Assembly (NCBI RefSeq): GCF_037392515.1
Contig: NC_090285.1
Location: forward strand, 70,717,515-70,781,514
Reading direction: 5' to 3'
Length of the DNA stretch: 64,000 bases
Source of the DNA: Haliotis asinina
Taxonomy: Eukaryota
Shown piece by piece: positions 1 to 64,000 of this stretch. How positions within the stretch are numbered: the stretch's first letter is position 1; every line of letters begins with the position of its first letter. A program made the position numbers and the translations under genes. The notes under the pieces were generated by a model. The model made no database searches and had not been told where the DNA came from. It worked only from the letters and a program-made list of their open reading frames with translations.

Positions 1-3000
1 TATCAGGTCAGTTTCCAGTCATGATATGTTGATTCCCATTCATTTCTTTAAACAACCATACATGGCTGTTTTACAAAAGTCATGTGGCAGCTTCAGAGCA
101 TCCTGTCTGCAGCGTATGTGGTCTATATGTATACATGATGCATCAGTATTCAGGACATCCTTCTTATCTACCACAAGGATGTTGTTCCATGACAATGCAC
201 ACTGCTCTTGTCCCGGTAGATAACTTAGGCTTAAAGGAAATCCTGAACATATAACAAAGAAATGCCTGCATCAAGGACATGAAATATGCAAACAACAAAG
301 AAATACCTGCATCAAGGAAATGCCTGCATCATGAAATATGCATCTGTGATTTGGGGAGTTATAACCAGGGTATTTGAAACTTCAAATACATTTGGTAAAT
401 ACTTAAGGAAAATTTGAAGGCCAGTTGAGAAGGTTCAATGTACTGGGAAAGTGCAAGGACCAGAGTTACCAAATTCATTTCAATTCATTTCTATTGTATA
501 CAACAAATCTAATAAGAAAGATGGGTGGAATATGTGGATCGGGTGACTCAGACACCATTCAGGAAACTACTGACAATTAAGATTACTAAGAATCAGAAAT
601 GGTACACACGTAATGGTTTGATCAAACATTTCTGGTGACATCCAGTCTGGAATTTTATTTGGTTGAATGCTTCATAAACAAACCCAGTCACTTCTATGCG
701 AGACGGTTCGCGCAGTTTCGAAGAAAGTAAACATGTTTCAACACAATAACAAACCAGTGTGCGTTGGTGTGCATGGAAAGCTGCATATATATTATGAATC
801 TACGATGAATGAGCTTTCAGAAAATACTAAATATAAGTTTCTGAAAAATATGTACATAGGTGAAATTCTCTGTTTATCGTCAATTTTTGCTCAAATTGTG
901 CATATTTTTGTCATTTTTTGACAATTTAATTTCCTCTTTTTATGCTTCTCATACACGTCATCCAATAACTTGACCATCAGTCAACAACTGTAGCAAATTT
1001 TGTTTAATTATTTTAATAAATAACACTTTTAGAAGCGTTTTTGTGTGACATGCAGAATTTCCCTGTCTGTGATCAGGCAGTCACGTTTATGAGTGACCCC
1101 CTCTCAGGCAGTCACTTGTACACGTAACAGGAGACCGTCTTGCGTACGCGTTACGTCCTCTACTGATAAATGACTTAAGCTCACTAATCATGCTAATGAG
1201 GTTAAATTGTCATAGAAGAATTGATGTACCAGTAAGTTTGGAAGAGAGGAAATGATTGTAATTAGTGGTACAGCTGGGATATGGGTGATTTAAGCATGAC
1301 AGGACATTATTTTAGGTTGAGGAGTCAAAATTGTCATGAGTTCTAATGTGCTAGTTGTCTGGTCAGTGGTGGGCCCAGGACTCTGGGCCCTGGGAAGTGC
1401 AGCTAGTTAATGTTGCTTTCTCATCCTTACAAGGTACCAATTTCCAGCTGGGTGGACTGGTACACATAGTCAGAATACTTAATTCCAGTTTACTGCGTGT
1501 TGCTGTACCTGCAACTAGATGTTTGCACGTATTCATGTGGTCACCATCTGGTCATCTACCAATGGATTCATAGGTTCTTGTAAATGCACAGGGTTGTGTA
1601 TTGATGACTGGCAATGTGTAATCATAACGAGGAAAGAGTTTGCCTTCCAAAGTCTTAGGTTTTTACACCAATGGGCTTGATCCCCACACCTCAAAGCTTG
1701 CTGAATAAAGTGCATTAATGGTCTGGCACCTTAGACTGCCCTGTCAGAGATGCAATCAGAGCATGCTACATGTAACTAAAACTTAGTGGTGGTTAAAACC
1801 ATTTCAGATTGTGTGAGAAATTACATAGGCCCCATTAAATACAATAACATGATTGACTTTAGTGCAGCGTCTGTTCATTGGAATTATGGACAACCTATTG
1901 GCGTGGGCAGAGGAAAACAGCATGACTGGATTGTCATCAAGGTTGTCAACAGGGCAGATCGGATAGGACCTTAATTCTCTTGAACCGAATTCTTGCAAAC
2001 AAGCGGATTGCTGTTTAAAAGAATACCATCGCGAGGATCGCGTATATGCCAAGACGTTTATCTGACATGTTGTAAGCATGTGGACACTGACGCAATTTTC
2101 CGAAAGATGTAAGCCTCAGCATGTGTAATATTTTATATCTCCTGAGCACGGTACTGACAAATGGAAAAGATAACTTAAAGGCGTCACAAACTACAACCAC
2201 AAACATTCACCTGCTCAAGTATGTACAGAAGTCCGTCTTTTGTTAGTAATTCAGGATGAAGCCAGTCGATATCAACATGCTTCGAGTCCGAAGAAGACGC
2301 CATTTTGGAAAATACAAGACGCAGTAAATGGCTTCCTTTTATTTCATTGGTTTATATATGTAAACTCCTTGCCGACATTTGGATGGCCTTAGAGGGCTCG
2401 GTTATCTCCTAAAACGCAACCGAATACAATGTTGGTGCTGTAGTAGAGTATGTGTTGACTATATTTCTAAATATAGCTTGTTTACTCATGAATCGCTCAG
2501 TAAGTGGTGCATTTGGATGCCGTTGTTTGATGAAAGAAATTAAGTTCTAACTTGTTCATCACGGAGAAAGGTATTATTCATGACTTAGTAATAACAGATT
2601 TCTTTTGTAGCACATGACATTATTGATGTCAGGATATAGGCGAGTTTCAGTGACAGCATTGGTATTGAATTCCCTTCCGGGACAACAGTTAAATGTGTAA
2701 GAAAAATGCTGACAGTTCATTTTGGTACGTGTTGCCATGAAAACGTATATTTAACATCCTCTATAGTTTGAAACTGTGATAAACAGTTAGGTCCCCTTCG
2801 ATAAAAGTTCAAACATGTCCTCCCAAAAACCACCACCCACCCAACCCGGATGCTGATTATCTCATGATACAGAAAGGTAGATATGCGGCGGTGTAACTGA
2901 ATTCTACTCACTCACACATAACGCATCTCATATCTTTCAACTGAGCGCATTACAACGAGCATTATATATTCAGCAATGCTGTATCTCTACTGACTGAAAT

Positions 3001-3211
3001 TATCTAAACTTGAATCAATCCACTGATGATGGAAAATGTTTCAGTCTCAAGTATTTAAAGGGGCACTGATGTGCAGCCAATGATGTTTCAACAGTCTAAT
3101 TACGAAATCAAACTGCAAATTGGTCAGCGCCCGCTCCTTCGACCGTGACGGACAAAGGAACTGGGCTCCTGTCCATATTAGCAGAATTTCTTCGCCCAAA
3201 AGAGTCAGGAG

Positions 3212-3216
3212 GCCGG
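3212..3216. repeat. Target-site duplication GCCGG, left copy
   Basis: The 5 bp immediately outside the LTR are identical to 7918-7922. Confidence 0.75.
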
Positions 3217-3346
3217 TGTAAGATAACCAACTATGGCGGGCGGGAGCACATGTCTGTTTATTTCAGGTTAGCCGCTTACAACATAATAAATGGAATGTCG
3301 CTTGGGACATAAATAAAAGAATGCCGCTTAAGGCAATTACGTTACA
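3217..3346 (-). repeat. 3' LTR of the gypsy element (130 bp; carries a 13-bp insertion aatgccgcttaag relative to the 5' LTR)
   Basis: Matches 7801-7917 with about 2 substitutions plus one 13-bp indel. TG...CA termini. Contains an AATAAA-like motif. Confidence 0.8.
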
Positions 3347-3357
3347 TCTCCCTCCTT
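3347..3357 (-). promoter_or_regulatory. Polypurine tract (plus-strand primer site) of the retrotransposon
   Basis: Element-sense sequence AAGGAGGGAGA lies immediately upstream of the 3' LTR. Confidence 0.6.
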
Positions 3358-3637
3358 AAGATTAAGAGTCCATGAATGAGGGATAAGATTATAGCACTGG
3401 TAGCGTAAATGTGAAATGTCACTGAAAGTTACGTATACGGCAAAAGTCTTTTTTTTTTTTTTTTTTTTTTTCAGAGCACAGAGTTCACGATGATGATAGC
3501 TATATAAAACGCATAGACAAACTAAATTTGGCACAAGCATTTCTTTGGCACTGCGAAACAAATTAAAGTCTTTCAGGAGAAACCTAACTACTATTAACGT
3601 TGAACTTAACGTATGACCCTAGCACTTTAAGAGTCAT

Positions 3638-4267
3638 TCACAGATCGAGCCTGCTGGGTGGTGCTACACGTCTGCCTGATCTGGTGGTGACAGTCGGATT
3701 GGCTGCCGGGGTGGTGGTGACTGGGCTGCTGACGTCTCTGCGAGGTGAAGGTAGTGCACCATGTTGCACAGAGTATGGTTCGGCGAGCGGCGGTGGTGGT
3801 GTGACGTTTGGGGTGAACTGCATTTCTCCAAGTTGTCGGCTGGGCTGACTGCTCGTGTTTGCTGGAATTGTGACTTTCCTGAGAAACTTGTGGTTCCGCC
3901 TGTAAGTCCCGACATCAGTGGTGACGTGATACGATCTGGGTTTGGAGTGGTGACTCTGGATTACTCCGGGCTTCCATGACTTTCCAGTGTCAACTGGAGC
4001 GAGTCTAACTTGGTCTCCTGGCTGAAGCTCTGGGAGGGGTTTAGCACTCTTCTTAGCATCGTGGTAGAACTTTTGCTTTTGCTTCTCAAGAGTCAAGTGG
4101 CGTTTGGTCTCTTGCCTGTTGTAAGGTTGAGGAATGAGTATCTCACGTGCTGCAGGAAGTGTGTTTTCCTGCTCATTAGTAGCTGGGTCGGAGACAGGTT
4201 GATTCCTTCCAGAGGGGTTGTCCTGTAGTCGAGGAGTGCCAGGTACTTGTCTTCGCTCTTCCTCCAC
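3638..4267 (-). CDS. Integrase C-terminal region of the retrotransposon (post-frameshift frame), with a Pro-rich tail
   Basis: ORF contains ...QKQKFYHDAKKSAKPLPELQPGDQVRL..., the conserved integrase C-terminal GD.V.L region. It overlaps the upstream IN ORF at 4093-4267 in a different frame, implying a single frameshift near 4100-4150. No chromodomain is evident. Confidence 0.6.
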   Translation of the reverse strand: MEEERRQVPGTPRLQDNPSGRNQPVSDPATNEQENTLPAAREILIPQPYNRQETKRHLTLEKQKQKFYHDAKKSAKPLPELQPGDQVRLAPVDTGKSWKPGVIQSHHSKPRSYHVTTDVGTYRRNHKFLRKVTIPANTSSQPSRQLGEMQFTPNVTPPPPLAEPYSVQHGALPSPRRDVSSPVTTTPAANPTVTTRSGRRVAPPSRLDL

Positions 4268-5148
4268 ATATTTTTGACTGTTTGGACTGCCCTTTCAGCT
4301 TCCCCGTTGGAACTTTGGAAGTGTGGACTTGACGTTTCGTGTAGAATATCATAGGACTTACAGAAGTTGCTGAACTCTGCACAATCAAACTGTGGACCGT
4401 TGTCTGTTCTCAGTTTGCTCGGTATTCCGTGGATGCTGAACACCGATTTCATAGCTTCAATGGTGGATGATGCAGTAAGAGACTTGACCTCTATGGCATC
4501 GATGTACTTGGAATAATAGTCGACGAGGACCAGGTATTTTCGGCCCTGGAAGTCGAATAGATCACTCCCAACCATCTGGTAAGGTAAGTCTGGTGGTGGA
4601 GTAGGTTGGAGGGGCTCACTTTGTTGTCTCCTTGAGTATTCAGCACACTTGTCACAGTCTCTGATGGCTTGTTCTGTCTCGTCGTTCATACATGGCCAAT
4701 ACATCACTTCACGAGCTCTCTGTTTGCTCTTCACCATTCCCAGATGGGACTCATGGATGATGTTGATCATGTGTCTGCGTAGAGTAGGTGGTATGACAAT
4801 GCGCAAGCCCTTGTAAATGATGCCATCTGCTACTGAGAGTTGCTCACGTGAATCCCAGTATGGACGGGCTTCAATTGGGACGTTTCTTCTGTCGTCTGGC
4901 CATCCATTTAGGACAACTTCTGTCACATACTTGAGCTCTTTAAGTGTGAGGTCTCTGATTTCTTCATATCTGTCTGGAGTGATATCCAACATGTGGACTC
5001 TGTCCGAATCCAAGACTTCAGAGCTAGTGTGAGCTGTGTTCAAATATGCTCTAGACAAAGCATCAGCTGCCTGCATGTCAGAGCCTTTCCTGTAATTCAC
5101 TACAAGATCATAGGATTGCAGCTTTAACAACATCCGCTGCAGTCTCAT
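4093..5148 (-). CDS. RNase H C-terminus plus integrase (HHCC zinc finger and DDE core) of the retrotransposon
   Basis: The 351-aa ORF contains ADALSRAYL (the RNase H/IN junction motif), HESHLG...CDKCAEY (HHCC), and DLFDF / TDNGPQF / SNGEAER (D,D,E). It is in the same frame as the upstream pol ORF, separated from it only by one stop codon at 5173-5175. Confidence 0.8.
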   Translation of the reverse strand: MRLQRMLLKLQSYDLVVNYRKGSDMQAADALSRAYLNTAHTSSEVLDSDRVHMLDITPDRYEEIRDLTLKELKYVTEVVLNGWPDDRRNVPIEARPYWDSREQLSVADGIIYKGLRIVIPPTLRRHMINIIHESHLGMVKSKQRAREVMYWPCMNDETEQAIRDCDKCAEYSRRQQSEPLQPTPPPDLPYQMVGSDLFDFQGRKYLVLVDYYSKYIDAIEVKSLTASSTIEAMKSVFSIHGIPSKLRTDNGPQFDCAEFSNFCKSYDILHETSSPHFQSSNGEAERAVQTVKNMWRKSEDKYLALLDYRTTPLEGINLSPTQLLMSRKTHFLQHVRYSFLNLTTGKRPNAT

Positions 5149-5172
5149 GGGTGCAGAGAGGATTGGTTTCTT

Positions 5173-7473
5173 TCAAATGATCTCTAGGGGCTTGTGGTCA
5201 TTATACACAACAGTCTCTTTCCCAAAGATGTAGCAATGAAACTTGCTGGCTGCGTACACAATTGACAACATCTCTTTTTCAATTTGCACGTAGCGCTTTT
5301 CTGTCTCTGTAAGTGACCTTGAGGTGAATGCAACTGGTCTGGAATTCTGAATCAGGACTGCTCCCAAGCCTGACTGTGATGCGTCACACTGGATTTCAAC
5401 AGGTTGGTTGACATCGAAGAGAGCGAGTACTGGTTGTGAGCTGCACATCTTCTTCAGCTTGTCAAAGCTGTCTTGCTGTTCATGGTCCCAGTGAAACATG
5501 ACATCTGATTTCAGTAGGATTCGTAGAGGCGCATCAACTTTGCTGAGATCTGGAAGGAACTTTGCTAGGTACTGGACAAGTCCTAGTAGTCTTCGGACTC
5601 CTTCTTTGTCCTCGGGTGCAGGCATTTCAGTAATTGCCTGTACTTTTGCTGGGTCTGGTCTCAAGCCCTCAGCAGACACAATGTGTCCGACGTAGTGGAC
5701 TTCCGATTTCCGGATAGAGCATTTGTCAAAGTTTAGCTTGAGATTGTATCTGGTTGCTCGCTCTACAACTTGTTTCAGAATTTCATTGTGCTGAGCTGTG
5801 TCAACTCCTGCGATGAGGATATCATCCATAATAGCAGCTGCACCATTGATGCCTTCAAGCATCTGATCCATAATCCGTTGATAAATCTCGGGGGCGGACT
5901 TGATACCAAACGGTAGTCTGAGCCAACGATACCTTCCGATGGGAGTATTGAATGTTGTTAGGTATGATGACTTCTTGTCGAGCTTGATCTGTAGAAACCC
6001 TGATTTGGCGTCAAGAGTTGAGAATACCTTGGTCCCAGGAATATTAGCTACGACCTCTTCTATGGTCTTAAGGGGATGATGCTCTCTCAAGATGGCTTTA
6101 TTCAAGTCCTTTGGATCGATGCATATTCTGATTTTGTCCTTTCGGATGGAGACCACCATGGAACTGACCCACTCTGTGGGTTCTTCAACCTTGACGATGT
6201 AGCCATTTTCTTCCATCTCATGGAGTTTTTCCATGATCTTTGGTTTCAGGGCTGCTGGTTGTCTACGAGGAGGGTGAACAACTCCCCTTGCGTCTGGATC
6301 AAGCTTTATACAGTACTCTCCTGGGAGGGTCCCTGTTGTTTTCACGAGTTCCGGGAAATCCGCAAATTGTTTAACGGATTCTGAGCTGTCACTTGTCAGA
6401 TTCACTCGAGCTATGAGTCCTAGCTTTTCAGACGTGTCTCCACTGATCACGTTTTCTTGGTCAATATCAATGATGAGGAAAGTGACGGGTATAGTTTTAC
6501 CTTCGTACTTCACAGGTAGCTGAACAGCTCCTTCTGGATATATCTTGTGGTTAGAATAGGACCGGAGGACTCTTGATGACTTGGCTAATTCACACTGGAT
6601 ATTGATTTTGTCAAAACATGTTTTCACAATGATATTACACTTGGCACCCGTGTCAATACGAACTGTTGCTGGTTTGTCGCTGATTTGTACTGTTTCAATC
6701 CACTTGTCATCACTGTCTTTTTCTTGCTTATGCTGAAGAGAATGAATTTGCAGAAGGTCGTCCTCAGATTCGCTGTCGAACTCGTTGTCGTCATCTGATT
6801 GAGCTTCTTGTAAAGTGTGAACTTGTTTGCGTTTTCTCTTTGTGCACACCTGGATCCAATGGTTTGGCTTTTTACAGTAGTTGCATATAGTGTTTTTGGC
6901 TGGACACTTCCCATCAGTGTGTGCTTTGCTTATTTCTAGACCACACTTGCCACAGGTCCCTTGATCACTGTTTGTTTTAGAGTTCTTGTTTGGATCTTGA
7001 TGCTGTTTCCTCTCGGATTTTCTACTGTTACATTTGTGTGGCTTGTGTCTTGTGTCTTTAAGAGACGAAACTTTCTGATCTTCTCCTCTAATCATAGTGA
7101 GGTGCATTTGAGATACTTCAAATTGCCTACCAATGTCTAGGGCTTTTGCAAGTGTCAAATCTTGACCCTGGTCTAACAGACGTTCTTGAATTTTGGAATG
7201 AGAAACTCCTGCAATAATACTGTCAATTAAGATGTCATCTGGATTTCCATAATCACAGTCCATGAGAATTAACTTAAGGTCCTTCACAAAATTGTCAAAA
7301 TTCTCACCGACTTTTTGTTTCCTTTCTCTCAGCTTGAATCTTGCAATTCTCTTGTTTTTCCTTGGTCTGACATACGTTTCTAACTTGTTCATGATTACGT
7401 TTGGGTTGTCTTCCTCCCCTTCTTCCCATCTTAAAGTTTTATACACTTCACGGCCCTGTCGGCCGATCCACAT
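5173..7473 (-). CDS. Gag (capsid fragment plus zinc knuckle), aspartic protease, reverse transcriptase and N-terminal RNase H polyprotein of the retrotransposon
   Basis: The 766-aa ORF carries a CX2CX4HX4C knuckle (about 6844-6885), protease IDTGA (6646-6654), RT motifs LDAKSGFLQIKLD and IMDDILIAG (5821-5829), and RNase H ...VYNDHKPLEII followed by a stop that is in frame with the next ORF. Confidence 0.85.
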   Translation of the reverse strand: MWIGRQGREVYKTLRWEEGEEDNPNVIMNKLETYVRPRKNKRIARFKLRERKQKVGENFDNFVKDLKLILMDCDYGNPDDILIDSIIAGVSHSKIQERLLDQGQDLTLAKALDIGRQFEVSQMHLTMIRGEDQKVSSLKDTRHKPHKCNSRKSERKQHQDPNKNSKTNSDQGTCGKCGLEISKAHTDGKCPAKNTICNYCKKPNHWIQVCTKRKRKQVHTLQEAQSDDDNEFDSESEDDLLQIHSLQHKQEKDSDDKWIETVQISDKPATVRIDTGAKCNIIVKTCFDKINIQCELAKSSRVLRSYSNHKIYPEGAVQLPVKYEGKTIPVTFLIIDIDQENVISGDTSEKLGLIARVNLTSDSSESVKQFADFPELVKTTGTLPGEYCIKLDPDARGVVHPPRRQPAALKPKIMEKLHEMEENGYIVKVEEPTEWVSSMVVSIRKDKIRICIDPKDLNKAILREHHPLKTIEEVVANIPGTKVFSTLDAKSGFLQIKLDKKSSYLTTFNTPIGRYRWLRLPFGIKSAPEIYQRIMDQMLEGINGAAAIMDDILIAGVDTAQHNEILKQVVERATRYNLKLNFDKCSIRKSEVHYVGHIVSAEGLRPDPAKVQAITEMPAPEDKEGVRRLLGLVQYLAKFLPDLSKVDAPLRILLKSDVMFHWDHEQQDSFDKLKKMCSSQPVLALFDVNQPVEIQCDASQSGLGAVLIQNSRPVAFTSRSLTETEKRYVQIEKEMLSIVYAASKFHCYIFGKETVVYNDHKPLEII

Positions 7474-7782
7474 ACCTAGCCAGCCCGAACGATCTTTATC
7501 GTTTGCTTCTCACTGTGGGCCTTTAAAAATAAAAGTCACATGTTGTTTGAATCTCTGAAATTCCTCGAAAAGATCTGGAGCATTCCAATCGAGTGTAGGG
7601 TGATCAAAATGCATACTAGACGCCATGTTTGACGTTTTACCGACTTGTACTTGAAAATGTTCAAAACAAGTATTTCTGAAGTGTTGTGGATTGCAAAGTC
7701 AATTACCGATACACAATGAATTCCTGTAATCTTTGTAACGATGTCAAATGTCTGACAGCTTTTCATTGGGTATTTTTCCGAT

Positions 7783-7800
7783 TAACCGCTTCTGACACCA
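7783..7800 (-). other. Primer-binding site of the retrotransposon (tRNA-complementary, begins TGG)
   Basis: The complement reads TGGTGTCAGAAGCGGTTA directly after the ...CA end of the 5' LTR. The cognate tRNA was not identified. Confidence 0.55.
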
Positions 7801-7917
7801 TGTAAGATAACCAACTATGGCGGGCGGGAGCACATGTCTGTTTATTTCCGGTTAGCCGCTTACAACATAATAAATGGAATGTCGCTTGGGACATAAATAA
7901 AAGGCAATTACATTACA
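7801..7917 (-). repeat. 5' LTR of the gypsy element (117 bp)
   Basis: Near-identical to 3217-3346 with TG...CA termini. It is followed on the plus strand by GCCGG. Confidence 0.8.
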
Positions 7918-7922
7918 GCCGG
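7918..7922. repeat. Target-site duplication GCCGG, right copy
   Basis: Identical to 3212-3216. Confidence 0.75.
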
Positions 7923-8582
7923 ATGCCCATCATATGCCATTATTTAAAAATATCCATGGTATTCCTTGTCTGATCGTAACAAAATATCCCAGCAGTGTAG
8001 TTTGTTTCGGATGCTTGGATGGTATAGTTACTCAATTTGATCCTATTTCTGTGTTTTTAACCTCGATATTTAATCATGTTACATGAAAATATGATGTCTA
8101 CAGGCACGTAGCAAGCCATTTGTTTCCCTCCGGAAGATTGCAAAGCTTTATATTTAAGTAATTTTGAGTGTTGGTTCAGCTGTGATAGCAAATATCATAC
8201 GTAAAAATTTGGTAGCTATGGTAGCTACAATGGTTTATTATTTATGATAATAAAAACACACAGTTGATTTATTTGAATTCGTAAACAATAAACGATGACT
8301 TTGCCTTCGGTAGAGAAATCTGAAAATTTTCTAATGTAAAAAACCCTTATTTCACCTATTTACCCAAGTACACAGCAAATGCCTGTATGTATTCCTTATG
8401 TAAAGAAATTCCGTTGGTATCCTCAAAACACTTTCGGCCCATAAGTGTTTTCAGGCTGCATGCGACACAGAGATTACATCTTCCTTGCTGTAACTCGCGT
8501 TTGATGGTGTAAACCTACACGTGTTATTTGTCATCATTCTCTGGATGGTCAATTAATGAATTCATAACAGGTATAAGTAACA

Positions 8583-8776
8583 CCACTTTGGTTACTCAAC
8601 AAAGGTTCCCATTTGGCATTTCTCCTGTCTGGAGTAAATACTCAACATTATAAATTAAGGTCTGTAATGGTATAATTAGTAGTAATACCACTTTGGTTAC
8701 TCGACAAAGGTTCCCATTTGGCATTTCTCCTGTCTGGAGTAAATACTCAACATTATAAATTAAGGTCTGTAATGGC
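8583..8776. repeat. Tandem duplication, 2 copies of about 106 bp
   Basis: caccactttggttactc.acaaaggttcccatttggcatttctcctgtctggagtaaatactcaacattataaattaaggtctgtaatgg occurs twice. Confidence 0.7.
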
Positions 8777-11563
8777 AAATATATTGTATGTTATGTAATA
8801 TGTGCATGTAAGTGATGCAAGAGGGTTTATCAGCTGAGTTACAAAAACAAACATCGATCAAAGGATTAACTGATAACACACTGATTGATTAATTACTTTT
8901 ATCTTCTGGCAGATTTGTCAAAAGGCAGTGTGTGTAGATGACTACACCCTGTCGTAAAGTGTGAGTGCAAAAACAACATCCTCCCTTCAAAGAATTAACC
9001 ACCCTTGCGTTGATTGATTGATTGCTCATTATTGGTTAACTAAATTACTTCGAATAGCGGACATCATACAGTTAGTTGCCAGGTGTGCTATCTTGGGAGA
9101 CCAATGAGGTGTTTATCTGGGTTTCACCAACGAAAGACGTGAAACGATGTGTTACTTTTTCGCAAACTGGACAGTTGTAAGACACGCGACACAGAGCAGG
9201 ATTATTTACCAGCTGCAGATGAATGGAATACAATTTCTTTTACGTGGATATTGATGGATACATTCCTGAACAAGGTAATAGCCTGACATTGTTGCTATAA
9301 AATTAGTCTATTTTACATTCATTATTTGCATTTTGTTTTAATCTATTTGTTGTAGCATTCAGCAGAATCTGTATGACAGAAAACACACACTAGATCGTGT
9401 ATGTGTGTGAAATAGGATCCACATCGACAATCTATACAATGTATAAATGTTGCTGTTATGTTAGAAATTTACTATAAGTATAAGCAGATCGCATGTTCTT
9501 TTATTAATTTTCAGAATCATATCAATATGACAATAAACTAATTAGGGTTATGAGACAAAATATAGAGACGTACATTGGCTTCGTTATTTTTCCGTCCTAA
9601 TTGTTTTTTACCATTTCTACCACTGGCAGATGATTAACCTTCAAAGTGTTTCATTTGTTTTCATAATACATTTGTAATGAAGTAAAAATGACTTCACCTA
9701 AGTTGATCTGTCTATAATTAAACTATCAATTGCGCTTACAGACTGCGCAGCAGAGGTTATGAACCATATCATCCGGGTACTCACGGGAGAAAAACAATAA
9801 CAAAAGTTTACACCAGTCCACGGAAATTGCTCCGCATCAGTGCCCCTTTAAGTCTTGACAGTTATCACCAACAGATCAGTATCTTTAGTGCTTAGTTCCA
9901 GTCAGTTACAGAGGTGGATTTTTTTCTTTGGTATTTGACTTCATTAAAAGACAGCAAAAGAAAATTCTTCACTGTTAATAACAAAAGAAAAACAAAATTA
10001 AGTTAACAGATAACGTTATGAACCCAGTAGTCTTTTGTAGACATAGCAGGGGGATATCACTTGATCAGTATGATAGTAGGTTCAAGTTTAAAAAAAAATC
10101 ATTGATTGTTCCATTCCCTATCAATCAACTGTAAAAAAAAAGATAATCAATTATTCAAAGTTACTTTATGATATAATTATTATTATTTCACAAAAGACAT
10201 GAGAAATTCTGAAATGGTGATAACTGATACAGTTGCAGACCTGTTTGTATGCAACGATTCCCTTCTGCCATATTATGTTTATCGACTCCAATGTGAAACA
10301 CCTGAAACAGACTTATGTGCTCATTTGAAAGAAACACATGGTAAAATATCCTGAAATGTTTTTGATATTTTTCTATGTTAAATTGATTCAAAAACACTTG
10401 ACAGCAGACAAGTATTTTATGATTTTAGATTTGTGATATTGTTCCTCTGTGTGGATATTTAGAGTTATCTTACCTCACACATGAATGTCGCTTTCTGATT
10501 GGGTAAGCTCTATTACTTTCAATGTACTCTTCTGGTGGTTCATGGCAGTACTTCTTTGTCTTGAATAACATTGAATCATGCATTAAGCACGGAAATTACT
10601 GATGTTTTGCGATTGAAAATTGATGGAAGGGAGATAACTCTAAATCTGTTTACCTAGAGTTGTCTGCAAAATGGCGCTTCGCCTCGCATTCAACAAAAGT
10701 GCTTCAAACAGTTTAAAATTAAAACTCAGGTGTTCTGTAAGATAGATGCATTGTTCACTGGTCCCTCAGGACCAGTGAACAACTTATAATGTACTCTTCA
10801 AACATTATTCCTTTTGTTTCATTCATTTGCTGTAGCAGGAATACCTGAAACTTCAATGGCTGCTGATCATGTTCCATGCTTAAAATTATTTGGCAGTACA
10901 GTTTTTCCAAAGTGGTAATATTTTATATAATGCCATGTAATATAACATTTTGAAGTGCAAGCAAACAATTCTATGGTATATTATTGGGTATTTTGTCGTT
11001 GAATTACAGGTAGAGTTTTGAAGAATAAACAAGGTTACAGCATAGTCTACAGTATCATACACACAGTAAACATCATATCTGTCAGTAAACATCGTATGGA
11101 TGTTAACCGGATTACACTTTTAAGGTTAAGTTTTGTATGCACTTATCCTCAACAAAACCATATATCAGTTCAGCTCTTACCTTCTGTTGAATATCGTTTG
11201 TAATGTTACAATTTCTCATTCTTTGATCTTGTGTCATGCATCCCAACAAGTACAGTGCTGAACAATAAGTAAATCATTGCCCATAACAAGCAAATTTATA
11301 CTCCGAGTGAAAACAGGTAATCAATATTTTCAACGTTTTCTAAGTTGGTGGGGTTTTTTTTGCCCTTTAAAACTAGCAAGTATTTAGGTGCTGTCTACAG
11401 ACACACATGATGATTCCTGTACAGCAGTGCCACGCCCTCTATGTGTGAACTACATCGTTGTGTGTTACCATTAGTGCACCCTCACTGTTCTCGTCCTTTG
11501 TTCTTGCCCTAGAGAGGATGTATAACGATGACTTTATTGATGTCTGCTTCAGCTGATGTCAAC

Positions 11564-11692
11564 ATGGGGGTTTTCTCCACTTGTGTTATTGCCCTTGACC
11601 TTACAACCAGCGTCAGTTTCAAGAAGAAAGTAGAGATAAAGAAGAAGATACTTGATAATGGGGGCATTGTTTCTTTCATTGTCACAAAAAAG
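11564..11692 (+). CDS. PARP4: PARP4 (vault PARP) exon 1, carrying the start codon and the beginning of the BRCT domain
   Basis: ATG at 11564 (MGVFSTCVIALDLTTSVSFKKKVEIKKKILDNGGIVSFIVTKK). The KKK..I...GG.FSF pattern matches the vertebrate PARP4 N-terminus as recalled. Donor AAG|gtacta, phase 0. Confidence 0.65.
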
Positions 11693-11783
11693 GTACTACT
11701 TTTTTTATGATAGATATGCTGGATAGATGGCTTGGTAGGATGTGATAGAAGTGTTATGTTTCTTAGGAATTGGAAACAGTGAC

Positions 11784-12545
11784 TGTAAATCACGAATTTT
11801 TTGCGAGCATGATATTTTTGCGAAAATTGCGAATGACTTGAGCTTGCAAAAATATCATGACGCAATTTAATTTGCTGGTAGAATGCAATGAATAATCAGC
11901 AAACAACCTGTCCTATCTTCATTTTATTATTTACCAGTTCATATAATTAACAATAGATCTAGACAATACACATATTAAGCAATGACAACATTGCGAAGAA
12001 TGACTAATTACTAGCATTACTCGTACTCACCTGTCACATGTCAAACAATGTATACCTGAACAAAAGTTACTAATCAGTACGCCCGATAGTCCAGACAGGC
12101 ACCAACCATGCAACACACATTTCTTAGAGACTGTTTGAAAGGCCAAGACTATCACGCGTTCGTGGATAGGTTTCATGACACTTACCTAGAGATCAACATC
12201 TTCGCCGACACTGACTAAACTGGTCCTCCATCAGTGCCAATTTATTAGAGTCATTCCATTTAATTTAATCAATTTGAACTGTTTTAAGCTTACCTGGCCT
12301 ATGCAGCAAGTGTTGATTTTAGGAAAACATCACTGATCGCATATACAGTGGAAGTACTCCACTGAATGGTGTTCAGGATTAGCAACAAATTTGAATTTAC
12401 TTCACTTAAAACTTTCAAATGCAAGTAAGCTTTGAAACTGTCAAACAAAACTATGTTTTGAGAATTAGGCAACATCGTGACGTAAAACCATCTGTTGGTC
12501 GCCACTCGCAAAAATATCATGACACAAAAATTTCGTGATTTACAG
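11784..12545. mobile_element. MITE-like non-autonomous DNA element in PARP4 intron 1 (about 760 bp, about 40-bp terminal inverted repeats)
   Basis: ctgtaaatcacgaattttttgcgagcatgatatttttgcg at 11786-11825 is the reverse complement of 12500-12545 (...cgcaaaaatatcatgacacaaaaatttcgtgatttacag). The left end also folds into a local hairpin with 11847-11868. No coding capacity. A target-site duplication was not resolved. Confidence 0.45.
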
Positions 12546-12782
12546 TACTCATGTTTACTTAATGAAAGTTCTAAGGCTCTGGAAAGATTTGATGAAATGG
12601 ATAAGGTCATGAAAGTTGAAATACATGTGTAAAGTGGCAAGTAGAGGGTTTAATACATATTGATTTGTGTGCTGACTAAATAATTACTTCCAGAGTGGTT
12701 GCAGATGTAATAATTAGTTCAGCTTTTTTCCTTAGGAGGCTATAAAACATTAAGATTTAAATATCCCTATTACTTGACACAG

Positions 12783-12981
12783 ACAACACTTGTCATTGGA
12801 AATGATCCAGAGAAGTTCGATGTGTCATCAAAATGCAGGATGGCTGTCAAATATGGCATTCCAGTTGTCTCCCCTGATTATGTGTCAGACGCCATTAGAC
12901 ATGGCCAGCTACCTCTCACAGATGAGTACATCATTGGCGGGAGGAGCAAGACATCAGATTTCAAGTCAGGAAAAATTACAG
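12783..12981 (+). CDS. PARP4: PARP4 exon 2 (BRCT domain)
   Basis: Acceptor cacag|ACA. TTLVIGNDPEKFDVSSKCRMAVKYGIPVVSPDYVSDAIRHGQLPLTDEYIIGG... has a BRCT-like fold signature. Donor ACAG|gtaaaa, phase 1. Confidence 0.7.
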
Positions 12982-13272
12982 GTAAAATGTGATCCAGTTG
13001 TAGACACTGAATCAACTAGTGATTACGAACAAGTTTATCACAAGGAATCTACTGGTAGTGAAGTCAGTATTAGACACCAATGTTTGTTCAGAAGCAATGA
13101 GATCATCTCTGTGTCTGTTGTTTTTCTTTCAATGGTGTCATTTTATTGGACAGATAAAGATTTTTTTCGGAATCAGATGTAAATCCTTTGCTGCATTTCC
13201 TTGTGTTTACTGTATGTAAATCTGCCATCTTGAATATGTCATGTGTAGGAGGTGTTTAAATATTCATTGCAG

Positions 13273-13415
13273 CGCTAAGGCCAAAGACAGAGCAGAGGAA
13301 GAAGACCAAGTCCATTTTCAGCATCAAGGGGGTTAAAGTATGGCAGTATGGGGACAATAAGGCTCCATTCTTTGATGAAAACAAATATGAAGTTGCCAAG
13401 TATGCCATGTTTGAG
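13273..13415 (+). CDS. PARP4: PARP4 exon 3
   Basis: Acceptor ttgcag|CG. ...FSIKGVKVWQYGDNKAPFFDENKYEVAKYAMFE resembles vertebrate ..FEVAKYNTLEKV. Donor GAG|gttagt. Phase consistent with the neighbouring exons. Confidence 0.6.
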
Positions 13416-13892
13416 GTTAGTATAAGTTGTGTGTGAGTCAGCTACCAAGATCCAAGGTTTGTTTGGAAGTCTGAGCAAACTGGATCTACCTTCCTAGTCT
13501 GGGATGTATAGTAATTTAGAACTATCTGACCATTCCCACAGATACTATCTAAGCTTCATTTACGATATCCAAGTCTTGATCTATGCAGTATTTCGGCAGT
13601 AGTGCATGTCTGTATTGAACATCAAATGGTTCTCTTTCACAGAGGTACCTCTGCCTTCATATTACTGGAATACTGCTAGAACAGAGTGGTGTTAAACTGA
13701 TCTCTCTCACTCACTCACTAAGCTACTGTAGGGCTACAGCTGTCATAACTCCGGCAAAATAGTCTCTATGATCGCTATGTGAACTAACCTCTATCATCTC
13801 TTATTTCATGTTCTTAGATGTTTTGAGAGATTTTATTAAGTGTTGTCCACAGTCTTGTCCAGGTTTGTGACATCTTGTCCCATGTTCTCCAG

Positions 13893-14030
13893 GGTTATGA
13901 TAAGAAAACAGATGCAGCTACTTTCTTTGTGGTGGAGGTCCATGTGACTGAGTCCCAGGACCAGAACAAGGACTCGGAGGAACCCCGCTTCAGGGTGTAC
14001 ACTCACCATGGCAACCTCAAGGATGCTCAG
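13893..14030 (+). CDS. PARP4: PARP4 exon 4
   Basis: Acceptor ctccag|GG. GYDKKTDAATFFVVEVHVTESQDQNKDSEEPRFRVYTHHGNLKDAQ. Donor CAG|gtgatg. Phase 0 to 0. Confidence 0.6.
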
Positions 14031-14328
14031 GTGATGTATAAAGGATAAGTTTGAATGAAGTATTTTCAACTTTAGTGAGTGCCTCAAACTGAAATGTGTG
14101 ATTCATTATATATTTGGATATAGGTTTTATGACACAATAGTGCTTTCTCTTAAAAAGTTTTAGTTACAATAGGCTTCAATAGATGATTAAAAGTATTTTG
14201 TTTGATGTAATCGAGTGATAGTTATGTGTGGCATTTAATATATCAAACTTTGTGGTTTGAAAAAATATTGACAATCAGTGAAGGAACAATTCAAGACATT
14301 TGTTTTTGTTGTTGTATTTATGTTCCAG

Positions 14329-14493
14329 GAAGGGTATGACTGTTGTAGAGAATGTAGATATGCCAAAACATCAGAGGAAATACTGGCCATATTTGGTAAT
14401 GTGTACAAGGAACAGACCCTGCCAGGCAAGAAGATGGCCATAGTTACAGGGAGGAAAGTCAGCAGGAATATTGGATCTCCCAGACTGCAAAAG
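14329..14493 (+). CDS. PARP4: PARP4 exon 5
   Basis: Acceptor tgttccag|GA. EGYDCCRECRYAKTSEEILAIFGNVYKEQTLPGKKMAIVTGRKVSRNIGSPRLQK. Donor AAG|gtgata. Confidence 0.6.
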
Positions 14494-14556
14494 GTGATAT
14501 AGCTCATGCCAACATGAACAATGAAGTGTGTGTGTTGACACCAAATACATAAATAT

Positions 14557-15213
14557 CAGTCCCTCCTGGATTCCGCGATACTGCAGTTGCAGAAAAAATC
14601 ACAGAATTTACCTTTCCATGCAGAAAAGCGTCTAGTCCGCAGAAAACGCATTTTCGTGCAGAATCTGTGCAGAATTTGCCACTTTTCTGCCGCGGAATTT
14701 GATAGCCGAAATGAAAAGTAGAGTTAATGTCAGGAGTAGGATCGGTTACACATAAAACAAACTGACATATTTATTGTGACAACATTTAATAATTACGTTA
14801 ATTAAGACGCTTTATTAATAAAGCAAGTTTTATTTGACACTGCAGTTATGTTCTCAAAATCGATCATTTTGAAAAGAGAAATTATTTCAGATTTCGTTTA
14901 AATATAAAATTATTATTTGCATGAAACCGGAACTTGTTTGTCTGCATCAAAGTTACGAATGAGAGGAGAGAAATAGCTTTCAGTGAGTGTATAGAAAAAG
15001 GTGTCGGTACTTTGTCATCAAACTTACTCAAGATGTGATGTGTACTGTCGACTTAACTTTATATCTGTGTTTGAGACTTAAAGTTAAACTATGAAGGTCT
15101 GTATAATGTTTTTTTAGTTTTTTCTAAATGTTTTAACCGCAGAATGTTTTGCAGAATATTGAAAAATGTGGTGCAGAATTTGCTAATTTTGCCGCAGAAT
15201 CCAGGAGGGACTG
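14557..15213. mobile_element. MITE in PARP4 intron 5 (657 bp). It has 21-bp terminal inverted repeats CAGTCCCTCCTGGATTC(C/T)GCG, subterminal GCAGAA-type repeats, and a 6-bp target-site duplication AAATAT.
   Basis: 14557-14577 is the reverse complement of 15193-15213 with one mismatch. Flanking AAATAT at 14551-14556 and 15214-15219. No ORF. Internal repeated tgcagaa/cgcagaa motifs near both ends. Confidence 0.6.
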
Positions 15214-15678
15214 AAATATTTTTGACTTCATCATATGCAAATGGTTTTAACACGATACATGATATGCTTACATTGTAGATGATGACATTAGGTATATGTA
15301 TATTTGCTTTCTGTGAGTGTGGTCATTATTGCTGGTCAAGCATCCAAGAATGCCACATGATGATGAGTTTCATATTTGTAAAATAGTAACAACATCCTAG
15401 CCACATTTGTAAGTAATGTGTACAAGCCAATTGTACAATTCTCACTACACTGGGAGCATCTATTTAATGGTGTGTTTGGATGCTTCACTGTACAATATTA
15501 TAGGTTTGTCTGTAAATAATTAAGTCTGGTCTAGACAATCCAGTGATTGACATCATGAAATATGATGACAGAGCATTTTTTTGTGGATAAAAAAGTGACA
15601 GTACTAGGTGCCATACCTGGGTCTTTGTAGTTAACCATGTTCTTTATGGCTGCCTGAGTTCATGTTCATCTGTTCCAG

Positions 15679-15816
15679 ATTTTGGCAGAGTTACCTTCTG
15701 AAAGTCCTGACCTTGATCGTCATGTGTCTGACCTTGTTGAACATGTGTGGCGTGAGGTTGCAGGGGAGATAACTGAGGTTATCACAATGCCAGTCAACAA
15801 AGTGAAGATGGACCAG
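15679..15816 (+). CDS. PARP4: PARP4 exon 6
   Basis: Acceptor tgttccag|AT. ILAELPSESPDLDRHVSDLVEHVWREVAGEITEVITMPVNKVKMDQ resembles vertebrate ..SQEVSDLVEMIWAEALGHLE..KPVNRISLNDV. Donor CAG|gtagga. Confidence 0.7.
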
Positions 15817-16196
15817 GTAGGACTTCTATTTGGGTAGTACCACCTCACATACTGTTTGCTGGAAATTATTTCTACATCTACAGTATAAGGACTGTGGTAC
15901 AAGATAGTCCAGTACTAGATAAACAATTGAAGTTTTATGCATTCCCATAGAAAGTCCATAAGTAGTTTCTAGAATACAACTAGTTGTTGTGTTGTCCAGT
16001 GTTACTGTGGGGATGGGGCATCATCATCTCTCACCTAGCTGCTGTCTTTTGGCCCAAGGACCTTCCCTTACCAATATTGATCCACTGATAGTAGATTTGA
16101 ATTTCAGATTTGTTTGGGTGGTATATTGATAAATAGTGGTTGTCAGCATAAGATCTGTAGCAACATTAGCAGCAGTTCTTGCTTAATGTGCCTAAA

Positions 16197-16495
16197 CAAA
16201 TGGGTTGGTGGAGAGATGGAGGGTGTGTTGCTATAGGTCGGTAGAGAGATGGAGGGTGAGTTGCTATAGGTCGGTGGAGAGATGGAGGATGTGTTGCTAT
16301 AGGTCAGTGGAGAGATGGAGGATGTGCTGCTATAGGTTGGTGGAGAGATGGAGGGTGTGCTGCTATAGGTCGGTAGAGAGATGGAGGGTGTGCTGCTATA
16401 GGTCGGTAGAGAGATGGAGGGTGTGCTGCTATAGGTCGGTAGAGAGATGGAGGATGTGCTGCTATAGGTCGGTGGAGTGATGGAGGGTGTTTGGA
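16197..16495. repeat. Minisatellite, 33-bp unit with about 9 copies (intron 6)
   Basis: gtcggt(a/g)gagagatggagg(g/a)tg(t/a)g(t/c)tgctatag repeats. It produces artefactual ORFs on both strands. Confidence 0.85.
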
Positions 16496-16589
16496 TATAG
16501 CAAGAAACGTAGTCAAATCACCACAGAAATGGTTTGAGGTGCTAATGATGTGTGATAAAGTGCAAGAAAAGTAAATAGGTTGGATGCCA

Positions 16590-17385
16590 GTGTATTTTGG
16601 GAGAAGCTAGTAGGAGGTTGTGTACTGGTGTGTTTTGGGAGAAGCTAGTAGGAGGTTGTGTACTGATGTGTTTTGGGAGGAGCTAGTAGGAGGTTGTCTA
16701 CTGATGTGTTTTGGGAGAAGCTAGTAGGAGGTTGTTAACTGGTGTGTTTTGGGAGAAGCTAGTAGGAGGTTGTGTACTGGTGTGTTTTGGGAGAAGCTAG
16801 TAGGAGGTTATATACTGATGTGTTTTGGGAGAAGCTAGTACGAGGTTGTCTACTGATGTGTTTTGGGAGAAGTGAGAAAGAGGTTGTCTACTGCTCTGTT
16901 TTGGGAGATATTAGTACGAGGTTATCTTGTGGTATGTTTTGGGAGAAGTGAGTAGGAGGTTGTCTACTGGTGTGTTTTGAGAGAAGTTAGTATGAGGTTT
17001 TCTACTGATGTGCTTTAGGAGAAGTGAGTACGAGGTTGTCTACTGGTGTGTTTTGGGAGAAGGTAGTAGGAGGTTGTCTACTGATGTGCATTAGAAGAAG
17101 TGAGTAGGAGGTTGTCTACTGATGTGTTTTTAGAGATGTTAGTACGAGGTTATCTACAGATGTGTTTTGGGAGAAGTGAGTAGGAGGTTGTTAACTGGTG
17201 TGTTTTGGGAGAAGCTAGTAGGAGGTTGTCTAATGATGTGTTTTCGGAGATGTGAGTAGGAAGTTGTCTACTGACGTGGTTAGGGAGAAGTTAATAGGAG
17301 ATTGTCTAGTGGGGTGTTTTGGGAGAAGTGACTAGGAGGTTGTCTGCTGATGTGGTTTGGGGGAAGTATTTAGTCCTATTTTTAC
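16590..17385. repeat. Minisatellite, 38-bp unit with about 21 copies (intron 6)
   Basis: gtgttttgggagaagctagtaggaggttgtgtactgat and variants repeat. Confidence 0.85.
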
Positions 17386-17393
17386 TGTTGCAG

Positions 17394-17561
17394 CTGGAGA
17401 AGGCAGAGGCCATCTTGATGCAGATCCAGGACCGTTTAATGGCCAGCAAGACAGACCAGCTCAACTCTTTGAGGAATGACTTCTACGAAGCCCTCCCACA
17501 CAGACATCCAGATGAGGATGTCAGCAAACAGTGGGTGGCAACTAAGCTTGATCTGTGTCAG
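17394..17561 (+). CDS. PARP4: PARP4 exon 7
   Basis: Acceptor ttgcag|CTG directly follows the minisatellite. LEKAEAILMQIQDRLMASKTDQLNSLRNDFYEALPHRHPDEDVSKQWVATKLDLCQ resembles vertebrate SKAEGILLLVKAA...FYRLIPHKG...LLAKKADLCQ. Donor CAG|gtgggt. Confidence 0.75.
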
Positions 17562-17794
17562 GTGGGTTGGTTCTCTTACATTTAATATACTTGTGTTAAT
17601 GCCTGTGTTTGAAATAAGGTCCCTCTGACTGTCCAGCCGAGACAGGCTAGATTTCTGATGGACGGCCTAAATTTACAGCTAACCAGTCAGATGGTCTGGT
17701 AAGGAATTTAGATATTCCATACATCTGAGTGATTTCTCAGTATCTTGGTGACTGATCTGGTCTGGTTTAATCTATTTTGGGTTGGAGTACAACA

Positions 17795-18545
17795 CTCAGT
17801 GGTCATTGTGTGGGAGTACAACACTGAGACCTTGTGTGAGAGTTAGTGGTCATTGTGTGGGAGTACAACACTAAGTGGTCATTGTGTGGAAGTACAACAC
17901 TTAGTGGTCATTGTGTGGAAGTACAACACTTAGTGGTCATTGTGTGGGAGTACAACACTCAGTGATCATTGTGTGAGAGTACAACACTGAGTGATCATTG
18001 TGTGAGAGTACAACACTTAGTGATCATTGTGAGGGAGTACAACACTCAGTGGTCATTGTGTAGAAGTACAACACTGAATGATCATTGTGTGGGAGTACAA
18101 CACAGTGATGATTGTGTGGGAGTACAACACTGAGTGATCACTGTGTAGGATTACAACACTCAGTGATGATTGTGTGGGAGTACAACACTTAGTGGTCATT
18201 GTGTGGGAGTACAACACTGAGAAATTGTGTGGGAGTACAACACTCAGTGATCATTGAGTGGGAGTACAGCACTGAGTGATCATTTTGTAGGAGTACAACA
18301 CTGTGTGATCATTGTGTAGGAGTACAACACTGAGTAATCATTGTTTGGGAGTACAACACTCAGTGATTATTGTTTGGGAGTACAACACTCAGTGATCATT
18401 GTGTTGGAGTACAACACTGAATGATCATTGTGTGGGAGTACAACACTGAGTGATCTTTGTTTAGGAGTACAACACTGAGACATTGTTGGGGGGGTACAAC
18501 ACTCAGTGATCATTGTGTAGGAGTAAAACACTTAGTGGTCATTGT
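17795..18545. repeat. Minisatellite, 29-bp unit with about 26 copies (intron 7)
   Basis: gtgggagtacaacactgagtgatcattgt and variants repeat. Confidence 0.85.
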
Positions 18546-18580
18546 ATGGGAGTGCTCACAGTAATGATGGACTTTTCCAG

Positions 18581-18741
18581 TTGATCCGGGATATGATCTC
18601 TGTGAGCGAGGCCACTAACTGGTCCACTAGAAGTAGCACCGAGGCCAAGTACCGAGCCCTGCGATGCAGTATCGACTATCTTGAGTCACATGACCCACAA
18701 CACAAGTTGGTGAGAGACCTTGTTGAATCGTCCATTGAAGG
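18581..18741 (+). CDS. PARP4: PARP4 exon 8 (regulatory/helical region just before the catalytic domain)
   Basis: Acceptor ttccag|TTG. LIRDMISVSEATNWSTRSSTEAKYRALRCSIDYLESHDPQHKLVRDLVESSIEG resembles vertebrate LIRDMVNVCE...LAKYRALRCKIEHVEQ. Donor G|gtaagc, phase 2. Confidence 0.8.
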
Positions 18742-18764
18742 GTAAGCCTCACAAGTCTTTATTG

Positions 18765-19005
18765 CATCATATGTCTGTAGGTTATCACAGAAACATTTCA
18801 TGTCTTGTGTCTGTAGGTTATCACAGAAACATTTCATGTCTTGTGTCCGTAGGTTATCACAGAAACATTTCATGTCTTGTGTCTGTAGGCTATCACAGAA
18901 ACATTTCATGTCTTGTGTCTGTAGGTTATCACAGAAGGATTTCATGTCTTGTGCCTGTAGGTTATCACAGAAGGATTTCATGTCTTGTGCCTGTAGGTTT
19001 TCTTG
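18765..19005. repeat. Minisatellite, 36-bp unit with about 6.5 copies, starting about 20 bp after the exon 8 donor
   Basis: gtctgtaggttatcacagaaacatttcatgtcttgt repeats. It generates the 98/116-aa ORFs at 18720-19026. Confidence 0.85.
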
Positions 19006-19148
19006 ATGTGAATTAGCAGCAAGCATTGGTAGAAAGGCGATAGGTCTAATAGTGACATCTCTCGTGATTTGGTTATTCCTTTAATCAGATTTTTGAAGTC
19101 CATGTTTTGTCAGATGTTCTCTTGAACATAATGTCCTTGTTTTGTCAG

Positions 19149-19286
19149 AGATATAAAACTGGAGATCAAGGCTGTGTACGAGGTGCAGCGACCTATTGAG
19201 GAAACCAACTTTCGTCATGACATGGATCACAAACGACTCCTGTTCCATGCATCCAGGCCAGAAAACTTTGTTGGAATATTGTCACG
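19149..19286 (+). CDS. PARP4: PARP4 exon 9 (PARP catalytic domain; H of the H-Y-E triad)
   Basis: Acceptor ttgtcag|A. (G)DIKLEIKAVYEVQRPIEETNFRHDMDHKRLLFHASRPENFVGILSR has the PARP signature LLxH(G/A)S..N..GIL. Donor CG|gttggt, phase 2. Confidence 0.8.
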
Positions 19287-19386
19287 GTTGGTTTCTTTGG
19301 TAATAACTGAAATTACTGAAGCTGTTGTTATTACAGTGATGTTTATCTGGTGACTTGTTCATCTGTCTGTGTGTTCTTGATTTCAG

Positions 19387-19485
19387 TGGGCTGTTGTTGC
19401 CGAAAGTTGTAGTGGAGAACTATGGGGGTCAGAGGTCAGATGCAGGGATGCTGGGAAGTGGACTCTACTTTGCCAGTGCTGCAAG
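19387..19485 (+). CDS. PARP4: PARP4 exon 10 (catalytic domain, donor-loop / Tyr region)
   Basis: Acceptor tttcag|T. (R)GLLLPKVVVENYGGQRSDAGMLGSGLYFASAAR resembles vertebrate GLLLPKVVEDRGVQRTDVGNLGSGIYFS. Donor AG|gtcagt. Confidence 0.8.
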
Positions 19486-20415
19486 GTCAGTTGGTGGGAA
19501 TTGTTGATTACTGGGTGAAAAAGATGCTGCTGTGTAGTTAGCTCAACTGACGCAAGTGCCCTAAGGCAATGTTATTATGTTGTATCACCTAGTGAAATGT
19601 GCCCATGGTGTTATATAGTGATATCGCCTACAGTCCCTCACCTTGTCAGAATGTATCGTTTTGTGTCCAGTTGGAGATCTGTATTGGAGCGGGTCACAAT
19701 GGTGTGAGGAACATCACAAGCAATCAGGTCTTTGAATAGCAGGGAGGGAGAGAACATATATATGTTCCTGTAATAACAACAGAAGCGATAAGACAACAAA
19801 GATATATTCTACACAGTGGAACAAATGGACACCAGCACTAGACAGTGCATTAGCGGTGAATGGAAGCCAACAATTAACTGTTAATTAATGTTGATAGGTG
19901 ATGAACCACAGTAGAGCCTGGACAAAGTGCTGATGGAAGAAAGCATGTAATAGCAGTAATAAATGCAAGAGAGATTTACAAACTGAGGCCTAAACAAACA
20001 AGTTGAAACCATAATAAAATAATTAGCTCCAACGTTGATAAAACAATAAGTACAGACAAGATTGAAATGATCAAAGCGATGAGTTGGAGGTACTGGGCAG
20101 ATGTGTTGGTTCCCTGGTCACGTGGCTGGCCAATGTGAATGGCTTCTGCAGTTTTCTCTGTCACCAGTCACTTTGTGACTTCCCCCATGATGTGATGATC
20201 TTGTGTAGCTAGTCGCGAAACAGTCAGAGTCATACAAGCTTTTTAAGCCCATTTTTAACACATTGGCTATGATCAAAGTTAGGAATACTTAGTGCTGCAA
20301 ATGTTTTGAGAATAGGGACCCAGGTTGTTGAGGATGTGTTCAGAGATAACAGATTTGAGGTATAGTTAACATGTTAAGGACATTGTGTCTATCTGACCTG
20401 ACCGTGTTGTTGTAG

Positions 20416-20599
20416 CACCAGTGCCCAGTATTCCCGTGAGAGCAAGACGAAGGGCACAAGGCTGATGCTGGTGGCTGATGTTGCTCTAGGCCATTGTAAG
20501 GATCTGTATAACCATGACAGGACCCTCAAAGGCCCCCCAGAGGGGTATCACAGTGTACATGGTGTCAAGGACTCACCCAGCACCCCATCAGAATTCATG
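20416..20599 (+). CDS. PARP4: PARP4 exon 11 (catalytic domain)
   Basis: Acceptor ttgtag|C. STSAQYSRESKTKGTRLMLVADVALGHCKDLYNHDRTLKGPPEGYHSVHGVKDSPSTPSEFM resembles vertebrate ...TDGTRLLLICDVALGKC..L...D.SLTEAPPGYDSVHGV. Donor ATG|gtaggg. Confidence 0.8.
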
Positions 20600-20782
20600 G
20601 TAGGGATTATGTCTCATGATGTTTGACTTACAGGCTCATGTTTGAGTATGTTTGACTGTGCAAAGCTAATGTATGATGATGTTTTGACTGCCAGGTTAAT
20701 GTTTGACAATGTTTGACTTTTAGGCTGATGTTTGATAATGATTTGACTACCAGGTTGATGTTTGAATATGTTTGACTTACAG
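20600..20782. repeat. Intron 11. The entire 183-bp intron is about 6 tandem copies of a 30-bp unit, each containing a pseudo-3' splice site.
   Basis: Units of the form tgtttgacttacaggctcatgtttgagta and variants. Every unit carries ttgact(t/g/a)acag or ccag. The last unit provides the real acceptor ttacag|GCTGATGAG. Confidence 0.8.
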
Positions 20783-20939
20783 GCTGATGAGTATGCTGTG
20801 TACAGCATAAACCAGCAGCGTCTGAGATACCTAGTGGAGTTCAGCCTGGAGGGGGACCAAGTTCGGGATGTAAGTCTGGCAGACTGCCAGCAAGACATGG
20901 AGCAGACAGCTTTGGCTGACATGTTGCAGGACAACTTAG
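20783..20939 (+). CDS. PARP4: PARP4 exon 12 (catalytic Glu of the H-Y-E triad)
   Basis: ADEYAVYSINQQRLRYLVEFSLEGDQVRDVSLADCQQDMEQTALADMLQDNLG resembles vertebrate DDEFVVYKTNQVKMKYIIKFS..GDQIKD and the PARP1-type NEYIVY catalytic-Glu motif. Donor G|gtatgt, phase 1. Confidence 0.8.
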
Positions 20940-21066
20940 GTATGTCTGTAGTGTTCACATTTCAGATGTGGCAAACACCAGTGAACATACACAAGTCTCT
21001 TTGTCTGCCACTATATACCTTCACTTTCTGTCCAGTCCTGTTCACTCCTGTCTTTGTCAAACCCAG

Positions 21067-21318
21067 GAAGGCCTGGGTTAGAATATTGGCCTTCAGTAAC
21101 CCATGCTTGTCGCAAGAGGTGACTTATAGGATTGGGTGGTAAGGCTTGCAGACTGGGTTGACACGTTTTTTCAGTTCTCAGTTGTGCAGATTGATGCTTA
21201 TGCTGTTGAGCACAGGATTGTCTGGTCCGGATTCGATTATTTACAGACGGCCGCTGTATAGATGAAATATTGCTGAGTGTGGCATAAAACTAAACTCACT
21301 CACTCAGTCACTCAGCTC
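21067..21318 (+). mobile_element. SINE copy of family A (head of about 100 bp, conserved body, shared tail) in intron 12
   Basis: Head gaaggcctgggttagaatattggccttcagtaacccatgcttg... Body ttgtgcagattgatgcttatgctgttgagcacaggattgtctggtccggattcgattatttacagac. Tail aatattgctgagtgtggcataaaactaaactcactcactc. Homologous to copies at 45690-45898 and 61000-61262. Confidence 0.65.
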
Positions 21319-21407
21319 TTCATGCCATTCATCATTATTGTGCAATATTCACTATTTTCACTGTATTAAGTGAGTTCACTATGTTCCTCCACCTCCCACT
21401 ACTACAG

Positions 21408-21541
21408 ACTTATCTGATGTGCTGGGCATTGAGGATCCTCTGTCTAAGGTGGAGGCTGGTCTGGTTTCGGAGAGCAACAAGATGGCTGTGGAGCTGCAAG
21501 GAGTTCACATCCGTTCCAAACTGGTGGACCTGGCTGCTCAG
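21408..21541 (+). CDS. PARP4: PARP4 exon 13
   Basis: Acceptor ctacag|AC. (D)LSDVLGIEDPLSKVEAGLVSESNKMAVELQGVHIRSKLVDLAAQ resembles vertebrate ..LEDVHIKGRIIDTVAQ. Donor CAG|gtggga. This frame is absent from the ORF track because it is shorter than 60 aa. Confidence 0.7.
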
Positions 21542-23825
21542 GTGGGATTCACTGATTATTCACAATGAGTCAGAAGTCACTTAACCCTTGTGGATGCCAC
21601 AACATATATATCCTTCTTCTTCAACCGTCACTTTGAAGTCCTACAAAATTATTATATATCATGCACATAAATATACTATAGAGTTTTGAATTCTTCGCGA
21701 AATTCCCTGTTTTTTTTTATACCATCCACTGTTATCTCAGGCGAGGTTAAAGTGCTTCAAGTAACCTCTCAAAATTGGCTTCATCGTAAATGTCGCCTTT
21801 ATACACACAATACAAAATTGCGATTCACAGCATTATAACAACACTTATCATTCATCCCATATTCAGGGTGATTACTACAGTATGCTTGATTTCTTTATCC
21901 TGGTTTGGTATGCATACGAGTTCAAGTGTCCAATTATTTCCTACTTATGTAGCATCTACTGTAGAGTTTGCAAATAGTGTATGGAAGGAGGACCAGAAAG
22001 CATAGAATTTTGTTGGATTTACGTTAGAAAATGCCGTACATTTGGTAGCTTTATAGTAAATAAGTATTCCTTTGAAACCCTGTAAAAGTTGGTTTTATAT
22101 TGTTTTGGCTTGTATTATGTAGCATATATTTCACTATTAAAACACCAAATGAAGCGGATTGTTGTTTTTGCCTTGAAACCAAAGATAATGTTTTCGTGCA
22201 TCAAGGTTATGTTTCCTTCAGACAATACATCAAGCCAGGCGGATACTTTCTTCCATACTTTCGCTGTATGTCAGAATTCACACAGTAAATGTGTGATTGT
22301 TTCAGGGGCTTATTCACTGTTTACAAAATTATGTTTCATGAAGGCCGGTATTGAGATGCCAATTACATCATGTATATTTCATGTTCAACTGCAACAAATG
22401 CATCATTGAATTCCCAATACATCTTAAAGTCAAATGAGAACTGGTCCTTGTCAACAATACCAATTGTCTAAGTAAAACGAAATCAAATATATTGAGTGTG
22501 AAAACGAATGCTGTGCTTGAAATGTATACAAAGAACAATTCTGATTTTACACTACATAGCATTTCCGGAAATTTTCCGACATCCACCCATCTAATCATTG
22601 TTTACAATACATTTAGAAGATGCAGGGGAAGAGTATCGTAGCAAGAAATAGCAAATTAGAAATAGATACAATGCAATGATTTCATAATACATAAGAAACT
22701 GTCAAAGTTTCCATGCAGTGTGATACCATGACTGATGCAAAATCATGTTGAACAACCGTGGTACTTATTAACATTTCTAGCTTCTTCTGTTATTTACAAT
22801 GTAAATGATAAAAACATTTAATAAAACCCACATAGTAAGAATCATTGTGATTACATACATCACACTTTCATGTAGAAACGATCCCATAATTGAGGGAACA
22901 GTCCTCTCAAAATCCTGTGTATCCTTGTCAGCAAAGCTGCCATTTTGTAAGAAATAGGTCATTGGTAGTGTTGTCACACGTCAACATTGTTGCACATATT
23001 AGGCAATTTCTTTGAAGGTCGGTTAAACATCAATTGCCTTATCATTCTGATTACAATTTCAGTATTATGATGTATATTTACGTATTGTTCAGATATTTTT
23101 TAATGAAACTAATTTCAGTGGATATAGAGGGTATGCATTATTATACTTTGAAAGTTTTTTATTGTTTGAATAATATTTACATAGGAAATTGACACATTTA
23201 TTGCAGTATGCCACATTTTAAGCCTTTGCACAAGTGTTACAAACCACACGTAGCCATTACTGCAACATACTTTGGTTCCTATGGTGTACAATATTCAATA
23301 TGTTGGGACTAATATTGCAGTTTCATATGAACAGGTTGATAAACAATGATTTAATTCAACCTTAGAAAATATCAATGAAAAAAGCCACACATATTTGTTG
23401 GAATTGTCTTGTTCATTGAATTTATTTGTATTGTTTTAAAGACAAAACAATTATGAATACTGATTGACCAGATATGAGTTTTTCAACATTTTACTATTCA
23501 TCATCAGTGTTTTCGAACATACAATCAATTTAAATTTGATTAAAACATATTATGATGGCAAAGTATCTAATTCAAAGAATATTTATATCAAAATTGTTGA
23601 AGAATATAAACCAGGTCATGTTTTAATTTTGACAAACCTTACGTCCCTATTCTAATACAGTGGATGTCCTTAAAACTGGCATACCTCCAGTTTGGTCCTG
23701 GGAGAAGCTAGTTAATTATGTTTGTGACCAGTGAACAGCTTATATTGTATCTGCTGTCATTGTGTCTTTTCTCATACTTGTAAATAAATATTACTGCTTG
23801 TCATATATCTAGACAGAGCAAAGTG

Positions 23826-24489
23826 TTGTTGGACTGTTGTAGGCCTTACTAACCGTACTCCCAGTTGCAGTAAGATGTTTGTAGATGACTGACTTAGACT
23901 GATGTACTATGCAACACTACTGTTGGACTGTTGTAGGCCTTACTAACCGTACTCCCAGTTGCAGTAAGATGTTTGTAGATGACTGACTTAGACTGATGTA
24001 CTATGCAACACTACTGTTGGACTGTTGTAGGCCTTACTAACCGCACTCCCAGTTGCAGTAAGATGTTTGTAGATGACTGACTTAGACTGATGTACTATGC
24101 AACACTACTGTTGGACTGTTGTAGGCCTTACTAACCGCACTCCCAGTTGCAGTAAGATGTTTGTAGATGACTGACTTAGACTGATGTACTATGCAACACT
24201 ACTGTTGGACTGTTGTAGGCCTTACTAACCGCACTCCCAGTTGCAGTAAGATGTTTGTAGATGACTGACTTAGACTGATGTACTATGCAACACTACTGTT
24301 GGACTGTTGTAGGCCTTACTAACCGCACTCCCAGTTGCAGTAAGATGTTTGTAGATGACTGACTTAGACTGATGTACTATGCAACACTACTGTTGGACTG
24401 TTGTAGGCCTTACTAACCGCACGCCCAGTTGCAGTAAGATGTTTGTAGATGACTGACTTAGACTGATGTACTATGCATCACTACTGCAG
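23826..24489. repeat. Minisatellite, 94-bp unit with about 7 copies. The last copy is mutated into the acceptor of exon 14.
   Basis: gttggactgttgtaggccttactaaccg.actcccagttgcagtaagatgtttgtagatgactgacttagactgatgtactatgcaacactact repeats. The final unit reads ...tatgcatcactactgcag|GTGATAG. Confidence 0.85.
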
Positions 24490-24714
24490 GTGATAGTTCT
24501 CCAGGAGTACTACAACAACAGTGACACTGCTGTGGAGGCCAAGTATGTGTTTCCTCTAGATGACATGGCGGCTGTGTGTGGCTTTGAAGCGTTCATCAAT
24601 GACAAGCACATTGTAGGCGAGGTCAAAGAGAAGGAGCAAGCTCACAAGGAATACAGGAAGGCTGTCAGTGAGGGTCATGGAGCTTATCTGATGGACAGAG
24701 ATGAAGAGACACCG
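24490..24714 (+). CDS. PARP4: PARP4 exon 14 (VIT domain, N-terminal part)
   Basis: VIVLQEYYNNSDTAVEAKYVFPLDDMAAVCGFEAFINDKHIVGEVKEKEQAHKEYRKAVSEGHGAYLMDRDEETP resembles vertebrate VIVFQTYTNKSHVPIEAKYIFPLDDKAAVCGFEAFINGKHIVGEIKEKEEAQQEY.EAVTQGHGAYLM. Donor CCG|gtaagt. Confidence 0.85.
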
Positions 24715-25200
24715 GTAAGTATGGGTGAAGGTCAGCAGTGAGGGTCATGGAGCTTATCTGATGGACTGAGATGAAGAGACACCGGTAAGTATGGGTGAAG
24801 GTCAGCAGTGAGGGTCATGGAGCTTATCTGATGGACTGAGATGAAGAGACACCGGTAAGTATGGGTGAAGGTCAGCAGTGAGGGTCATGGAGCTTATCTG
24901 ATGGACTGAGATGAAGAGACACCGGTAAGTATGGGTGAAGGTCAGCAGTGAAGGTTATGTTGCTTATCTGATGGACACAGATGAAGAGACACTGATAAGT
25001 TTGGGTGAAGATCAATACTGAAGTTCGTGGAGGTGATCTGATGGACAGAGATGAAGAGACCAGTAGGTTTGGGAGAAGGTCAGTAGTGAGGGTCGTGGAG
25101 GTGATCTGATGGACAGAGATGAAGAAAGAAAGGTAAGTTCAGTCACCAGTGAAGGTTTTGGGGTGTGTCATAATGGAAGGTCATTTAGCCTTTCTGATGG
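24645..25200. repeat. 70-bp tandem array of about 6 copies that duplicates the last 45 nt of exon 14 plus its GT donor
   Basis: The unit ...agtgagggtcatggagcttatctgatggac(a/t)gagatgaagagacaccg|gtaagtatgggtgaaggtcagc repeats at 24715, 24785, 24855 and 24925, then degenerate copies. Copies 2-4 carry TGA (ggacTgag) and the read-through frame hits CAG CAG TGA. Confidence 0.85.
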
Positions 25201-25339
25201 ACAGACATGTTAAGGTGGCAGTAAGTTAGAGGTGAAGATGTGACAGGGATGTTGTGTGGGAAGGTGATTACTGAAAGGTAGCAAGCCATATTGGTTTTGC
25301 TATAAATACTAAAACCAGTTTCTGTGTTTAATGTTTCAG

Positions 25340-25504
25340 GATGTTTTTACAGTGAGTGTTGGCAACCTCCCACCCCATGCATCTGTCCTCATCAAGATTA
25401 CTTATGTAGCTGAGCTACAGGTCGAAGCAGAACTTATAAGTTTCCGGTTACCAGGCAGTGTGGCACCATGGAAACAAGACTCCGCTGCTGCTGAAATCAC
25501 TCAG
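25340..25504 (+). CDS. PARP4: PARP4 exon 15 (VIT domain)
   Basis: Acceptor tttcag|GAT. DVFTVSVGNLPPHASVLIKITYVAELQVEAELISFRLPGSVAPWKQDSAAAEITQ resembles vertebrate DVFTVSVGNLPPKAKVLIKITYITEL...ATVAPWQQD. Donor CAG|gtacgc. Confidence 0.85.
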
Positions 25505-25711
25505 GTACGCATTCTGACACTAAGACTGTGTGCTTATGAAATAATTGCAACTGTGAAAGTATGGAATTTTCATTGTTTGAATTTTCTCACGATGATGAAA
25601 TATGATGATATGTTTTGTTTTGTTTTATATAGATGTTCTTATGCATATTATTTAGAAACACTTCTTGTGTTGCTGGTTTGAAGATTTTTCAGTTGTTGCT
25701 AATGGTTACAG

Positions 25712-25825
25712 ACTGAGGTAGAAACACACAAGGTTCAGTCAGGAGACACTACTGTGCAGGTTGCTGTGGAGATGCCTTTTGACATTCGCTCAATACAGTG
25801 TCCCTCACACAAAATCAGAATGAAG
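25712..25825 (+). CDS. PARP4: PARP4 exon 16
   Basis: Acceptor ttacag|ACT. TEVETHKVQSGDTTVQVAVEMPFDIRSIQCPSHKIRMK resembles vertebrate ..SFSLTMSIEMPYVIEFI.SDTHELKQK. Donor AAG|gtgaga. Confidence 0.7.
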
Positions 25826-26509
25826 GTGAGAAACACTCAAGCATTTTCAGATTTTTATTGATTTCAGAGGTGGTTTTAAAATTCATAGAAAGACTGCAGT
25901 CTAATCTATGTTTCATTCTCAATAAACATTTGCCTGGGGACTGTTAAACCTGTTCATTATGTATGACAAGTGAAAAATAAAATTTACTTACCATGTAGTT
26001 CTGTTTTTAGCCCACCTTTTTCAATAATATCAATTATTTCTGTTGCCATTGGGGGAAGTTTGAATTTCTCATGGTAAAAGATTGAAATGCCCAGTAATCG
26101 AAACAGGCAGATATTTGAATCTCATGAATATATACTGGACAAAAATAGTTAAGGATATATATAAATTTTGAAATTATGAATAATTATCTATTTATTCCTT
26201 GACACACTGATGAAATATCAGTCATAAAAGTACCAATATCCCTAATTTATTTTGTCCAGCATGTATGGTGATCTGAAGTTATGTGGTTCAACATAAAGCT
26301 GTCCTTAGTGTAGTGATACTGGATCAATAGGATCTGAGAGTTGTGTATCGGTCATCTGCCTATTTGTCTGTAGAGTAATGAAAGATGAAAGTTTTGTCTG
26401 GCACTATCATGAACTTTGCTCATCAGAATGGACAAGATTGATGATAAATGAAAAGTGTGATATGTTTTAAGAATTTAGTGACAGAGTCCACCTGGAAACA
26501 CTAGTATCA

Positions 26510-27483
26510 CATAGTCCTGTCATGTAGTGCTGTCATGTAGTTGTGTCTTGTAGTGCTGTCAGGTGTCTACTCATGTAACTGTTGGTCTACAGTGTCTACT
26601 CATGTAGCTGTTGGTCTACAGTGTCTACTCATGTAACTGTTGGTTTATAGTTTCTACTCATGTAACTGTTGGTTTATAGTTTCTACTCATGTAACTGTTG
26701 GTTTATAGTTTCTACTCGTGTAACTGTTGGTTTATAGTTTCTACTCATGTAGCTCTTGGTCTGTAGTGTCTACTCATGTAACTGTTGGTTTATAGTTTCT
26801 ACTCATGTAGCTGTTGGTTTATAGTTTCTACTCATGTAACTATTGGTTTATAGTTTCTACTCATGTAACTGTTGGTTTATAGTTTCTACTCATGTAACTG
26901 TTGGTTTATAGTTTCTACTCATGTAACTGTTGGTTTATAGTTTCTACTCGTGTAGCTGTTGGTTTATAGTTTCTACTCATGTAACTGTTTGTCTGTAGTG
27001 TCTACTCATGTAACTGTTGGTTTATAGTTTCTACTCATGTAACTGTTGGTCTACAGTGTCTACTCATGTAACTGTTGGTTTATAGTTTCTACTCATGTAA
27101 CTGTTGGTTTATAGTTTCTACTCGTGTAACTGTTGGTTTATAGTTTCTACTCGTGTAACTGTTGGTTTATAGTTTCTACTCGTGTAGCTCTTGGTCTGTA
27201 GTGTCTACTCATGTAATTGTTGGTTTATAGTTTCTACTCATGTAACTGTTGGTCTGTAGGGTCTACTCATGTAACTGTTGGTCTGTAGTGTCTACTTATG
27301 TAACTGTTGGTCTGTAGTGTCTACTCGTGTAGCTGTTGGTCTGTAGTGTCTACTCGTGTATCTGTTGGTCTGTAGTGTCTACTCATGTAGCTGTTGGTCT
27401 GTAGTGTCTACTCATGTAGCTGTTGGTCTGTAGTGTCAACTCATGTAGCTGTTGGTCTGTAGTGTCTACTCATGTTCCTCCAG
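26510..27483. repeat. Minisatellite, 29-bp unit with about 32 copies. Its final unit forms the acceptor of exon 17.
   Basis: Units of the form (g/t)tctactcatgtaactgttggtttatagt and gtctactcatgtagctgttggtctgtagt. The last unit is mutated to gtctactcatgttcctccag|AGAACTG. Confidence 0.85.
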
Positions 27484-27621
27484 AGAACTGCTGCTAAGGC
27501 GGTTGTGGAGATGTGTGATGGACAGTCAATACAAGATGGCTTCCACCTCCTGATTGGGCTGGCTGAGATACACGTGCCTCGGATGTGGGTTGAGAGACAT
27601 CCGGACAAGGACATGCATCAG
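27484..27621 (+). CDS. PARP4: PARP4 exon 17
   Basis: RTAAKAVVEMCDGQSIQDGFHLLIGLAEIHVPRMWVERHPDKDMHQ resembles vertebrate ..CKAVISTMEGSSLD.SGFSLHIGLSAAYLPRMWVEKHPEKE. Donor CAG|gtaggc, phase 0. Confidence 0.8.
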
Positions 27622-28110
27622 GTAGGCTGGCAGGGGAATGATTGTATGGTTTGTGGATGGAGAGACATGCATCAGGTAGGCTGGCAGGGGAATGATTGTA
27701 TGGTTTGTGGATGGAGAGACATGCATCAGGTAGGCTGGCAGGGGAATGATTGTATGGTTTGTGGATGGAGAGACATGCATCAGGTAGGCTGGCAGGGGAA
27801 TGATTGTATGGTTTGTGGATGGAGAGACATGCATCAGGTAGGCTGGCAGGGGAATGATTTTATGGTTTGTGGATGGAGAGACATGCATCAGGTAGGCTGG
27901 CAGGGGAATGATTGTATGGTTTGTGGATGGAGAGACATGCATCAGGTAGGCTGGCAGGGGAATGATTGTATGGTTTGTGGATGGAGAGACATGCATCAGG
28001 TAGGCTGGCAGGGGAATGATTTTATGGTTTGTGGATGGAGAGACATGCATCAGGTAGGCTGGCAGGGGAATGATTGTATGGTTTGTGGATGGAGAGACAT
28101 GCATGAACCA
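27604..28110. repeat. 54-bp tandem array of about 9.5 copies that reiterates the exon 17 3' end plus its GT donor, in frame
   Basis: The unit acatgcatcag|gtaggctggcaggggaatgattgtatggtttgtggatggagag repeats. Each copy carries CAG|gtaggc at codon phase 0. The exon frame stays open through all copies (the 252-aa ORF at 27472-28230, encoding VGWQGNDCMVCGWRDMHQ per unit). Confidence 0.85.
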
Positions 28111-28235
28111 GGGGATCAAAGCTGCATGTTGTATGTGTATTTTAATTGTTGTTGTTTTAGTAATATCATGTTGTGTCAGGTTCATGTTGAATATTCTCTC
28201 CCTATTTTTTCTTTGATCTTCATTCTGTAATCTAG

Positions 28236-28422
28236 GCCTGCATGTTGACATTTTACCCTGAGTTTGAAGCGGATGAGGATGATGATGTGGAGATTGTGTT
28301 CCTCCTTGACCTCTCCAACTCCATGTCAGGTGATGCAGTGCTGGATGCCAAGAAGCTGTTGATGATGTTGCTGCACAACTTGCCACCACGCTCCACCTTC
28401 AACGTCCTCTGCTTCGGAACAG
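28236..28422 (+). CDS. PARP4: PARP4 exon 18 (start of the vWA domain, with a MIDAS-like DxSxS motif)
   Basis: Acceptor atctag|GCC. ACMLTFYPEFEADEDDDVEIVFLLDLSNSMSGDAVLDAKKLLMMLLHNLPPRSTFNVLCFGTG resembles vertebrate EACMLVFQPDLD...VIICLDCSSSMEGVTFLQAKQIALHAL.....VNIIQFGTG. Donor G|gtcagt, phase 1. Confidence 0.8.
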
Positions 28423-28573
28423 GTCAGTTTCATCCACGCAATGTGTTGCTAAGGGTGCGATTTGATGATCAATTGATGAAAAGATGTGGACAGATAGATC
28501 ATTATTAATGATATTGGGAGCACTGGGAGTAATGTTTGAGTAACCATGGACATGGTATTGGTGATGTTGTCAG

Positions 28574-28647
28574 GTCACCGGGAGCTGTTCCCAACCAGCC
28601 AGCCCAACACAAACACCAACATCCATTCTGTGGAGACATTCCTCAAG
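28574..28647 (+). CDS. PARP4: PARP4 exon 19 (vWA domain)
   Basis: Acceptor gtcag|GT. (G)HRELFPTSQPNTNTNIHSVETFLK resembles vertebrate YKELFSYPKHITSNTMAAEFIM. Donor AAG|gtgggt. Confidence 0.65.
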
Positions 28648-28649
28648 GT

Positions 28650-29507
28650 GGGTGGAATCTTGTTGCCAAACAACCATGACACTTTTTGGATAATTTCAAC
28701 GGGATTCCAGTCAGTTAACTTCTGCTTTTGTCTGTATCAGTACAGTAATTGTAAACTCTGTTGTCAGGGGAGTCCAGTCAGTTAACTTCTACTTTTGTCT
28801 GTATCAATACAGTAATTGTAAACTGTGTTGTCAGGGGAGTCCAGTCAGTTAACTTCTACTTTTGTCTGTATCAATACAGTAATTGTAAACTGTGTTGTCA
28901 GGGGAGTCCAGTCAGTTAACTTCTACTTTTGTCTGTATCAATACAGTAATTGTAAACTGTGTTGTCAGGGGAGTCCAGTCAGTTAACTTCTACTTTTGTC
29001 TGTATCAATACAGTAATTGTAAACTGTGTTGTCAGGGGAGTCCAGTCAGTTAACTTCTACTTTTGTCTGTATCAATACAGTAATTGTAAACTGTGTTGTC
29101 AGGGGAGTCCAGTCTGTTAACTTCTACTTTTGTCTGTATCAATACAGTAATTGTAAACTGTGTTGTCAGGGGAGTCCAGTCAGTTAACTTCTACTTTTGT
29201 CTGTATCAATACAGTAATTGTAAACTCTGTTGTCAGGGGAGTCCAGTCAGTTAACTTCTACTTTTGTCTGTATCAATACAGTAATTGTAAACTGTGTTGT
29301 CAGGGGAGTCCAGTCTGTTAACTTCTACTTTTGTCTGTATCAATACAGTAATTGTAAACTGTGTTGTCAGGGGAGTCCAGTCTGTTAACTTCTACTTTTG
29401 TCTGTATCAATACAGTAATTGTAAACTGTGTTGTCAGGGGAGTCCAGTCAGTTAACTTCTACTTTTGTCTGTATCAATACAGTAATTGTAAACTGTGTTG
29501 TCAGGTG
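28650..29507. repeat. Minisatellite, 68-bp unit with about 12.5 copies, beginning within a few bp of the exon 19 donor
   Basis: ggggagtccagtcagttaacttctacttttgtctgtatcaatacagtaattgtaaactgtgttgtcag repeats. Each unit ends in an acceptor-like tgttgtcag. Confidence 0.85.
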
Positions 29508-30067
29508 GTTATTTATGGAATGGGACTTTGTTAGTTTCATGAAAATAAGATCTTGCCTTTTCATTGTCTTCCCATAATGCACATGCTCTATGGCAGTGGC
29601 ATGCAAATTCATATATTTTCATCAGTTTAGTAGCCTGGAAAGGTGTTACGGTAAGTGTGTCTGTGTAGTATCTTAGATGTACTCCACACCTATGACCAGA
29701 AGTGTTAATTTTCATTGTGTAGATGTCAGAAATTTAAATATCCTCTTGTACTTCAATGCTACTTAGCAGTATTTGATTTGACTAGCAATATTTTATGTTT
29801 GGCCATCAGGACACGAACTGTTCACTTCCTGTTCATAGTTTGACCTGTCATCATGACATTATGACATGCAGCATTGAATGTAGAAATGCATGGGCAGGTG
29901 ACTTAAGGATCTAGTTGTACTATTGAGATTGACTGGAATGGGGGATCAGATGATATTTTTGGATGCGGTAACTGAGGTGAAGCTTTTAGGTTGAATAATG
30001 GTAATGTTATGGTTAGTCATCATTTTACTGGGGTAGGAATTAGTTGGTGGCTGATCTTGTCGTGCAG

Positions 30068-30255
30068 ACGGCGTGGGCAGACATGGGCAACACAGAGGTG
30101 TTTAAACCCCTCCACTCTTACCACCTGCTAGCCTCCACCACAGCAACACGGAACATCTTCATCATCAGCGATGGACACATCAACAATGAGGACAGTGTTC
30201 TCAATGCCGTCCTCAACAACACTAATCATACTCGAGTCTTCACATTTGGTGTCAG
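30068..30255 (+). CDS. PARP4: PARP4 exon 20 (vWA domain)
   Basis: Acceptor cgtgcag|ACG. TAWADMGNTEVFKPLHSYHLLASTTATRNIFIISDGHINNEDSVLNAVLNNTNHTRVFTFGV resembles vertebrate TPTMGNTDFWKTLRYLSLLYPARGSRNILLVSDGHLQDESLTLQLVKRSRPHTRLFACGI. Donor AG|gtatga, phase 2. Confidence 0.75.
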
Positions 30256-30665
30256 GTATGAGATGAGTTGACTTGTGTCGCTTTATCAGTAACAAGGAGG
30301 TAAACCATAGGATACTGGTTCATGGATGTAGGCTGTTGCATAGACCTCTCAGTGTTTAGTCTTCTTATCATCGCTTGGCTTGTGGTTTGGTTTTTCTCTT
30401 GAGCTTCAAGAGATTATTACCTCCCAGGGTCATTTCAGTTAGGTTTACTCAAACAAATGAGGAGACATATTTAAAATTAGTTGTACTTAAACTGCTGTCA
30501 AAAGTGAGGCTCAGTCACTTCCAGCAGCAAAACATGGATGGAATTGATGTTGAGCTTATTAGTACTACCACACAACATGATACTGTTTTAGTTAGAGTAC
30601 ATGTATGATAGTGTACTGTCAGTCTTGTCTGATCCCATGTACTGATTTCTTGTGTATTTCTCTAG

Positions 30666-30765
30666 TTCCACTGCCAACATGCACCTCCTGCGAGCCATTG
30701 CCAGAGTTGGAGGGGGAGCATTTGAGTTCTTTGACAGGAAAGCCAAATCTAAGTGGGAGAGGAAG
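30666..30765 (+). CDS. PARP4: PARP4 exon 21 (vWA domain)
   Basis: Acceptor tctag|T. (S)STANMHLLRAIARVGGGAFEFFDRKAKSKWERK resembles vertebrate GSTANRHVLRILSQCGAGVFEYFNAKSKHSWRKQ. Donor AAG|gtaagc. Confidence 0.75.
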
Positions 30766-30904
30766 GTAAGCTGTGGTAGCATCACTCAACCCTGTGTGGA
30801 GTGTTCATCCACTTCTAGTTATCCCCTGCAATGCGTTTAAAATGTTTAGCATGGGGTTTAGAATGGACTCCACCCATCAGTGCATTTGACAGTGCATGCA
30901 TGCA

Positions 30905-31093
30905 TCTGTGCTCATTTGTCTAAATCTCACCACTCTGGCACTTATCTCACCACTCTGGTGTATCTTATCTCACCACAATAGGATGGCATATCTCACCACT
31001 CTGGTGTGTCTTATCTCACCACTTATCTCACCACTTATCTCACCACTCTGGTGTGTCGTTTCTCACCACTTATCTCAAGCCTTCCATCAACAG
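30905..31093. repeat. Short-unit tandem repeat (about 24 bp; tatctcaccactctggtgtgtct variants) running up to the exon 22 acceptor
   Basis: About 7 degenerate copies ending ...tctcaagccttccatcaacag|GTGAAG. Confidence 0.7.
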
Positions 31094-31264
31094 GTGAAGT
31101 CTCAGCTGAGTAAGGCCTCCCAGCCAGGTCTGACCTCTGTGGCAGTTGAGTGGCAACAATTTGACAGTGATGCAGCAACATTGCCACAAGCTCCACGGCA
31201 GATCACAGCTCTATTCAACGGCTCACGGCAAGTTGTGTATGGACTGGTACCTAACTGCACCATG
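31094..31264 (+). CDS. PARP4: PARP4 exon 22
   Basis: VKSQLSKASQPGLTSVAVEWQQFDSDAATLPQAPRQITALFNGSRQVVYGLVPNCTM resembles vertebrate IEDQMTRLCSPSCHSVSVKWQQLNPDVPEALQAPAQVPSLFLNDRLLVYGFIPHCTQ. Donor ATG|gtgggt. Confidence 0.75.
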
Positions 31265-31360
31265 GTGGGTATATATGTGTAGTAAATGTGTTAATGTTTT
31301 ATGATGATGATGAAGATGATGACGACAATAATGATGATATTTGCGACTGTTTCAATGTAG

Positions 31361-31441
31361 GCAACCTTGAAGGCTGTTGTCGGGGGACAGGAAGTGTCAA
31401 CAGTAGTCTCAACGTCTGAACTTAGCATCACAACAGGATTG
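31361..31441 (+). CDS. PARP4: PARP4 exon 23
   Basis: Acceptor aatgtag|GCA. ATLKAVVGGQEVSTVVSTSELSITTGL resembles vertebrate ATLCALIQEKEFRTMVSTTELQKTTG. Donor TTG|gtaaga. Confidence 0.65.
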
Positions 31442-31824
31442 GTAAGAGATTTTAATTTTGTTTATGTTTAAGGCGGAGAAGCAGAGTGTGGTGTTCAGGT
31501 TGCTGTAACAGAATCACCAATGGACATGTCTTCATTGTCCATGCATTTAATGACAATAAAATATTGATGCAATTACATTGATATCTTCTCATTATACATA
31601 ATCAGTTTTCATATTCCTATTTCATGTGTAACATTTAGATCAGGCCTACTGGCCTACAATCAAATGCTTTTCCTGTTTGTCCCATTGGTAGTCTCATACA
31701 GAATCATTATGCATCTATTTGTTGTAATCCCCACAATGTATCACAGATAAATCTTTAAATAAGAACAAATTTTGAAAAACAACTTCACCTGGTATCCACT
31801 GATCGCTGTATGTCTTGATTATAG

Positions 31825-31905
31825 ATCGTTCACCGACTGACAGCACGGGCACTTATACGAGACTGGGAGGATGGTATGCTGTCTGCAGATCGCACACAAC
31901 ATGAG
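31825..31905 (+). CDS. PARP4: PARP4 exon 24
   Basis: Acceptor attatag|ATC. IVHRLTARALIRDWEDGMLSADRTQHE resembles vertebrate MIHKLAARALIRDYEDGILHENETSHE. Donor GAG|gtcagt. Confidence 0.75.
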
Positions 31906-32281
31906 GTCAGTCCCATGATGCACTGTCACTTTTTTTCTTGAAACTGAAGAAATTAATTAATCTTTGTTTCTGAACCCATCTCTGCAACTTCAAATCTGTA
32001 TAAACGTAGAGAAGTTAAATTTTTCCAACAGATGTGTGGCTCTTGAGGAGGGAACTATATAATGCTGTTGAAATTATTTGGGGAAAATTTAAGGACAGTT
32101 ATCTCCTTAAAAAGTGTTTCTTTAAAAAATGAAGTCAATACATTTAAAAGGTTCTGCTTTTTGTTCCCTTGAAATATGTAGTAAACCCTTGTTGATGACG
32201 TTAGAGAATACTGTTGACAAATCTTGACCCTGAAGATACATGTGTTTATGATTCTTACCAACAAGTACCTGTATGTTGTAG

Positions 32282-32383
32282 ATGTTGAAACTGAATCTGA
32301 AGAACTATGTGATTGACTTGAGCAAGGAGTATTCCATTGTCACTCAGTTCACCAGCTTTGTTGCCATAGAAACCAGAGATGAG
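32282..32383 (+). CDS. PARP4: PARP4 exon 25
   Basis: Acceptor ttgtag|ATG. MLKLNLKNYVIDLSKEYSIVTQFTSFVAIETRDE resembles vertebrate MKKQTLKSLIIKLSKENSLITQFTSFVAVEKRDE. Donor GAG|gtaagt. Confidence 0.8.
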
Positions 32384-32639
32384 GTAAGTGTTTCCTTATG
32401 TCCTGCGAATTGGAGTTATCAAATACGTTAGGAAGACGTGTATTGCCTTTAGGTGGGGAGTACTCCCACTGCTGCACATGTGCTCTCTAGGACCTGCCCA
32501 GATTAGATATTTTAGGGTTTAAAGAGCACCATTCCAAAACGTGTCTACTGCTGTAACTAGATGTTCTCACCTGAAATGTTCCAGCGATGAATAAGACATA
32601 TGTATTTGAGGAATATGGTGTAACTACTTTAGAGTATGT

Positions 32640-34260
32640 GGCCCTGACGTTGACAGGTTGTGGAGTCGATGTTGACAGGTTGTGGAGTGTGTGTTGACAG
32701 TTTGTGGAATGGATGTTAGCATCTGGTGACCTTGATATTGACATGTTGTCTCCACAACATATCAGCATTCTACATGTCAACATCCACTCCACAACATGTC
32801 AACATCCACCCAACGACATATCATCATCCTCTCCACAACATGTCAACATCCACCCAACGACATATCATCATCCTCTCCACAACATGTCAACATCCACCCA
32901 ACGACATATCAGCATCCTCTCCACAACATGTCAACATCCACCCAACGACATATCATTATCCTCTCCACAACATGTCAACATCCACCCAACAACATATCAG
33001 CATCCTCTCCACAATGTGTCAACATCCCCCCAACGACATATCAGCATCCTCTCCACAACATGTCAACATCCACCCAACGACATATCATCATCCTCTCCAC
33101 AACATGTCAACATCCACCCAACAACATATCAGCATCCTCTCCACAATGTGTCAACATCCACCCAACAACATATCAGCATCCTACATGTCAACGTCAACTC
33201 CACAACATGTCAACATCCACCCGACAACATATCGGCATCCTACATGTCAACGTCAACTCCACAACATGTCAACATCCACCCAACAACATATCAGCATCCT
33301 CTCCACAATGTGTCAACATCCACCCAACAACATATCAGCATCCTGCATGTCAACGTCAACTCCACAACATGTCAACATCCACCCAACAACATATCGGCAT
33401 CCTACATGTCAACGTCAACTCCACAACATGTCAACATCCACCCAACAACATATCAGCATCCTCTCCACAATGTGTCAACATCCACCCAACAACATATCAG
33501 CATCCTACATGTCAACATCCACTCCACAACATGTCAAAACCCACTCCACAAAATGTCAACATCCACTCCATGACATGTGAACATCCACAACATGTCAAAA
33601 CCCACTCCACTACATGTCAGCATCCACTCCACAGCATATCAGCATCCACTCCACAGCATGTCAGCATCCTCTCTACAACATGTCAATATCCTCTCCACTA
33701 CATGTCAACATTCTCTCCACTACATGTCAACATCCTCTCCACTACATGTCAACATCCACTCCACTACATGTCAACATCCACTCCACTACATGTCAACATC
33801 CACTCCACAACATGTCAACATCCGCTCCACTGCATGTCAACATCCACTCCACTACATGTCAACATCCACTCCACAACATGTCAACATCCGCTCCACTACA
33901 TGTCAACATCCACTCCACTACATGTCAACATCCACTCCACTACATGTCAACATCCACTCCACTACATGTCAACATCCACTCCACAACACGTCAACAGCCT
34001 CTCCACTACATGTCAGCATCCACAGCACAACATGTCAACATCCACTCCACAGCATGTCAGCATCCACAGCACAACATGTCAACATCCACTCCACAGCATG
34101 TCAGCATCCTCTCTACAACATGTCAATATCCTCTCCACTACATGTCAACATCCACAGCACAACATGTCAACATCCTCTCCATTACACGTCAACAGCCTCT
34201 TAAGACGTTGTGGAGAGGATGTTGACATGTAGTGGAGTAGATGTTGACATGGTGTAACTG
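32640..34260. repeat. Intronic satellite array of about 1.6 kb. The base unit is 22 bp (ctccactacatgtcaacatcca), with 44/66-bp higher-order variants, and it is strongly strand-asymmetric (C/A-rich). Both ends carry 2-3 inverted copies of the unit.
   Basis: Main array in one orientation from about 32745 to 34200. Reverse-orientation units lie at 32645-32712 (gttgacaggttgtggag...) and 34205-34250 (gttgtggagaggatgttgacatgtagtggag...). The shared flank agagtatgtggc.c...gttgaca occurs at about 32621 and about 34262. The array generates ORFs up to 478 aa that are artefactual. Confidence 0.8.
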
Positions 34261-34452
34261 CTGCAGAGTATGTGGCTCCTCCGTTGACATTGATGTAGTT
34301 GTCCATCTCATACTCAGATTATTGGGTTTTTTTTAGCTCCTTCTATGAAAGGAGGTGTCAAACCAGTTAGTTACTGTTGGTATATATTAGTAGACTCTTT
34401 TGCTGAGCAAACAGTGAAGTTTTTAACTGAGTAATGTATGTATCCCGGCTAG

Positions 34453-34707
34453 GATGAGAAGAAAGGCCTGCGAGAGTCATGTGGCCCAAGCATACTTGAC
34501 TTAGTGAGTGGTCACAACATGGACATACTAGACTACATGGGCTGGGACGGAGACAAGGACGAGGAGAAGATGAGCACATCAATGTCTGAGATGGAGGATT
34601 TGATGCTGGAGCCAGAAGTGCAAGATTCATTGATGGAGCAGGACTCGATAACGTTGTACATGAAACAGACGAAGTTGAGGGATCTGGATCTGGATCAGTG
34701 TGAATCA
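34453..34707 (+). CDS. PARP4: PARP4 exon 26 (acidic linker after the vWA domain)
   Basis: Acceptor ccggctag|GAT. DEKKGLRESCGPSILDLVSGHNMDILDYMGWDGDKDEEKMSTSMSEMEDLMLEPEVQDSLMEQDSITLYMKQTKLRDLDLDQCES resembles vertebrate ..DVDFLPYMSWQGEPQEA... Donor TCA|gtaaga, phase 0. Confidence 0.6.
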
Positions 34708-35199
34708 GTAAGAACACCTCAGTAAAACGCTGTTTTTGCAGACAATAGGAAGCAAACTTAATGCAACCCCTTGATCTGTTAGACTAGGAAGATATAAGGA
34801 CATGTTACATTTCACTTTGAATTCATATCTTGTGTCAATAATTCAAGATACAAATGTACTTGTTTTGTTGCAAGTGTAATGGGTAGTTATGAAGTGGGAG
34901 TTCTGCCGTAGATGCAGCTTATAGTTTTATTTAGGTTTAGATGTCACCCTAGCCCGATGGCAACATAGTTTAGCCACTGTGTGGATTGGGTTTTTAAAAG
35001 TGTTCTTAAAGGCAGGTGTAATAATTGGTGAAGACTTGCTGGTGTGGATGTGTACTATTTTATCCTTTTTTAAAATGTAGCCGTAATATTCGGCACGACT
35101 TGATGAAGTGGGTCTAGTATGAATTCCTCAAAGTGGTTGAGAGAGTACGGGACATTACATTCCCGGGTTTCGAAGGCATTATTGATTAACATATCCATG

Positions 35200-36160
35200 A
35201 GATGATGTAACCATTCACTGCTCTTGAGACCTAAACTATCATACAGGCTGTCGACGGATGATGTGACACATGGCGGCATAAATATTGAGTACACTCTGGT
35301 GCATCAGAACAACCATTTTTCGATCAGTCTCCACATGCCGATGAGAGACGGAGACAAATCTTTAATAAGAGGGGGGCAATACTGTGTCGGGAGGGAAGAT
35401 TTGTAATTCTCCAGGGACGAATCCTCTCCACAGTCCATCTTGCAAGTACTACAAAGTTGATTCACCGTCTTTGATGTCCACTCAGTCAATGCGGTACATT
35501 TTCATGGACCACGTGAGTTCTGTGGCATGACATTTATCCCCTCCCTCAAGCTCACTGGACTGGTACAGATGCCTCATGACAACCCAGTCCAGTAAATTTT
35601 TCTCTTTGCCACGATGCAAAGGTGCATCCGATTTGGTCGGCATGGATTTCATTTGAATGGCCTCGACAGGTTGTTTATTGATGAATTGAGTGACTTAGTT
35701 ATTGATTGCTGACATTACGTGCGGTAAGCACTACACCCTTTCCATGGATCGATTGTCAGGGTTGACTATCTCTTGGGCATACTGGTGTCTGAACAAACAA
35801 TCGGCCAAGTCCTGATGAATTCAGTGATGGCTTGGCATCGGTGAGCTCCAACCACCCTCACCTCTCTTGGACTTCATGGCTGGCTAACTGCTGTGACACG
35901 GTGCATTCGTCCTTCATTTTGCCAAGGACTTTTGGTCCTACTTGGTCTTAGACCTCAAATTGGGGACGAGGTTTTCCATGTGGGCCAGCTTAATGTTTCT
36001 GAGTAATATTTGCTGACAGTCTGACAGCCGGTCTCGGTTCACCATCAAACGTTCAGGAGCCAGTGGATAACTGGTGTGCGTTTTGTGCAAAGCTTCGGGA
36101 TATTCCAAATCCACTTCGAGCAGGTGGCCCATCTTCAAGTCCTCGGTGATCGTCATAATG
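35200..36160 (-). pseudogene. Degraded protein-primed family-B DNA polymerase fragment, Polinton/Maverick-like, inside a PARP4 intron
   Basis: Minus-strand ORF 35938-36156 encodes ...LLEVDLEYPEALHKTHTSYPLAPERL..., matching the recalled invertebrate Maverick pPolB motif VDLEYPxELHDLHNDYPLAPE. Downstream frames give ...PLHRGKEKNLLDWVVMRHLYQ and VLMHQSVLNIY, recalling the ILDLSK.LMYDFHY and LLFTDTDSLIY motifs but mutated and frame-shifted. Multiple stops. Confidence 0.4.
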
Positions 36161-39100
36161 TTGTCTGTGTTAAAATGGTCTCCGTTAGTAGTAAATGCAA
36201 TAGTGGTACGAGACTATTATCGACAAAAGTCTCTGTAAACCTTTGGGTTTTTTTTAAGTTAAGCTTTTATCAGGCCTTTATCTCTTTCCACTAGCATGTG
36301 TACCACTTTTTGCTTGCCCCACAACTTCCTGGTCACTATGACTGCAAATCAACATTTCCTGGTCACTCGATTGTGTATTATATCTTTGACGGTCTGTTAC
36401 CCCCTTGTTTTATTAATTTTTCCTCTTTGCTGAAGGTGGAGTTTGTACGAGACTTGGTCCGAATCTCTTGTTTCATTCTGTTGTATTTAACAATTTCCAG
36501 AACGAAACTCCTCTTCTGATATTTTAGTTTTGGTGAGTGCAGTGGAAATGTGGTCGTCTATGGTGTTGAGCTTTGATTCAGCTAGAATTCCAATTTCATA
36601 ATATTTCAATGCTTTACATGTTGTAGTTAACGAGATATGTACTTAAGAGCGAATCTGGTGACCTCTACAAGTCCAGCTGTTATTTCAATGCCTAACACTA
36701 CAACGAAACCATCTTTGTTAAATGAGATGTACAGTGTGGTGCAGATTATGTTCATGAACCATTCAGGTCCTTTAAAGTCTGACAGATCAACCCGATCATA
36801 CACATTGTTTTTTATAGTGCAAGCCATTTTCAGTGCCGTGCAAATCGAATCCCCTTACGTCTCCAGATGGCCATTGGTGACTGATGGCCATTGCCTATAT
36901 AAAATGTTAGAAAATAGTTTCCAATTGTTTTTCTGATAAGTTCTCAGGTGTGCGCTTCAACCCATGAAATGTATGTTGTTTGGTAGGAAAATTGTGTTAA
37001 GTGATATGGTGTCTTGGTGACTCGTTGCAGCCTGGCAATCCATGTTCACCCATACGTAAATAGAGCAAGCGTGATATTGATGTTGTTTGGTCAACCAGAG
37101 TTCAATTCCTTGAATGATTTCGACTTCGCATCATGATTGTTCACTGAAGTAGAGTAGTATGATCAACGTGGGATTAGCCAGTAGATTTTCCACGATGCTG
37201 GCTTGTCACGTGTTCGAATTCCGACACCCACGTTGGATGTATTGGGTTTGCTAGAGAGTATGTGAGTGAGTGTAGTAAGATGTGACAGGGCTTCAACAAC
37301 CATGGCGTGTCTGTATATAAGCCACATGAAGTGTTCCATTGTTCATGATTTTGTTCAGGTAGTGGTCTGTGTTCTCCATGAACATGTAGGAGGGCCAAGC
37401 GTGATGTATAGAAACCAGTTGACTTGTAGCAAAGTCCATTTGTCATCCTTGGTGAAGAAGGGAGCATACTGCTTGTTTCGAATTACAACCATGCGCTTGA
37501 TCTCGTCTAAGTTGAATAGCTTGCTGCCGAATGCTGTGGTTATCATCCATTCGTCATTGTCATTGTGGACTAGGACGTACTGAACGTTGCTGACCGCTCC
37601 TAAGGCATCACTGTTGCTTACCTTATATTACCATATATATGCCGAACCCATAGATAAGCCGACCCCTAAACTGAGATAACACCTAAAATCAGTGTCAAAA
37701 TGATATATTTCGTGCATAAACTGACTGTGGGTTGCTGTTCAACTCCCACTAACAGACATCTGGCAGTTACAGTCTTGGATGTAAAACTTATATATGTTAA
37801 GTGAGAATAATATCTAATAAAGATTATAGTGACCATTATTCCTAAAACTCCGTGTTTTTTTTCCTTCTTATATGCACAATAATACCTTAACCTGACAGAA
37901 TTAGAATTACAAACTATATTTCCCAATTTTATTGGAAGAAAATTCTCATACACATGCTTCATCAACAGGTCCACATTATTAAATTGTCAAAGAGCAAAAG
38001 ACGAAAAAGAAAACCACAGATATTGCTTGAGAAATGTCTATGTAGTAACTTTCCAATTACGTAAGAAAAAATATATAAAAGTTTGAAGGGATATTTAGTG
38101 GATCGAAACATGGCTCTCAGCTGGGGGATATAATGACATGTTACAAATGAAAGGGAATTATGCACCTACTCCAATAATCTCCCACTTTCTGCTTGTGCAA
38201 ACAACAAAACAATAGCATTTGGGTCCATTGGTAACATTACTTGTGTATCATTTGTGTGGAACCAATCACTGTATGTAAAGTCACAGGAAGCAGCTGATCA
38301 TACTGGAACCTGCATGTCATTTTGCAGTTGGCGACCAGACAGCATGATAACTGTTGTTATTGTTATTGTGTGTAAGGAAGGAACAAAACTTCATAGTGAC
38401 TTAGCATAAAATATTTTGAAATAATGAAAACTGTATGCTTCTATATGTATTTTATAGATCATGTATAACAAAGTGGCTGTAATCGTAGTAAATTTCCTGG
38501 CAGGTGTATTGCTAACCTGTAAGATCATCCTGACAGGGCACTGACGAAATGAAAAATAGTTTCATGAAATCGTGTCTCATAGATAAGTCGACCTCCTTAT
38601 ACAGACTGCTTTTTTGGGTCCTCAAAATTTTGCTTACACAAGGTATTTTACAGTAAGTTACTGTTGGATTCACTGATGGGCGGTTTGTAAACGATGTTTG
38701 TAAATGATGTTTGTAAACAATGTTTGTAAATGATGTTTGTAAACGATGTTTGTAAATGATGTTTGTAAACAATGTTTGTAAACGATGTTTGTAAATGATG
38801 TTTTTCAGTTGCAAATCATACAGTTTACTCCTCCATCTACTCCTGGTTCGTCAAACCTGCGACTGTCCCCAAGTTTGGAAGTCGTTAAGTTGGCACATTT
38901 TTTCATTCGCATTCTGGGGCCTTAACCGCTTGTCATTATCATACGTGTAGCATTACACTGAGGTATCCTATATTCACAGGATTATGTTTTACATCTAAAA
39001 CTGAAATTTTAAACTCCAAGGTGGTGCTTTGTGTTAATTTCTTGTACTGCAGCGCTGAAAACAATTCGGTTCTGTCGTCATTATACTTTAACGTTTTCAC

Positions 39101-42100
39101 TGGTACAGCTCTCAGCAGCATAGAAGGGTGTTCACTTTGAATGTCCGTCGTGCTCAGCTGATGGAGATAAATGCACAGTTCACGGTACGGAATGAGGTCG
39201 GGTAATTTCATACCCGTGATGATGGTTGTAGGCTTTATTTCATGTGGCTGCAATCTGAGTATTCTGGCCAATGGCCGGCTGAGACTTAAGGTGTTTAATC
39301 CGTTGTTGATTAACACGACCATACTGTTTGAATAATTTATTTTGAGTTCGCCTCCCAAAGGTTTGAATGCTTCATCGCTCAGATAGCATACACTGTAGTA
39401 ACTGTTGGTTGTGTGGTTGTGGATGCCACTGATGAACTGCTTCTTGTTGCTGTCATTGGTGTTGGTCCATCATGGGAGGTAGGTGATATTGCAGAGGTCT
39501 TCTTCAAGTTGGCCAGACATGTCATCGAGCGCGCGCAGGAGTTAAACGGCATCAGCGCTAGTTATTCCTGGAAGTGTAATGTACATATTAAAAGTATATA
39601 TGTCCATTATATAATAATTTTAAATGTAGAAAGCAAGAGTGTTATATTCTGAAAATGATAATGTAACGCTTCCGATGTTACTCACTTGAAGATCATAGTC
39701 GATGCAGCTGGGTTGCATTTCAGAGCACCACTCATCAACTTCATCAATGTATAACTTTTTTAGTGGCATTTTAGAAGGTGGTATGATGAAGACGTATTAA
39801 AAAATCATGGGTTTTCGGTAGTGAATGTTAAAATGGTGCATGATTGGTTTAATAACCCGATGCAGTTCTGGCAGAATCAATTCTATTTTGCAGTGTGGTG
39901 CATGACAACAAGGTGTGGCTTGATGTTGATTGACACTCATGAAGATGAACTGAGTCAGTCTGGGTTTTATTTCCACATGTATTACCAGATCAGACGTATG
40001 CCCTTCGAATGTTCATGGACGTTGATCATGCCATGTGCAGGTAACTGGTGAACAGGATGGCGATGAACCGACACTCTGTCAGTGTTACACCCCTTGCCCG
40101 GAGCAAAAACACTGTGAACTGATCTTTGTCGCACTAGGCCCACATCGATGACGTCAAACCTCTGACCGTTGCCAAATCAAGAGGAACTGAATGACCTGGA
40201 TGCATCATATTTATCTATTCATAATTAAATAGGTCTATCTATTCATAGTTAAATACATGCTGGATATAGGCTTTCCACCATACTAGTGGTCAAAACCCAG
40301 AAATTGACTGATGGAGTTACCTCCCCAGTGGAATGGGAAGGGAGTATGACACTATGCCGGTGTAGATCTGGTTGACCCTATGGTCTTTGTCAACTCGGCT
40401 CTGAGCCAGAACTCATGTCTTACACACAGCTTATTGATCTCATAAGCATTTTCTGAATTTTGTTGGTAGTGAAATAGTGCCCCAAATTTTGTTTGGCTTT
40501 GGCGCCAACTGCCTGTGCCATCAGTCTATCCTGCTTATCATCATTACTTTTATCGTCGGCCACCAATTTTTTGAGCAGTTTGATGCACTCCATTGTATAA
40601 TGTAACAAATTATTTTTTATTCTAATATCCAATACAGATGAAACATAGCAAGATGAAAGTTAACTTACACACTATGAAAATTTCAAAAAATGACATTTAA
40701 TATAAAAATGTAAACATATGTTTCGCTGAGATGAATGCACTCGAGTGACCAGGAAGTTGTGAGGCGAGCAAAACGTGGTACACAGCGGAAAGAAATAAAG
40801 GTCTGATAAAGCTTTATTTTGTATAACCCCCAAGAGACCGGGGCTGGTGTAGTACCATGCAGGGTCGAGTTGGTATTGTATCAAACATTGTTTTTGGAAG
40901 GTTTCAAACACCTCGGTCAACAGAGCACATCTCTTCTGAAGTTTGGGTTGTGATAATTGCCCAAAGTTTGGCAGCCTGGTTTTTCCCTCACAGTCTAGGC
41001 GTGGTCATACTCATCCTGAGATATAGTGGGGTCGGTTAAGCTACTGTAAAAGCAATCAATGCGAGTAAGTCGGGCGGGTGTCACCGAGCTTGGACCAATC
41101 ATTCATGTGGGTAAATGCCCTTTTGAGACCAAGTCGCCACGTAGGTTTATGTTCGGTGATGGCAAAGGTGCCACTTGTCTTGACCAAACTATTGAGCAAC
41201 GCCAGGAGAAACTGAGGGCTGTTGATAAACTTTGCGATTGAGCAAGAATGAGATGTATTTCTCCATGTTAGGAATGCCTTTGATCTCGCCGCCAACCTTC
41301 GAGATGGCCTGCATGATCAAGTGAGCATCGTACCCTCAGGGGTGGGGACTTTTTGAGGTTAGATTCTCCGTTTCAGGTTACACATGTTATGAGCAGAACA
41401 TTGGAGCAGGCTCTGACAACACTTCACGGATGGCTTTCTCTTCGCGTTTCTCGCGAGGAGCTGAGAAATGTTTTTGCTGCATCAGGACATCGAACAACCA
41501 CATACCCAAACTCTCGTTGTTCCTGGGATTTGTACTTGAAACTTTGGTCAGGGGACGGAACAATGGTGTCCATGGATTGGATGAGTGGCTTTGAAGTCGT
41601 CGTAGATGACGTAAGGCACGGGCATTTGATGTTGGTAATGGATGAAGGCCAAGATGTTTTTGCGTCGATTCAGATGGCCATCTCTCCACACACCTCAGTA
41701 ATCCTCACAGTGCACTGCACTTCCAGGAGGTAGGCTCGTGTGAAACCATGCAAGCACCCTTCACAGAAATGTTTCTTTTCTTTATGCATCGATTGGTCTT
41801 ACAATAGTTGGCTCAAACTTGTGATCCACGCATAGTGATACTGGTCACCATTTTTGATCAGAAATGAATTGATTCTGAACTCATCATCAGATCTGATTCA
41901 GTGCACGATTCAGTCATATTGCCTTCATGACTGGAGACGTTGATGGTTAAACGGTTTTGTTTTTCCATCTTCGTTATTTGAGAGATGGGTATGGGTGCGT
42001 CTAACCCATCCAAGTTCAGCCCATCTTCAGCGGGATAGCTCAAAGGTCTTTTTGCAAATTTAGAATCTGGTGATCCTTGTTGTTTTTAATTTTCATGATG

Positions 42101-42779
42101 GTGTTTTTGTTCTTATGATAGGGAAGCAAGTCTAGGTATGATCCTCCTTTTAATGGTACATAGTTCGCTATGTCTAGGTAGATGGTATCAGTTTTATTCA
42201 CCACCCATCTGGAACCTCTTTGGATTCTTGGATGTGTGGCAATGAGTTATTGAGGGTCGAAGGGATCAAGCCGAATGGAATGATGATTTCCTGCTTGCCT
42301 CGCAAATAAGTCGTGATGGACTCCGTGCTGCTGTGCGTCTGTGGTTTGTCAAGCGTCATTTTTTGCTTCAGTTGGTATTTGATACATTTCAAATCGTTCA
42401 ATTCTTTGTGAAGTTTTCTGATGATTAAGGGTTTGAGTTTATCGATATTGATATTGGAATCAACCTCTATTTTCCAACCTCTCAGATACTTACCCACTGC
42501 GTGTTTAGTAGGGACGAATCTCAAACTGACCGGCTCGGTGTCTTCCAGCGAGGTGGTGAGTTCAGCTTTCCTCATACGAGAACCCCCTGTTCTTCAGCTT
42601 GAACTTTGAGCTCTTTGACAATGGAAGGTTTGTCATAGTCAATGTTCAGTTAGGTGAACAGTTAGGGTGTCCTCGTGTGAGAATAACCAATCCACATTTT
42701 TTGGCCATCGCTTTGAGTTCTCTGACGGTCGTCATGATGCTATATCATTGTGTGAAAAATGTAATGATAAAGTAAATAA

Positions 42780-42960
42780 ATAATTACATTCATATGCAAA
42801 AGTCAAATGCCTATCAGGTTGTAAACCATATGCAACATCAAATGCCTATCAGGTTGTAAACCATATGCAAAGTCAAATGCCTATCAGGTTGTATACCATA
42901 TGCGAAGTGAGATGTCTAACAGGTTGTATACCATATAGTGAAATGTTTAAAAGGTTTTAT
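42780..42960. repeat. Tandem repeat, about 34-bp unit with 5 copies
   Basis: agtcaaatgcctatcaggttgtaaaccatatgcaa repeats. Confidence 0.8.
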
Positions 42961-45475
42961 TAGATCTATATTTTATTTGTAGATAATCTGCAGCAAGTCC
43001 TGCTTGGTTTTGAGTTTGTTCTCCATCGTTTGCTCGAGCAGTTTGTTGCACTCCATCTTATAATACAGCAAACTGTTTTTATCCCACACAAGCTTCCCGC
43101 GAAGCACTGTGTTAGGTGACACGCCCTAAAAATTCGGAGTGTGGGAGCTTTACTATTTTGTATTTAAGTTTGCTTGATTTTGCTTGAATGTTGCTTGAAT
43201 GTAACTTAAGTTTGTGCGAATGGTGCTTAAGCTAATGAATGTTATAGGCTATGAGTTGGTCCATTTTCAAGAGTTTGGTAGGTTTTGTTTCAGCAAGCTG
43301 TTTTTTCATGCGGTTGTGTTCTTGTTTGCTCAGAATCACATCCTTTTCTCTTAAGCATTCCTTGATTGAATCCCAGTCCTTGCAGTGAAACAGGGCTACC
43401 CATCACGTCTGCTCCCTGAGGTCTTTGAGCACCAAGTATTTTTTGTGTCAGCACCCAAACACTGTGCTTCATGTGCTGGCCCAAGGAGGCATGTCTCGTT
43501 CTTTCACCATGTCCTTGTTGGCACTGCAGTTGTCTAGGGCAAACAGTGTTGACTCCCCTTTCAATTTGTCGTGATAAGCAGCCAACCAGTCCTGCAGATG
43601 CGTTCCAGATGCGTTCCAGGATCCACCCTGTGCATGTCCATCACTCAGGCTCTCTCCGTGTGCATCTTTGTTCACCTGCAATGTCGGGCAGAGAATGATC
43701 ATGTGATCGAATGCGTCCCAACAGTATCCTTCCAGTAGGTCCAGCATGAAAGCCACATCCCGTCTACATAATATACCTTATATCAGCATATACAGTAAAC
43801 AAAATAATGTGGGTCTGTGAATGAAATGTTTGACTTTAAAGTGAATGTTTCTATAATTGATGGTTTACTTTTCAGGCACTCTACCACCGTGTGATGCAAG
43901 GTAATGATACTTTACTTTTTTCTGGTATTGTGGATTTTGTCAAGTGATGGAAACTCTGTTATCACATATGTCTGTCTGTATTTTGAAAGTGTTTTAGATT
44001 GATCTGTCTTTAACAAAATAATATAAGTTGTTAAAGGTAGACTGATCTTTGTCAAAAGTGGCAGTGCTACTGTTTTTATCCACCACAACAACGGAGTTTG
44101 TCTGAAGCATATTTCCTAAACTATACATGATAGTTTGACCGAACTTTGTACACATGTCAAGCATGATCCCTAGATGTGCCTTTTAGGAATTAGACCCAGA
44201 TATGAATTTTATAGTTGGTGGTTTCCATGGAAACATGACTATGGCTGTGGCTTTGAGGATGTGATGAAACATGACTCTGGCTGTGGGTTTAAAGATGTCA
44301 ACTTGACAGGAGCAGATCTTCCAAACTTTAGCTTTTTTAAACTTAGTACACATGTTGGCCATGATCCCTAGATGTGCTGTTAGGGCTTACATGAGTGTAT
44401 GGATTTTTTGGGTTTTTTTGTTTCCACAACAAGTTTGGCTTTTGACTTAAATTGGTGGTTGTGCTCTTTTCTGGAGCAGAACTTTAAAACCATTCACTTT
44501 TTCTTTACTAAACTTGGCACATAGATAGGTCTGGTGAGTTACTGTTGCCTTTTGGTATGTTTGGATTTCTGAATGAAAGATTTTTGCATTTCCATGGCAA
44601 CAAGTTTGACCTTGACTGAATTTGATGGTAGTGTTCTTTTCCAGAGCAGAACTGTAAATCCTTACAATACTCTCCTTCCACTCTGCCATATGCACACCAA
44701 AACACTGACATACTGTAATCATAATTAGTAGACATATTCATGAAGAGTATTTTGAGGTTGCGGGAGATATTGATGGCTTTGTCTTGTTGTCTAGGGATTA
44801 AATATATATTGTGATATATATACTATATGTAGTAAATCAGTTTCACACAAGTCTAAAAAGATGATGTATGCAAGTAGATGTTGACAGTGAAAAGCAGAAT
44901 CCACTTTAACACAGTAGGACATTATTCATGATAATGTAATATAGATCAAATGTTATGGATAACAACTTTTTGAGTTATTTTGCACAGCGTCAGTAAATAT
45001 TAGAGGATCAGTGCCTGAGATCAACAGGGATCAAGGGGTTTACCTCCCTAGCGCCTGGCGCATCACCAAGAAATCATAGACTCTCAAACCACTCTGCTAT
45101 GTGAACATAGCTTGTCCTTCTGGTAAAAAACATACCCTATCGTTGTACTCCTTTCTTTCATCTCACCTTATTGTTTGTATATATGGTACTTAGTTATATC
45201 TCCAGTTTCCCATGTGCTTGTATATACATATTTACATAGCTGATTTCCTGTACATCAAAATAAATACACTATACTGTTCTCTATTTCGTTTTTCCATCTG
45301 ATGAAGGGCAAGAGCTAGCCCACAAACGGGAAAAATATATCAAGAAGTTCATATCCATAAGATTTGACCTGTATTACCACACCAACTTCTAAATGCCTTT
45401 GAAGAATCTCTTGTCCATGTGTAGATGTAGAACAGTATGTGGAGTTTGACAGTGAGGTGTGTTTTGTGTTCACAG

Positions 45476-45620
45476 AAAAGTGGATGCCATTCAGCAGGAA
45501 ATCTGCTATTGAGCCATTCAGCAGGAAATCTGCTATTGAACCAGAAAGCTCAGATGAGGAAGATGACGATTATGAGAGCTGGGATGCTGAATTACGAAAC
45601 AATCTGAAGACAGCTTCTTC
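45476..45620 (+). CDS. PARP4: PARP4 exon 28 (acidic and S/K-rich linker). It contains an in-frame 27-bp tandem duplication (PFSRKSAIE twice).
   Basis: Acceptor ttcacag|AA. (E)KWMPFSRKSAIEPFSRKSAIEPESSDEEDDDYESWDAELRNNLKTAS resembles vertebrate ..KIPFSKRKMELSQPEVSEDFEED. Donor TC|gtaggt, phase 2. Entry phase 1 is not supplied by exon 26, so an unmapped small exon is expected upstream (see the micro-exon finding). Confidence 0.55.
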
Positions 45621-45689
45621 GTAGGTTGATTTACCCTTCATACTGCTGCAGTGCATCACAATTCTCTGTGCAGAGTTGCCTCCTTTAGA

Positions 45690-45898
45690 TCTACCCATGC
45701 TTGCCATAAAAGGTGACTAATGGGATCGGGTGATCAGACTTGGTTCACTGATGTCATCGGTTCCCAATTGTGCAGATTGATGCTAATGCTGTTGATCACT
45801 GGATAGTCTGATCCAGACTCTGTTATTTACAGACTGCCACCATATAGCTGGAATATTGCTGAGTGCTGCGTAAAACTAAACTCACTCACTCACTCACT
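45690..45898 (+). mobile_element. SINE copy of family A (5'-truncated) with a (CACT)n-like tail
   Basis: tctacccatgcttgccataaaaggtgactaatgggatcgggtgatcag...ttgtgcagattgatgctaatgctgttgatcactggatagtctgatccagactctgttatttacagactgcc...gaatattgctgagtgctgcgtaaaactaaactcactcactcactcactt. Confidence 0.65.
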
Positions 45899-45899
45899 T

Positions 45900-47035
45900 G
45901 GTATCTCATTCCCAAACTTTCTGTGTCCCATTCCCAAACCACTCTGTATCCCACTCCTAAACCCTTTGTATATCACTCCCAAAACCTCTGTATCCCACTC
46001 CTAAACCCTTTGTATCTCACTCCCAAACCCTCTGTATCCCACTCCTAAACCCTTTGTATCCCAAACTGAGACCTCTGTATCCCATTCCCACAACCTCTGT
46101 ATCCCAAACCCAAACCCTCTGTATCCCATCCCGACAACCTCTGTATCCCAAACCCAAACCCTTTGTATCCCATACCCACAACCTCTGTATCCCAAACCCA
46201 AACCACTCTGTATCCCACTCCTAAACACTTTGTATCTCACTCTCAAACCCTCTGTATCCCATTCCCACAACCTCAGTATTCCAAACCCAAACCCAACCCC
46301 TCTGTATCCCATTCCCACACCCTCTGTATCCCACTCCTAAACCCTTTGTATCTCACTCCCAAACCCTCTGTATCCCACTCCGAAACCCTTTGTATCTCAC
46401 TCCCAAACCACTCTGTATCCCACTCCTAAATCCTTTGTATCTCACTCCCAAACCCTCTGTATCCCACTCCTAAACCATTTGTATCTCACTCCCAAACCCT
46501 CTGTATCCCACACCCACACCCTCTGTATCCCACTCCTAAACCCTTTGTATCTCACTTCCAAACCACTCTGTATCCCAATCCTAAACCCTTTGTATCTCAC
46601 TCCCAAACCCTCTGTATCCCACACCCCCACCCTCTGTATCCCACTCCTAAACCCTTTGTATCTCACTCCCAAACCACTCTGTATCCCACTCCTAAACCCT
46701 TTGTATCTCACTCCCAAACCCTCTGTATCCCATTCCCACAACATTTGTATCCCAAACCCAAACCCTCTGTATCCCATTCCAACACCCTCTGTATCCCAAA
46801 CCCTCTGTATCCCACACCCAAACCACTCTGTATCCCACTCCTAAACCCTTTGTATCTCACTCCCAAACCCTCTGTATCCCACACCCACACCCTCTGTATC
46901 CCACACCCACACCCTCTGTATCCCACTCTCAAACCCTCTGTATCCCAAACCCAAACCCTCTGTATCCCACACCCACACCCTCTGTATCCCACACCCACTG
47001 TATCCCACACCCAAACCACATGTCATTGTATCCCA
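45900..47035. repeat. Satellite array of about 1.1 kb, with a roughly 22-bp base unit (ctctgtatcccactcctaaacc / ctttgtatctcactcccaaacc), starting exactly at the tail of the preceding SINE
   Basis: The array begins ...aaactcactcactcactcacttggtatctcattcccaaactttctgtgtcccattcccaaacc... A SINE-body fragment in the same orientation follows the array. The array generates artefactual ORFs on both strands (46001-47077). Confidence 0.8.
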
Positions 47036-47112
47036 GTTGCATAGATTGATGATGATTGTGTGAATCGTGCAGTTCACATGTGATAATTTATAGACTGCTC
47101 CCGTATAGCTAG
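47036..47112 (+). mobile_element. SINE family A body fragment (no head, degenerate tail) at the 3' edge of the satellite
   Basis: gcatagattgatgatgattgtgtgaatcgtgcagttcacatgtgataatttatagactgctcccgtatagctagaatagtgtg resembles the SINE body ttgtgcagattgatgct...ttatttacagactgccaccatatagctggaatattgctgagtg. Confidence 0.45.
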
Positions 47113-47159
47113 AATAGTGTGTCCTAACATCATGTACTAACGCTGGTTTCTTTCACCAG

Positions 47160-47242
47160 AACTTGTGTTGGAGATATTCTTGCAACTGGAGAAGCATACA
47201 CAGATGGTGATAAGGATTCTTCCATGGAACATATTGCTGATG
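47160..47242 (+). CDS. PARP4: PARP4 exon 29, putative. Supported by splice phase only, with weak homology.
   Basis: Acceptor tttcaccag|A. (S)TCVGDILATGEAYTDGDKDSSMEHIAD. Donor G|gtaggt. Its length (83 nt) converts the phase 2 left by exon 28 to the phase 1 required by exon 30. Confidence 0.4.
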
Positions 47243-49667
47243 GTAGGTGTTTCAGGATTGCAGTTCTAGCACTAACTAACTTCTTGAAGATTGTCTTGAA
47301 TAAACATGTGAAACATTAACTACACACAATATCTCAAAAGCTGCCATTTCATATGTTGCGAAGGAACAAGTATATTAGGTTATAAAATGTTCAATTTAGT
47401 TTCATGAACTCACTTAGCAGGACATGAATATAAATGAACTTACTTGACATCAAGACTTGCACAATGTACACAGTAGCAGGTTACTGCTGTGTGTGTGATG
47501 CCTGGTGCAATGTCAGTGCCTGGTGCAGTATCAGTGCTTTCTTCAACATTAACCTCATGGCCATCAATTGACCTGTGAGGAGGTGTGTGTCCATCAGTGA
47601 GGTATGGTATGACCAGCAATTATTGAGAATTTAAAGACTGTAAATTTCTTATTGTTTTCCTTCACATATTAAATGTAAAGATTAGCAGAACATAACACCA
47701 GATTCAGAGACAGGTGAACAGTTAGTATTTTGTCAAGTCCCCATGGGCAGCAATGCAGGCTTCAATGGTCGATGCTGTCCCCATATCGGACCACCTCTAC
47801 TTTCATTTCATTTGTCAGATTTTTCATATTGATACTTTGCTTCATACGTTTTCTACTGGATTTAGGTCAGGACTGTGGCTTGGCCAATATAATAATGTCA
47901 TCCTTTGGGTCCAAAACTAGGCCTGTGAATGCTTTGATCTATGTTTTGGATCATAATCCTGCTGGAAACTCCAAAAATTTCCATAGAACACATGAGGAGA
48001 TGGAAGTAAAAGTCCTTCGAGAATATCTGTGTATCGCTCACTGTTCATATTCCCTTCGAATAAAAAGATATGCCACCCCACATGTTACATTTCTGACTGC
48101 ACTTTGGTAACTGAAACATGAGTGTTTCAATTTGTTTGGTCCAGAAATTTCAGCGTATTAGGAAACAGCCATACAGAAATTTCATCTGAGAAAACCACAT
48201 TGTCCCAGTTAAAATTTTAATGCTGTAAGCACTAGTTCAACCTTCACTCCTTTAGTTCCGGTTTCATGATCGGTGGTGGAATTCCTTGACTTTCGAGCCA
48301 AACCGCTGCATGCAGCTCAATTCCAATGTTCTCCTTGTAGACAGCCACAGTTCAGTCTATCCACGTCAGCTGGAGCTGAAGTTGACCATGCTTCCTAACT
48401 TGTCAGTTATTTCTTCTAGTTCCCTTGCTTAGTTGCGCTGCACTACGTAATGCTACACTTAAAACCTGACCTGAAAAGCTTTAACATTTAATAACAAAAC
48501 ACCTTTACTGTATCATAACTAAATTAAAATATATACTTGACAGGCATGATGTAATAAAGAAGAACTAAACACTTGCTTGTGAATAAATCAAACATGTCTG
48601 AAAAATGGAAAATTGTCACTTGTACCAAAACACCTTACATTTAGTTTACAGACTCAAGGAGGCACAACTTGTGTTCTGGTCTTACCAAAACACCTTACGT
48701 TTAGTTTACAGACTCAAGGAGGCACAACTTGTGTACTGGTCTTACCAAAACAGAGTTCTTTGTTTTGACTTCAACACATCGAATGAAAGGTTCTAATAAC
48801 GCGTCCTAAAGGTCAACAAGAAACATGGAGATTGCTCATCCATCAAGTACACAATATCTCTGACCGAGATATGAACTCCAGGTTTTGTCCATGTTTGTTT
48901 TGCTTGCAGACTTGGAAAGTATTCCCTTGTCCAGCATCTCCAAAATTGGTCCCGCAAGAAACTGAACATGCTTCCATTACTTTCTGTACTGTTAAATCCT
49001 GTACAGTGAATTCCCCTGGGGGAAATTACTGACTTGCATGTAACAGCAACATGTGATTTGGTGATAAAGCCTCCAAATCTTTGGGACTGTCTGAAACAAC
49101 TGTTATGGACCTACTATTCACAATACCCTCAATCTCACGGAACATCCTATTGAGCCCTTCATCTCTGAGTCCTTGGTGTTCATACAACAGTGAATTAAGA
49201 ACTTTCTGCACTGTTCAAATTTGGTGCTCTAACACGCCTTCCCTGTGTGAGGCAATGGAGGATTAAAAATCCACTGAACATCCTTTTGTAGCATGAAGTC
49301 CTCAGTCTGAGACTTATTCTATAAGCTGATAGCATCTTTGAGTTCTCTTTACGCTTCTTTGAAATTTGAGCCATTCTCAGATCTCAACAATGTTGGTTTA
49401 CCTCTTCATGCCATAAACCGGCTCAGCAGGGGCTCAAAATTTCCATTGCCCGACACCTGGCACAATTCACTTTTCATATTGAGCAATCAAATAATGGTAA
49501 CTTATTTGTCCGTGGGCTACTAGGAAATATCGACTTATGGGTTTAAACTGCAAAAAGTAACTTGGGTTTCATTTCATATCTCCTCCAAATGTAGCTATTA
49601 AATTTCACAATGATAATAAAGTAGGGTTATCTTTCTTTGCTATTTATCACTTAAGAATTGACTGTGT

Positions 49668-49782
49668 GTTTCTTTCGTTGCATTGAGGTATGAAACTAAA
49701 AACAGATGTGCAAACATCCGTGGATTCTTACAAAAGTTTGCACATCTGTTTTTAGTTTAATACCTCAATGCAACGAAAGAAA
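49668..49782. repeat. Near-perfect 115-bp palindrome (about 46-bp arms with a 21-nt spacer)
   Basis: ctttcgttgcattgaggtatgaaactaaaaacagatgtgcaaac ... gtttgcacatctgtttttagtttaatacctcaatgcaacgaaag. The arms are reverse complements with about 1 mismatch. Confidence 0.8.
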
Positions 49783-52700
49783 TGATATAGGCTTTCAACG
49801 ATACTTCTTTAAACATAATCAAATTCATCGAAAGAGGTATCTTTGTTACCGCCGATTAACAATTTCGGTGTATAAATTCGGTAATAGCGTGACATGACTC
49901 AGGTGACTCATTTACGTAAAATGACACGCCTACCAAACCATTAGCCAATCAGCATAGAGCACCCCCAAACTGCTGTCAATCAACCAAGCTAACATCAGGT
50001 GGCAAATCAGAAAGGAACAACACAATGTGACATGTTCCGGTAACAGCAAAGTTTCAAGTTCAAACATTTGAATTATTACCAGCAAACTGCGAGACAGTTT
50101 GAAAAGTGAGAATTGGAAATGAAGCCCGATGACATGAAGTTGGTGGAACTGAGATTGTTAGTGGCAGCAGTATTTGCGCAAGTGGAAAGAGGCTGTGATG
50201 TGACTAGGATTGCGATGCCATTAACTGATGTTCCATCGTGCGCATGCTCTTGTCGAGGCGTTACAACGTCATTAACGCTCACGGATAATTTTGAGTTGTT
50301 TCTTTATGTTAACCACAATGTATCACTTTATCCAAAGTTCATTAGGGTACCTGAGTGCAAGGGAATTCCCTTGTCGTGTAAAGGTATTACCCGACATTCT
50401 TCAGGTCCGAAAGTAGTCCGGTTCGTTGGGCGTGGCTTAGCTTTTTAGATTCATTGGGAAATGAAATCAAAAGAAATGTTCCCAGTTAACCAATCAGATT
50501 GCCAAAATTTTAATGAACACAATAAAAATTTAATTATTTCTTTATAAATAGTCAACTAAACATTAACATGAAATACCATTTTGATCCATTCTTTCATAGT
50601 TACGTCATTATGATTCTGTCATAAAATCATGGCAAGTGGAAAATAAGTCAGGACATTCTTGGAGAGGCAAGTGGCTTTTGAAAACATTTTTGAACCCCTG
50701 CTCAAACCATTGATAAAGGAATCGGTATCCATGCTTTCTTATTCCTCAATATGAACAAGCATCTGTAGTGCTTTTCTTGACTCTGTCCTGGCTTGAAATA
50801 AAATGGTCCAAAACAATCGACCCCTACATGACTGAAAGGTGATATGTTCAGAGTCACCCTGTCTGATAGAAGGTCGAGCCATCTTTTCACAACTGTGATA
50901 CATGTCTCCTACATGTGATGCACTTTGTAAGCACTTTTTTCACAGACTGTCTTTTGCTGATTATCCAGTACTTCTCACGGATGACAGATAGTACATGTTC
51001 CTTACCCAAATGTCCAAGCTCTTCATATGTCGAACATCCTGTCAGAGACGCAGTCTGATGTTCCTTCAGCAGAATTATGTGGTGTTTCTCAGATTCAGAG
51101 ATTGGAGCATTCATCAATCGTCCTTCAACGCAGAACATGCCATATGGATTGAGGAAAGGGTCCAAAGCTTGAATAGAACTGGAACCTTTCATTGGCTTTC
51201 CTTTGGGAAGAGAGACAATTTCCTAGTGATGCACATACCTAATCACCCTTTTACCTGCCTGTTGAATTTCTTTCACTGTTAGTGGTTCCTTTGAGGTAGT
51301 GACATATTTACCTACCTTTGCTCTCATTTGTAAACATTCTTTCAGTCTCATGATCCATGCAACAGTTTTTTTGTAACTTATGCCATGAAGGTTACCTTTT
51401 GAGTAATCTGTGCAACTGTCATTGTTTCATTGGACCCTACTTCACTGTTGCCATTTTCAGCTCTAAACTTTCACTTGGTATGTCAAATGCTTCAAGCATC
51501 TCCAGTCAGTATTCTTCGTCTTTTCCCATGTATCCGAGTATCTCTAGAAGAAATATTGTCTGCATCAACTCCATGGGCACATCATCTGCTGGATTAAGTG
51601 CAGAAGTCACATAACACCAATTTTCTGGAAATGAAGAGTTGCAGATTTCAAAAACTCTGTTTGCAACAAAAGTCAGATACCTTTGAGAAGAATTATTGAT
51701 ACAATTTAGCACAATCATACTAATTGTCCAAAATGTTGACTTGTCAACTTTCAGTTTCAGCTCAGACCTGACCATACTGTCCAGCTTTGCACTGAAAACA
51801 GCAGCTGATAGTTCCAGTCTTTGGACTGTAATACTCTTGACAGGAACAAGTCTAGATTTTCCAGCAAGAAATGAGATATGCACTGTTCCAGCTGCATTCC
51901 CATGTCTCACATATGACACTGCTCCATAACCCTTCGTTGAAGTGTCTGCAAAATGATGTAAACTGTAGGACATCAATTCTCCAAAATTGTCTGGTACTAT
52001 GCAACGAGGTATGGTAAGTTTTCGAGCCTTGTTTGCCACTTTTGACATTTTCAGGTGCTAAACGAGAATCCCAATCTTTCTTTAGCTGACACTCATTTTG
52101 AAATATCATCTTAGCTTGTAATACTGGGCTTAGAAATCCACTAGGATCATACAGTGAACTGAGTACACTAATAACTCCTCTTCTTGTCATAGGCTTGTCC
52201 TTAGGTGTGAACTTGAAATCTAATTTATCAGTGTCTGTATTCCACCTGACCCCTATGGCCTTGTGTTCTGGAATCTGACTGCAGCTGATATCATGATCCT
52301 GAACAATCTTCACTCTTTCCTTGACTGGTATTGTTTCAACAACCTTGCAGCTGCTGCTTAACAATTTTGTCAACTTAAATCCACCTTTTTGTAGTGGTTG
52401 GTCCTGTTCTTGGACTAAGTGGATTTCTTTGTCATCCATGGAAATGGACTTCAAGCAGTCATTGATGTAGACGTTATCAGTTTCAACAGTTTCTTGGTTG
52501 AAATCATGATGTGTCTCGATGTGTATCAGCAACTCTGACTTGATGAAACATTGCTTCAGTGTCACAGGTTATGTTGATTTTTGGAACTTCCAACAATGTG
52601 TTTGTCAAGTGTGGGCCTTGAAAAATTTGAGTATTCAAACTTTCCTGGCAATACTCACACAAAAACACTTACCTGGTTTCTTCTCATTGGTAACAGAGTG

Positions 52701-53439
52701 ATGTAGTAAGTACCAGGTGAGTCCCTCACTTCCTTGTATGTCAGGTTCCAGCACTTTGTTGGTGTAGCCTTTATCAACGACATTCTGTATCCCAGCTTTG
52801 TAACTTGCAAACGATAAAAGATCATCCCAGACCAAGAAGACCAAGGAGGACCATTGACTGTGATGACCAGGTCCTCACTGCTGCTGTGGTGTTGTATGTC
52901 AATCAGTTTGATTTCACTACAGTACCAGGGATGTAATACATAATGTTGCCAGGAGGAGGTCCTGGATGCTGCACATTTGTTAACCATCCTCATGCCAGAC
53001 CCAGTTTCATACTGTAAAGGGCACTTGCTCCTCTGTCAATGGGGGCTCCACAGGGATGTGCTCTTTGTCCTATCTTGTTTATTTGCTGTACAAATAACTG
53101 TTAATGTACAGTAACTGTCTTTATCATATAATAGATAGTGTTCTTGGCAAGATAAAGCCAACAGATTTTTTTTGGATCAGTTGGGGTCATATACAGATAT
53201 CAATGCAAATTTTAGGAACTACTTTCACAGTGTGAACAAATGTGGCGTCACGTGTCAGCGATCATGTCCAGATTCACGGCTGTGGTTACGGTACTATCAG
53301 TACTTTGACCCCAGAAAATTTGTGCCTGGTTATGATAGATGGAGTAGGTTACAAAGCAAAGATAGAAATTCATGCACTTGTAAAGATACAAACACCAGTT
53401 TCATTACTGACTGTCAGTGTTATGGAGAGAACAGCAGAG

Positions 53440-53725
53440 GAATCAATTCTTATAAACATGGCTGTGTATGTACACTCCCTGGAGTCAATTCTGATAAACA
53501 TGGCTGTGTATGTACACTCCTTGGAGTCAATTCTGATAAACATGGCTGTGTATGTACACTCCTTGGAGTCAATTCTGATAAACATGGCTGTGTATGTACA
53601 CTCCCTGAAGTCAATTCTGATAAACATGGCTGTGTATGTACACTCCCTGGAGTCAATTCTGATAAACATGGCTGTGTATGTACACTCCCTGAAGTCAATT
53701 CTGATAAACATGGCTGTGTATCTAA
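53440..53725. repeat. Minisatellite, 60-bp unit with about 4.7 copies (intron 29)
   Basis: gtcaattctgataaacatggctgtgtatgtacactcc.tg.a repeats. It yields the artefactual ORFs at 53172-53780 on both strands. Confidence 0.85.
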
Positions 53726-53911
53726 ATATGCATCAGCTTTACAGACTGCTCATGTGAAAATTAGCATGCAGAAATCATGAATGTCATTCATGAATGTGTG
53801 GCGCAATTTGTTTAAGGAAACAATCTTGATATGCTGATCTCTTACAATTAGTGTATTTAGAAATGTGACTGTGATTCATATCTTAATGTAAAGTATGTGT
53901 TTTTCTTTCAG

Positions 53912-54961
53912 ATATGATACTAGATACACTACAGTGTGCATTGTTGCCGGAAGAGCCTCCCGAGGAAAGTAAGCCACATGCAGCACAATTTCAACAAAGG
54001 ATGAGAAGTCGTATGAAATGTTCTCTTCCTCCATTGTCTGACACTGGGGGCCTTGAACAGGCAGTGGCAGCTGAAAGGATTGTTGATGAGTTTGAGGAGG
54101 AGTCCGAGGATGAAGACATGGGGTTTGGATTGTTTGATGATGACATTCCTACAAGTTCCAAATATGTCACTGTCAGACACGAGGATGTGCCCGCAAACAT
54201 AGCAATAGAAGGAGGCTCCCCACCAACACTGTCACTAAAGACAGGTTTTGCAGGAAAGGATATTGATGATGCCGCACAATCAGCGAAAAAGAAGAAAAAG
54301 TCCAAAGCATTCATTCCTCCTCCTCCTCCAGTCATCCATCCAGTGATGTCTGCCAGACAAGACTCCCTACTTGCTAAAGGCACTAGAGGAACATTATTCT
54401 CTGTTGATGCTGCAAGTCATGGTCGTGCTTCTCTGCTTCAGCAAATAGGTACTGGCAAACAGTTGAAGAAAGCTGTTGGGCCTCAATTGCAAGGTTACTC
54501 ATCTACGCAACTTCAAGCTGAAATGTTTTCCCTTGCTAAAGGAGCTCCTCTCCCTGCTCGATATATGCTTACTAGAGCCTCACCTCCCCCTACTGGTCAT
54601 CCAGGACTAACTCCTCCTCCCCCTCCCCCTCCCCTTCCCCCTCACCACCATCGTGAAGCCACACCTCTTCCACCTCCACCAGCAGGACTTAAGGCAGCCC
54701 CACCTCCACCTCCAGGACTAGCTCCTCCCCCCTCTCCACCCCCCCCTCCAGGACTAGCTCCTCCCCCCTCTCCTCCTCCCCCTCCAGGACTAGCCCCAAA
54801 CCAACAACTTATAAGATCACGGAGAACAAAATCTGTGACTTCTTTTGGCAAGATTTGCCCTCCGTCACCTCCACCAGATGTCTCCAGGACATCTCCTCCT
54901 GCAAGAGCTGATGCATTGGCCAAAAGGGCAAGAAGTAGAAGCAGAGATCGAGATTTAGCAG
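53912..54961 (+). CDS. PARP4: PARP4 exon 30, a large C-terminal-region exon with an acidic stretch, a K-rich patch, a WH2-like motif and polyproline repeats
   Basis: Acceptor tttctttcag|AT. (D)MILDTLQCALLPEEPPEE...DEFEEESEDEDMGFGLFDDD...KKKKKSKAFIPPPPP...RASLLQQIGTGKQLKKAVG... then (PGLAPPPSPPPPPGLAPPPSPPPPPGLAP). Donor G|gtaaga. Phase 1 on both sides matches the flanking exons. Confidence 0.6.
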
Positions 54962-55779
54962 GTAAGATTGGAAAATCTGACTTTCACTGTCAACAGTTTT
55001 AGGAAACTTGGCATAGACCAGGGCCTAGGTTTTCGAAGCTCTTTAGAGCTGGTTAATGTTAAGTAATTTAATGTTAATGTATTGCACTTATGACTGTCTT
55101 AGCATTAAGAGAGCTTTGAAAATATAGGCCCAGCGGTCTTTTCCACACGATGATTTTAATCTTAAATCCTGTATATAACAACCTACGATTGTAGTGGTCT
55201 TTTCCACAAGACAATTTTAATTTTAAGTCCTGTATATAACAACCTACGACTTTAAAGTGTGTGATGGACTTAAGCTCTGTGTTTAACAATGGCTTTTGAT
55301 TTACTGTTGAAACTAGCATTTGGTAGGGTCATTAATACACTGTAGATACCAGTGTTTGATAGGGTCATTGATGCTCTGTAGATACAGTGAGACTGTGTAT
55401 AGAGGGAGAAGAAACTCCTCGAAACCCCTGAACGTATGCCGAATGTCGATACGTAACCAGTGTAGCCAATATGGCGGCAGCGTAGTATTTAATATTGAGT
55501 CCAGTCTGTTTTCAACAGCTGATTAAATTCGCTGAGTGTCGTGACAACTGAAACCCTACATGTAGAAGATAAGTAAACTATTTTGTCACTGCAGTTTAAG
55601 TCAAATAATTGGTATTAGTGTCAGTATTAGGACGGTAGACTTTTTGTAAAGTTTCAACTCGTTATGTTATCACTCACTGGCTTTCACTTGATTCACCTTG
55701 AAGATAGACTAAATTGTGCCGATAAAAAATTCTTTCACACGTTTGTTTAATTTTTAGAAGGGAAACATGTCTTAGGTTG

Positions 55780-56330
55780 AAAGGAATTTGCAAGTAATAG
55801 TGATAGTTTTATGACTTTAAAAAATTGTAAGGGTGTATTTGAGGTGCATGAAATATATGACAAATTGCCAATCTGTTCTGATCCGCCATTGAAATACTAC
55901 ACACCGTTGTTTGAGTATTCCTAGTTATTTATTCAAAAATGTCTTTCACATACACCTCTAATTCCACCTGAGGGGAATATACTATCAGGTGAAATGTGTT
56001 TGCAAGTAATAGTGATAGTTTCAAAATCAAAAAAAGAATGTTAGGGTGTATTTGAGGTGTTTGAAAAATGTGACATGTCGCTGATCTGATCTGATTCGCC
56101 ATTGAAATACTACACACCGTTGTTTGAGTGTTTCTAGTTATTACATGTACTTCAAAAACATCTTTCACATGTACCTTTAATTCTTATGAGGGGAATATAC
56201 TGTCAGTTGAAATGTGTTTACAAGTGATAGTGATAGTTTCATAATCTAAAAAAGAATGTTAGGTTGTATTTGAGGTGTTTGAAACTTGTGACATGTCGCT
56301 GATCTGTTCTGATCATTGATGTTTGCGATG
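55780..56330. repeat. Tandem repeat, about 215-bp unit with about 2.5 copies
   Basis: ...tgcaagtaatagtgatagtttcaaaatcaaaaaaagaatgttagggtgtatttgaggtgtttgaaaaatgtgacatgtcgctgatctg...cattgaaatactacacaccgttgtttgagt... recurs at about 55790, 55980 and 56200. Confidence 0.7.
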
Positions 56331-56439
56331 CTTGAGGGTTATAGTTCCATAAGTTCTTTCTCTCTTGTTGATCTTATTATTTGAGAAAACTTGAAAGATG
56401 TTTGCAAGGCTTTGTGTGTCTGTCTGGCCGTCCATAGTC

Positions 56440-57440
56440 ATTTTGTTTTCGGAGCATAACTCAGAAACCATTCACTATTTTTAGACCAAACTTGATAGAC
56501 ATAATAATCTCAACCTACTGTTCTTCCTTTTTATCCCCCCGGCATGTAATGCCTCGTCAGTCTGTCCGTCCGTCCGTCCGTCCGTCCGTCCGTCCGTCCG
56601 TCCGTCCGTCCGTCCGTCCGTCCGTCCGTCCGTCCGTAATCATTTTGTTTCCGGAGCATAACTCAGAAACCGTTCAATATTTTTAGACCAAACTTGATAG
56701 ATGGAATGATCTCAACCTATGCCTTTTGCTGTGTACAGAGTTTGGGCATTTTTATTTTTTTTGTTTTTCCATGGAACATTTTGGTGTTAGTCGAATGGTG
56801 GGGCGGGCATCGTTGCCGGAGCATAACTCAAAAACCGTTCAATATTTTTCGTCAAAACTTGGTAGATATGTGTGGCAGACCCCAAAGTGGTGTCTTTTGC
56901 TATTTACGGGGTTTTGTGATTTATTATTTTCTCGGTTTCCATGGAAATGTTTCGGACTTAGGCTCAAAATGAAGGGATGTGCTTCATTTCCGGAACAGAA
57001 CTCAAAAACCGTTCAATATTTTTCTGCAAAACATGGTTGATATACCAATCAGAAGCTGCCATGGTGTCTTTTGCTAGTTACAGGTTTTTGTGATTTCTTG
57101 GTTTCTCGGTTTCCATGGAAACGATTTGGACTTAGTCTCAAAATGGAGGTATGTTTCGTTTCTGGAAACATTCTATATTTTGCTGCAAAACTTGGTAGAT
57201 ATATCAGTCAGAACCTGAAGTGGTGCCTTTTGCTATCTTCATGTTTTTGTGATTTCTTATTTTCTTGGTTTCCATGAGACTTTTTGACTTAGTCTCAAAA
57301 GTGAGAGGCTTGTTTCATTTTTGGAGCAGAACCATTTCATATCATTCAACAGATGTTGGCAGATCTTGAAGTGGTGCCTTTTGCTGTTTGCAGATATATG
57401 GCATTTATATTTTGCATGACTTCCATGGAAACGATTCAAA
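56440..57440. repeat. Satellite family of about 170-bp units with about 5.5 copies (same family as 63520-64000)
   Basis: Recurring ...tttccggagcataactcagaaaccgttcaatatttttagaccaaacttgatagat...tgccttttgctatttacag.tttttg.gatttcttggtttctcggtttccatggaaacgatttggacttagtctcaaaa... Produces artefactual ORFs at 56694-57277. Confidence 0.75.
56553..56637. repeat. (TCCG)n microsatellite of about 18-20 units embedded in one satellite unit
   Basis: The perfect gtccgtccgtccg... run encodes the poly-(SVRP) ORF at 56492-56686. The homologous unit at 63580-63615 has only gtctgtccgccatccgtctgtccattcatccg. Confidence 0.9.
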
Positions 57441-57828
57441 CTTGATCTAAGAAAACATCAAGTGACTGTCAGATGATTTGTCCTTTCAAATACGTAGGGG
57501 CCAGGGGGATATGTCATCTTTTGATGACTCTTGTAGTCACTGAGTATTGAAACATTGTGTATCATTTTGTGTCTGAATTCATCATACAGCACTGACCTCC
57601 TGTCTTGGCAAAATATATTATTGCAGCCATTGTAGTAAACAAAACAGTAAATTGCATACAATGTTGATAGTTACATATTTTTCATGACATTGCTGTGGGA
57701 AATACTGTATCTGTTTCAATGATAATTATCCTTGTTATCGCGGTCGTCCTGATGGTGTAAAGGACATTCCTTGAATAGTTTGGATAACCGTCACAGCCTT
57801 ATAATACCTGGAGACTGTGTTTCTTCAG

Positions 57829-59342
57829 GTATGGAAGAGGAAGAGAGGATGTTTGATGTCAAGAGCGCAGCTCACTGCACAGCAAGAGACCAGCCAGAAG
57901 AAGATCTGCTTGGAATGGAAGTGGACGCTTCTTCTCCTGTTCCTTCTCTTGTCTTGGTTGCAGAACACACAACCATTCTACCACAAGCAGAAGTCATTCC
58001 AACTGGTATGGCATTCTCCCTGACACCTGCTTCAACGACTTTCTCATCTGGGTCAGTAGAGAAGTCTAAACATGCTGAAACATCCTCTTTTAGATCTAGA
58101 TTTGGTAGTTATGGAATGGGGTCCTCTGCTACACAAAGTATCCAAACTGCCAGACAAGTTGAAAGGAGACCTGTTTTAACATCTTTCTTATCTGGAGCAG
58201 TAGATATGTCGACTGCAGAAAAATCATCTTTTGGATCTGGATTTGGTTCTAATGAGCAAGTGTCATTTAACACAGACATCAAGGAGCAGATTCAAGGATT
58301 CCAGGATTCACAGAGCTGCATGTCATCTCCTTCATCAGATGTTGTCATGCAGCAGCAGCAGCTGCAGCAGCCGACACAGATACACCCGATGCTGGCACAT
58401 CAGCCTCCAGTCACATGGAATTCCCTGTTTTTAAACAAGCATGCAGATGAACAACTGTATCAGAGTAGTAAATTTGGAATGCAACAGGAACAACAACAGG
58501 CATATCCTTCTTCTGAGGAAAGTAGTTCCTTGTTTGGACAAAGCTACACAAAGCAACAAACATATCAGAGTGGTTTGTTTGGAATGCAAGAGCAACAACA
58601 ACAGCAACAAAAGTTCCCACCACAACAGATGCCCTTTGGTGGAGAGCCAGTGTCATTTGGAGGAGGAGGTGGAAGAGGATTTGGAGGAAGAGGAGGATTT
58701 GGAGGAAGAGGAGGATTTGGAGGAAGAGGAGGAGGATTTGGAGGACTATCTCATCCACATCAGACTAACTTTAGTGGACAGTCGCTGTCATTTGGAGGTG
58801 GATTATTTGGAAGAAGGGGATTTGGAGGAGGAGAAGGAGTAGAATTTGGAGGAGGATTAGCTAGAGCCTACTCTGGGAGTCAGATGACACAGGGTTTCAT
58901 CTCAGGCAAGAAGTCACAAGAGACTGAAGTAACTGCAGCCAAGTTTTTTGGAGATGTGGAAGTACCAGAGAAACCAGATGCTGCACTTAATCAGAGTGGA
59001 ATATTCCAGGGATCAGACCCTTGTACCCCAATATTTCCTTCATTGTTTCCTCAAGTACAGGTGATGAATGGGAGAGGTGAAGCATCCAGCTCTGACCAGG
59101 TGATGTCTGAACCTCTAGCTGAGCCAACAAGCAATAAAGTTACCCAGGGAGGCTATGGATTCAGCTTCCAATCAGGTTTCATGAATGGTGGTACCATGGG
59201 GATGGTTTCAGGGGATGTGACAAGAGGATCAGCACCACTAGAACTTGGAGGTTATGTGACAAGTGCTGCAGCTGCAGCAGCTCACTATAGGAACCCCATA
59301 CCTCAAAGTAACATCCAGATGGTCCTCCAGCTACAGCAACAG
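57829..59342 (+). CDS. PARP4: PARP4 exon 31, a large low-complexity exon that is S/F/G-rich, has poly-Q stretches and an RGG/FGG-box run
   Basis: Acceptor tttcttcag|GT. (G)MEEEERMFDVKSAAH... with internal duplication (...SSFRSRFGSYGMGSS... / ...SSFGSGFGSNEQ...). GGGGRGFGGRGGFGGRGGFGGRGGGFGG. Ends ...NIQMVLQLQQQ with donor CAG|gtgagt, phase 0. Composition is comparable to the recalled S/P/F-rich vertebrate PARP4 C-terminal region. Confidence 0.6.
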
Positions 59343-59569
59343 GTGAGTGGGAGTACTAACAAGTGTCCTTCTCTGTCCAGACTGTCTTCTCACTCATTTG
59401 GTGAATATCATAGAGATATAACAAAAACTTCACTTGACTCAGGTTCAAGTGCTTAAGGTAGCTCTTCAATCTATTTTCAGTAACCAGTGGACTCAATCCA
59501 AAAGCAATACAAAATTAGTGCTAGATTAAGAGTAATCTCAAATATAGCAGATGTTATGTAGTGTAATGC

Positions 59570-59706
59570 TGTGTGTGTGATGTTCCTGGCTGTGTTGTGT
59601 GTGATGTTCCTGGCTGTGTTGTGTGTGATGTTTCTGGCTGTGTTGTGTGTGATATTCCTGGCTGTGTTGTGTATGATATTTCTGGTTGTGTTCTGTGTTT
59701 TGTCAG
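59570..59706. repeat. 30-bp tandem repeat of about 4.5 copies, whose last unit forms the polypyrimidine tract and acceptor of exon 32
   Basis: gtgtgtgatgttcctggctgtgttgtgtgt repeats four times, then ...gatatttctggttgtgttctgtgttttgtcag|GATGGG. Confidence 0.8.
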
Positions 59707-59806
59707 GATGGGTCGTGGAGATTCTGCAGTGACCTTGACATTGCCCTCTGGATCAGGAGCTGTGACTACAGAGACCTGTTGATGAAGGCTGGGCTCCGCT
59801 CTCTAG
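59707..59806 (+). CDS. PARP4: PARP4 exon 32
   Basis: DGSWRFCSDLDIALWIRSCDYRDLLMKAGLRSL(G) resembles vertebrate EDGFWKLTPELGLILNLNTNGLHSFLKQKGIQSLG. Donor G|gtaaag, phase 1. Phase-compatible with exons 31 and 33. Confidence 0.7.
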
Positions 59807-59954
59807 GTAAAGGATTGATTTTACAGAAAAGAGTGAATGTGTAAACACAAACACTCAATACAATAATACTCTGCTATTTCCCACTGTATGTTTTTGGACT
59901 GAGAGGAGAGCCTGAATTATACATGTCAGAGACGTAGACCTCTTGTCTAGAACC

Positions 59955-60126
59955 GGGGCGGTGGGGTAGCCTAGTGGTTAAAGCGTTTGCTCGTCACGCC
60001 GAAGACCCGGGTTCGATTCCCCACATGGGTACAGTGTGTGAGGCCCATTTTCTTGTGTCCCCCGCCGTGATATCGCTGGAATATTGCTAAAAGCGGCGTA
60101 AAACCAAACTCACTCACTCACTCACT
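59955..60126 (+). mobile_element. tRNA-derived SINE (family B; shares the 3' tail with family A) inserted in the last PARP4 intron with a 13-bp target-site duplication
   Basis: Head ggggcggtggggtagcctagtggttaaagcg...gacccgggttcgattcccc carries pol III A-box and B-box-like motifs but cannot fold as a tRNA (no acceptor-stem complement). Tail ggaatattgctaaaagcggcgtaaaaccaaactcactcactcactcactc. Flanking direct repeat cttgtctagaacc (59942-59954) and cttgtctggaacc (60127-60139). Confidence 0.75.
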
Positions 60127-60345
60127 CTTGTCTGGAACCCACACAAGAAGTATCATAGACAGTGCTAGGTGCGGACAATGTCTCATACAGTTCATTCCCA
60201 CATGCATGTAGACAATATCTCATGGTGTAATTTCAGCTTTTGTATGTTCACAGTATCTTCATCAGTGTGATTTCTAAAAGTTGGGGTAATTATTAGATGA
60301 CCAAGTAAGAAATCTTTCTGTAATTCAGTCTCAAATGTTTTCCAG

Positions 60346-60788
60346 GAACATCTGTCGCAGAAGAAATCCAACATCTAGTTGCCACTATGCTGGCTATTCT
60401 TGTCATCTTGGAGGTTTTCTGCCCAGAGTTATTTCCCCTGACAGATGACACCTTGCACAAAGACGGTGAAGTAGGATTGGGCAAAATTCTGAGTAGCAAA
60501 ATTGAATTAGAAGTCATTTCTAGGAAAATAGATGTGGCTGAGCTGTTTCTATCATTGCGTCAAGGAATCAGGTTTTGCACTTTGCTGGAGGAGAAACACC
60601 CCCTTGTGTGTAGATCCCTGGAGCTGGCTGATGATTGGCTGTCTGCAGCGGCAAACATGTTGGGTGACTTGGGAGAAGGTCAGAAGACAAAGACTCTGGG
60701 AAGAGTCTTTCATCTTCTGGTCCCAGAACTTGAAAATACTTTAGAAAGGAAAAACAAACTTAGATCAAAACCTATAGTGTGTTAGATT
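60346..60788 (+). CDS. PARP4: PARP4 terminal exon (MVP-interaction-like C-terminus) with stop codon
   Basis: Acceptor ttttccag|GA. (G)TSVAEEIQHLVATMLAILVILEVFCPELF...VCRSLELADDWLSAAANMLGDLGEGQ... resembles vertebrate ..GRECLLDLIATMLVLQFIRTRLEKEG...ICPRLELGNDWDSATKQLLGLQ. TAG at 60786-60788. Confidence 0.7.
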
Positions 60789-60999
60789 TGAAATATGAAA
60801 GATGGTGTTATTATTTTTGCTGTATTTTATGTGTAGCATAATGGATGTGTAATGATTTAGCTAATCTTAAGTGTGTTTAGTGTTTGTTGATGATGAAATA
60901 CTGTTTGGTCACATGCACAGATAGATGCAACATCATCAGACTTTGTCTTCTTGGAAACTCTTTTCTGTCTATGGAAAATATGTAACAGAAGCGACCCAT

Positions 61000-61262
61000 G
61001 AAGGCCCCGGGGTAAAATAGGCCTTCAGCAACCCATGCTTGCCATAAAAGGCGACTATGCTTGTCGTAAGAGGCAACTAATGGGATCGGGTGGTCAGGTT
61101 TGTTGACTTGATTGACACATGTCATCTGTTCCCACTTGCGCAAATGGCTGCTCATGTTGTTGATCACTGGATTGTCTGGTCCAGTCTCGATTATTTACAG
61201 ACTGCTGCCATACAGCTGCAATATTGCTGAGTGCGGCGTAAAATTAAACTCCCTCACTGTAA
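61000..61262 (+). mobile_element. SINE family A copy (full head) in the PARP4 3' flank/UTR
   Basis: gaaggccccggggtaaaataggccttcagcaacccatgcttgcc...gggatcgggtggtcag...gttgttgatcactggattgtctggtccagtctcgattatttacagactgctgccatacagctgcaatattgctgagtgcggcgtaaaattaaactccctcactg. Confidence 0.65.
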
Positions 61263-61288
61263 CAGAAGCATTCTGCCTGTTCTTATAT

Positions 61289-61360
61289 GTGAGTGAGTGA
61301 GTGAGTATGGTTTTATGCCACCTTCAGCAATATTTCAGCAATATTACGGCAAGAGACACC
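61289..61360 (-). mobile_element. Inverted SINE tail fragment forming a tail-to-tail pair with the preceding SINE
   Basis: Reverse complement reads ggtgtctcttgccgtaatattgctgaaatattgctgaaggtggcataaaaccatactcactcactcactcac. Confidence 0.55.
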
Positions 61361-61689
61361 AGAAATAGGCTTCAGACATTGTACCTATGTACATTACATT
61401 CCATTTGTTTGACATGAGACTAGGTTGCCTAATATTTCTCACTGATACAATTAAGCAGACCTTGTTGATCTATCTATGCCTGACCTGTGGGAAGTGTTCA
61501 ACAGAAGGGAATAAATATATTTACCACAGAGATGTGCTTGTCCTTCTTTCTGATATATTGTGTAAGATTGGCGGCGGTCTTCTGTGAGTTTTGTGTCATG
61601 TATATTTCTTCTATGTATTTGTAAGTGTCTGTATTCAGTGTAGAGTTACAAGCAGTCCCTGATTTTTCGGAGTGAATCTGAGGATGTCC

Positions 61690-61900
61690 TAGCTCCTAAG
61701 AGAATGACCTTTAGTCCTCCCCACCATTACACACAAATCTGAGGACGTCCTGTCTTATTTCGGAATGGCCTTTAGTGCTCCCCACCATTACGCACAAACC
61801 TGAAGACATGCCAGCTTATATCAGAATGGCCTTTAGTGCTCCCCACCATTACACACAAACCTGAAGACATGCCAGCTTATATCAGAATGGCCTTTCATGA
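61690..61900. repeat. 60-bp tandem repeat of about 3.5 copies
   Basis: cctttagtgctccccaccattacacacaaacctgaagacatgccagcttatatcagaatgg and variants. Confidence 0.8.
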
Positions 61901-62672
61901 ACATAGATGAACTAATGAAAACTGTCGAAAAGGCAAAAGCAGCCAGTAAGAATTCAGATTTCTCCTGCTCTGTGGCATGAGCTTCAGACCGCTCCCATGG
62001 TGGATCTAGAACAGCTCTTTACAGCTGACAGCTGCATTGATGAGGTGTCTATCTCACTTTACTAGGATTACAGACATTGTAAATTATTTAGTCTTTGACT
62101 GACATATTTCTGTTTTGAATATGGAATGAATTATAAGTAGAAGATTCAATTCAAGTGTTTTGATTTTTTCCATCCTGAGTATAATTTATCCAAAATTTTG
62201 GTGTTTACAGTCTGTTAGGGTCAAAATGATACTGATGAATAGCATTCAACAACTCCAAATCGGTTCATGATCCAACATTCATTTCAATCGAAAAAAGATT
62301 CTTGACTTTTGACTCCGAAATAAAACAGTTACTTAACAATCTTATAGGTCACGTGCAACCAAAAAATCATTAAACATAATTAAAACAGGATTATCACTTA
62401 TTCATGACATATAATATACATTGCTGATTGTAAAAGACACCCAAAAAATAAACAAATTCATAAGCGTATAATCGTGATTTCAAAAGTGCAATATTTTGTA
62501 CTTGCGCTTGCTTCCCTCGAAACGAACCCCTCGGGAAACTGAACCCAGTCACAGCAGGTGGGTGTGCACTCCAGTGTAACGACGGTTCCTGATTGGCTGG
62601 TTCATTTGCTGATACACTGAGGGCTCATTGTGTGTTCAGATAGATGATCTGTTTGATGGACATTTTAGAAGT

Positions 62673-62690
62673 ATGGCGAGTCACAAGAAA
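62673..62690 (+). CDS. Candidate first coding exon of an unidentified downstream gene (MASHKK) with an upstream CCAAT-like box
   Basis: agaagtATGGcg fits the Kozak context. ATG GCG AGT CAC AAG AAA|gtaaga is a strong donor. An inverted CCAAT (ctgattggctgg) lies at 62588-62599 and a GC-rich tract at 62500-62580. No downstream exon falls within the window to confirm it. Confidence 0.2.
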
Positions 62691-63519
62691 GTAAGATTCT
62701 TTTGTGACTTCTTTTGTGTACTTGATGCATTGTTTCAGTATGGATTCATATATCCTTGTCAAAGAAAATCATATACACTAGAAGAAGTTGTTATCCATAA
62801 AGAATGTATATAGATGTAGGTTTTGTAAATACATGTTCTCTGAATTTGTGTTTAATCCAATCAAAATTCATCTCAGTAGAGATGGTGAATTGCTGCGTAG
62901 CTGGAAACTGTCATTCGTCCTAGTACAAAGCAGGACTTGAGCTGTGCAACGTGCATGTGTATGTGTCACGTCAGTACTATTTACTGCATGTGATTTCATT
63001 CTTAATCTATCGGAAGGCATTTGATGTGAATTGATTCATAAGCCATCAAAACACTAGGGACACCTGTCACTCGGGTTGTTCATTAGGATTTGGTGGGTGT
63101 GAGAACATCTCATCAGTAATGAAAACACATGTTAAGTAGAATTAAGGTAAACTACACTGTAATTGTACTGTGTATAACACTTATAAATCGACCCCTACTA
63201 TCTGTCACAATGCAAGTTAAAAATAGCCGGCTACATGATCTAAGTCATGTGATCTTGTCCGGAAGTTTACTTTTTTTACGATTTCACATGTTTTTAAGGC
63301 ATTTAAACTTAAAAATAGAATATGGAATTGGTCAAAATAGAAACTTTTTGTCATCGTTTTACGTTTTTCGTCCAACTTAACACCTGAAGCTCCAAACACT
63401 ACATGATTGGGCACCCCCCTTCTAGATCCTTAGGGTCAGTGAGTAAAGGTTAGGGTTGGCTTACCTTTGGTGCAAGTATATCCATCTGAAAAAATCGGAA
63501 AAAGTGCACCCGCTAAAGT

Positions 63520-64000
63520 GCACTTCTCCCTCACTGTTATTATCCACCTGGCATGTAATGTAGGGGGATATAGTCGATGCCTCGTCATGTCTGTCCGCCA
63601 TCCGTCTGTCCATTCATCCGTAATCATTTTGTTTCCGGAGCATAACACAGAAATCGTTCAATATTTTTAGACGAAACTTGATGTATATAATAATCTCAGC
63701 CTATGGTTGTGCCTTTTGCTATTTACAGATTTTTGGCATTTATATTTTATTCGTTTTTCCATAGAACATCTTGGTGTTAGTCTAATTGTGGGGTGGGCTT
63801 GTTTCCGGAGCAGAACTCAAAACCATTGAATACTTTTCGTCAAAACTTGGTAGATATATCAATCAGAACCTTCTCTCATGGTGCCTTTTGCTATTTATAG
63901 GTTTTTGTGATTTAGTATTTTCTCGGTTTCCATGGAAAAGTTTCAAAAGTGAGAGGTGTGTTTCGTTTCTGGAACAGAACTCAAAAACTTCTTAATATCT
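63520..64000. repeat. Second block of the about 170-bp satellite family, continuing past the window end
   Basis: ...catccgtaatcattttgtttccggagcataacacagaaatcgttcaatatttttagacgaaacttgat...tgccttttgctatttacagatttttggcatttatattt...ggtttccatggaaaagtttcaaaagtgagaggtgtgtttcgtttctggaacagaactcaaaaac resembles 56440-57440. Confidence 0.7.

Follow-up and report, generated by a model that had tools for sequence, protein, structure and literature searches.

Steamer is an LTR retrotransposon of Mya arenaria, reportedly described in Arriagada et al. 2014. The element is 4,968 bp long, with LTRs that measure 177 bp, start TGTAACA and end ATAAACA, and a polypurine tract (PPT) that reads AAAGGAAAAAGGA (PMC8905726); its target-site duplication (TSD) is 5 bp (PMC10663159). 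LTRs across the Steamer family start TGTAACA, end (A/T)TAAACA and span 153-219 bp, and according to the authors assignment to Steamer is decidable by phylogenetic tree only (PMC8905726). Steamer and the unnamed branches C9 and C10 of the C-clade have in common a size of 4.5-5 kb, short LTRs and a single gag-pol ORF (PMC8905726, Farhat et al. 2022), together with a 12-bp primer-binding site (PBS), TGGTGTCAGAAG, which complements the tRNA-Leu 3' end (PMC8905726). Proteins annotated as 'K02A2.6-like' correspond to this clade, and within a single C-clade family RT/RNase H identity averages 70% and goes down to 55% (PMC8905726). LTRs of Mag C had the shortest mean length (174 bp) among the clades modelled, with a 5' motif TGTNATRT and a 3' motif AYANAACA (PMC3601003, Benachenhou et al. 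2013). In molluscs no other Gypsy clade is as abundant as the C-clade (PMC6238403).

The window, by which we mean the whole 64,000-nucleotide stretch of Haliotis asinina DNA that was analysed, contains a full-length LTR retrotransposon of 4,701 bp on the minus strand (3217-7917). It consists of an LTR pair, a PBS, a PPT and a single gag-protease-RT-RNase H-integrase reading frame (Table 1). The combination of structural hallmarks, homologue names and published descriptions places it, with a probability of about 90%, as a single inactivated full-length Ty3/gypsy copy in the Mag lineage's C-clade, the group of SURL, Steamer and the 'K02A2.6-like' or, in a broad sense, 'Steamer-like' elements. 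The element adds a new member, now inactive, to a clade that is well known and common in marine animals. The finding is real but ordinary, because very short LTRs are normal for the SURL/Steamer group.

Table 1. Features of the element and its flanks, in the 5' to 3' order of the element (window positions).
Feature	Position	Strand	Basis
TSD copy adjoining 5' LTR, GCCGG	7918-7922	.	read from sequence
5' LTR, 117 bp; starts TGTAATGT, ends CTTACA	7801-7917	-	repeat comparison
PBS TGGTGTCAGAAGCGGTT	7784-7800	-	directly 3' of 5' LTR
5' leader, 157 nt, PBS to gag ATG	7627-7783	-	
gag N-terminus, start ATG 7624-7626 (MASSMHFDHPTLDW...)	7513-7626	-	aligns to relatives' N-termini, 100% query coverage
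Lesion 1, in-frame TGA, gag codon 39	7510-7512	-	S, V, A or C in relatives
gag, protease, reverse transcriptase, RNase H, one frame	5176-7509	-	ORF, Pfam, direct reading
gag zinc knuckles	6904-6954 and 6844-6885	-	CCHC knuckle CNYCKKPNHWIQVC read directly
Protease IDTGA	6643-6657	-	read from sequence; upstream of RT
RVT_1	about 5677-6138	-	Pfam, 7e-29
RT IMDD	5821-5832	-	read from sequence
RNase H	about 5206-5490	-	Pfam RT_RNaseH_2, 2e-30
Lesion 2, in-frame TGA in RNase H	5173-5175	-	Phe in 10/10 aligned relatives
RNase H end and integrase	4168-5172	-	Pfam and direct reading
Integrase_H2C2	about 4633-4794	-	Pfam, 5e-11
rve core	about 4321-4575	-	Pfam, 3e-12
Integrase D, D, E residues	4549-4569, 4387-4410, 4291-4308	-	read from sequence
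Lesion 3, frameshift, ~7 bp deleted within conserved LLMGRRPRNTLPA motif, integrase	4160-4168 (about 4166)	-	alignment
Integrase C-terminal region, frame-shifted, TGA stop 3638-3640	3638-4165	-	aligns to C-termini of relatives
3' untranslated region	3358-3637	-	read from sequence
PPT AAGGAGGGAGA	3347-3357	-	directly precedes 3' LTR
3' LTR, 130 bp; starts TGTAACGT, ends CTTACA	3217-3346	-	repeat comparison
TSD copy adjoining 3' LTR, GCCGG	3212-3216	.	read from sequence

The structure supports the identification made in the first-pass annotation. A full-length Ty3/gypsy element, a perfect TSD (the two GCCGG copies match 5/5), a PBS starting TGG just inside the 5' LTR and a PPT adjoining the 3' LTR had all been proposed, and LTRs, TSD, PBS, PPT and pol domains agree with that description. 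Matches to RVT_1, RT_RNaseH_2, Integrase_H2C2 and rve establish the RT, RNase H and integrase homology and, with motif reading, confirm the coding order first put forward: gag knuckle, protease, RT, RNase H, integrase. The integrase HHCC residues are present, and gag and pol share one frame with no frameshift where they meet. Membership of the Metaviridae is indicated by pol domains arranged as PR-RT-RNase H-IN, integrase following RT, and by direct LTRs with TG..CA ends accompanied by PBS, PPT and TSD. The first 12 nt of the PBS (7789-7800) match the published Steamer and C-clade tRNA-Leu site at 12/12 positions; the tRNA-Leu assignment is taken from the literature, and a search of the window and of the fetched relative loci gave no tRNA genes. 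The 3' untranslated region resembles in length that of the Ylistrum relative (266 bp) and carries a 23-nt A run (a T run on the + strand, 3449-3471).

The LTRs are 117-130 bp long, begin TG and end CA, as described at first reading. Repeat comparison likewise reproduces the reported divergence between them: two substitutions and one 13-bp indel, the latter an extra segment in the 3' LTR relative to the 5' LTR (BLAST E-value 6e-47 for the 103-bp core of the pair). The 5' LTR starts TGTAATG and the 3' LTR TGTAACG, and the shared end is TCTTACA. In the 5' LTR, nt 15-25 form a TATA-like TTTTATTTATG and nt 72-77 read AATAAA; in the 3' LTR, AATAAA lies 46 nt from the 3' end. Judging by the positions of these motifs, a U3 of ~45 nt, an R of ~45 nt and a U5 of ~25 nt would fit within 117-130 bp. 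The LTR 5' end TGTAATGT matches the published Mag C motif TGTNATRT at 8/8 positions, whereas the 3' end ATCTTACA matches AYANAACA at only 6/8.

A search with the repaired polyprotein (1,328 aa) returned 225 homologues at E<=1e-20, the best of them 57% identical over 100% of the query. Each of these homologues is one protein of about 1,300-1,350 aa, and those that carry a name are called 'K02A2.6-like' or 'Gypsy retrotransposon integrase-like'. Their sources are Ylistrum, Mizuhopecten, Mya, Lingula, Crassostrea and fishes, the closest relatives belonging to scallops, a clam, a brachiopod and fishes. RT/RNase H identity to the relatives is 68-72%. In a neighbour-joining tree the window element falls within a scallop/brachiopod subgroup, adjacent to a fish/frog subgroup.

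Six related elements from other species were fetched with their loci. They are intact, with a single ORF, and 4.4-5.1 kb in size, and their LTRs measure 118 bp (Ylistrum, pair 100% identical), 130 bp (an ENA contig, pair 100% identical), 130 bp (Mya), 159, about 167 and 177 bp, starting TGTAA(T/C) and finishing TTACA. The PBS begins TGGTGTCAG and mostly reads TGGTGTCAGAA(G), the PPTs (..AGGGAGA; ..AAGGGAGA) lie where the window element has its own, and a 5-bp TSD is present in five of the six. The window element resembles the Mag C-clade in its single gag-pol ORF with the order PR-RT-RH-IN and without env, in a size class of 4.4-5.1 kb, short LTRs, the tRNA-Leu PBS, a purine-rich PPT and a 5-bp TSD, and in the clade's hosts, which are marine invertebrates and fishes. 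It differs in that its LTRs are at the low end (Mag C mean 174 bp), its LTR 3' end departs from the consensus, and the copy is dead, with three lesions. The earlier description of its LTRs as unusually short remains correct for Metaviridae generally but not for the element's own family, in which relatives have 118-177 bp; within its sub-branch, LTRs as compact as 117-130 bp are the norm.

The elements of Ylistrum balloti (P0002/L001), the ENA contig (P0004/L002) and Mya arenaria (P0056/L005) come closest to this architecture, their LTRs being 118-130 bp long. The LTR of L001 opens with the same 12 bases, TGTAATGTAATT, as that of the window element. All three share with it an internal LTR block, ATGT(T/A)TGTAAGCG, and the TTACA end. 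Their PBS starts TGGTGTC, reading TGGTGTCAGAA in L001 and L005 and TGGTGTCTAGAAG in L002. RT/RNase H identity to the window element is ~70%. Whole-protein identity is only 56-57% (P0002, P0004) or 55% over 57% of the query (P0056), and the window element therefore belongs to a different family from these relatives by the 80-80-80 rule. In contrast to the decayed window copy, L001 and L002 are probably active, because their ORFs of 1,330-1,340 aa are uninterrupted and their LTR pairs 100% identical. Tentatively, and at odds we would put well below even, the window element and these three relatives may form a not-yet-named Mag C sub-branch present in molluscs, brachiopods and, more distantly, fishes, with LTRs among the shortest working ones of any metazoan Ty3/gypsy. 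Such a sub-branch would still be active in some scallops, given the identical LTR pairs and intact ORFs. If so, promoter, R and polyadenylation signal would be packed into ~120 bp, and the host spread would agree with earlier reports of horizontal transfer of Steamer-like elements.

The coding region carries three lesions rather than the two first counted: the gag TGA had been overlooked, the in-frame stop in RNase H is indeed a TGA, and the integrase frameshift exists but lies at about 4160-4168, not at 4100-4150. At the frameshift site the RRPRN motif is intact in relatives. The copy is inactivated, and Gag-Pol can no longer be produced from it. With an LTR divergence of K=0.017 and 3,984 coding bases, neutral decay predicts ~1.6 new stops, and two are seen (P(>=2)=0.46); the view of the insertion as young is supported in the sense of fairly recent. 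Defective LTR elements are commonly mobilised in trans, and the inserted RNA could already have carried the three lesions, or some of them, the copy being a non-autonomous one moved by an intact sibling. We consider this unlikely, since decay after insertion already accounts for a stop count of this order, which makes trans-mobilisation an unneeded extra assumption.

The short LTRs had also prompted the suggestion of an undescribed Ty3/gypsy lineage set apart by their exceptional length. It is true that 117-130 bp is shorter than the Mag C mean and than any length in the published Steamer range (153-219 bp), and that the nearest protein is only 57% identical. The fetched relatives, however, show LTR lengths that vary continuously from 118 to 177 bp, with similar termini, the same PBS beginning and a similar PPT. 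PBS, LTR 5' motif, ORF organisation, size and TSD all agree with the described C-clade, and the ~70% RT/RNase H identity to many relatives is inside the range reported for a single family. A separate lineage is consequently very improbable, and the element is better read as a member of the described Mag C-clade.

Assignment to the Steamer family sensu stricto, the elements amplified in clam transmissible leukaemia, appears hard to sustain. The 12-bp PBS is identical to that of Steamer, the single Gag-Pol ORF, the 5-bp TSD and the overall size (~4.7 kb) are alike, and the host was taken to be bivalve-like. Against this, the window element starts TGTAATG, ends TCTTACA and has the PPT given in Table 1, so that neither the termini nor the LTR length (117/130 bp) corresponds to those of the Steamer family. 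The relative fetched from Mya arenaria itself has 130-bp LTRs and a length of 4,729 bp, compared with 177 bp and 4,968 bp for Steamer. The published Steamer target motif, CATNnnnnnNATG, is absent from the insertion site of the element (GGAG/GCCGG/ATGC), and by the authors' own account the assignment needs a phylogenetic tree. Strict Steamer identity is therefore highly doubtful.

Readthrough of a stop, or a frameshift, between gag and pol is a device of some retroviruses and retrotransposons. A functional copy on that pattern, with TGA codons read through (as had been suggested) or recoded and a programmed frameshift, is extremely improbable, because the ten aligned relatives all read through both positions with sense codons in one uninterrupted ORF, neither stop is at the gag/pol boundary (gag codon 39 holds the first, the RNase H interior the second), the frameshift removes ~7 bp from a conserved integrase motif and truncates the protein, and the stop count is consistent with neutral decay.

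For an inactivated Mag C-clade copy, the known biology of the family suggests the following history. Genomic RNA of a source copy would have been transcribed from the 5' LTR at the TATA-like box, polyadenylated after AATAAA and translated into a single Gag-Pol polyprotein. Reverse transcription would have been primed by host tRNA-Leu on the PBS, with the plus strand primed at the PPT, and integrase would then have made a 5-bp staggered cut for the insertion of the DNA, hence the GCCGG duplication. The LTRs, presumably identical at insertion, would later have acquired the two substitutions and the 13-bp indel, and the coding region the two nonsense mutations and the ~7-bp frameshifting deletion. 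The insertion lies 3.6 kb upstream of a PARP4-like gene, a distance that had been noted at first reading and that holds at 3.64 kb (start codon about 11564). Since the BRCT exons of this gene lie on the + strand, the element is antisense to it.

The Ty3/gypsy classification of the window element is confirmed by its Pfam domains and catalytic motifs. From an ATG at 7624-7626, a single frame on the minus strand covers gag, protease, RT, RNase H and most of the integrase. Matches were obtained to RVT_1 (7e-29), RT_RNaseH_2 (2e-30), RT_RNaseH (5e-25), Integrase_H2C2 (5e-11) and rve (3e-12), together with a weak retropepsin match. A CCHC knuckle (CNYCKKPNHWIQVC), the protease IDTGA, the RT IMDD, the RNase H CDAS and all of the integrase HHCC and D,D,E residues can be read off the sequence. 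The untranslated stretch between the pol stop and the polypurine tract (PPT) is only 280 nt long and therefore leaves no room for env. This 3' untranslated region contains a 23-nt homopolymer at 3449-3471, a T run on the plus strand and thus an A run on the element strand.

The two direct repeats are complete LTRs and not pieces of longer ones. Pairwise comparison shows them to be the same apart from two substitutions and one 13-bp indel, with an ungapped 103-bp core (BLAST E-value 6e-47), and in the minus-strand reading both start with TGTAA and end with TTACA. The primer-binding site (PBS), the PPT and the target-site duplication (TSD) all sit at the LTR edges and therefore fix the boundaries on both sides, which rules out the possibility, raised in the first-pass annotation, that the repeats are parts of longer LTRs. 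That annotation's recognition of an LTR retrotransposon was largely correct, and well above chance. A BLAST search of the 64-kb window found no further copies or solo LTRs besides the element's self-match.

Coordinates of the window element, its lesions and the first exons of the PARP4-like gene
Feature	Position	Strand	Remarks
Target-site duplication GCCGG	3212-3216 and 7918-7922		flanks both element ends
LTR (direct repeat)	3217-3346	minus	130 bp
PPT AAGGAGGGAGA	3347-3357	minus	abuts 3' LTR, zero gap
Untranslated stretch, pol stop to PPT	3358-3637	minus	280 nt
pol stop codon	3638-3640	minus
Lesion 3, frameshift	about 4160-4168	minus	~7 bp lost from conserved motif LLMGRRPRNTLPA, relative to relatives
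Lesion 2, in-frame TGA in RNase H	5173-5175	minus	as in first-pass annotation
Lesion 1, in-frame TGA, gag codon 39	7510-7512	minus	missed in first-pass annotation
PBS TGGTGTCAGAAGCGGTT	7784-7800	minus	abuts 5' LTR, zero gap
LTR (direct repeat)	7801-7917	minus	117 bp
PARP4-like first BRCT exon	likely ATG at about 11564	plus
PARP4-like second BRCT exon	12714-12989	plus

With the repaired 1,328-aa polyprotein as query, 225 proteins matched at E<=1e-20. Top-ranking among them are single proteins of ~1,300-1,350 aa with 57% identity over 100% of the query; where names are given, they read 'uncharacterized protein K02A2.6-like' or 'Gypsy retrotransposon integrase-like'. The matches come from Ylistrum balloti, Mizuhopecten yessoensis, Mya arenaria, Lingula anatina, Crassostrea virginica and several fishes, and the 436-aa RT/RNase H domain shares 68-72% identity with about 30 homologues. 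A neighbour-joining tree grouped the window element with scallop and brachiopod sequences, beside a subgroup of fish and frog sequences. Full-length relatives are near-equal (52-57% identity) in scallops, the brachiopod and teleost fishes, the frog match being shorter (56% identity over 68% of the query), and the vertebrate copies fall together in a single subgroup within the invertebrate ones. This spread would fit the horizontal transfer published for Steamer-like elements, reportedly by Metzger in 2018. Exact-pattern scans of metagenome contigs for sibling copies, using the LTR-PBS junction and the LTR end, gave no match.

Seven homologue loci were fetched with their surrounding DNA, and an LTR pair could be recognised and measured in six (see table below); no pair was present inside the fetched flanks of the seventh (L007, protein P0010). 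All six measured loci have LTRs that start with TGTAA(T/C) and end with TTACA, a PBS directly after the 5' LTR that starts TGGTGTCAG and mostly reads TGGTGTCAGAA(G), and a PPT ending in AGGGAGA or similar. Alignment also remains possible between the short LTRs of the window element and those of Ylistrum and Mya, which have in common their first bases, an ATGT(T/A)TGTAAGC block and a TTACA terminus. With similar lengths in relatives, this indicates that LTRs of 117-130 bp are a family trait. From there, LTR length grades continuously up to ~177 bp in close relatives. The proposal that such short LTRs mark an undescribed lineage is therefore unsupported, similar lengths being typical of the closest relatives. 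As background, the Bombyx element mag has LTRs of 77 bp and Jule has LTRs of 202 bp.

LTR pairs measured at homologue loci
Locus	Source	LTR length	LTR identity	Element length	TSD
L001	Ylistrum	118/118 bp	100%	4,658 bp	none matching
L002	ENA contig	130/130 bp	100%	5,123 bp	aatgt
L003	ENA contig (P0008)	159 bp	100%	4,409 bp	ggttg
L004	Cirrhinus (fish)	about 167 bp		about 4,545 bp	ccagt
L005	Mya	130 bp	97.7%	4,729 bp	aagat
L006	Mizuhopecten	177 bp		about 4,775 bp	tcttg

The Ylistrum balloti copy (L001) is otherwise intact, with identical LTRs and a 1,330-aa ORF. Its flanks do not match (cttag at 2215-2219 versus gctgg at 6878-6882); two copies may have recombined, or the assembly may have joined separate sequences.

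Steamer measures 4,968 bp and encodes gag-pol as a single ORF; its 177-bp LTRs open with TGTAACA and close with ATAAACA, and its 12-bp PBS, TGGTGTCAGAAG, is the complement of the 3' end of sea-urchin tRNA-Leu; LTR lengths in the Steamer family span 153-219 bp, and the label 'K02A2.6-like', as well as the broadly defined 'Steamer-like elements' of Metzger et al., equates to the Gypsy C-clade (PMC8905726, Farhat et al. 2022). The window element has the exact 12-bp PBS but differs from Steamer in LTR termini and LTR length, which argues for the Mag C-clade rather than Steamer in the strict sense. Mag C LTRs average 174 bp, the shortest among the clades modelled, with the motifs TGTNATRT at the 5' end and AYANAACA at the 3' end (PMC3601003, Benachenhou et al. 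2013). The start of the window LTR, TGTAATGT, fits the former exactly, and its end, ATCTTACA, fits the latter at 6 of 8 positions. Steamer generates a 5-bp TSD and prefers the target CATNnnnnnNATG (PMC10663159, Hart et al. 2023). This target motif is absent at the window insertion site, where the flanks read GGAG|GCCGG|ATGC; an ATG is found on one side only, one base out of register with the Steamer motif. The Mya arenaria match P0056 (locus L005) was considered as Steamer itself and ruled out by its 130-bp LTRs and 4,729-bp length.

On structural hallmarks, homologue names and published descriptions, the window element is very probably an inactivated full-length member of the Mag C-clade. This clade is the most abundant Gypsy clade in molluscs (PMC6238403, Thomas-Bulle et al. 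2018). As a decayed copy, the element is an ordinary representative of this well-described, very abundant clade.

Two substitutions over 117 aligned LTR sites give K=0.017 (Poisson 95% range 0.002-0.062), or an age of about 0.9-8.6 My at 1e-9 to 1e-8 mutations per site per year, with outer bounds of about 0.1-31 My; quoted for LTR divergence alone, the span is about 0.2-30 My, depending on the mutation rate. One of the two differences sits at a CpG site, and CpG is depleted (observed/expected 0.39 in the window overall, 0.60 in the element); the estimate is therefore rough. Describing the insertion as young is fair in a relative sense only.

The inventory of coding lesions needs correcting. 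Both of those originally reported are present, but the total is three, not two, and the integrase frameshift lies outside the 4100-4150 interval first assigned to it. At K=0.017, the 3,984 coding bases should have gained ~34 substitutions since insertion, ~1.6 of them creating stops, versus the two stops seen (P(>=2)=0.46). Post-insertion neutral decay is therefore enough to explain the stops, although the lesions may instead have been inherited from a defective source copy. Stop-codon readthrough, also suggested in the first-pass annotation, is unsupported, because ten aligned full-length relatives carry sense codons at both positions: Phe without exception at the site in RNase H, and S, V, A or C at the site in gag. 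The three lesions are ordinary inactivating mutations, not recoding signals.

Within the 117-bp LTR, a TATA-like TTTTATTTATG occupies nt 15-25 and an AATAAA nt 72-77, 46 nt before the LTR end; three relatives also have AATAAA, 39-56 nt before the end. These motif positions would allow a U3/R/U5 split of roughly 45/45/25 nt. The 13-bp difference between the two LTRs falls in the presumed U3 region and is of post-insertion origin; comparison with the Mya LTR tentatively suggests that the 117-bp form is the original. By analogy with the biology of the family, tRNA-Leu bound at the PBS would prime the minus DNA strand, the plus strand would be primed at the PPT, and the GCCGG duplication would result from integration with a 5-bp stagger. 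A search for tRNA genes, made to test the PBS, found none in the window or the seven fetched loci.

The importance of these results lies mostly in annotation: the stretch is best masked as a decayed Gypsy element of the Mag C-clade and not annotated as a gene. Intact members of this sub-branch probably function with LTRs of just ~118-130 bp. LTR-finding pipelines that require at least 100 bp per LTR come close to overlooking such elements, and the intact short-LTR relatives would be compact models for minimal U3-R-U5 mapping.

As first annotated, the element is upstream of the PARP4-like gene and antisense to it, at a distance of 3.64 kb from the start codon; an effect on the promoter is conceivable. 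The catalytic, VIT and vWA exons of the gene lie further downstream of the BRCT exons, and its exons show best identities of 72-86% to mollusc proteins (Crassostrea gigas 72%, Solemya velum 74%), so that the host looks mollusc-like. Its introns are full of near-perfect minisatellite arrays (23827-29505, 32772-34194, 45901-46997 and others), with units of 94 bp x7 (99% identity), 29 bp x31, 54 bp x9 (99%), 67 bp x12 (98%), 22 bp x66 and 22 bp x50, a density that is unusual for one gene. A 70-bp tandem array at 24666-25125 (6.6 copies, 91% identical) begins within the VIT-domain exon. Each unit comprises the last ~50 coding nt of that exon (16-17 codons) and a GGTAAGT splice donor, so that several potential donor sites follow the VIT exon; tblastn recovered three more serial occurrences of the array peptide.

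A degenerate BEL/Pao retrotransposon fragment at 50887-52565 on the minus strand, with Pao Peptidase_A17 matches in two frames (1e-22 and 1.5e-9) and Integrase_H2C2 (2.8e-8), seems to be located within or close to the PARP4-like gene. Two ORFs on the plus strand, one of 362 aa (53914-55002; proline-rich, with a weak WH2 motif) and one of 561 aa (57771-59456; Q-rich, with GGRGFGG repeats), matched no Pfam family, and an exact look-up in the gene-position index gave nothing; both may represent large exons that belong to the C-terminal region of the PARP4-like gene or to a neighbouring gene.

Follow-up and report, generated by a model that had tools for sequence, protein, structure and literature searches.

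Minisatellites at the splice junctions of a PARP4-like gene and their probable origin by tandem duplication in short introns

The 64-kb stretch of DNA analysed here (the window) contains a PARP4-like gene in which 10-11 splice junctions are affected by minisatellites. This is unusually dense for one gene; the kind of repeat is already known. The locus raises the question of how these arrays came to lie at or beside so many exon-intron boundaries, and of what their position says about splice sites and about the introns that carry them.

The PARP4-like gene and its junctions

The gene (11564..60778, plus strand, to which the TRF array coordinates given below also refer) was delimited by tblastn with PARP4 homologues, by its open frame and by Pfam. 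Exons 1-7 lie at 11564-11692, 12783-12981, 13273-13415, 13893-14030, 14329-14493, 15679-15816 and 17394-17561; exons 8-13 at 18581-18741, 19149-19286, 19387-19485, 20416-20599, 20783-20939 and 21408-21541; exons 14-20 at 24490-24714, 25340-25504, 25712-25825, 27484-27621, 28236-28422, 28574-28647 and 30068-30255; and exons 21-26 at 30666-30765, 31094-31264, 31361-31441, 31825-31905, 32282-32383 and 34453-34707. The model is resolved for exons 1-26 and resumes past a gap at 34.7-53.9 kb with later exons at 53912-54961, 57829-59342, 59707-59806 and 60346-60778. All junctions are GT-AG and an uninterrupted frame of 1278 aa results, whose product carries BRCT, PARP_reg, PARP, VIT and VWA domains in Pfam. 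The C-terminal junction QQ|DGSW corresponds to QDGSW or QDGYW in relatives, and protein identity was best to molluscs (73-79% for Crassostrea vs about 50% for chordates). An earlier note on this DNA had placed arrays at six acceptors whose AG ends at 17393, 20782, 24489, 27483, 31093 and 59706. These coordinates are correct, and the 1278-aa frame, the protein homology across each site and the domain architecture identify all six as real GT-AG junctions. Reading frame and homology likewise point to the copy that is probably spliced at each array.

Copies of junctions in donor-side and acceptor-side arrays

Three arrays, delimited by TRF, sequence and a copy table, contain exon sequence. The 70-bp x6.6 array (24666..25125) takes in the last 49 nt of exon 14 and continues across the donor at 24714|24715, so that the authentic CCG|gtaagt is followed by three identical pseudo-donors and two decayed copies; translation shows that the use of any one pseudo-donor would lead to a stop 9 codons on. 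The 54-bp x9.2 array (27610..28104), with copies 99% identical, includes the final 12 nt of exon 17 together with the donor at 27621|27622, the authentic CAG|gtaggc being followed by eight identical pseudo-donors. Its unit is an open reading frame that would add VGWQGNDCMVCGWRDMHQ in frame per extra unit, and each use of one of the eight would lengthen the protein by 18 residues in the stretch that links VIT to vWA. These donor-side arrays, which are the clearest junction copies, had been overlooked in the earlier note.

The third is the 29/59-bp array of intron 11 (20619..20789), which fills the intron (20600-20782) and then 7 nt of exon 12. Intron 11 had been described as consisting only of repeat; it is indeed 183 bp long and repeat-built, except for its first 19 nt. 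The units are copies of ttgacttacag|GCTGATG, that is, of the intron's own acceptor plus the exon 12 start, and they hold at least 7 contiguous exon-derived nt, or 11 of the 13 first exon bases with a 2-nt gap. The resemblance claimed between the exon 12 start and the unit is real (GCTGATGAGTATG vs GCTGATG--TATG). Besides the authentic acceptor there are four pseudo-acceptors with AG, from every one of which translation runs into TGA at codon 4.

The further suggestion that the exon 12 boundary lies inside former repeat had the direction reversed. In one relative (L007) there is an intron at the same codon and phase (SQFE|DDEF, gtacac...ttgcag, 101 bp) that is free of the repeat, and in four others (L001, L002, L003 and L011) the match to exon 12 starts from that residue or an adjacent one. 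Since the intron position is common to relatives, the boundary is older than the repeat; and since the intron is old and repeat-free in a relative, the repeat derives from the boundary and not the boundary from the repeat. These observations also bear on the Rogers model, in which an intron is gained when an exon segment that contains AGGT becomes duplicated in tandem (cited in PMC3087553) and of which potato RdRp is a case (PMC4974935). Intron 11 is like that model in that splice signals take part in the duplication and repeat forms most of the intron, and one could suppose from this, and from the resemblance of the exon 12 start to the unit, that a duplicated exonic AG|GT proto-splice site created it. 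We give this hardly any credence, because intron 11 predates the repeat, so that no intron was gained, and because its donor and first 19 nt lie outside the repeat; the same-position intron in L007 contradicts such a gain.

The remaining acceptor-side arrays stop short of the exon. The 94-bp x7 array (23827..24486; TRF and copy table), 99% identical, ends 3 nt before the exon 14 acceptor AG (24489), and its homology stops at the CAG itself, with ctgttg|G in 6 of 6 upstream copies vs ctgcag|G at the junction; the similarity of its unit to the interior of exon 14 is marginal (p = 0.013-0.025). The 29-bp x31 array (26566..27475; TRF and copy table), which a 13-bp array (26512-26561) adjoins upstream, ends 8 nt before the exon 17 acceptor AG (27483); the last 8 nt to the AG (TCCTCCAG) are unique, and all 31 upstream copies lack an AG at the corresponding place. 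The changes that had been quoted for final units are as written (ctactgttgg vs ctactgcag|G; catgtaactgttgg vs catgttcctccag|A). According to TRF, the 38-bp x20 array of intron 6 (16591..17367) stops 26 nt short of the exon 7 acceptor (17393); the match of its unit to the exon 7 start GGAGAAG is not significant, nor is the similarity in those 26 nt (p = 0.34). In TRF the 23/47-bp array of intron 21 (30924..31077) stops 16 nt short of the exon 22 acceptor (31093), and past this end a degenerate copy in the same register remains similar up to about 2 nt from the AG. In a 364-bp intron, an array of 24-bp x5.3 (59572..59698) ends 8 nt before the acceptor at 59706; the unit of 30 bp claimed there is not what TRF gives. 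At the six acceptors the TRF ends thus fall short of the AG by 26, 16, 8, 8 and 3 nt and, in one case, overrun into the exon by 7 nt, so that the statement that arrays end exactly at the AG was too strong: it stands for about four of the six.

Somewhat farther from junctions, TRF found a 29-bp x25 array in intron 7 (17845..18553; 27 nt short of the exon 8 acceptor, 18580), with a flank/exon similarity of p = 0.066; a 36-bp x6.3 array in intron 8 (18772..18999; from 30 nt downstream of the exon 8 donor, 18742), in which a similarity test detected no junction homology (p = 0.74); and a 67-bp x12 array in intron 19 (28701..29505; from 53 nt after the exon 19 donor), whose unit end tgttgtcag|g equals a 10-mer of the exon 19 acceptor, a match that is not significant (p = 0.12). 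The proposal that arrays nucleate from acceptor-proximal sequence therefore finds support in intron 11 and can be extended to donors, where the 70-bp and 54-bp units hold exon bases plus the splice dinucleotide, but no exon-derived sequence was detectable in the acceptor-side arrays of 94, 29, 24 and 23 bp, which stop 2-8 nt from the AG.

Position, age and distribution of the arrays

Of the 15969 bases of intron sequence from exon 6 to exon 26, 7192 belong to arrays, and some arrays are not linked to junctions. Two of these were taken as controls, namely a 33-bp x8.7 array in the middle of intron 6 (16203..16490), 386 nt from the nearest junction, and a 22-bp x66 complex in the middle of intron 25 (32649..34251), more than 200 nt from both; a further mid-intron array lies at 53439. 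Tandem repeats also occur in exons, where TRF units are divisible by three at 5 of 5 loci (21, 27, 6/12/36 and 18/9) against 4 of 14 in introns. No array unit recurs elsewhere in the 64 kb, every unit being a different sequence. Mobile DNA is also abundant in the window (one LTR retrotransposon, several SINE copies), and an array at 45901 begins at a SINE tail.

Copy identity in TRF is 91-99% for five arrays, including those with the three largest units, and 70-85% for the others. No window array was found in the relatives L001-L007 and L011, the closest relative fetched having 84% amino-acid identity. Homologous introns there measure about 50-270 bp, and exons 8-26 span 4.7 kb vs 16.1 kb in the window. 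In another organism's PARP4 copy (L011), an acceptor gtgtttcacag|agtc has next to it a 19-bp array whose units read tttcag|aatc, and in three other species a large simple repeat precedes exon 12 and ends at its acceptor. The PARP4 arrays thus appear, from these comparisons, to be young and lineage-specific and to lengthen existing introns.

When arrays were placed as blocks in present-day introns, their proximity to junctions looked very improbable (Fisher p = 3e-5); such a null ignores how short the introns were before array growth. We also used a geometric null that reduces every array to a single unit and drops it on the correspondingly collapsed intron, where it may lie across a junction; ancestral intron length is assumed to equal present length minus array. 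Under this null the overall Fisher p was 0.29, with 4 arrays spanning a junction or lying no more than 3 nt away (about 3.4 expected) and 6 at or within 8 nt (3.8 expected, p = 0.10). At or within 30 nt there were 10 vs 5.1 expected (p = 0.0015, uncorrected and post hoc), and 3 arrays ended no more than 8 nt short of an AG vs about 0.7 expected (Poisson estimate, p about 0.03, post hoc). Combination by Fisher of nine p-values for weak unit-to-exon similarities gave p of about 0.03. All the proximity tests concern one gene chosen for its striking look and were made post hoc at several thresholds. Junction proximity is for the most part as expected of random local duplications where introns are short, and the density that had been called striking mostly reflects a null blind to short pre-array introns; geometry alone does not account for the residual excess within 30 nt.

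Origin of the arrays and comparison with known systems

We believe that the most plausible explanation, to which we assign a probability of about 0.7, is that these are locally generated minisatellites seeded by short tandem duplications in short introns. Replication slippage or microhomology-mediated duplication would presumably have made tandem copies of segments of 20-95 bp, which then expanded by slippage or unequal exchange in introns of originally some 40-800 bp (one of about 2.4 kb). Where there is so little intron, a segment that is duplicated will often overlap a splice junction or come very close to it. A junction-spanning duplication probably seeded at least three of the arrays, namely the two on the donor side (70-bp and 54-bp) and the acceptor array of intron 11; this accounts for units in which exon bases are joined to a splice-site copy, a structure also known from lancelet mirages and F7 intron 7. 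Selection would act as a filter, in that the exon-proximal copy has to remain a working site. Donor copies downstream could stay intact, mis-use giving a premature stop or an in-frame insert, while acceptor copies upstream may be tolerated only without AG (94-bp and 29-bp arrays) or when they run into a stop (intron 11); in exons, only units divisible by three would survive.

Comparable repeats are known. Lancelet mirages (Branchiostoma Adh3, troponin C, the globins BflGb6/BflGb9 and PGBD5) duplicate 5' and 3' boundaries and are thought not to disturb the mRNA (PMC3087553, PMC3902484). Like them, the PARP4 arrays have units of tens of bp across both kinds of boundary, many units retain AG/GT signals, the boundary copies escape homogenisation and several arrays share one gene. 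They differ in taxon, the PARP4 protein being closest to molluscs, in involving 10-11 junctions of one gene, and in that about half abut a junction without detectable exon-derived sequence. In the 37-bp VNTR of human F7 intron 7, to which repeats of IFI6 (6-16), CBS intron 13, LMNB2 and PDGFA are similar, experiment showed that the most upstream of identical donors is chosen (PMC1557585). There the first monomer lies across the boundary and the authentic donor precedes identical pseudo-donors, which is exactly the layout of the 70-bp (authentic plus three) and 54-bp (authentic plus eight) arrays. However, an F7 unit holds 4 exon nt vs 12 and 49 here, use of the upstream donor is experimental in F7 and one that we infer in PARP4, and the human cases are single donor-side arrays per gene. 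The 25-bp VNTR of human ABCA7 intron 18 begins at the donor GT (PMC5954066), so that in both genes an array boundary coincides with the splice dinucleotide itself, on the donor side in ABCA7 and on the acceptor side in PARP4. Retention of one ABCA7 unit through a cryptic donor causes a frameshift and premature stop, matching the prediction for the 70-bp array; the length of the ABCA7 repeat is linked to disease and isoform ratios. A mollusc report of junction-spanning minisatellites was not found in the literature. The earlier note had made no connection to mirages or F7-type minisatellites.

Against local duplication, one may suppose that a junction-directed mutational process, such as pyrimidine-tract slippage, transcription- or splicing-coupled breaks, R-loops or exon chromatin boundaries, seeds tandem duplications at exon-intron boundaries beyond geometry. 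The excess within 30 nt, the three arrays 3-8 nt short of an AG (all acceptor-side), the 94-bp homology that stops at the CAG and the combined unit-to-exon similarity agree with it, as do the acceptor-derived array in L011 and the simple repeats ending at the exon 12 acceptor in three other species. We nevertheless hold it to be unlikely: the tests were post hoc, at several thresholds and on a gene picked for its pattern, the overall Fisher test under the geometric null gave p = 0.29, arrays also lie mid-intron (16203, 32649, 53439), exonic tandem repeats show that seeding is not confined to junctions, and pyrimidine or AC repeats at the acceptors of relatives' compact introns are expected of expanded polypyrimidine tracts.

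That the arrays are kept by selection for splicing, as decoy or enhancer sites, branch points, pyrimidine tracts or alternative donors giving isoforms, seems to us quite improbable. An array 3-8 nt from the AG must provide the branch point from its own last unit, the 54-bp unit is open and offers 18 residues per pseudo-donor between VIT and vWA, several units exceed background in acceptor- or donor-like motifs, pseudo-donors in the human IFI6 and CBS repeats are used, and ABCA7 repeat length alters splicing. Yet an array multiplies the motif content of one unit, 18 codons in a row would stay open by chance in about 0.14 of units divisible by three (estimate), and high copy identity indicates recent, ongoing turnover. 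Acceptor decoys mostly have no AG, the arrays are absent from the relatives fetched, each unit is a different sequence, and sites beside arrays are neither weaker nor stronger than others (p = 0.49), all of which also speaks against the suggested preferential retention of units resembling 3' splice sites. Helitron- or MITE-borne satellites are known from bivalves, and the mobile elements of the window and the array at the SINE tail could suggest that the arrays are satellite cargo of mobile elements near splice sites. We consider this, together with assembly artefact, very improbable, given that three arrays hold PARP4's own exon sequence, that no unit recurs within the window and that the junction arrays have no flanking terminal repeats or transposon ends; as for an artefact, substitutions are scattered in a consistent register, as in real arrays.

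A PARP4-like gene rich in intronic arrays

The window carries a PARP4-like gene on the + strand, from about 11.56 kb to 60.78 kb. Homologues were gathered with one exon-derived peptide, exons were placed by tblastn, and each boundary was set by reading the sequence. The resulting 26 exons (11564-34707), separated by GT-AG introns throughout, form an open frame of 1278 aa in which Pfam recognizes BRCT (residues 2-79), PARP_reg (293-375), PARP catalytic (416-575), VIT (636-748) and VWA (884-1036) domains. This is the domain order of PARP4 (vault PARP), to which the gene could be assigned, and the top protein identities were molluscan (Crassostrea gigas, 73-79%; Solemya, 69-75%), those with chordates being about 50%, which makes a mollusc the probable source. 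Later exons with long open frames lie on the same strand at 53912-54961, 57829-59342, 59707-59806 and 60346-60778. The junction at 59706 reads QQ|DGSW, resembling by tblastn the QDGSW or QDGYW of other PARP4 loci; no Pfam match to an MVP-binding C-terminal domain was found in the C-terminal exons, which showed weak tblastn similarity to the same relatives. The exon model does not cover the transposon-rich 19 kb at 34708-53911, where at least one exon must be missing, since exon 26 ends in phase 0 and an acidic open frame at 45431-45620 requires phase 1. A home-made dynamic-programming gene finder, which yielded an excess of small exons and chained pseudo-exons out of a 54-bp array, served as a guide only, and the final exons were curated by homology and reading frame.

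Of the 15969 intronic bases from exon 6 to exon 26, 7192 (45%) belong to arrays. Those close to junctions are head-to-tail and intronic, with units of 23-94 bp (within the ~10-160 bp class) in 5-31 copies at 11 sites by TRF, and in the 27 introns analysed an array lies within about 50 nt of 10-11 of the 54 junctions. The authentic sites are probably those used in splicing, to judge indirectly from the open frame, the homology across junctions and the premature stops predicted on mis-use.

Arrays at donor and acceptor junctions

An earlier note had described minisatellites ending exactly at six PARP4 acceptors. This observation is real, partly overstated and incomplete: the clearest junction cases, which it missed, are on the donor side. 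The 70-bp array (24666-25125) starts 49 nt inside exon 14, its unit consisting of the exon end plus CCG|gtaagt, and downstream of the authentic donor come three identical pseudo-donors (array copies of the splice site) and two decayed ones. Similarly, the 54-bp array (27610-28104) starts 12 nt inside exon 17, and eight identical copies come after the authentic CAG|gtaggc. At greater distances, arrays at 18772 (36-bp unit, to 18999) and 28701 (67-bp unit, to 29505) begin 30 and 53 nt downstream of donors, and one array ends 27 nt upstream of the exon 8 acceptor. A derivation of the 67-bp unit from exon 19 plus its acceptor was also considered, and was rejected because the common 10-mer, tgttgtcagg, came with p = 0.12.

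On the acceptor side, the six sites exist at the coordinates originally noted, and TRF found an array beside each. The 38-bp array (16591-17367) ends 26 nt short of the AG at 17393, the 94-bp array (23827-24486) 3 nt short of that at 24489, the 29-bp array (26566-27475) 8 nt short of that at 27483, the 23/47-bp array (30924-31077) 16 nt short of that at 31093, and an array at 59572-59698, whose unit is 24 bp by TRF and not 30 bp as first reported, 8 nt short of that at 59706; the 29/59-bp array of intron 11 (20619-20789) passes the AG at 20782 and extends 7 nt into exon 12. The five TRF gaps thus range from 3 to 26 nt, and "exactly at the AG" fairly describes about four of the six. We compared units with flanks and exons by in-register extension and by permissive alignment with shuffles. 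The homology of the 94-bp array halts at the CAG itself (ctactgTTgg against ctactgCAg|G), and a degenerate copy of the 23/47-bp array carries on to about 2 nt from the AG; the final 26 nt before 17393 were not significantly repeat-like (p = 0.34). Across the 94-, 29-, 24-, 23- and 38-bp arrays, homology stops at the AG or 0-8 nt short of it and similarity to the exon is non-significant or marginal, so that these appear as junction-abutting arrays, not demonstrably junction-spanning ones. The best single case, the 94-bp unit against the interior of exon 14 (p = 0.008), became marginal on re-testing with other exons and shuffles (p = 0.013-0.025), and we do not claim this unit as an exon 14 copy. 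The remaining units were individually weak against their neighbouring exons, and a Fisher combination of nine p-values, our own calculation, gave about 0.03. Within exon 14, the stretch at 24507-24570 (GTACTACAACAACAGTGACACTGCTGTGGAGGCC ... TAGATGAC) bears a weak likeness to the 94-bp unit where its end meets its start, and to its TAGATGAC motif; this could be the trace of an old duplication including exon sequence, or chance.

The 183-bp intron 11 had been described as made only of pseudo-3' splice-site repeats, which is true except for its first 19 nt; the labels intron 11 and exon 12 agree with our exon numbering. Its units resemble ttgacttacag|GCTGATG, and the AG is kept in four upstream copies. 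Exon 12 matches the unit over 7 contiguous bases, or at 11 of its first 13 bases with a 2-nt gap, a resemblance from which it had been proposed that the boundary lies within former repeat sequence. This direction of descent finds no support in the relatives, the PARP4 loci of other organisms fetched for comparison. One of them, L007, carries at the same codon and phase a repeat-free intron of 101 bp (SQFE|gtacac...ttgcag|DDEF), and in four others (L001, L002, L003 and L011) the match to exon 12 begins at this residue or an adjacent one. The junction therefore predates the repeat, and the comparison indicates that the repeat was copied from the boundary, the intron not having been created by duplication. 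The Rogers model of intron gain by tandem duplication was rejected for the same intron because the intron is not absent in relatives, and because the repeat takes in neither the donor ATG|gtaggg nor the initial 19 nt, so that the two splice sites do not both come from duplicate copies.

The boundary is part of the unit in three arrays: the 70-bp (49 exon nt plus GT), the 54-bp (12 exon nt plus GT) and that of intron 11 (the AG and 7 or more exon nt). Units spanning exon-intron boundaries are known as "mirages" in lancelet Adh3, troponin C, globins and PGBD5, where 5' as well as 3' boundaries are affected and normal mRNA persists (PMC3087553; PMC3902484), and in human F7 intron 7, IFI6, CBS, LMNB2 and PDGFA (PMC1557585); a repeat in human ABCA7 starts exactly at the donor GT, and one retained unit causes a frameshift (PMC5954066). 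The three arrays have the structure by which this class is defined, the authentic junction being the copy at one end of the array, whereas those merely abutting an acceptor do not demonstrably do so. Full-text literature searches found no report of junction-spanning minisatellites in molluscs. In abalone, one paper describes a 27-bp minisatellite of the ordinary intronic sort. The PARP4 gene offers a dense new example, probably in a new phylum, of a known kind of repeat.

Intron length, relatives and the origin of the arrays

To judge how far the proximity to junctions exceeds chance, 13 arrays were compared with two null models. When each array was moved as a block within its present-day intron, proximity was highly significant (Fisher p = 3e-5), with 6 arrays at 8 nt or less from a junction versus 1.6 expected. 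This null ignores that the arrays themselves lengthened the introns, and we therefore collapsed each array to one unit and placed that unit uniformly on the resulting intron, junction-straddling positions being allowed. Ten arrays gave collapsed introns of 41-838 bp and two gave introns of 1.3-2.4 kb, and most of the signal was lost: Fisher p was 0.29, 4 arrays spanned or touched a junction against about 3.4 expected, and 6 lay at 8 nt or less against 3.8 (p = 0.10). Short ancestral introns are plausible, because homologous introns measure about 50-270 bp in every relative fetched; exons 8-26 span 4.7 kb in L007 versus 16.1 kb in the window.

We believe that tandem duplication in short introns, filtered by purifying selection, largely explains the pattern. 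A more specific hypothesis is that in this lineage duplications are seeded preferentially at splice junctions, especially just upstream of the acceptor AG, through splice signals or co-transcriptional splicing. Under the collapsed-unit null, 10 arrays lay at 30 nt or less versus 5.1 expected (p = 0.0015, a post hoc value among several thresholds), and three arrays stop 3-8 nt before an AG against about 0.7 expected by our own, likewise post hoc, estimate. These counts come from one haplotype of one gene picked for its striking look, and with the overall test as it stands we regard such seeding as improbable. Were it true, exon-intron boundaries would act as mutational hotspots, causing introns to grow and banks of decoy sites to form again and again, and the open-frame 54-bp donor array could already yield length-variable PARP4 isoforms.

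The comparison with relatives bears on other origins as well. The closest loci found (70-84% amino-acid identity) are compact genes that date the intron positions, not the arrays, and none of the arrays of the window was present in any relative fetched, which argues against a conserved function. Nor did any unit match outside its own array in the 64-kb window; together with the exon sequence of the gene itself in three of the units, this makes transposon cargo unlikely, and a transposon-borne satellite was rejected for want of recurrence within the window. The two explanations originally offered fared differently. Nucleation from junction-proximal sequence holds for the most clear-cut arrays, namely the 70-bp, 54-bp and intron 11 ones, which carry exon sequence. 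Preferential retention of units resembling splice sites is unsupported, given the absence of the arrays from relatives, the ordinary strength of the sites and the upstream copies devoid of AG. In L011, from an organism (WLWD contigs) that appears to have many PARP4 paralogues, a 19-bp array of 16 copies (3065-3368, units tttcag|aatcatg) lies about 30 nt upstream of the acceptor gtgtttcacag|agtc, so the phenomenon is not limited to the window. Simple repeats also flank exons in relatives: in the intron before the exon 12 homologue, (CTCC)61 in L001 (9383-9629), (CCCT)58 in L002 (9177-9403) and (AC)219 in L003 (412-848) end 2-8 nt short of the exon match. Among further cases, L001 and L002 have GAGG-rich tracts beginning 3 nt past their homologue of exon 14.

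Splice-site choice and other repeats of the window

Selection is suggested by the length of the units and by the fate of the copied sites. Tandem repeats in coding sequence (15707-15748, 45486-45543, 54611-54794 and 58675-58745; for example, PFSRKSAIE twice) have units of 21, 27, 6/12/36 and 18/9 bp, and at all five exonic loci the unit is divisible by three, as against 4 of 14 intronic units. While pseudo-donors stay perfect, the AG is missing at the homologous position in 6/6 upstream copies of the 94-bp array and 31/31 of the 29-bp array. According to the scanning model, the first AG past the branch point tends to be picked, so that upstream acceptor copies would be harmful. Among several identical donors in F7, the most upstream is chosen (PMC1557585), and the donor/acceptor asymmetry fits such published splice-choice behaviour. 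Mis-use is predicted to be costly in two arrays: every AG-bearing pseudo-acceptor of intron 11 would meet TGA at the fourth codon, and splicing at a 70-bp pseudo-donor would bring in a stop nine codons on. The frame of the 54-bp unit is uninterrupted and in phase with exon 17 (by our own estimate a chance of about one in seven), and each unit would add 18 residues between VIT and vWA, use of the k-th pseudo-donor being predicted to insert k-1 copies of VGWQGNDCMVCGWRDMHQ. The strength of the array-adjacent authentic sites was ordinary in leave-one-out scoring (p = 0.49) with small weight matrices trained on this PARP4 gene alone; an apparent weakness of these sites, seen with a matrix trained on the other sites, was a training artefact that vanished with leave-one-out.

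If our reading is right, the gene offers a compact natural experiment in splice-site choice within one transcript, in which one authentic donor precedes eight perfect copies, another precedes three, and an acceptor stands behind four AG-bearing copies, and the lancelet mirage phenomenon probably extends to a mollusc. For genome scans, the nulls advise caution, in that the proximity of repeats to splice sites should be judged against the pre-repeat intron and not the present-day one.

The window holds other repeated elements. Three long ORFs on the - strand (3638-7473; 209, 351 and 766 aa), some 4 kb upstream of the start codon of PARP4, resemble by eye an LTR retrotransposon's gag-protease-RT-RNaseH-integrase. 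A tRNA-like SINE with an (ACTC)n tail recurs in PARP4 introns (~21080-21320, ~45700-45900, ~59950-60125 and ~61080-61300); ARAGORN called 0 tRNAs among its copies, and a 22-bp array of 50 copies (45901-46997) starts directly at such a tail. Another 22-bp array, of 66 copies (32772-34194, within 32618-34297), lies between inverted copies of its unit (at 32649-32717 and 34210-34251), and about 45 nt of flanking sequence is directly repeated on its two sides; this arrangement suggests an origin more complex than simple slippage. Finally, members of a dispersed repeat family (about 160-220 bp), some in tandem and some scattered, are found in the intron that separates the two large C-terminal exons (55787-57325, with (CGTC)21 at 56555-56637) and again beyond the gene end (63440-64000).

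Follow-up and report, generated by a model that had tools for sequence, protein, structure and literature searches.

Background

The question raised by this locus is how an exon of a conserved gene comes to be followed by a row of copies of its own 3' end and donor site, and whether such an arrangement calls for a mechanism tied to splice junctions. A sequence-only reading of the window, by which we mean the whole 64,000-nucleotide stretch of DNA analysed, had described the row as a tandem duplication of the exon end together with its GT donor, had pointed to a second array of the same kind in the gene, and had taken the pair as a sign of a locus-specific mechanism. We consider it probable that the structure is a junction-spanning intronic minisatellite, of the type known as "mirages" in amphioxus and from the human F7 gene, and that it was born of ordinary tandem duplication.

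The PARP4-like gene and its ancestral exon boundary

The array lies in a PARP4-like gene, whose exons were mapped in tblastn searches that used PARP4 fragments of molluscs, cnidarians and vertebrates, together with two related genomic loci, as queries (coordinates are those of the window and refer to its + strand unless stated otherwise). Twenty consecutive exons, between 15679 and 32383, splice into 935 amino acids without stops. In homology searches the best named homologues of the gene come from Lottia, Saccostrea and corals, at 59–66% identity, and a neighbor-joining tree, which is crude and from which cephalochordates, ambulacrarians and annelids are absent, groups the window sequence with molluscs; the GC content of the window is 40.5%. 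Two neighboring exons, 24490-24714 (225 nt, phase 0/0) and 25340-25504 (165 nt, phase 0/0, with the conserved sequence DVFTVSVGNLPP...AAEITQ), encode a VIT domain (Pfam match, E = 1e-34). The first of them, hereafter the VIT exon, was "exon 14" of the sequence-only reading and, with the upstream exons mapped in part, the three-exon offset between it and "exon 17" is correct.

The VIT exon ends in ...GAA GAG ACA CCG (EETP), and the resulting ETP/gt boundary (the slash in splice-site motifs marking the junction) is conserved across about 30 orthologous loci, where it reads ...CC(N)/gt at the same place. The single-exon ORF fragments from other animals all end in ...EETP, followed by a V that is read from the gt of the intron. 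Because the boundary is conserved in the orthologous loci, the first donor of the window sequence is the ancestral one, and the same conservation, along with the stop-free 935-residue model, backs the conclusion that the terminal unit of the array holds the authentic exon–intron boundary.

Anatomy of the array

When its copies are read in register, the segment 24666-25241 resolves into eight recognisable copies of a 70-bp unit, arranged head to tail; Tandem Repeats Finder reports 24666-25125 with a period of 70, 6.6 copies, 91% matches and a score of 710. Taken together, the in-register reading and the program output confirm the tandem duplication of exon end and GT donor. The claim had turned on whether the repeat unit really takes in the exon-terminal nucleotides, and this was checked: copy 1, the founder unit at 24666-24735, consists of the last 49 nt of the exon and the first 21 nt of the intron. 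The 70-bp unit length given earlier is right, whereas the exon share had been put at 45 nt instead of 49 and the copy number at about six instead of the eight that can be followed to about 25241.

Copies 2, 3 and 4 (24736-24805, 24806-24875 and 24876-24945) are 70 nt each and mutually 100% identical, and they differ from copy 1 by a single A-to-T change at unit position 32 (A at 24697; T at 24767, 24837 and 24907). The remaining copies are degenerate: copy 5 (24946-25015, 70 nt), copy 6 (25016-25083, 68 nt), copy 7 (25084-25171, 88 nt) and copy 8 (25172-25241, 70 nt) show identities to copy 1 of 0.86, 0.81, 0.66 and 0.66, respectively, and retain the ancestral A at the site of the change. The core CTGATGGAC occurs eight times, at spacings of 70, 70, 70, 70, 70, 68 and 88 nt. 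Four 70-nt copies at 99–100% identity cannot have arisen by chance. An origin from a dispersed repeat or mobile element was rejected, as the 70-bp unit has no occurrence outside the array within the window; the head-to-tail arrangement of a unit tens of base pairs long is that of a minisatellite. In the one haplotype represented here, the combination of identical internal copies (2–4) and divergent distal copies fits recent turnover, a pattern described for the amphioxus globin gene BflGb6. The array is followed by a unique intron tail of 98 nt (25242-25339), which ends in the acceptor ...aatgtttcag, and without the array the intron would be of about 119 nt (21 + 98), resembling the array-free introns of the gene.

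Three perfectly identical 70-bp copies are the kind of sequence that assemblers can miscount, and the possibility that copy number or junction placement stems from mis-assembly of a repetitive or heterozygous region deserves consideration, the more so as the authors of the amphioxus PGBD5 study raised the same concern for similar repeats before arguing against it (PMC3902484). An ordered gradient of decay and length variants of 68 and 88 nt are, however, not features that an assembler invents; ten further arrays of the same style lie in the gene, and equivalent structures are present in independent assemblies of other species. We regard an assembly artefact as extremely improbable.

Donor sites, stop codons and predicted splicing

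The authentic donor, CCG/GTAAGT with its GT at 24715-24716, matches the U1-complementary consensus at 8 of 9 positions and is among the strongest of the gene; it alone joins in frame to the conserved DVFTVSVGNLPP exon. Pseudo-donors identical to it follow at 24785, 24855 and 24925, and the four sites thus stand where the sequence-only reading had listed them. The donor of copy 5 has been lost through a GT-to-AT change, and further donor-like sites occur at 25063 (CCA/GTAGGT), at 25133 (AAG/GTAAGT, the consensus) and at 25221 (GCA/GTAAGT).

The copies had also been said to carry premature stops, and they do. Read-through past the exon gives CAG CAG TGA, with the first stop, TGA, at 24739-24741, and each downstream pseudo-donor leads to a stop after 8 extra codons; in the frame equivalent to that of the exon, the A-to-T change of copies 2–4 gives rise to a TGA, and a period of 70 nt does not preserve the reading frame. 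Since every donor other than the first adds a premature stop, functional mRNA must come from the first one. Reading-frame logic and the parallel with F7, LMNB2 and the amphioxus mirages lead us to infer nearly exclusive use of the first donor: the upstream site would be selected, whether on a first-come basis, by 5'-to-3' scanning or by exon definition, and the pseudo-donors would be silent or used at a low level. The earlier expectation that use of a cryptic donor triggers nonsense-mediated decay (NMD) holds insofar as pseudo-donor transcripts, with their premature stops, would in principle be NMD substrates; widespread NMD is not to be expected, because, where such arrays have been characterised, splicing ignores the pseudo-donors or resorts at most to the nearest of them. 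The four identical strong donors and the AAG/GTAAGT site at 25133 could compete with one another, and such competition would matter most if the organism splices by intron definition, which favors acceptor-proximal donors.

The same intron in related species

At the orthologous donor there is no array in loci L001 and L002, and across the roughly 30 orthologous loci examined both the array and the alternative donors are missing, L023 excepted. In this locus (JAAUXV010202434.1, 385-615) the end of the same VIT exon is duplicated together with its donor, with a period of 94 nt (65 exon + 29 intron), in two copies that are 96% identical and a degenerate third; to judge from the 94-nt period and the different boundaries, the duplication is independent of that in the window. 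Acceptor junctions of PARP4 are duplicated in two other species: L026 carries, at 2111-2441, 3.9 copies of an 85-bp unit made of the acceptor and the first 20 nt of the exon after the VIT exon, and L002 carries, at 17742-17925, 2.3 copies of an 81-bp unit with the acceptor and 33 nt of the VWA exon. On the evidence of their unit lengths and boundaries, which differ, the duplications in L023, L026 and L002 arose separately and belong to a generic type of event that recurs. Junction-spanning arrays number about 3 per 336 HSP ends in the relatives, as against 3 per 38 junctions in the window, and their recurrence at the VIT intron is partly a matter of sampling bias, since the loci were fetched around the VIT exon. 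Candidate junction arrays in L008, L011 and L033 were rejected, being low-complexity (TCTG)n or T-rich tracts without exon sequence.

Comparison of this intron among related species had been put forward as a means of timing the duplication. It yields the absence of the array from L001 and L002, and it does not yield a date: the closest loci share just 84–88% protein identity over the VIT exon, and the searches found no same-genus sequence.

The orthologous loci also bear on whether the array might serve a function, its copies acting as decoy or booster U1-binding sites and as exonic-enhancer copies that strengthen definition of the VIT exon, or tuning PARP4 levels through unproductive splicing under regulation (AS-NMD). 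That the repeated donor ranks among the two strongest of the gene, that three exact copies have been maintained and that all pseudo-donor products contain premature stops would be compatible with such a role, as would the constitutive use of the nearest pseudo-sites in IFI6 and CBS (PMC1557585). Yet an array absent from the examined orthologues, save for the independent two-to-three-copy duplication in L023, and decaying with distance as neutral sequence does, is not what a functional element would lead one to expect; recent amplification explains the identical copies better, and most introns of the gene are filled by similar arrays with unrelated units. A functional array is, in our judgment, very improbable. 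A conserved, regulated alternative 5' splice site or AS-NMD element was rejected as well, the alternative donors being absent from the orthologues and the L023 case being independent.

Other arrays in the gene and in the window

Tandem arrays are frequent in this gene: 11 arrays with unrelated units (periods 23–94) account for 34% of the mapped 16.7 kb, and arrays fill 47–90% of most introns that host them. The second donor-junction array, the "exon 17 array" of the sequence-only reading, was correctly recognised as such and as being in frame. It extends over 27610-28104 (54 bp × 9.2, 99% identical), and its unit consists of 12 nt of exon 27484-27621 and 42 nt of intron. Along this array a 252-aa ORF stays open (27472-28230), and splicing from a downstream donor would, by the sequence of the 54-bp unit, lengthen the protein by VGWQGNDCMVCGWRDMHQ per unit. 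A third junction, absent from the earlier reading, is an acceptor: the 29/59-bp unit of the array at 20619-20789 contains gacttacag/GCTGATG, that is, the acceptor together with the initial 7 nt of exon 20783-20939. The array at 23827-24486 (94 bp × 7.0, 99% identical) comes to within 3 nt of the AG acceptor of the VIT exon, which consequently has arrays on both sides. Within coding sequence, exon 15679-15816 contains an in-frame 21-bp × 2 repeat (15707-15748) that encodes PDLDRHV/SDLVEHV.

Several further features of the window may be recorded. Within 32649-34251 there is a 1.4-kb array of about 66 copies of the 22-bp unit ACATGTCAACATCCACTCCACA, with a short array of inverted copies of this unit on either side of it (32649-32717 and 34210-34251); a second 22-bp array, C-rich, lies at 45901-46997. 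At 3638-7473 on the - strand stand three long ORFs in succession (766, 351 and 209 aa), whose translations, as read, resemble gag-protease-RT and integrase sequences of an LTR retrotransposon. For an uninterrupted 561-aa ORF at 57771-59456, whose product has stretches rich in RGG/FGG and in Q, a search of 5.8 billion proteins returned no homologue at E <= 1e-5. An Rfam scan gave no hits at the gathering threshold.

Chance seeding or a mechanism linked to splice sites

In view of such a density of arrays, the number that happen to cross a splice junction was compared with a null model. All arrays were collapsed to one unit each, leaving 11.55 kb with 38 junctions, and 11 seeds with the observed unit lengths were dropped at random; an array was scored as spanning when 5 nt or more of its unit lay on either side of the junction. 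The model predicts 1.33 spanning arrays, or 1.57 when seeds falling entirely in exons are barred, against the 3 observed, and under random seeding the probability of two or more is 0.39–0.48 and that of three or more 0.14–0.20. The junction-spanning count in the gene is within chance, given its array density. Junction-spanning arrays thus occur at about the random-seeding rate once the density of arrays is taken into account, and two per gene need no special mechanism.

The position of the junction inside the units points in the same direction. In donor-type units the junction lies at arbitrary offsets (49/70 and 12/54 in the window, 65/94 in L023) and never at the unit boundary, and the acceptor-type units include 7/29 exon nucleotides in the window, 33/81 in L002 and 20/85 in L026. 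The units carry intron sequence downstream of the donor, which excludes a spliced template or spliced cDNA as their source, and the arbitrary offsets together with the intron inside the units make a poor fit to junction-primed slippage or to copying of spliced intermediates. That a pair of such arrays in a single gene points to a locus-specific mechanism is not supported, on several counts: the probability of two or more by chance, the arbitrary offsets, the duplication of acceptor junctions as well as donor junctions, and the existence of a described class to which the arrays conform. The specific candidates that had been named, R-loops, template switching on spliced cDNA and slippage primed at the junction, fare no better, the strand skew not being uniform, intron being present in the units and the unit lacking unusual self-structure.

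The properties of the units themselves were considered with the same question in mind. GC skew of the arrays is strong and its sign is not uniform: 10 of 12 are G-rich on the sense strand, which would suit a transcription-associated process, and two are strongly C-rich, so that strand asymmetry of the R-loop type is not supported. A dimer of the 70-bp unit folds no better than shuffled sequences (z = +0.89), and slippage driven by hairpins was rejected. No clear terminal microhomology was found at the boundary of the 70-bp unit, just an in-register GAAGG 4 nt upstream of the unit start. The hexamer CTGATG/CATCAG is present in 5 of 12 array units (those at 20619, 23827, 24666 and 27610 among them); as a shared recombinogenic core it is unconvincing, being marginal in comparison with shuffled units, with P of about 0.03 for 6-mers only and uncorrected, and with 5-mers and 7-mers not significant.

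One observation stands apart. The arrays that do not span a junction crowd the 3' splice sites: 5 of the 8 end within 30 nt of one, where 0.6 would be expected for uniform placement within introns. These are 16591-17367, 17845-18553, 23827-24486, 26566-27475 and 30924-31077, which end 26, 27, 3, 8 and 16 nt, respectively, upstream of the next exon. About 1 in 20,000 random placements reached this count, in a small sample and with a threshold chosen post hoc. Among the relatives, where arrays are few and exon ends approximate, no such crowding was seen. The crowding hints that seeding may not be fully random relative to splice sites, and a mechanism linked to splice sites owes its survival as a hypothesis to this feature alone. 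As an explanation, a master copy next to the exon that is kept by selection is not supported: in donor-side arrays the copies degenerate with distance from the exon, in acceptor-side arrays they do not improve on approaching it, and register-walking is noisy at short periods.

Mutation associated with splice junctions, through R-loops, forks stalled at splice sites or template switching on splicing intermediates, would account for the acceptor crowding, for three junction-spanning arrays in one gene and for the independent duplication of the same donor junction in L023, and it could draw on the statement that the mechanism generating mirages is unclear (PMC3087553). The arbitrary offsets, the intron 3' of the donor, the chance-level number of spanning arrays, the two C-rich arrays, a unit without structure-forming propensity, the want of a convincing common core motif, the lack of crowding in the relatives and the sampling of loci around the VIT exon all weigh against it, and we regard such an origin of the array as quite improbable. 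The broader proposition, drawn from the three spanning arrays, the five of eight others near 3' splice sites and the L023 duplication, that minisatellite formation in this gene may be mechanistically coupled to splice sites is also quite unlikely. If it were true, transcription- or splicing-coupled mutation would supply the missing mechanism for mirage formation and the mirage phenomenon would extend beyond cephalochordates.

A possible history of the array

Under the reading preferred here, that of a junction-spanning minisatellite arising by ordinary tandem duplication, the founding event would have been a tandem duplication of 70 bp that by chance lay across the boundary of a short intron. 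Replication slippage or unequal exchange between sister chromatids is the likely process, and the introns of this gene form minisatellites with unusual ease. The duplication would have been tolerated because the upstream donor still gave the correct mRNA, and the array could then have grown by further unequal exchange. From that point the 5'-most copy, as the real end of the exon, would have been kept constant by selection on the VIT domain, whereas all downstream copies would have been intronic passengers, the oldest of them (copies 5–8) having decayed. A copy with the A-to-T change may recently have been re-amplified or homogenised into the three identical units, copies 2–4. For both the slippage or unequal-exchange origin and the splicing outcome, this scenario leans on what has been found for F7 and the mirages.

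Loci of this kind carry a caution for genome annotation: where minisatellite-rich invertebrate genomes reiterate exon ends and splice sites, gene prediction and the calling of splice junctions can go astray. By lining up four identical strong donors, such loci also set up a natural experiment on how a 5' splice site is chosen; they may provide raw material for new exons and introns, and they are likely VNTR markers.

Relation to known systems

Tandem duplication within genes has been linked to the birth of introns in the Rogers model, according to which an intron is gained when a segment containing AGGT is duplicated in tandem (internal gene duplication, discussed in PMC3087553 and PMC4974935). 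Mirage arrays have themselves been suggested as a source from which new introns and exons could form. The PARP4-like array resembles that model in that a tandem duplication has placed duplicated splice signals in a gene. It differs in that the intron is ancestral, as the approximately 30 orthologues indicate, and that no new intron or exon has been created; with the intron position ancestral, the copies interrupted by stops and the 70-nt period breaking the frame, intron gain by tandem duplication is ruled out for this locus.

A closer parallel is offered by human minisatellites that begin at an exon end. In F7 intron 7 (37 bp, 5–9 copies), as in LMNB2 and PDGF, the first monomer spans the boundary and only the authentic upstream donor is used, whereas in the minisatellites of IFI6 (6-16) and CBS intron 13 the two nearest pseudo-sites are used as well; experiments on F7 revealed that its pseudo-sites are functional and yet remain unused while the upstream site is intact (Borensztajn et al., PMC1557585). 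What the PARP4-like array has in common with all five is a first monomer that spans the boundary, with the result that identical pseudo-donors follow the authentic donor. It is set apart by the exon share of its unit (49 nt, against 4 nt in F7) and by the strong degeneracy of its older copies; moreover, the human arrays are mammalian, and the rules of splice-site choice may differ in this invertebrate.

A further resemblance is to the amphioxus mirages, which have been reported for Adh3, the globin genes BflGb6 and BflGb9, TnC, PGBD5 and other loci, which affect both 5' and 3' boundaries while leaving regular splicing intact, and in whose clusters the central units are homogenised by concerted evolution and the edge units divergent (PMC3087553, PMC3902484). 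Amphioxus is a cephalochordate; the window sequence groups with molluscs in our crude tree, which contains no cephalochordates, and PARP4 is not among the hosts of mirages named in these two studies. In other respects the correspondence is extensive: the terminal unit is the real exon–intron boundary, donor and acceptor boundaries are both affected in one genome, the units measure from tens to about 160 bp and reiterate AG/GT signals, central units are alike and edges divergent, and the host genome is rich in intronic minisatellites. Judged by its sequence organisation, the PARP4-like array has the structural features of the mirage or F7-type class of junction-spanning minisatellites already described, and among the amphioxus examples the mirage of BflGb9, in which it is likewise the 3' boundary of an exon that has been duplicated, is a counterpart of the array at 24666-25241.

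Follow-up and report, generated by a model that had tools for sequence, protein, structure and literature searches.

A PARP4 gene in Haliotis asinina carries, directly after one of its exons, a tandem array in which the exon end, its 5' splice site and the beginning of the intron are repeated together, giving one authentic donor followed by eight identical copies at intervals of 54 nt. We consider this array, with a probability of roughly 0.7, to be a neutral junction minisatellite of the mirage or F7 IVS7 type, the exon being spliced from the first donor. It adds a further case to a class of repeats already described, and its sole unusual property is that all copies lie in frame. All coordinates below refer to the window, that is, the whole 64,000-nt stretch of DNA that was analysed, unless a related locus is named. 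GC content is about 0.41.

Results

Host gene and position of the array

Translations of the plus-strand exons match the Pfam BRCT, PARP catalytic, VIT and VWA families, and human PARP4, found in the PDB sequence set, is matched at E = 6e-64 in the catalytic region and at E = 1.3e-106 over residues 639-1037, with many substitutions. The host gene is PARP4. Within it, the VIT and vWA exons enclose the array, which occupies the intron separating the exons labelled here E17 and E18 (Table 1), and the junction falls about 19 residues before the vWA match. The Q/A junction produced by joining these exons agrees with relatives in which the two form one uninterrupted exon, as well as with human PARP4, which reads ...PRMWVEKHPEKES-EACMLVF... 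at this point and has no insert. The junction itself sits in a short loop, ERHPDKDMHQ, whose sequence is variable and whose length is slightly variable among homologues.

Table 1. Coordinates of the E17/E18 junction array, its flanking exons and two further junction arrays of the same PARP4 gene.
Feature	Position	Strand	Description	Basis
Exon E17	27484..27621	+	138 nt, 46 codons, phase 0-0; encodes RTAAKAVVEMCDGQSIQDGFHLLIGLAEIHVPRMWVERHPDKDMHQ	Splice signals, human PARP4 alignment, homologous ORF fragments
Array unit 0	27584..27651	+	68 nt: 38 nt of exon end, authentic donor and 30 nt of intron start	Unit register, alignment with 54-nt units and with L003/L004 units
Authentic 5' splice site	27619..27627	+	CAG/GTAGGC, cleavage after 27621; 7/9 consensus positions	HQ/ACMLTF protein junction as in L001/L002 and human PARP4
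Full 54-nt units	27652..28083	+	Eight units, identical pseudo-donor in each	TRF, unit listing
Pseudo-donor cleavage sites	after 27675, 27729, 27783, 27837, 27891, 27945, 27999, 28053	+		Donor positions
Ninth copy	28084..28104	+	Incomplete, 21 nt, without GT donor	Unit listing
Intron tail	28105..28235	+	Non-repetitive; pyrimidine-rich tract and acceptor ...ctgtaatctag/G	Sequence
Exon E18	28236..28424	+	189 nt, phase 0-0; ACMLTFYPEFE...FGTG, start of the vWA region	Sequence, Pfam, human PARP4
Donor-side sister array	24666..25125	+	70-nt unit x6.6, two exons upstream of E17	Sequence, TRF
Acceptor-side junction array	20619..20789	+	~29-nt units with tttgacttacag/GCTGATG	Sequence

Structure of the junction array

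TRF identified an array of period 54 (27610-28104; score 976) that holds 9.2 copies at 99% matches and 0 indels, and the 54-nt repeat described in the original prediction is therefore real. E17 ends in ...GACATGCATCAG/gtaggctgg, after which the repeat continues for about 480 nt. The donor string CAGGTAGGC occurs nine times in exact 54-nt steps, first at 27619 and last at 28051, while at the tenth position, 28107, the GT is lost. The original count of about nine reiterations thus holds for the donors, with the meaning of one authentic site and eight copies. Likewise, part of the exon is indeed reiterated, as had been proposed, although its extent is not the 11 nt given originally: the identity between exon and unit covers 12 exonic nt without a gap (GACATGCATCAG) and, once a single 14-nt gap is allowed, 38 nt, reaching back to 27584.

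The eight copied units differ from one another at a single G/T site. This G>T change, which replaces Cys by Phe when read in the exon frame, is the sole variation within the array and is found in the units starting at 27814 and 27976, which are 162 nt apart. Its recurrence at a distance of exactly three units suggests a recent duplication of a 162-nt three-unit block. Unit 0, by contrast, is separated from the internal units by a 14-nt indel and two substitutions, whereas the internal units are 99% identical to each other. The 54-nt unit corresponds to the 68-nt unit 0 minus 14 nt located between two GACAT direct repeats.

This anatomy is that of a junction minisatellite, in which a head-to-tail intronic array with a unit of ~10-160 nt (here 54 nt in 9.2 copies) has a first monomer containing the exon/intron boundary, the splice site recurs in the copies (here eight times as CAG/GTAGGC) and the internal units are homogenised; unit 0 and the incomplete last unit were left out of that homogenisation. 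The earlier description of the array as a tandem duplication of the exon/intron junction itself is borne out, as unit 0 spans the boundary and identical donors follow it. Folding of three units gave no RNA structure signal (z = -0.94), Rfam had no match in the window, and no copy of the 54-nt unit was found in an exact-match scan of metagenome contigs. A remnant of exon 18 in the intron tail was also considered and set aside, its 10-nt exact match to the exon 18 start being too weak (33/1000 shuffles scored equally).

Reading frame and donor quality

A plus-strand ORF of 252 aa (27472..28230) runs from MFLQ/RTAAK through ...DKDMHQ into successive VGWQGNDCMVCGWRDMHQ units, and the exon frame is stop-free over 27622-28104, with no stop in any copy; in these respects the original prediction was accurate. 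One minus-strand frame is likewise free of stops through the array and gives an ORF of 287 aa. The open frame is not evidence of coding, because any 99%-identical array of period 54 with a stop-free unit will produce one.

Identical from -3 to +8, the nine donors all match 7/9 consensus positions and have an equal U1 duplex energy of -12.0 kcal/mol, a crude estimate by which the E17 donor ranks among the better donors of PARP4. From at least -12 to +33 the copies are the same as the authentic donor, and any of them would leave an intron of at least 182 nt, this being the length left by the last copy. Since the donors are identical and even the last leaves an intron of 182 nt, sequence alone disqualifies no copy. 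E17 and E18 are both phase 0 at either end and 54 nt is 18 codons without a stop, so that, as had been stated, use of copy k would lengthen the stretch between VIT and vWA by 18k residues while keeping the frame. A period that is a multiple of 3 and a frame that remains open through the copies are what would be expected of an expressed in-frame donor array.

These properties favour a reading in which the copies are alternative 5' splice sites, yielding PARP4 isoforms with 18, 36 or more additional residues between VIT and vWA, possibly coupled to copy-number polymorphism as in IFI6 (6-16). Nine identical, reasonably strong donors are available, the unit contributes 18 stop-free codons between two phase-0 exons, and the loop that would receive them is short and variable. 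There is also precedent in IFI6 and CBS, where two pseudo-sites are used besides the authentic donor, according to a mention in PMC1557585 that cites Turri et al. 1995 and Yang et al. 2000. Against this, no homologue has an insert, the unit peptide is rich in Trp, Cys and Met and eight units of it gave no match in Pfam, and both variant sites in the array change an amino acid (C>F). Together with the evidence from relatives presented below, these points make it unlikely that the copies serve as alternative donors. The more specific proposition, that at least one pseudo-donor is used appreciably and that PARP4 isoforms differ in 18-residue steps whose number varies among individuals, amounting to a protein-level VNTR, is slightly more doubtful again. 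A constitutively coding repeat was rejected: the frame is lost in relatives, and the repeat peptide, which an exonic VNTR should show in orthologues or in a known family, is absent from human PARP4, from the relatives with an uninterrupted exon and from Pfam.

The same junction in related species

A protein search with E17 and E18 against eukaryotic DNA in public assemblies returned 45 ORF fragments, none of them more than 76% identical to the query, the best protein matches being 59-76% identical. L003 and L004 represent two species that are related yet distinct, with 83-87% identity between their introns, and both carry a 68-nt array at the E17/E18 junction, with 10 copies in L003 and 12 in L004. 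This difference, like the G>T change that recurs three units apart in the one haplotype of the window, is an indirect sign of copy-number instability. Each unit combines the exon end (TGTGGGTGGAGAGACACCYGGATAGGCCYRACCATCAG) with the donor GTGGGT and roughly 30 nt of the intron, and intact CAG/GTGGGT donors number seven in L003 and nine in L004. A period of 68 nt does not preserve the frame: 11/14 donor copies are out of frame, and 11/14 lie behind stops in the exon frame, whereas in-frame isoforms of any importance would be expected to keep the frame in related species.

This comparison bears directly on the use of the copies as alternative donors, as the arrays of relatives at this junction are out of frame and the in-frame period of the window derives from a 14-nt deletion. 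A 68-nt period shifts the frame and the loss of 14 nt restores it, in the lineage of the window. Given that 54 nt is 68 minus 14, the frame-preserving length is derived and represents a one-in-three accident, multiples of 3 making up roughly a third of all periods. The suggestion that the array is a ready-made length-variable linker is accordingly not upheld, in view of the out-of-frame 68-nt arrays, the derived period, the homologues without an insert, the absence of a Pfam match for the unit peptide, the immediate stop that a 70-nt donor array of the same gene would give, and published arrays of this type, where the first donor works by itself or together with one or two of those that follow (PMC1557585; PMC3087553).

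Unit 0 of the window shares its left boundary TGTGGGT and its length of 68 nt with the units of L003/L004, while only the exons can be aligned between the window and L003. The arrays may or may not descend from one ancestral array; the left boundary and the unit length would speak for common descent, and the sporadic distribution and unalignable introns against it. A further locus, L006, contains at 430-720 a two-copy, in-frame duplication of 117 nt that comprises the end of E17 and its donor, with donors after 567 and 684. In its second copy conserved residues have been lost (AEIHVPRMWVE to AEIQVRRMWLE). This duplication is independent of the arrays in the other lineages. The sequence of L020 is identical to that of L006, and L007 is nearly identical.

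Recurrence at one junction raises an alternative in which the reiterated donor and G-rich units have been selected as an intronic splicing device, with multiple U1-binding sites or G-run enhancers securing recognition of the exon. The TGTGGGT boundary and 68-nt unit being the same in the window and in L003/L004, even though only exons align, would fit such a role, as would the maintenance of the array in both L003 and L004 despite an intron divergence of ~15%, and the independent 117-nt duplication in L006. However, among ~17 distinct intron-bearing relatives, reiteration occurs only in the window, the L003/L004 clade and L006, and loci that equal L003 in the closeness of their E17 to the window have no array. 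Moreover, the duplicated exon part of L006 has lost conserved residues, and the junction arrays that the same genomes carry at other exons, along with their many other intronic minisatellites, point to a general mutational process. We therefore think a selected splicing device improbable, more so than use of the copies as alternative donors.

The intron itself has a longer history than its repeat. A phase-0 Q/A intron is found in L005, L006 and L009-L029, as well as in many ORF fragments without an array, and because many distant relatives thus possess the intron without the repeat, the intron predates the array. In L001 (5118-5378), L002 (1239-1571) and L008 (2586-2906), E17 and E18 form one uninterrupted exon, most simply explained by loss of the intron, and there is no insert at the junction in L001 or L002. 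Intron gain by duplication had been a candidate, as the exon continues without a break in L001 and L002; it was rejected given the many distant relatives that have the intron and no array.

Further junction arrays in PARP4

About 22 minisatellites are present in the window, and between 16 and 34 kb nearly every PARP4 intron contains one. Besides the E17 array, two of these span PARP4 splice junctions, one on the donor side and one on the acceptor side (Table 1). The donor-side unit of 70 nt combines ~50 nt from the end of E15, the VIT exon (24490-24714), with the donor CCG/GTAAGTAT and ~20 nt of the intron that follows. The array presents four perfect near-consensus donors at 24714+70k, its period is no multiple of 3, and a stop follows eight codons past the first donor. 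Since the PARP4 exons are intact and conserved, the first of these four identical donors must normally be chosen, and the E15 array is thus an internal control for donor choice. On the acceptor side, ~29-nt units, several of them degenerate, make up, over 20600-20789, nearly all of the 183-nt intron before exon Ef, which starts at 20783, and reiterate the acceptor together with the first 7 nt of the exon.

The relatives provide a comparable case at another exon. L003 carries at 3258-7950 a 41/89-nt array that fills a 5.3-kb intron with ~50 copies of the 89-nt unit, which reiterates the E16a acceptor and the first ~20 nt of the exon (tgcag/GATATGTTCACAGTGAGTGTGG); a far shorter version occurs at 832-1410 of L004.

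Five other intronic minisatellites of the window (16591-17367, 17845-18553, 23827-24486, 26566-27475 and 30924-31077) stop 3-30 nt short of an acceptor, a far smaller distance than placement at random in their introns would suggest. The 94-nt unit of one of these acceptor-adjoining arrays contains CTTACTAAC...TTGCAG, which resembles a branch point followed by an acceptor. Exon-derived sequence, which would mark such arrays as decayed copies of junctions, is marginal in two of the five (15/300 and 6/300 shuffles) and absent in the rest.

Discussion

The differences between the array of the window and those of its relatives enabled us to propose a model for its origin. In this model, a 68-nt segment made up of 38 nt of exon and 30 nt of intron would have been duplicated in tandem, and a variant lacking the 14 nt between the GACAT direct repeats would subsequently have arisen. 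Spread of this 54-nt variant by unequal exchange or slippage would have generated the eight 99%-identical units. The spliceosome probably takes the most upstream, authentic donor, so that the eight copies would be pseudo-sites of little or no activity, lost with the intron. Homologous proteins without an insert, and the E15 array, which would be disruptive if its first donor were not used, lend this indirect support. Neither the in-frame period nor the open frame would then have a selected role; both would be by-products. Several considerations weigh against this reading. Nothing in the sequence disqualifies the copies, pseudo-donors are sometimes used in IFI6 and CBS, and transcripts that include an in-frame copy would not be subject to nonsense-mediated decay. 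Furthermore, the shared left boundary and 68-nt unit, found despite unalignable introns, could hint at retention by selection.

Known junction minisatellites provide close parallels. Intron 7 of human F7 contains a 37-bp VNTR whose first monomer straddles the exon/intron boundary; of the 5-9 identical donors, only the one lying furthest upstream is used (Borensztajn et al. 2006, PMC1557585). The PARP4 array resembles it in having an authentic donor followed by strictly identical pseudo-donors (4-8 in F7) that compete for one acceptor, in its G-rich intron start and in a comparable repeat number. Conversely, the F7 unit of 37 bp is no multiple of 3 and includes 4 nt of exon, whereas the PARP4 copies include 12-38 nt of exon and preserve the frame; use of the upstream donor is moreover an experimental result in F7, whereas in the PARP4 array we infer it. 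The arrays of LMNB2 and PDGF are likewise spliced from the authentic donor only (PMC1557585), and the units of the silent arrays in F7, PDGF and LMNB2 range from 37 to 100 bp (PMC1557585), a range that includes 54 nt and so argues against alternative donor use in PARP4.

The mirages of lancelets are located at 5' or 3' exon boundaries, sometimes several per gene, and evolve in concert with the exception of their boundary units; haplotypes differ in copy number and regular splicing is undisturbed (PMC3087553; PMC3902484), which again speaks for silent rather than alternative donors. PARP4 in the window resembles a mirage-bearing gene in combining donor-side arrays (E15, E17) with an acceptor-side array (Ef), and the abundance of mirage-like arrays is reminiscent of lancelets. 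No report of PARP4 as a mirage host gene is present in the mirage and junction-minisatellite literature cited here.

The minisatellites of IFI6 and CBS intron 13 lie on an exon/intron border and supply many donors, and in this they lend precedent to the idea of alternative donors originally put forward for PARP4. They differ from it in that use of the extra donors, a mere possibility in PARP4, is documented there, and in that the IFI6 unit, reportedly a dodecanucleotide, is far shorter. A second comparison can be drawn with Rogers-type intron gain, outlined in PMC3087553 as the tandem duplication of an AGGT-containing exon segment. Both involve tandem duplication of exon sequence together with a splice site, but the PARP4 intron is older than its array and common to many distant array-free relatives, rather than confined to the lineage that bears the duplication.

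An assembly artefact, with the repeat spuriously expanded or collapsed, is highly improbable: near-identical 54-nt units are hard to assemble, their copy number could be wrong, and one mis-assembled mirage is known from the amphioxus globin paper (PMC3087553), but the independent assemblies of two relatives also show arrays at this junction, the internal variants form an orderly pattern and the flanks are normal exons.

With nine identical in-frame donors at a spacing of 54 nt, the array offers a natural and clean test of how a 5' splice site is chosen. As all copies are in frame, any use of them would escape nonsense-mediated decay and be directly visible in RNA-seq. The frame-breaking 70-nt donor array and the acceptor array serve as internal controls in the same gene. 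The array opens no new biological question, and it poses a practical hazard for annotation, as gene callers that work ab initio or from ORFs can run the exon on through the repeat. Taken with L003, L004 and L006, it shows that separate lineages repeatedly have junction-spanning minisatellites at one and the same PARP4 exon, perhaps because G-rich donor regions resemble minisatellite core motifs.

Additional observations

Several other repeats were noted in the window and in the related loci. Within 32649-34251, a 22-nt array of ~66 copies (ACATGTCAACATCCACTCCACA) has on each side a short array of the reverse-complement unit (32649-32717 and 34210-34251), an inverted arrangement, and a C-rich 22-nt array of ~50 copies lies at 45901-46997. 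The PARP4 introns of L003 (1769-3075 and 11593-13392) and L004 (307-582, 1585-2040 and 5231-5736) contain very long (GT)n/(CA)n tracts of up to ~900 repeats, situated directly after donors as well as deep in introns, with nothing comparable in the window. Finally, six-frame translation revealed a long open stretch on the plus strand at ~54000-55000 of the window, which combines an acidic run with a WH2-like motif (LLQQIGTGKQLKKA) and with polyproline repeats (PPPPPGLAPPPSPPPP) that TRF also records as an array at 54700-54794; this stretch could belong to the C terminus of PARP4 or to a different gene.
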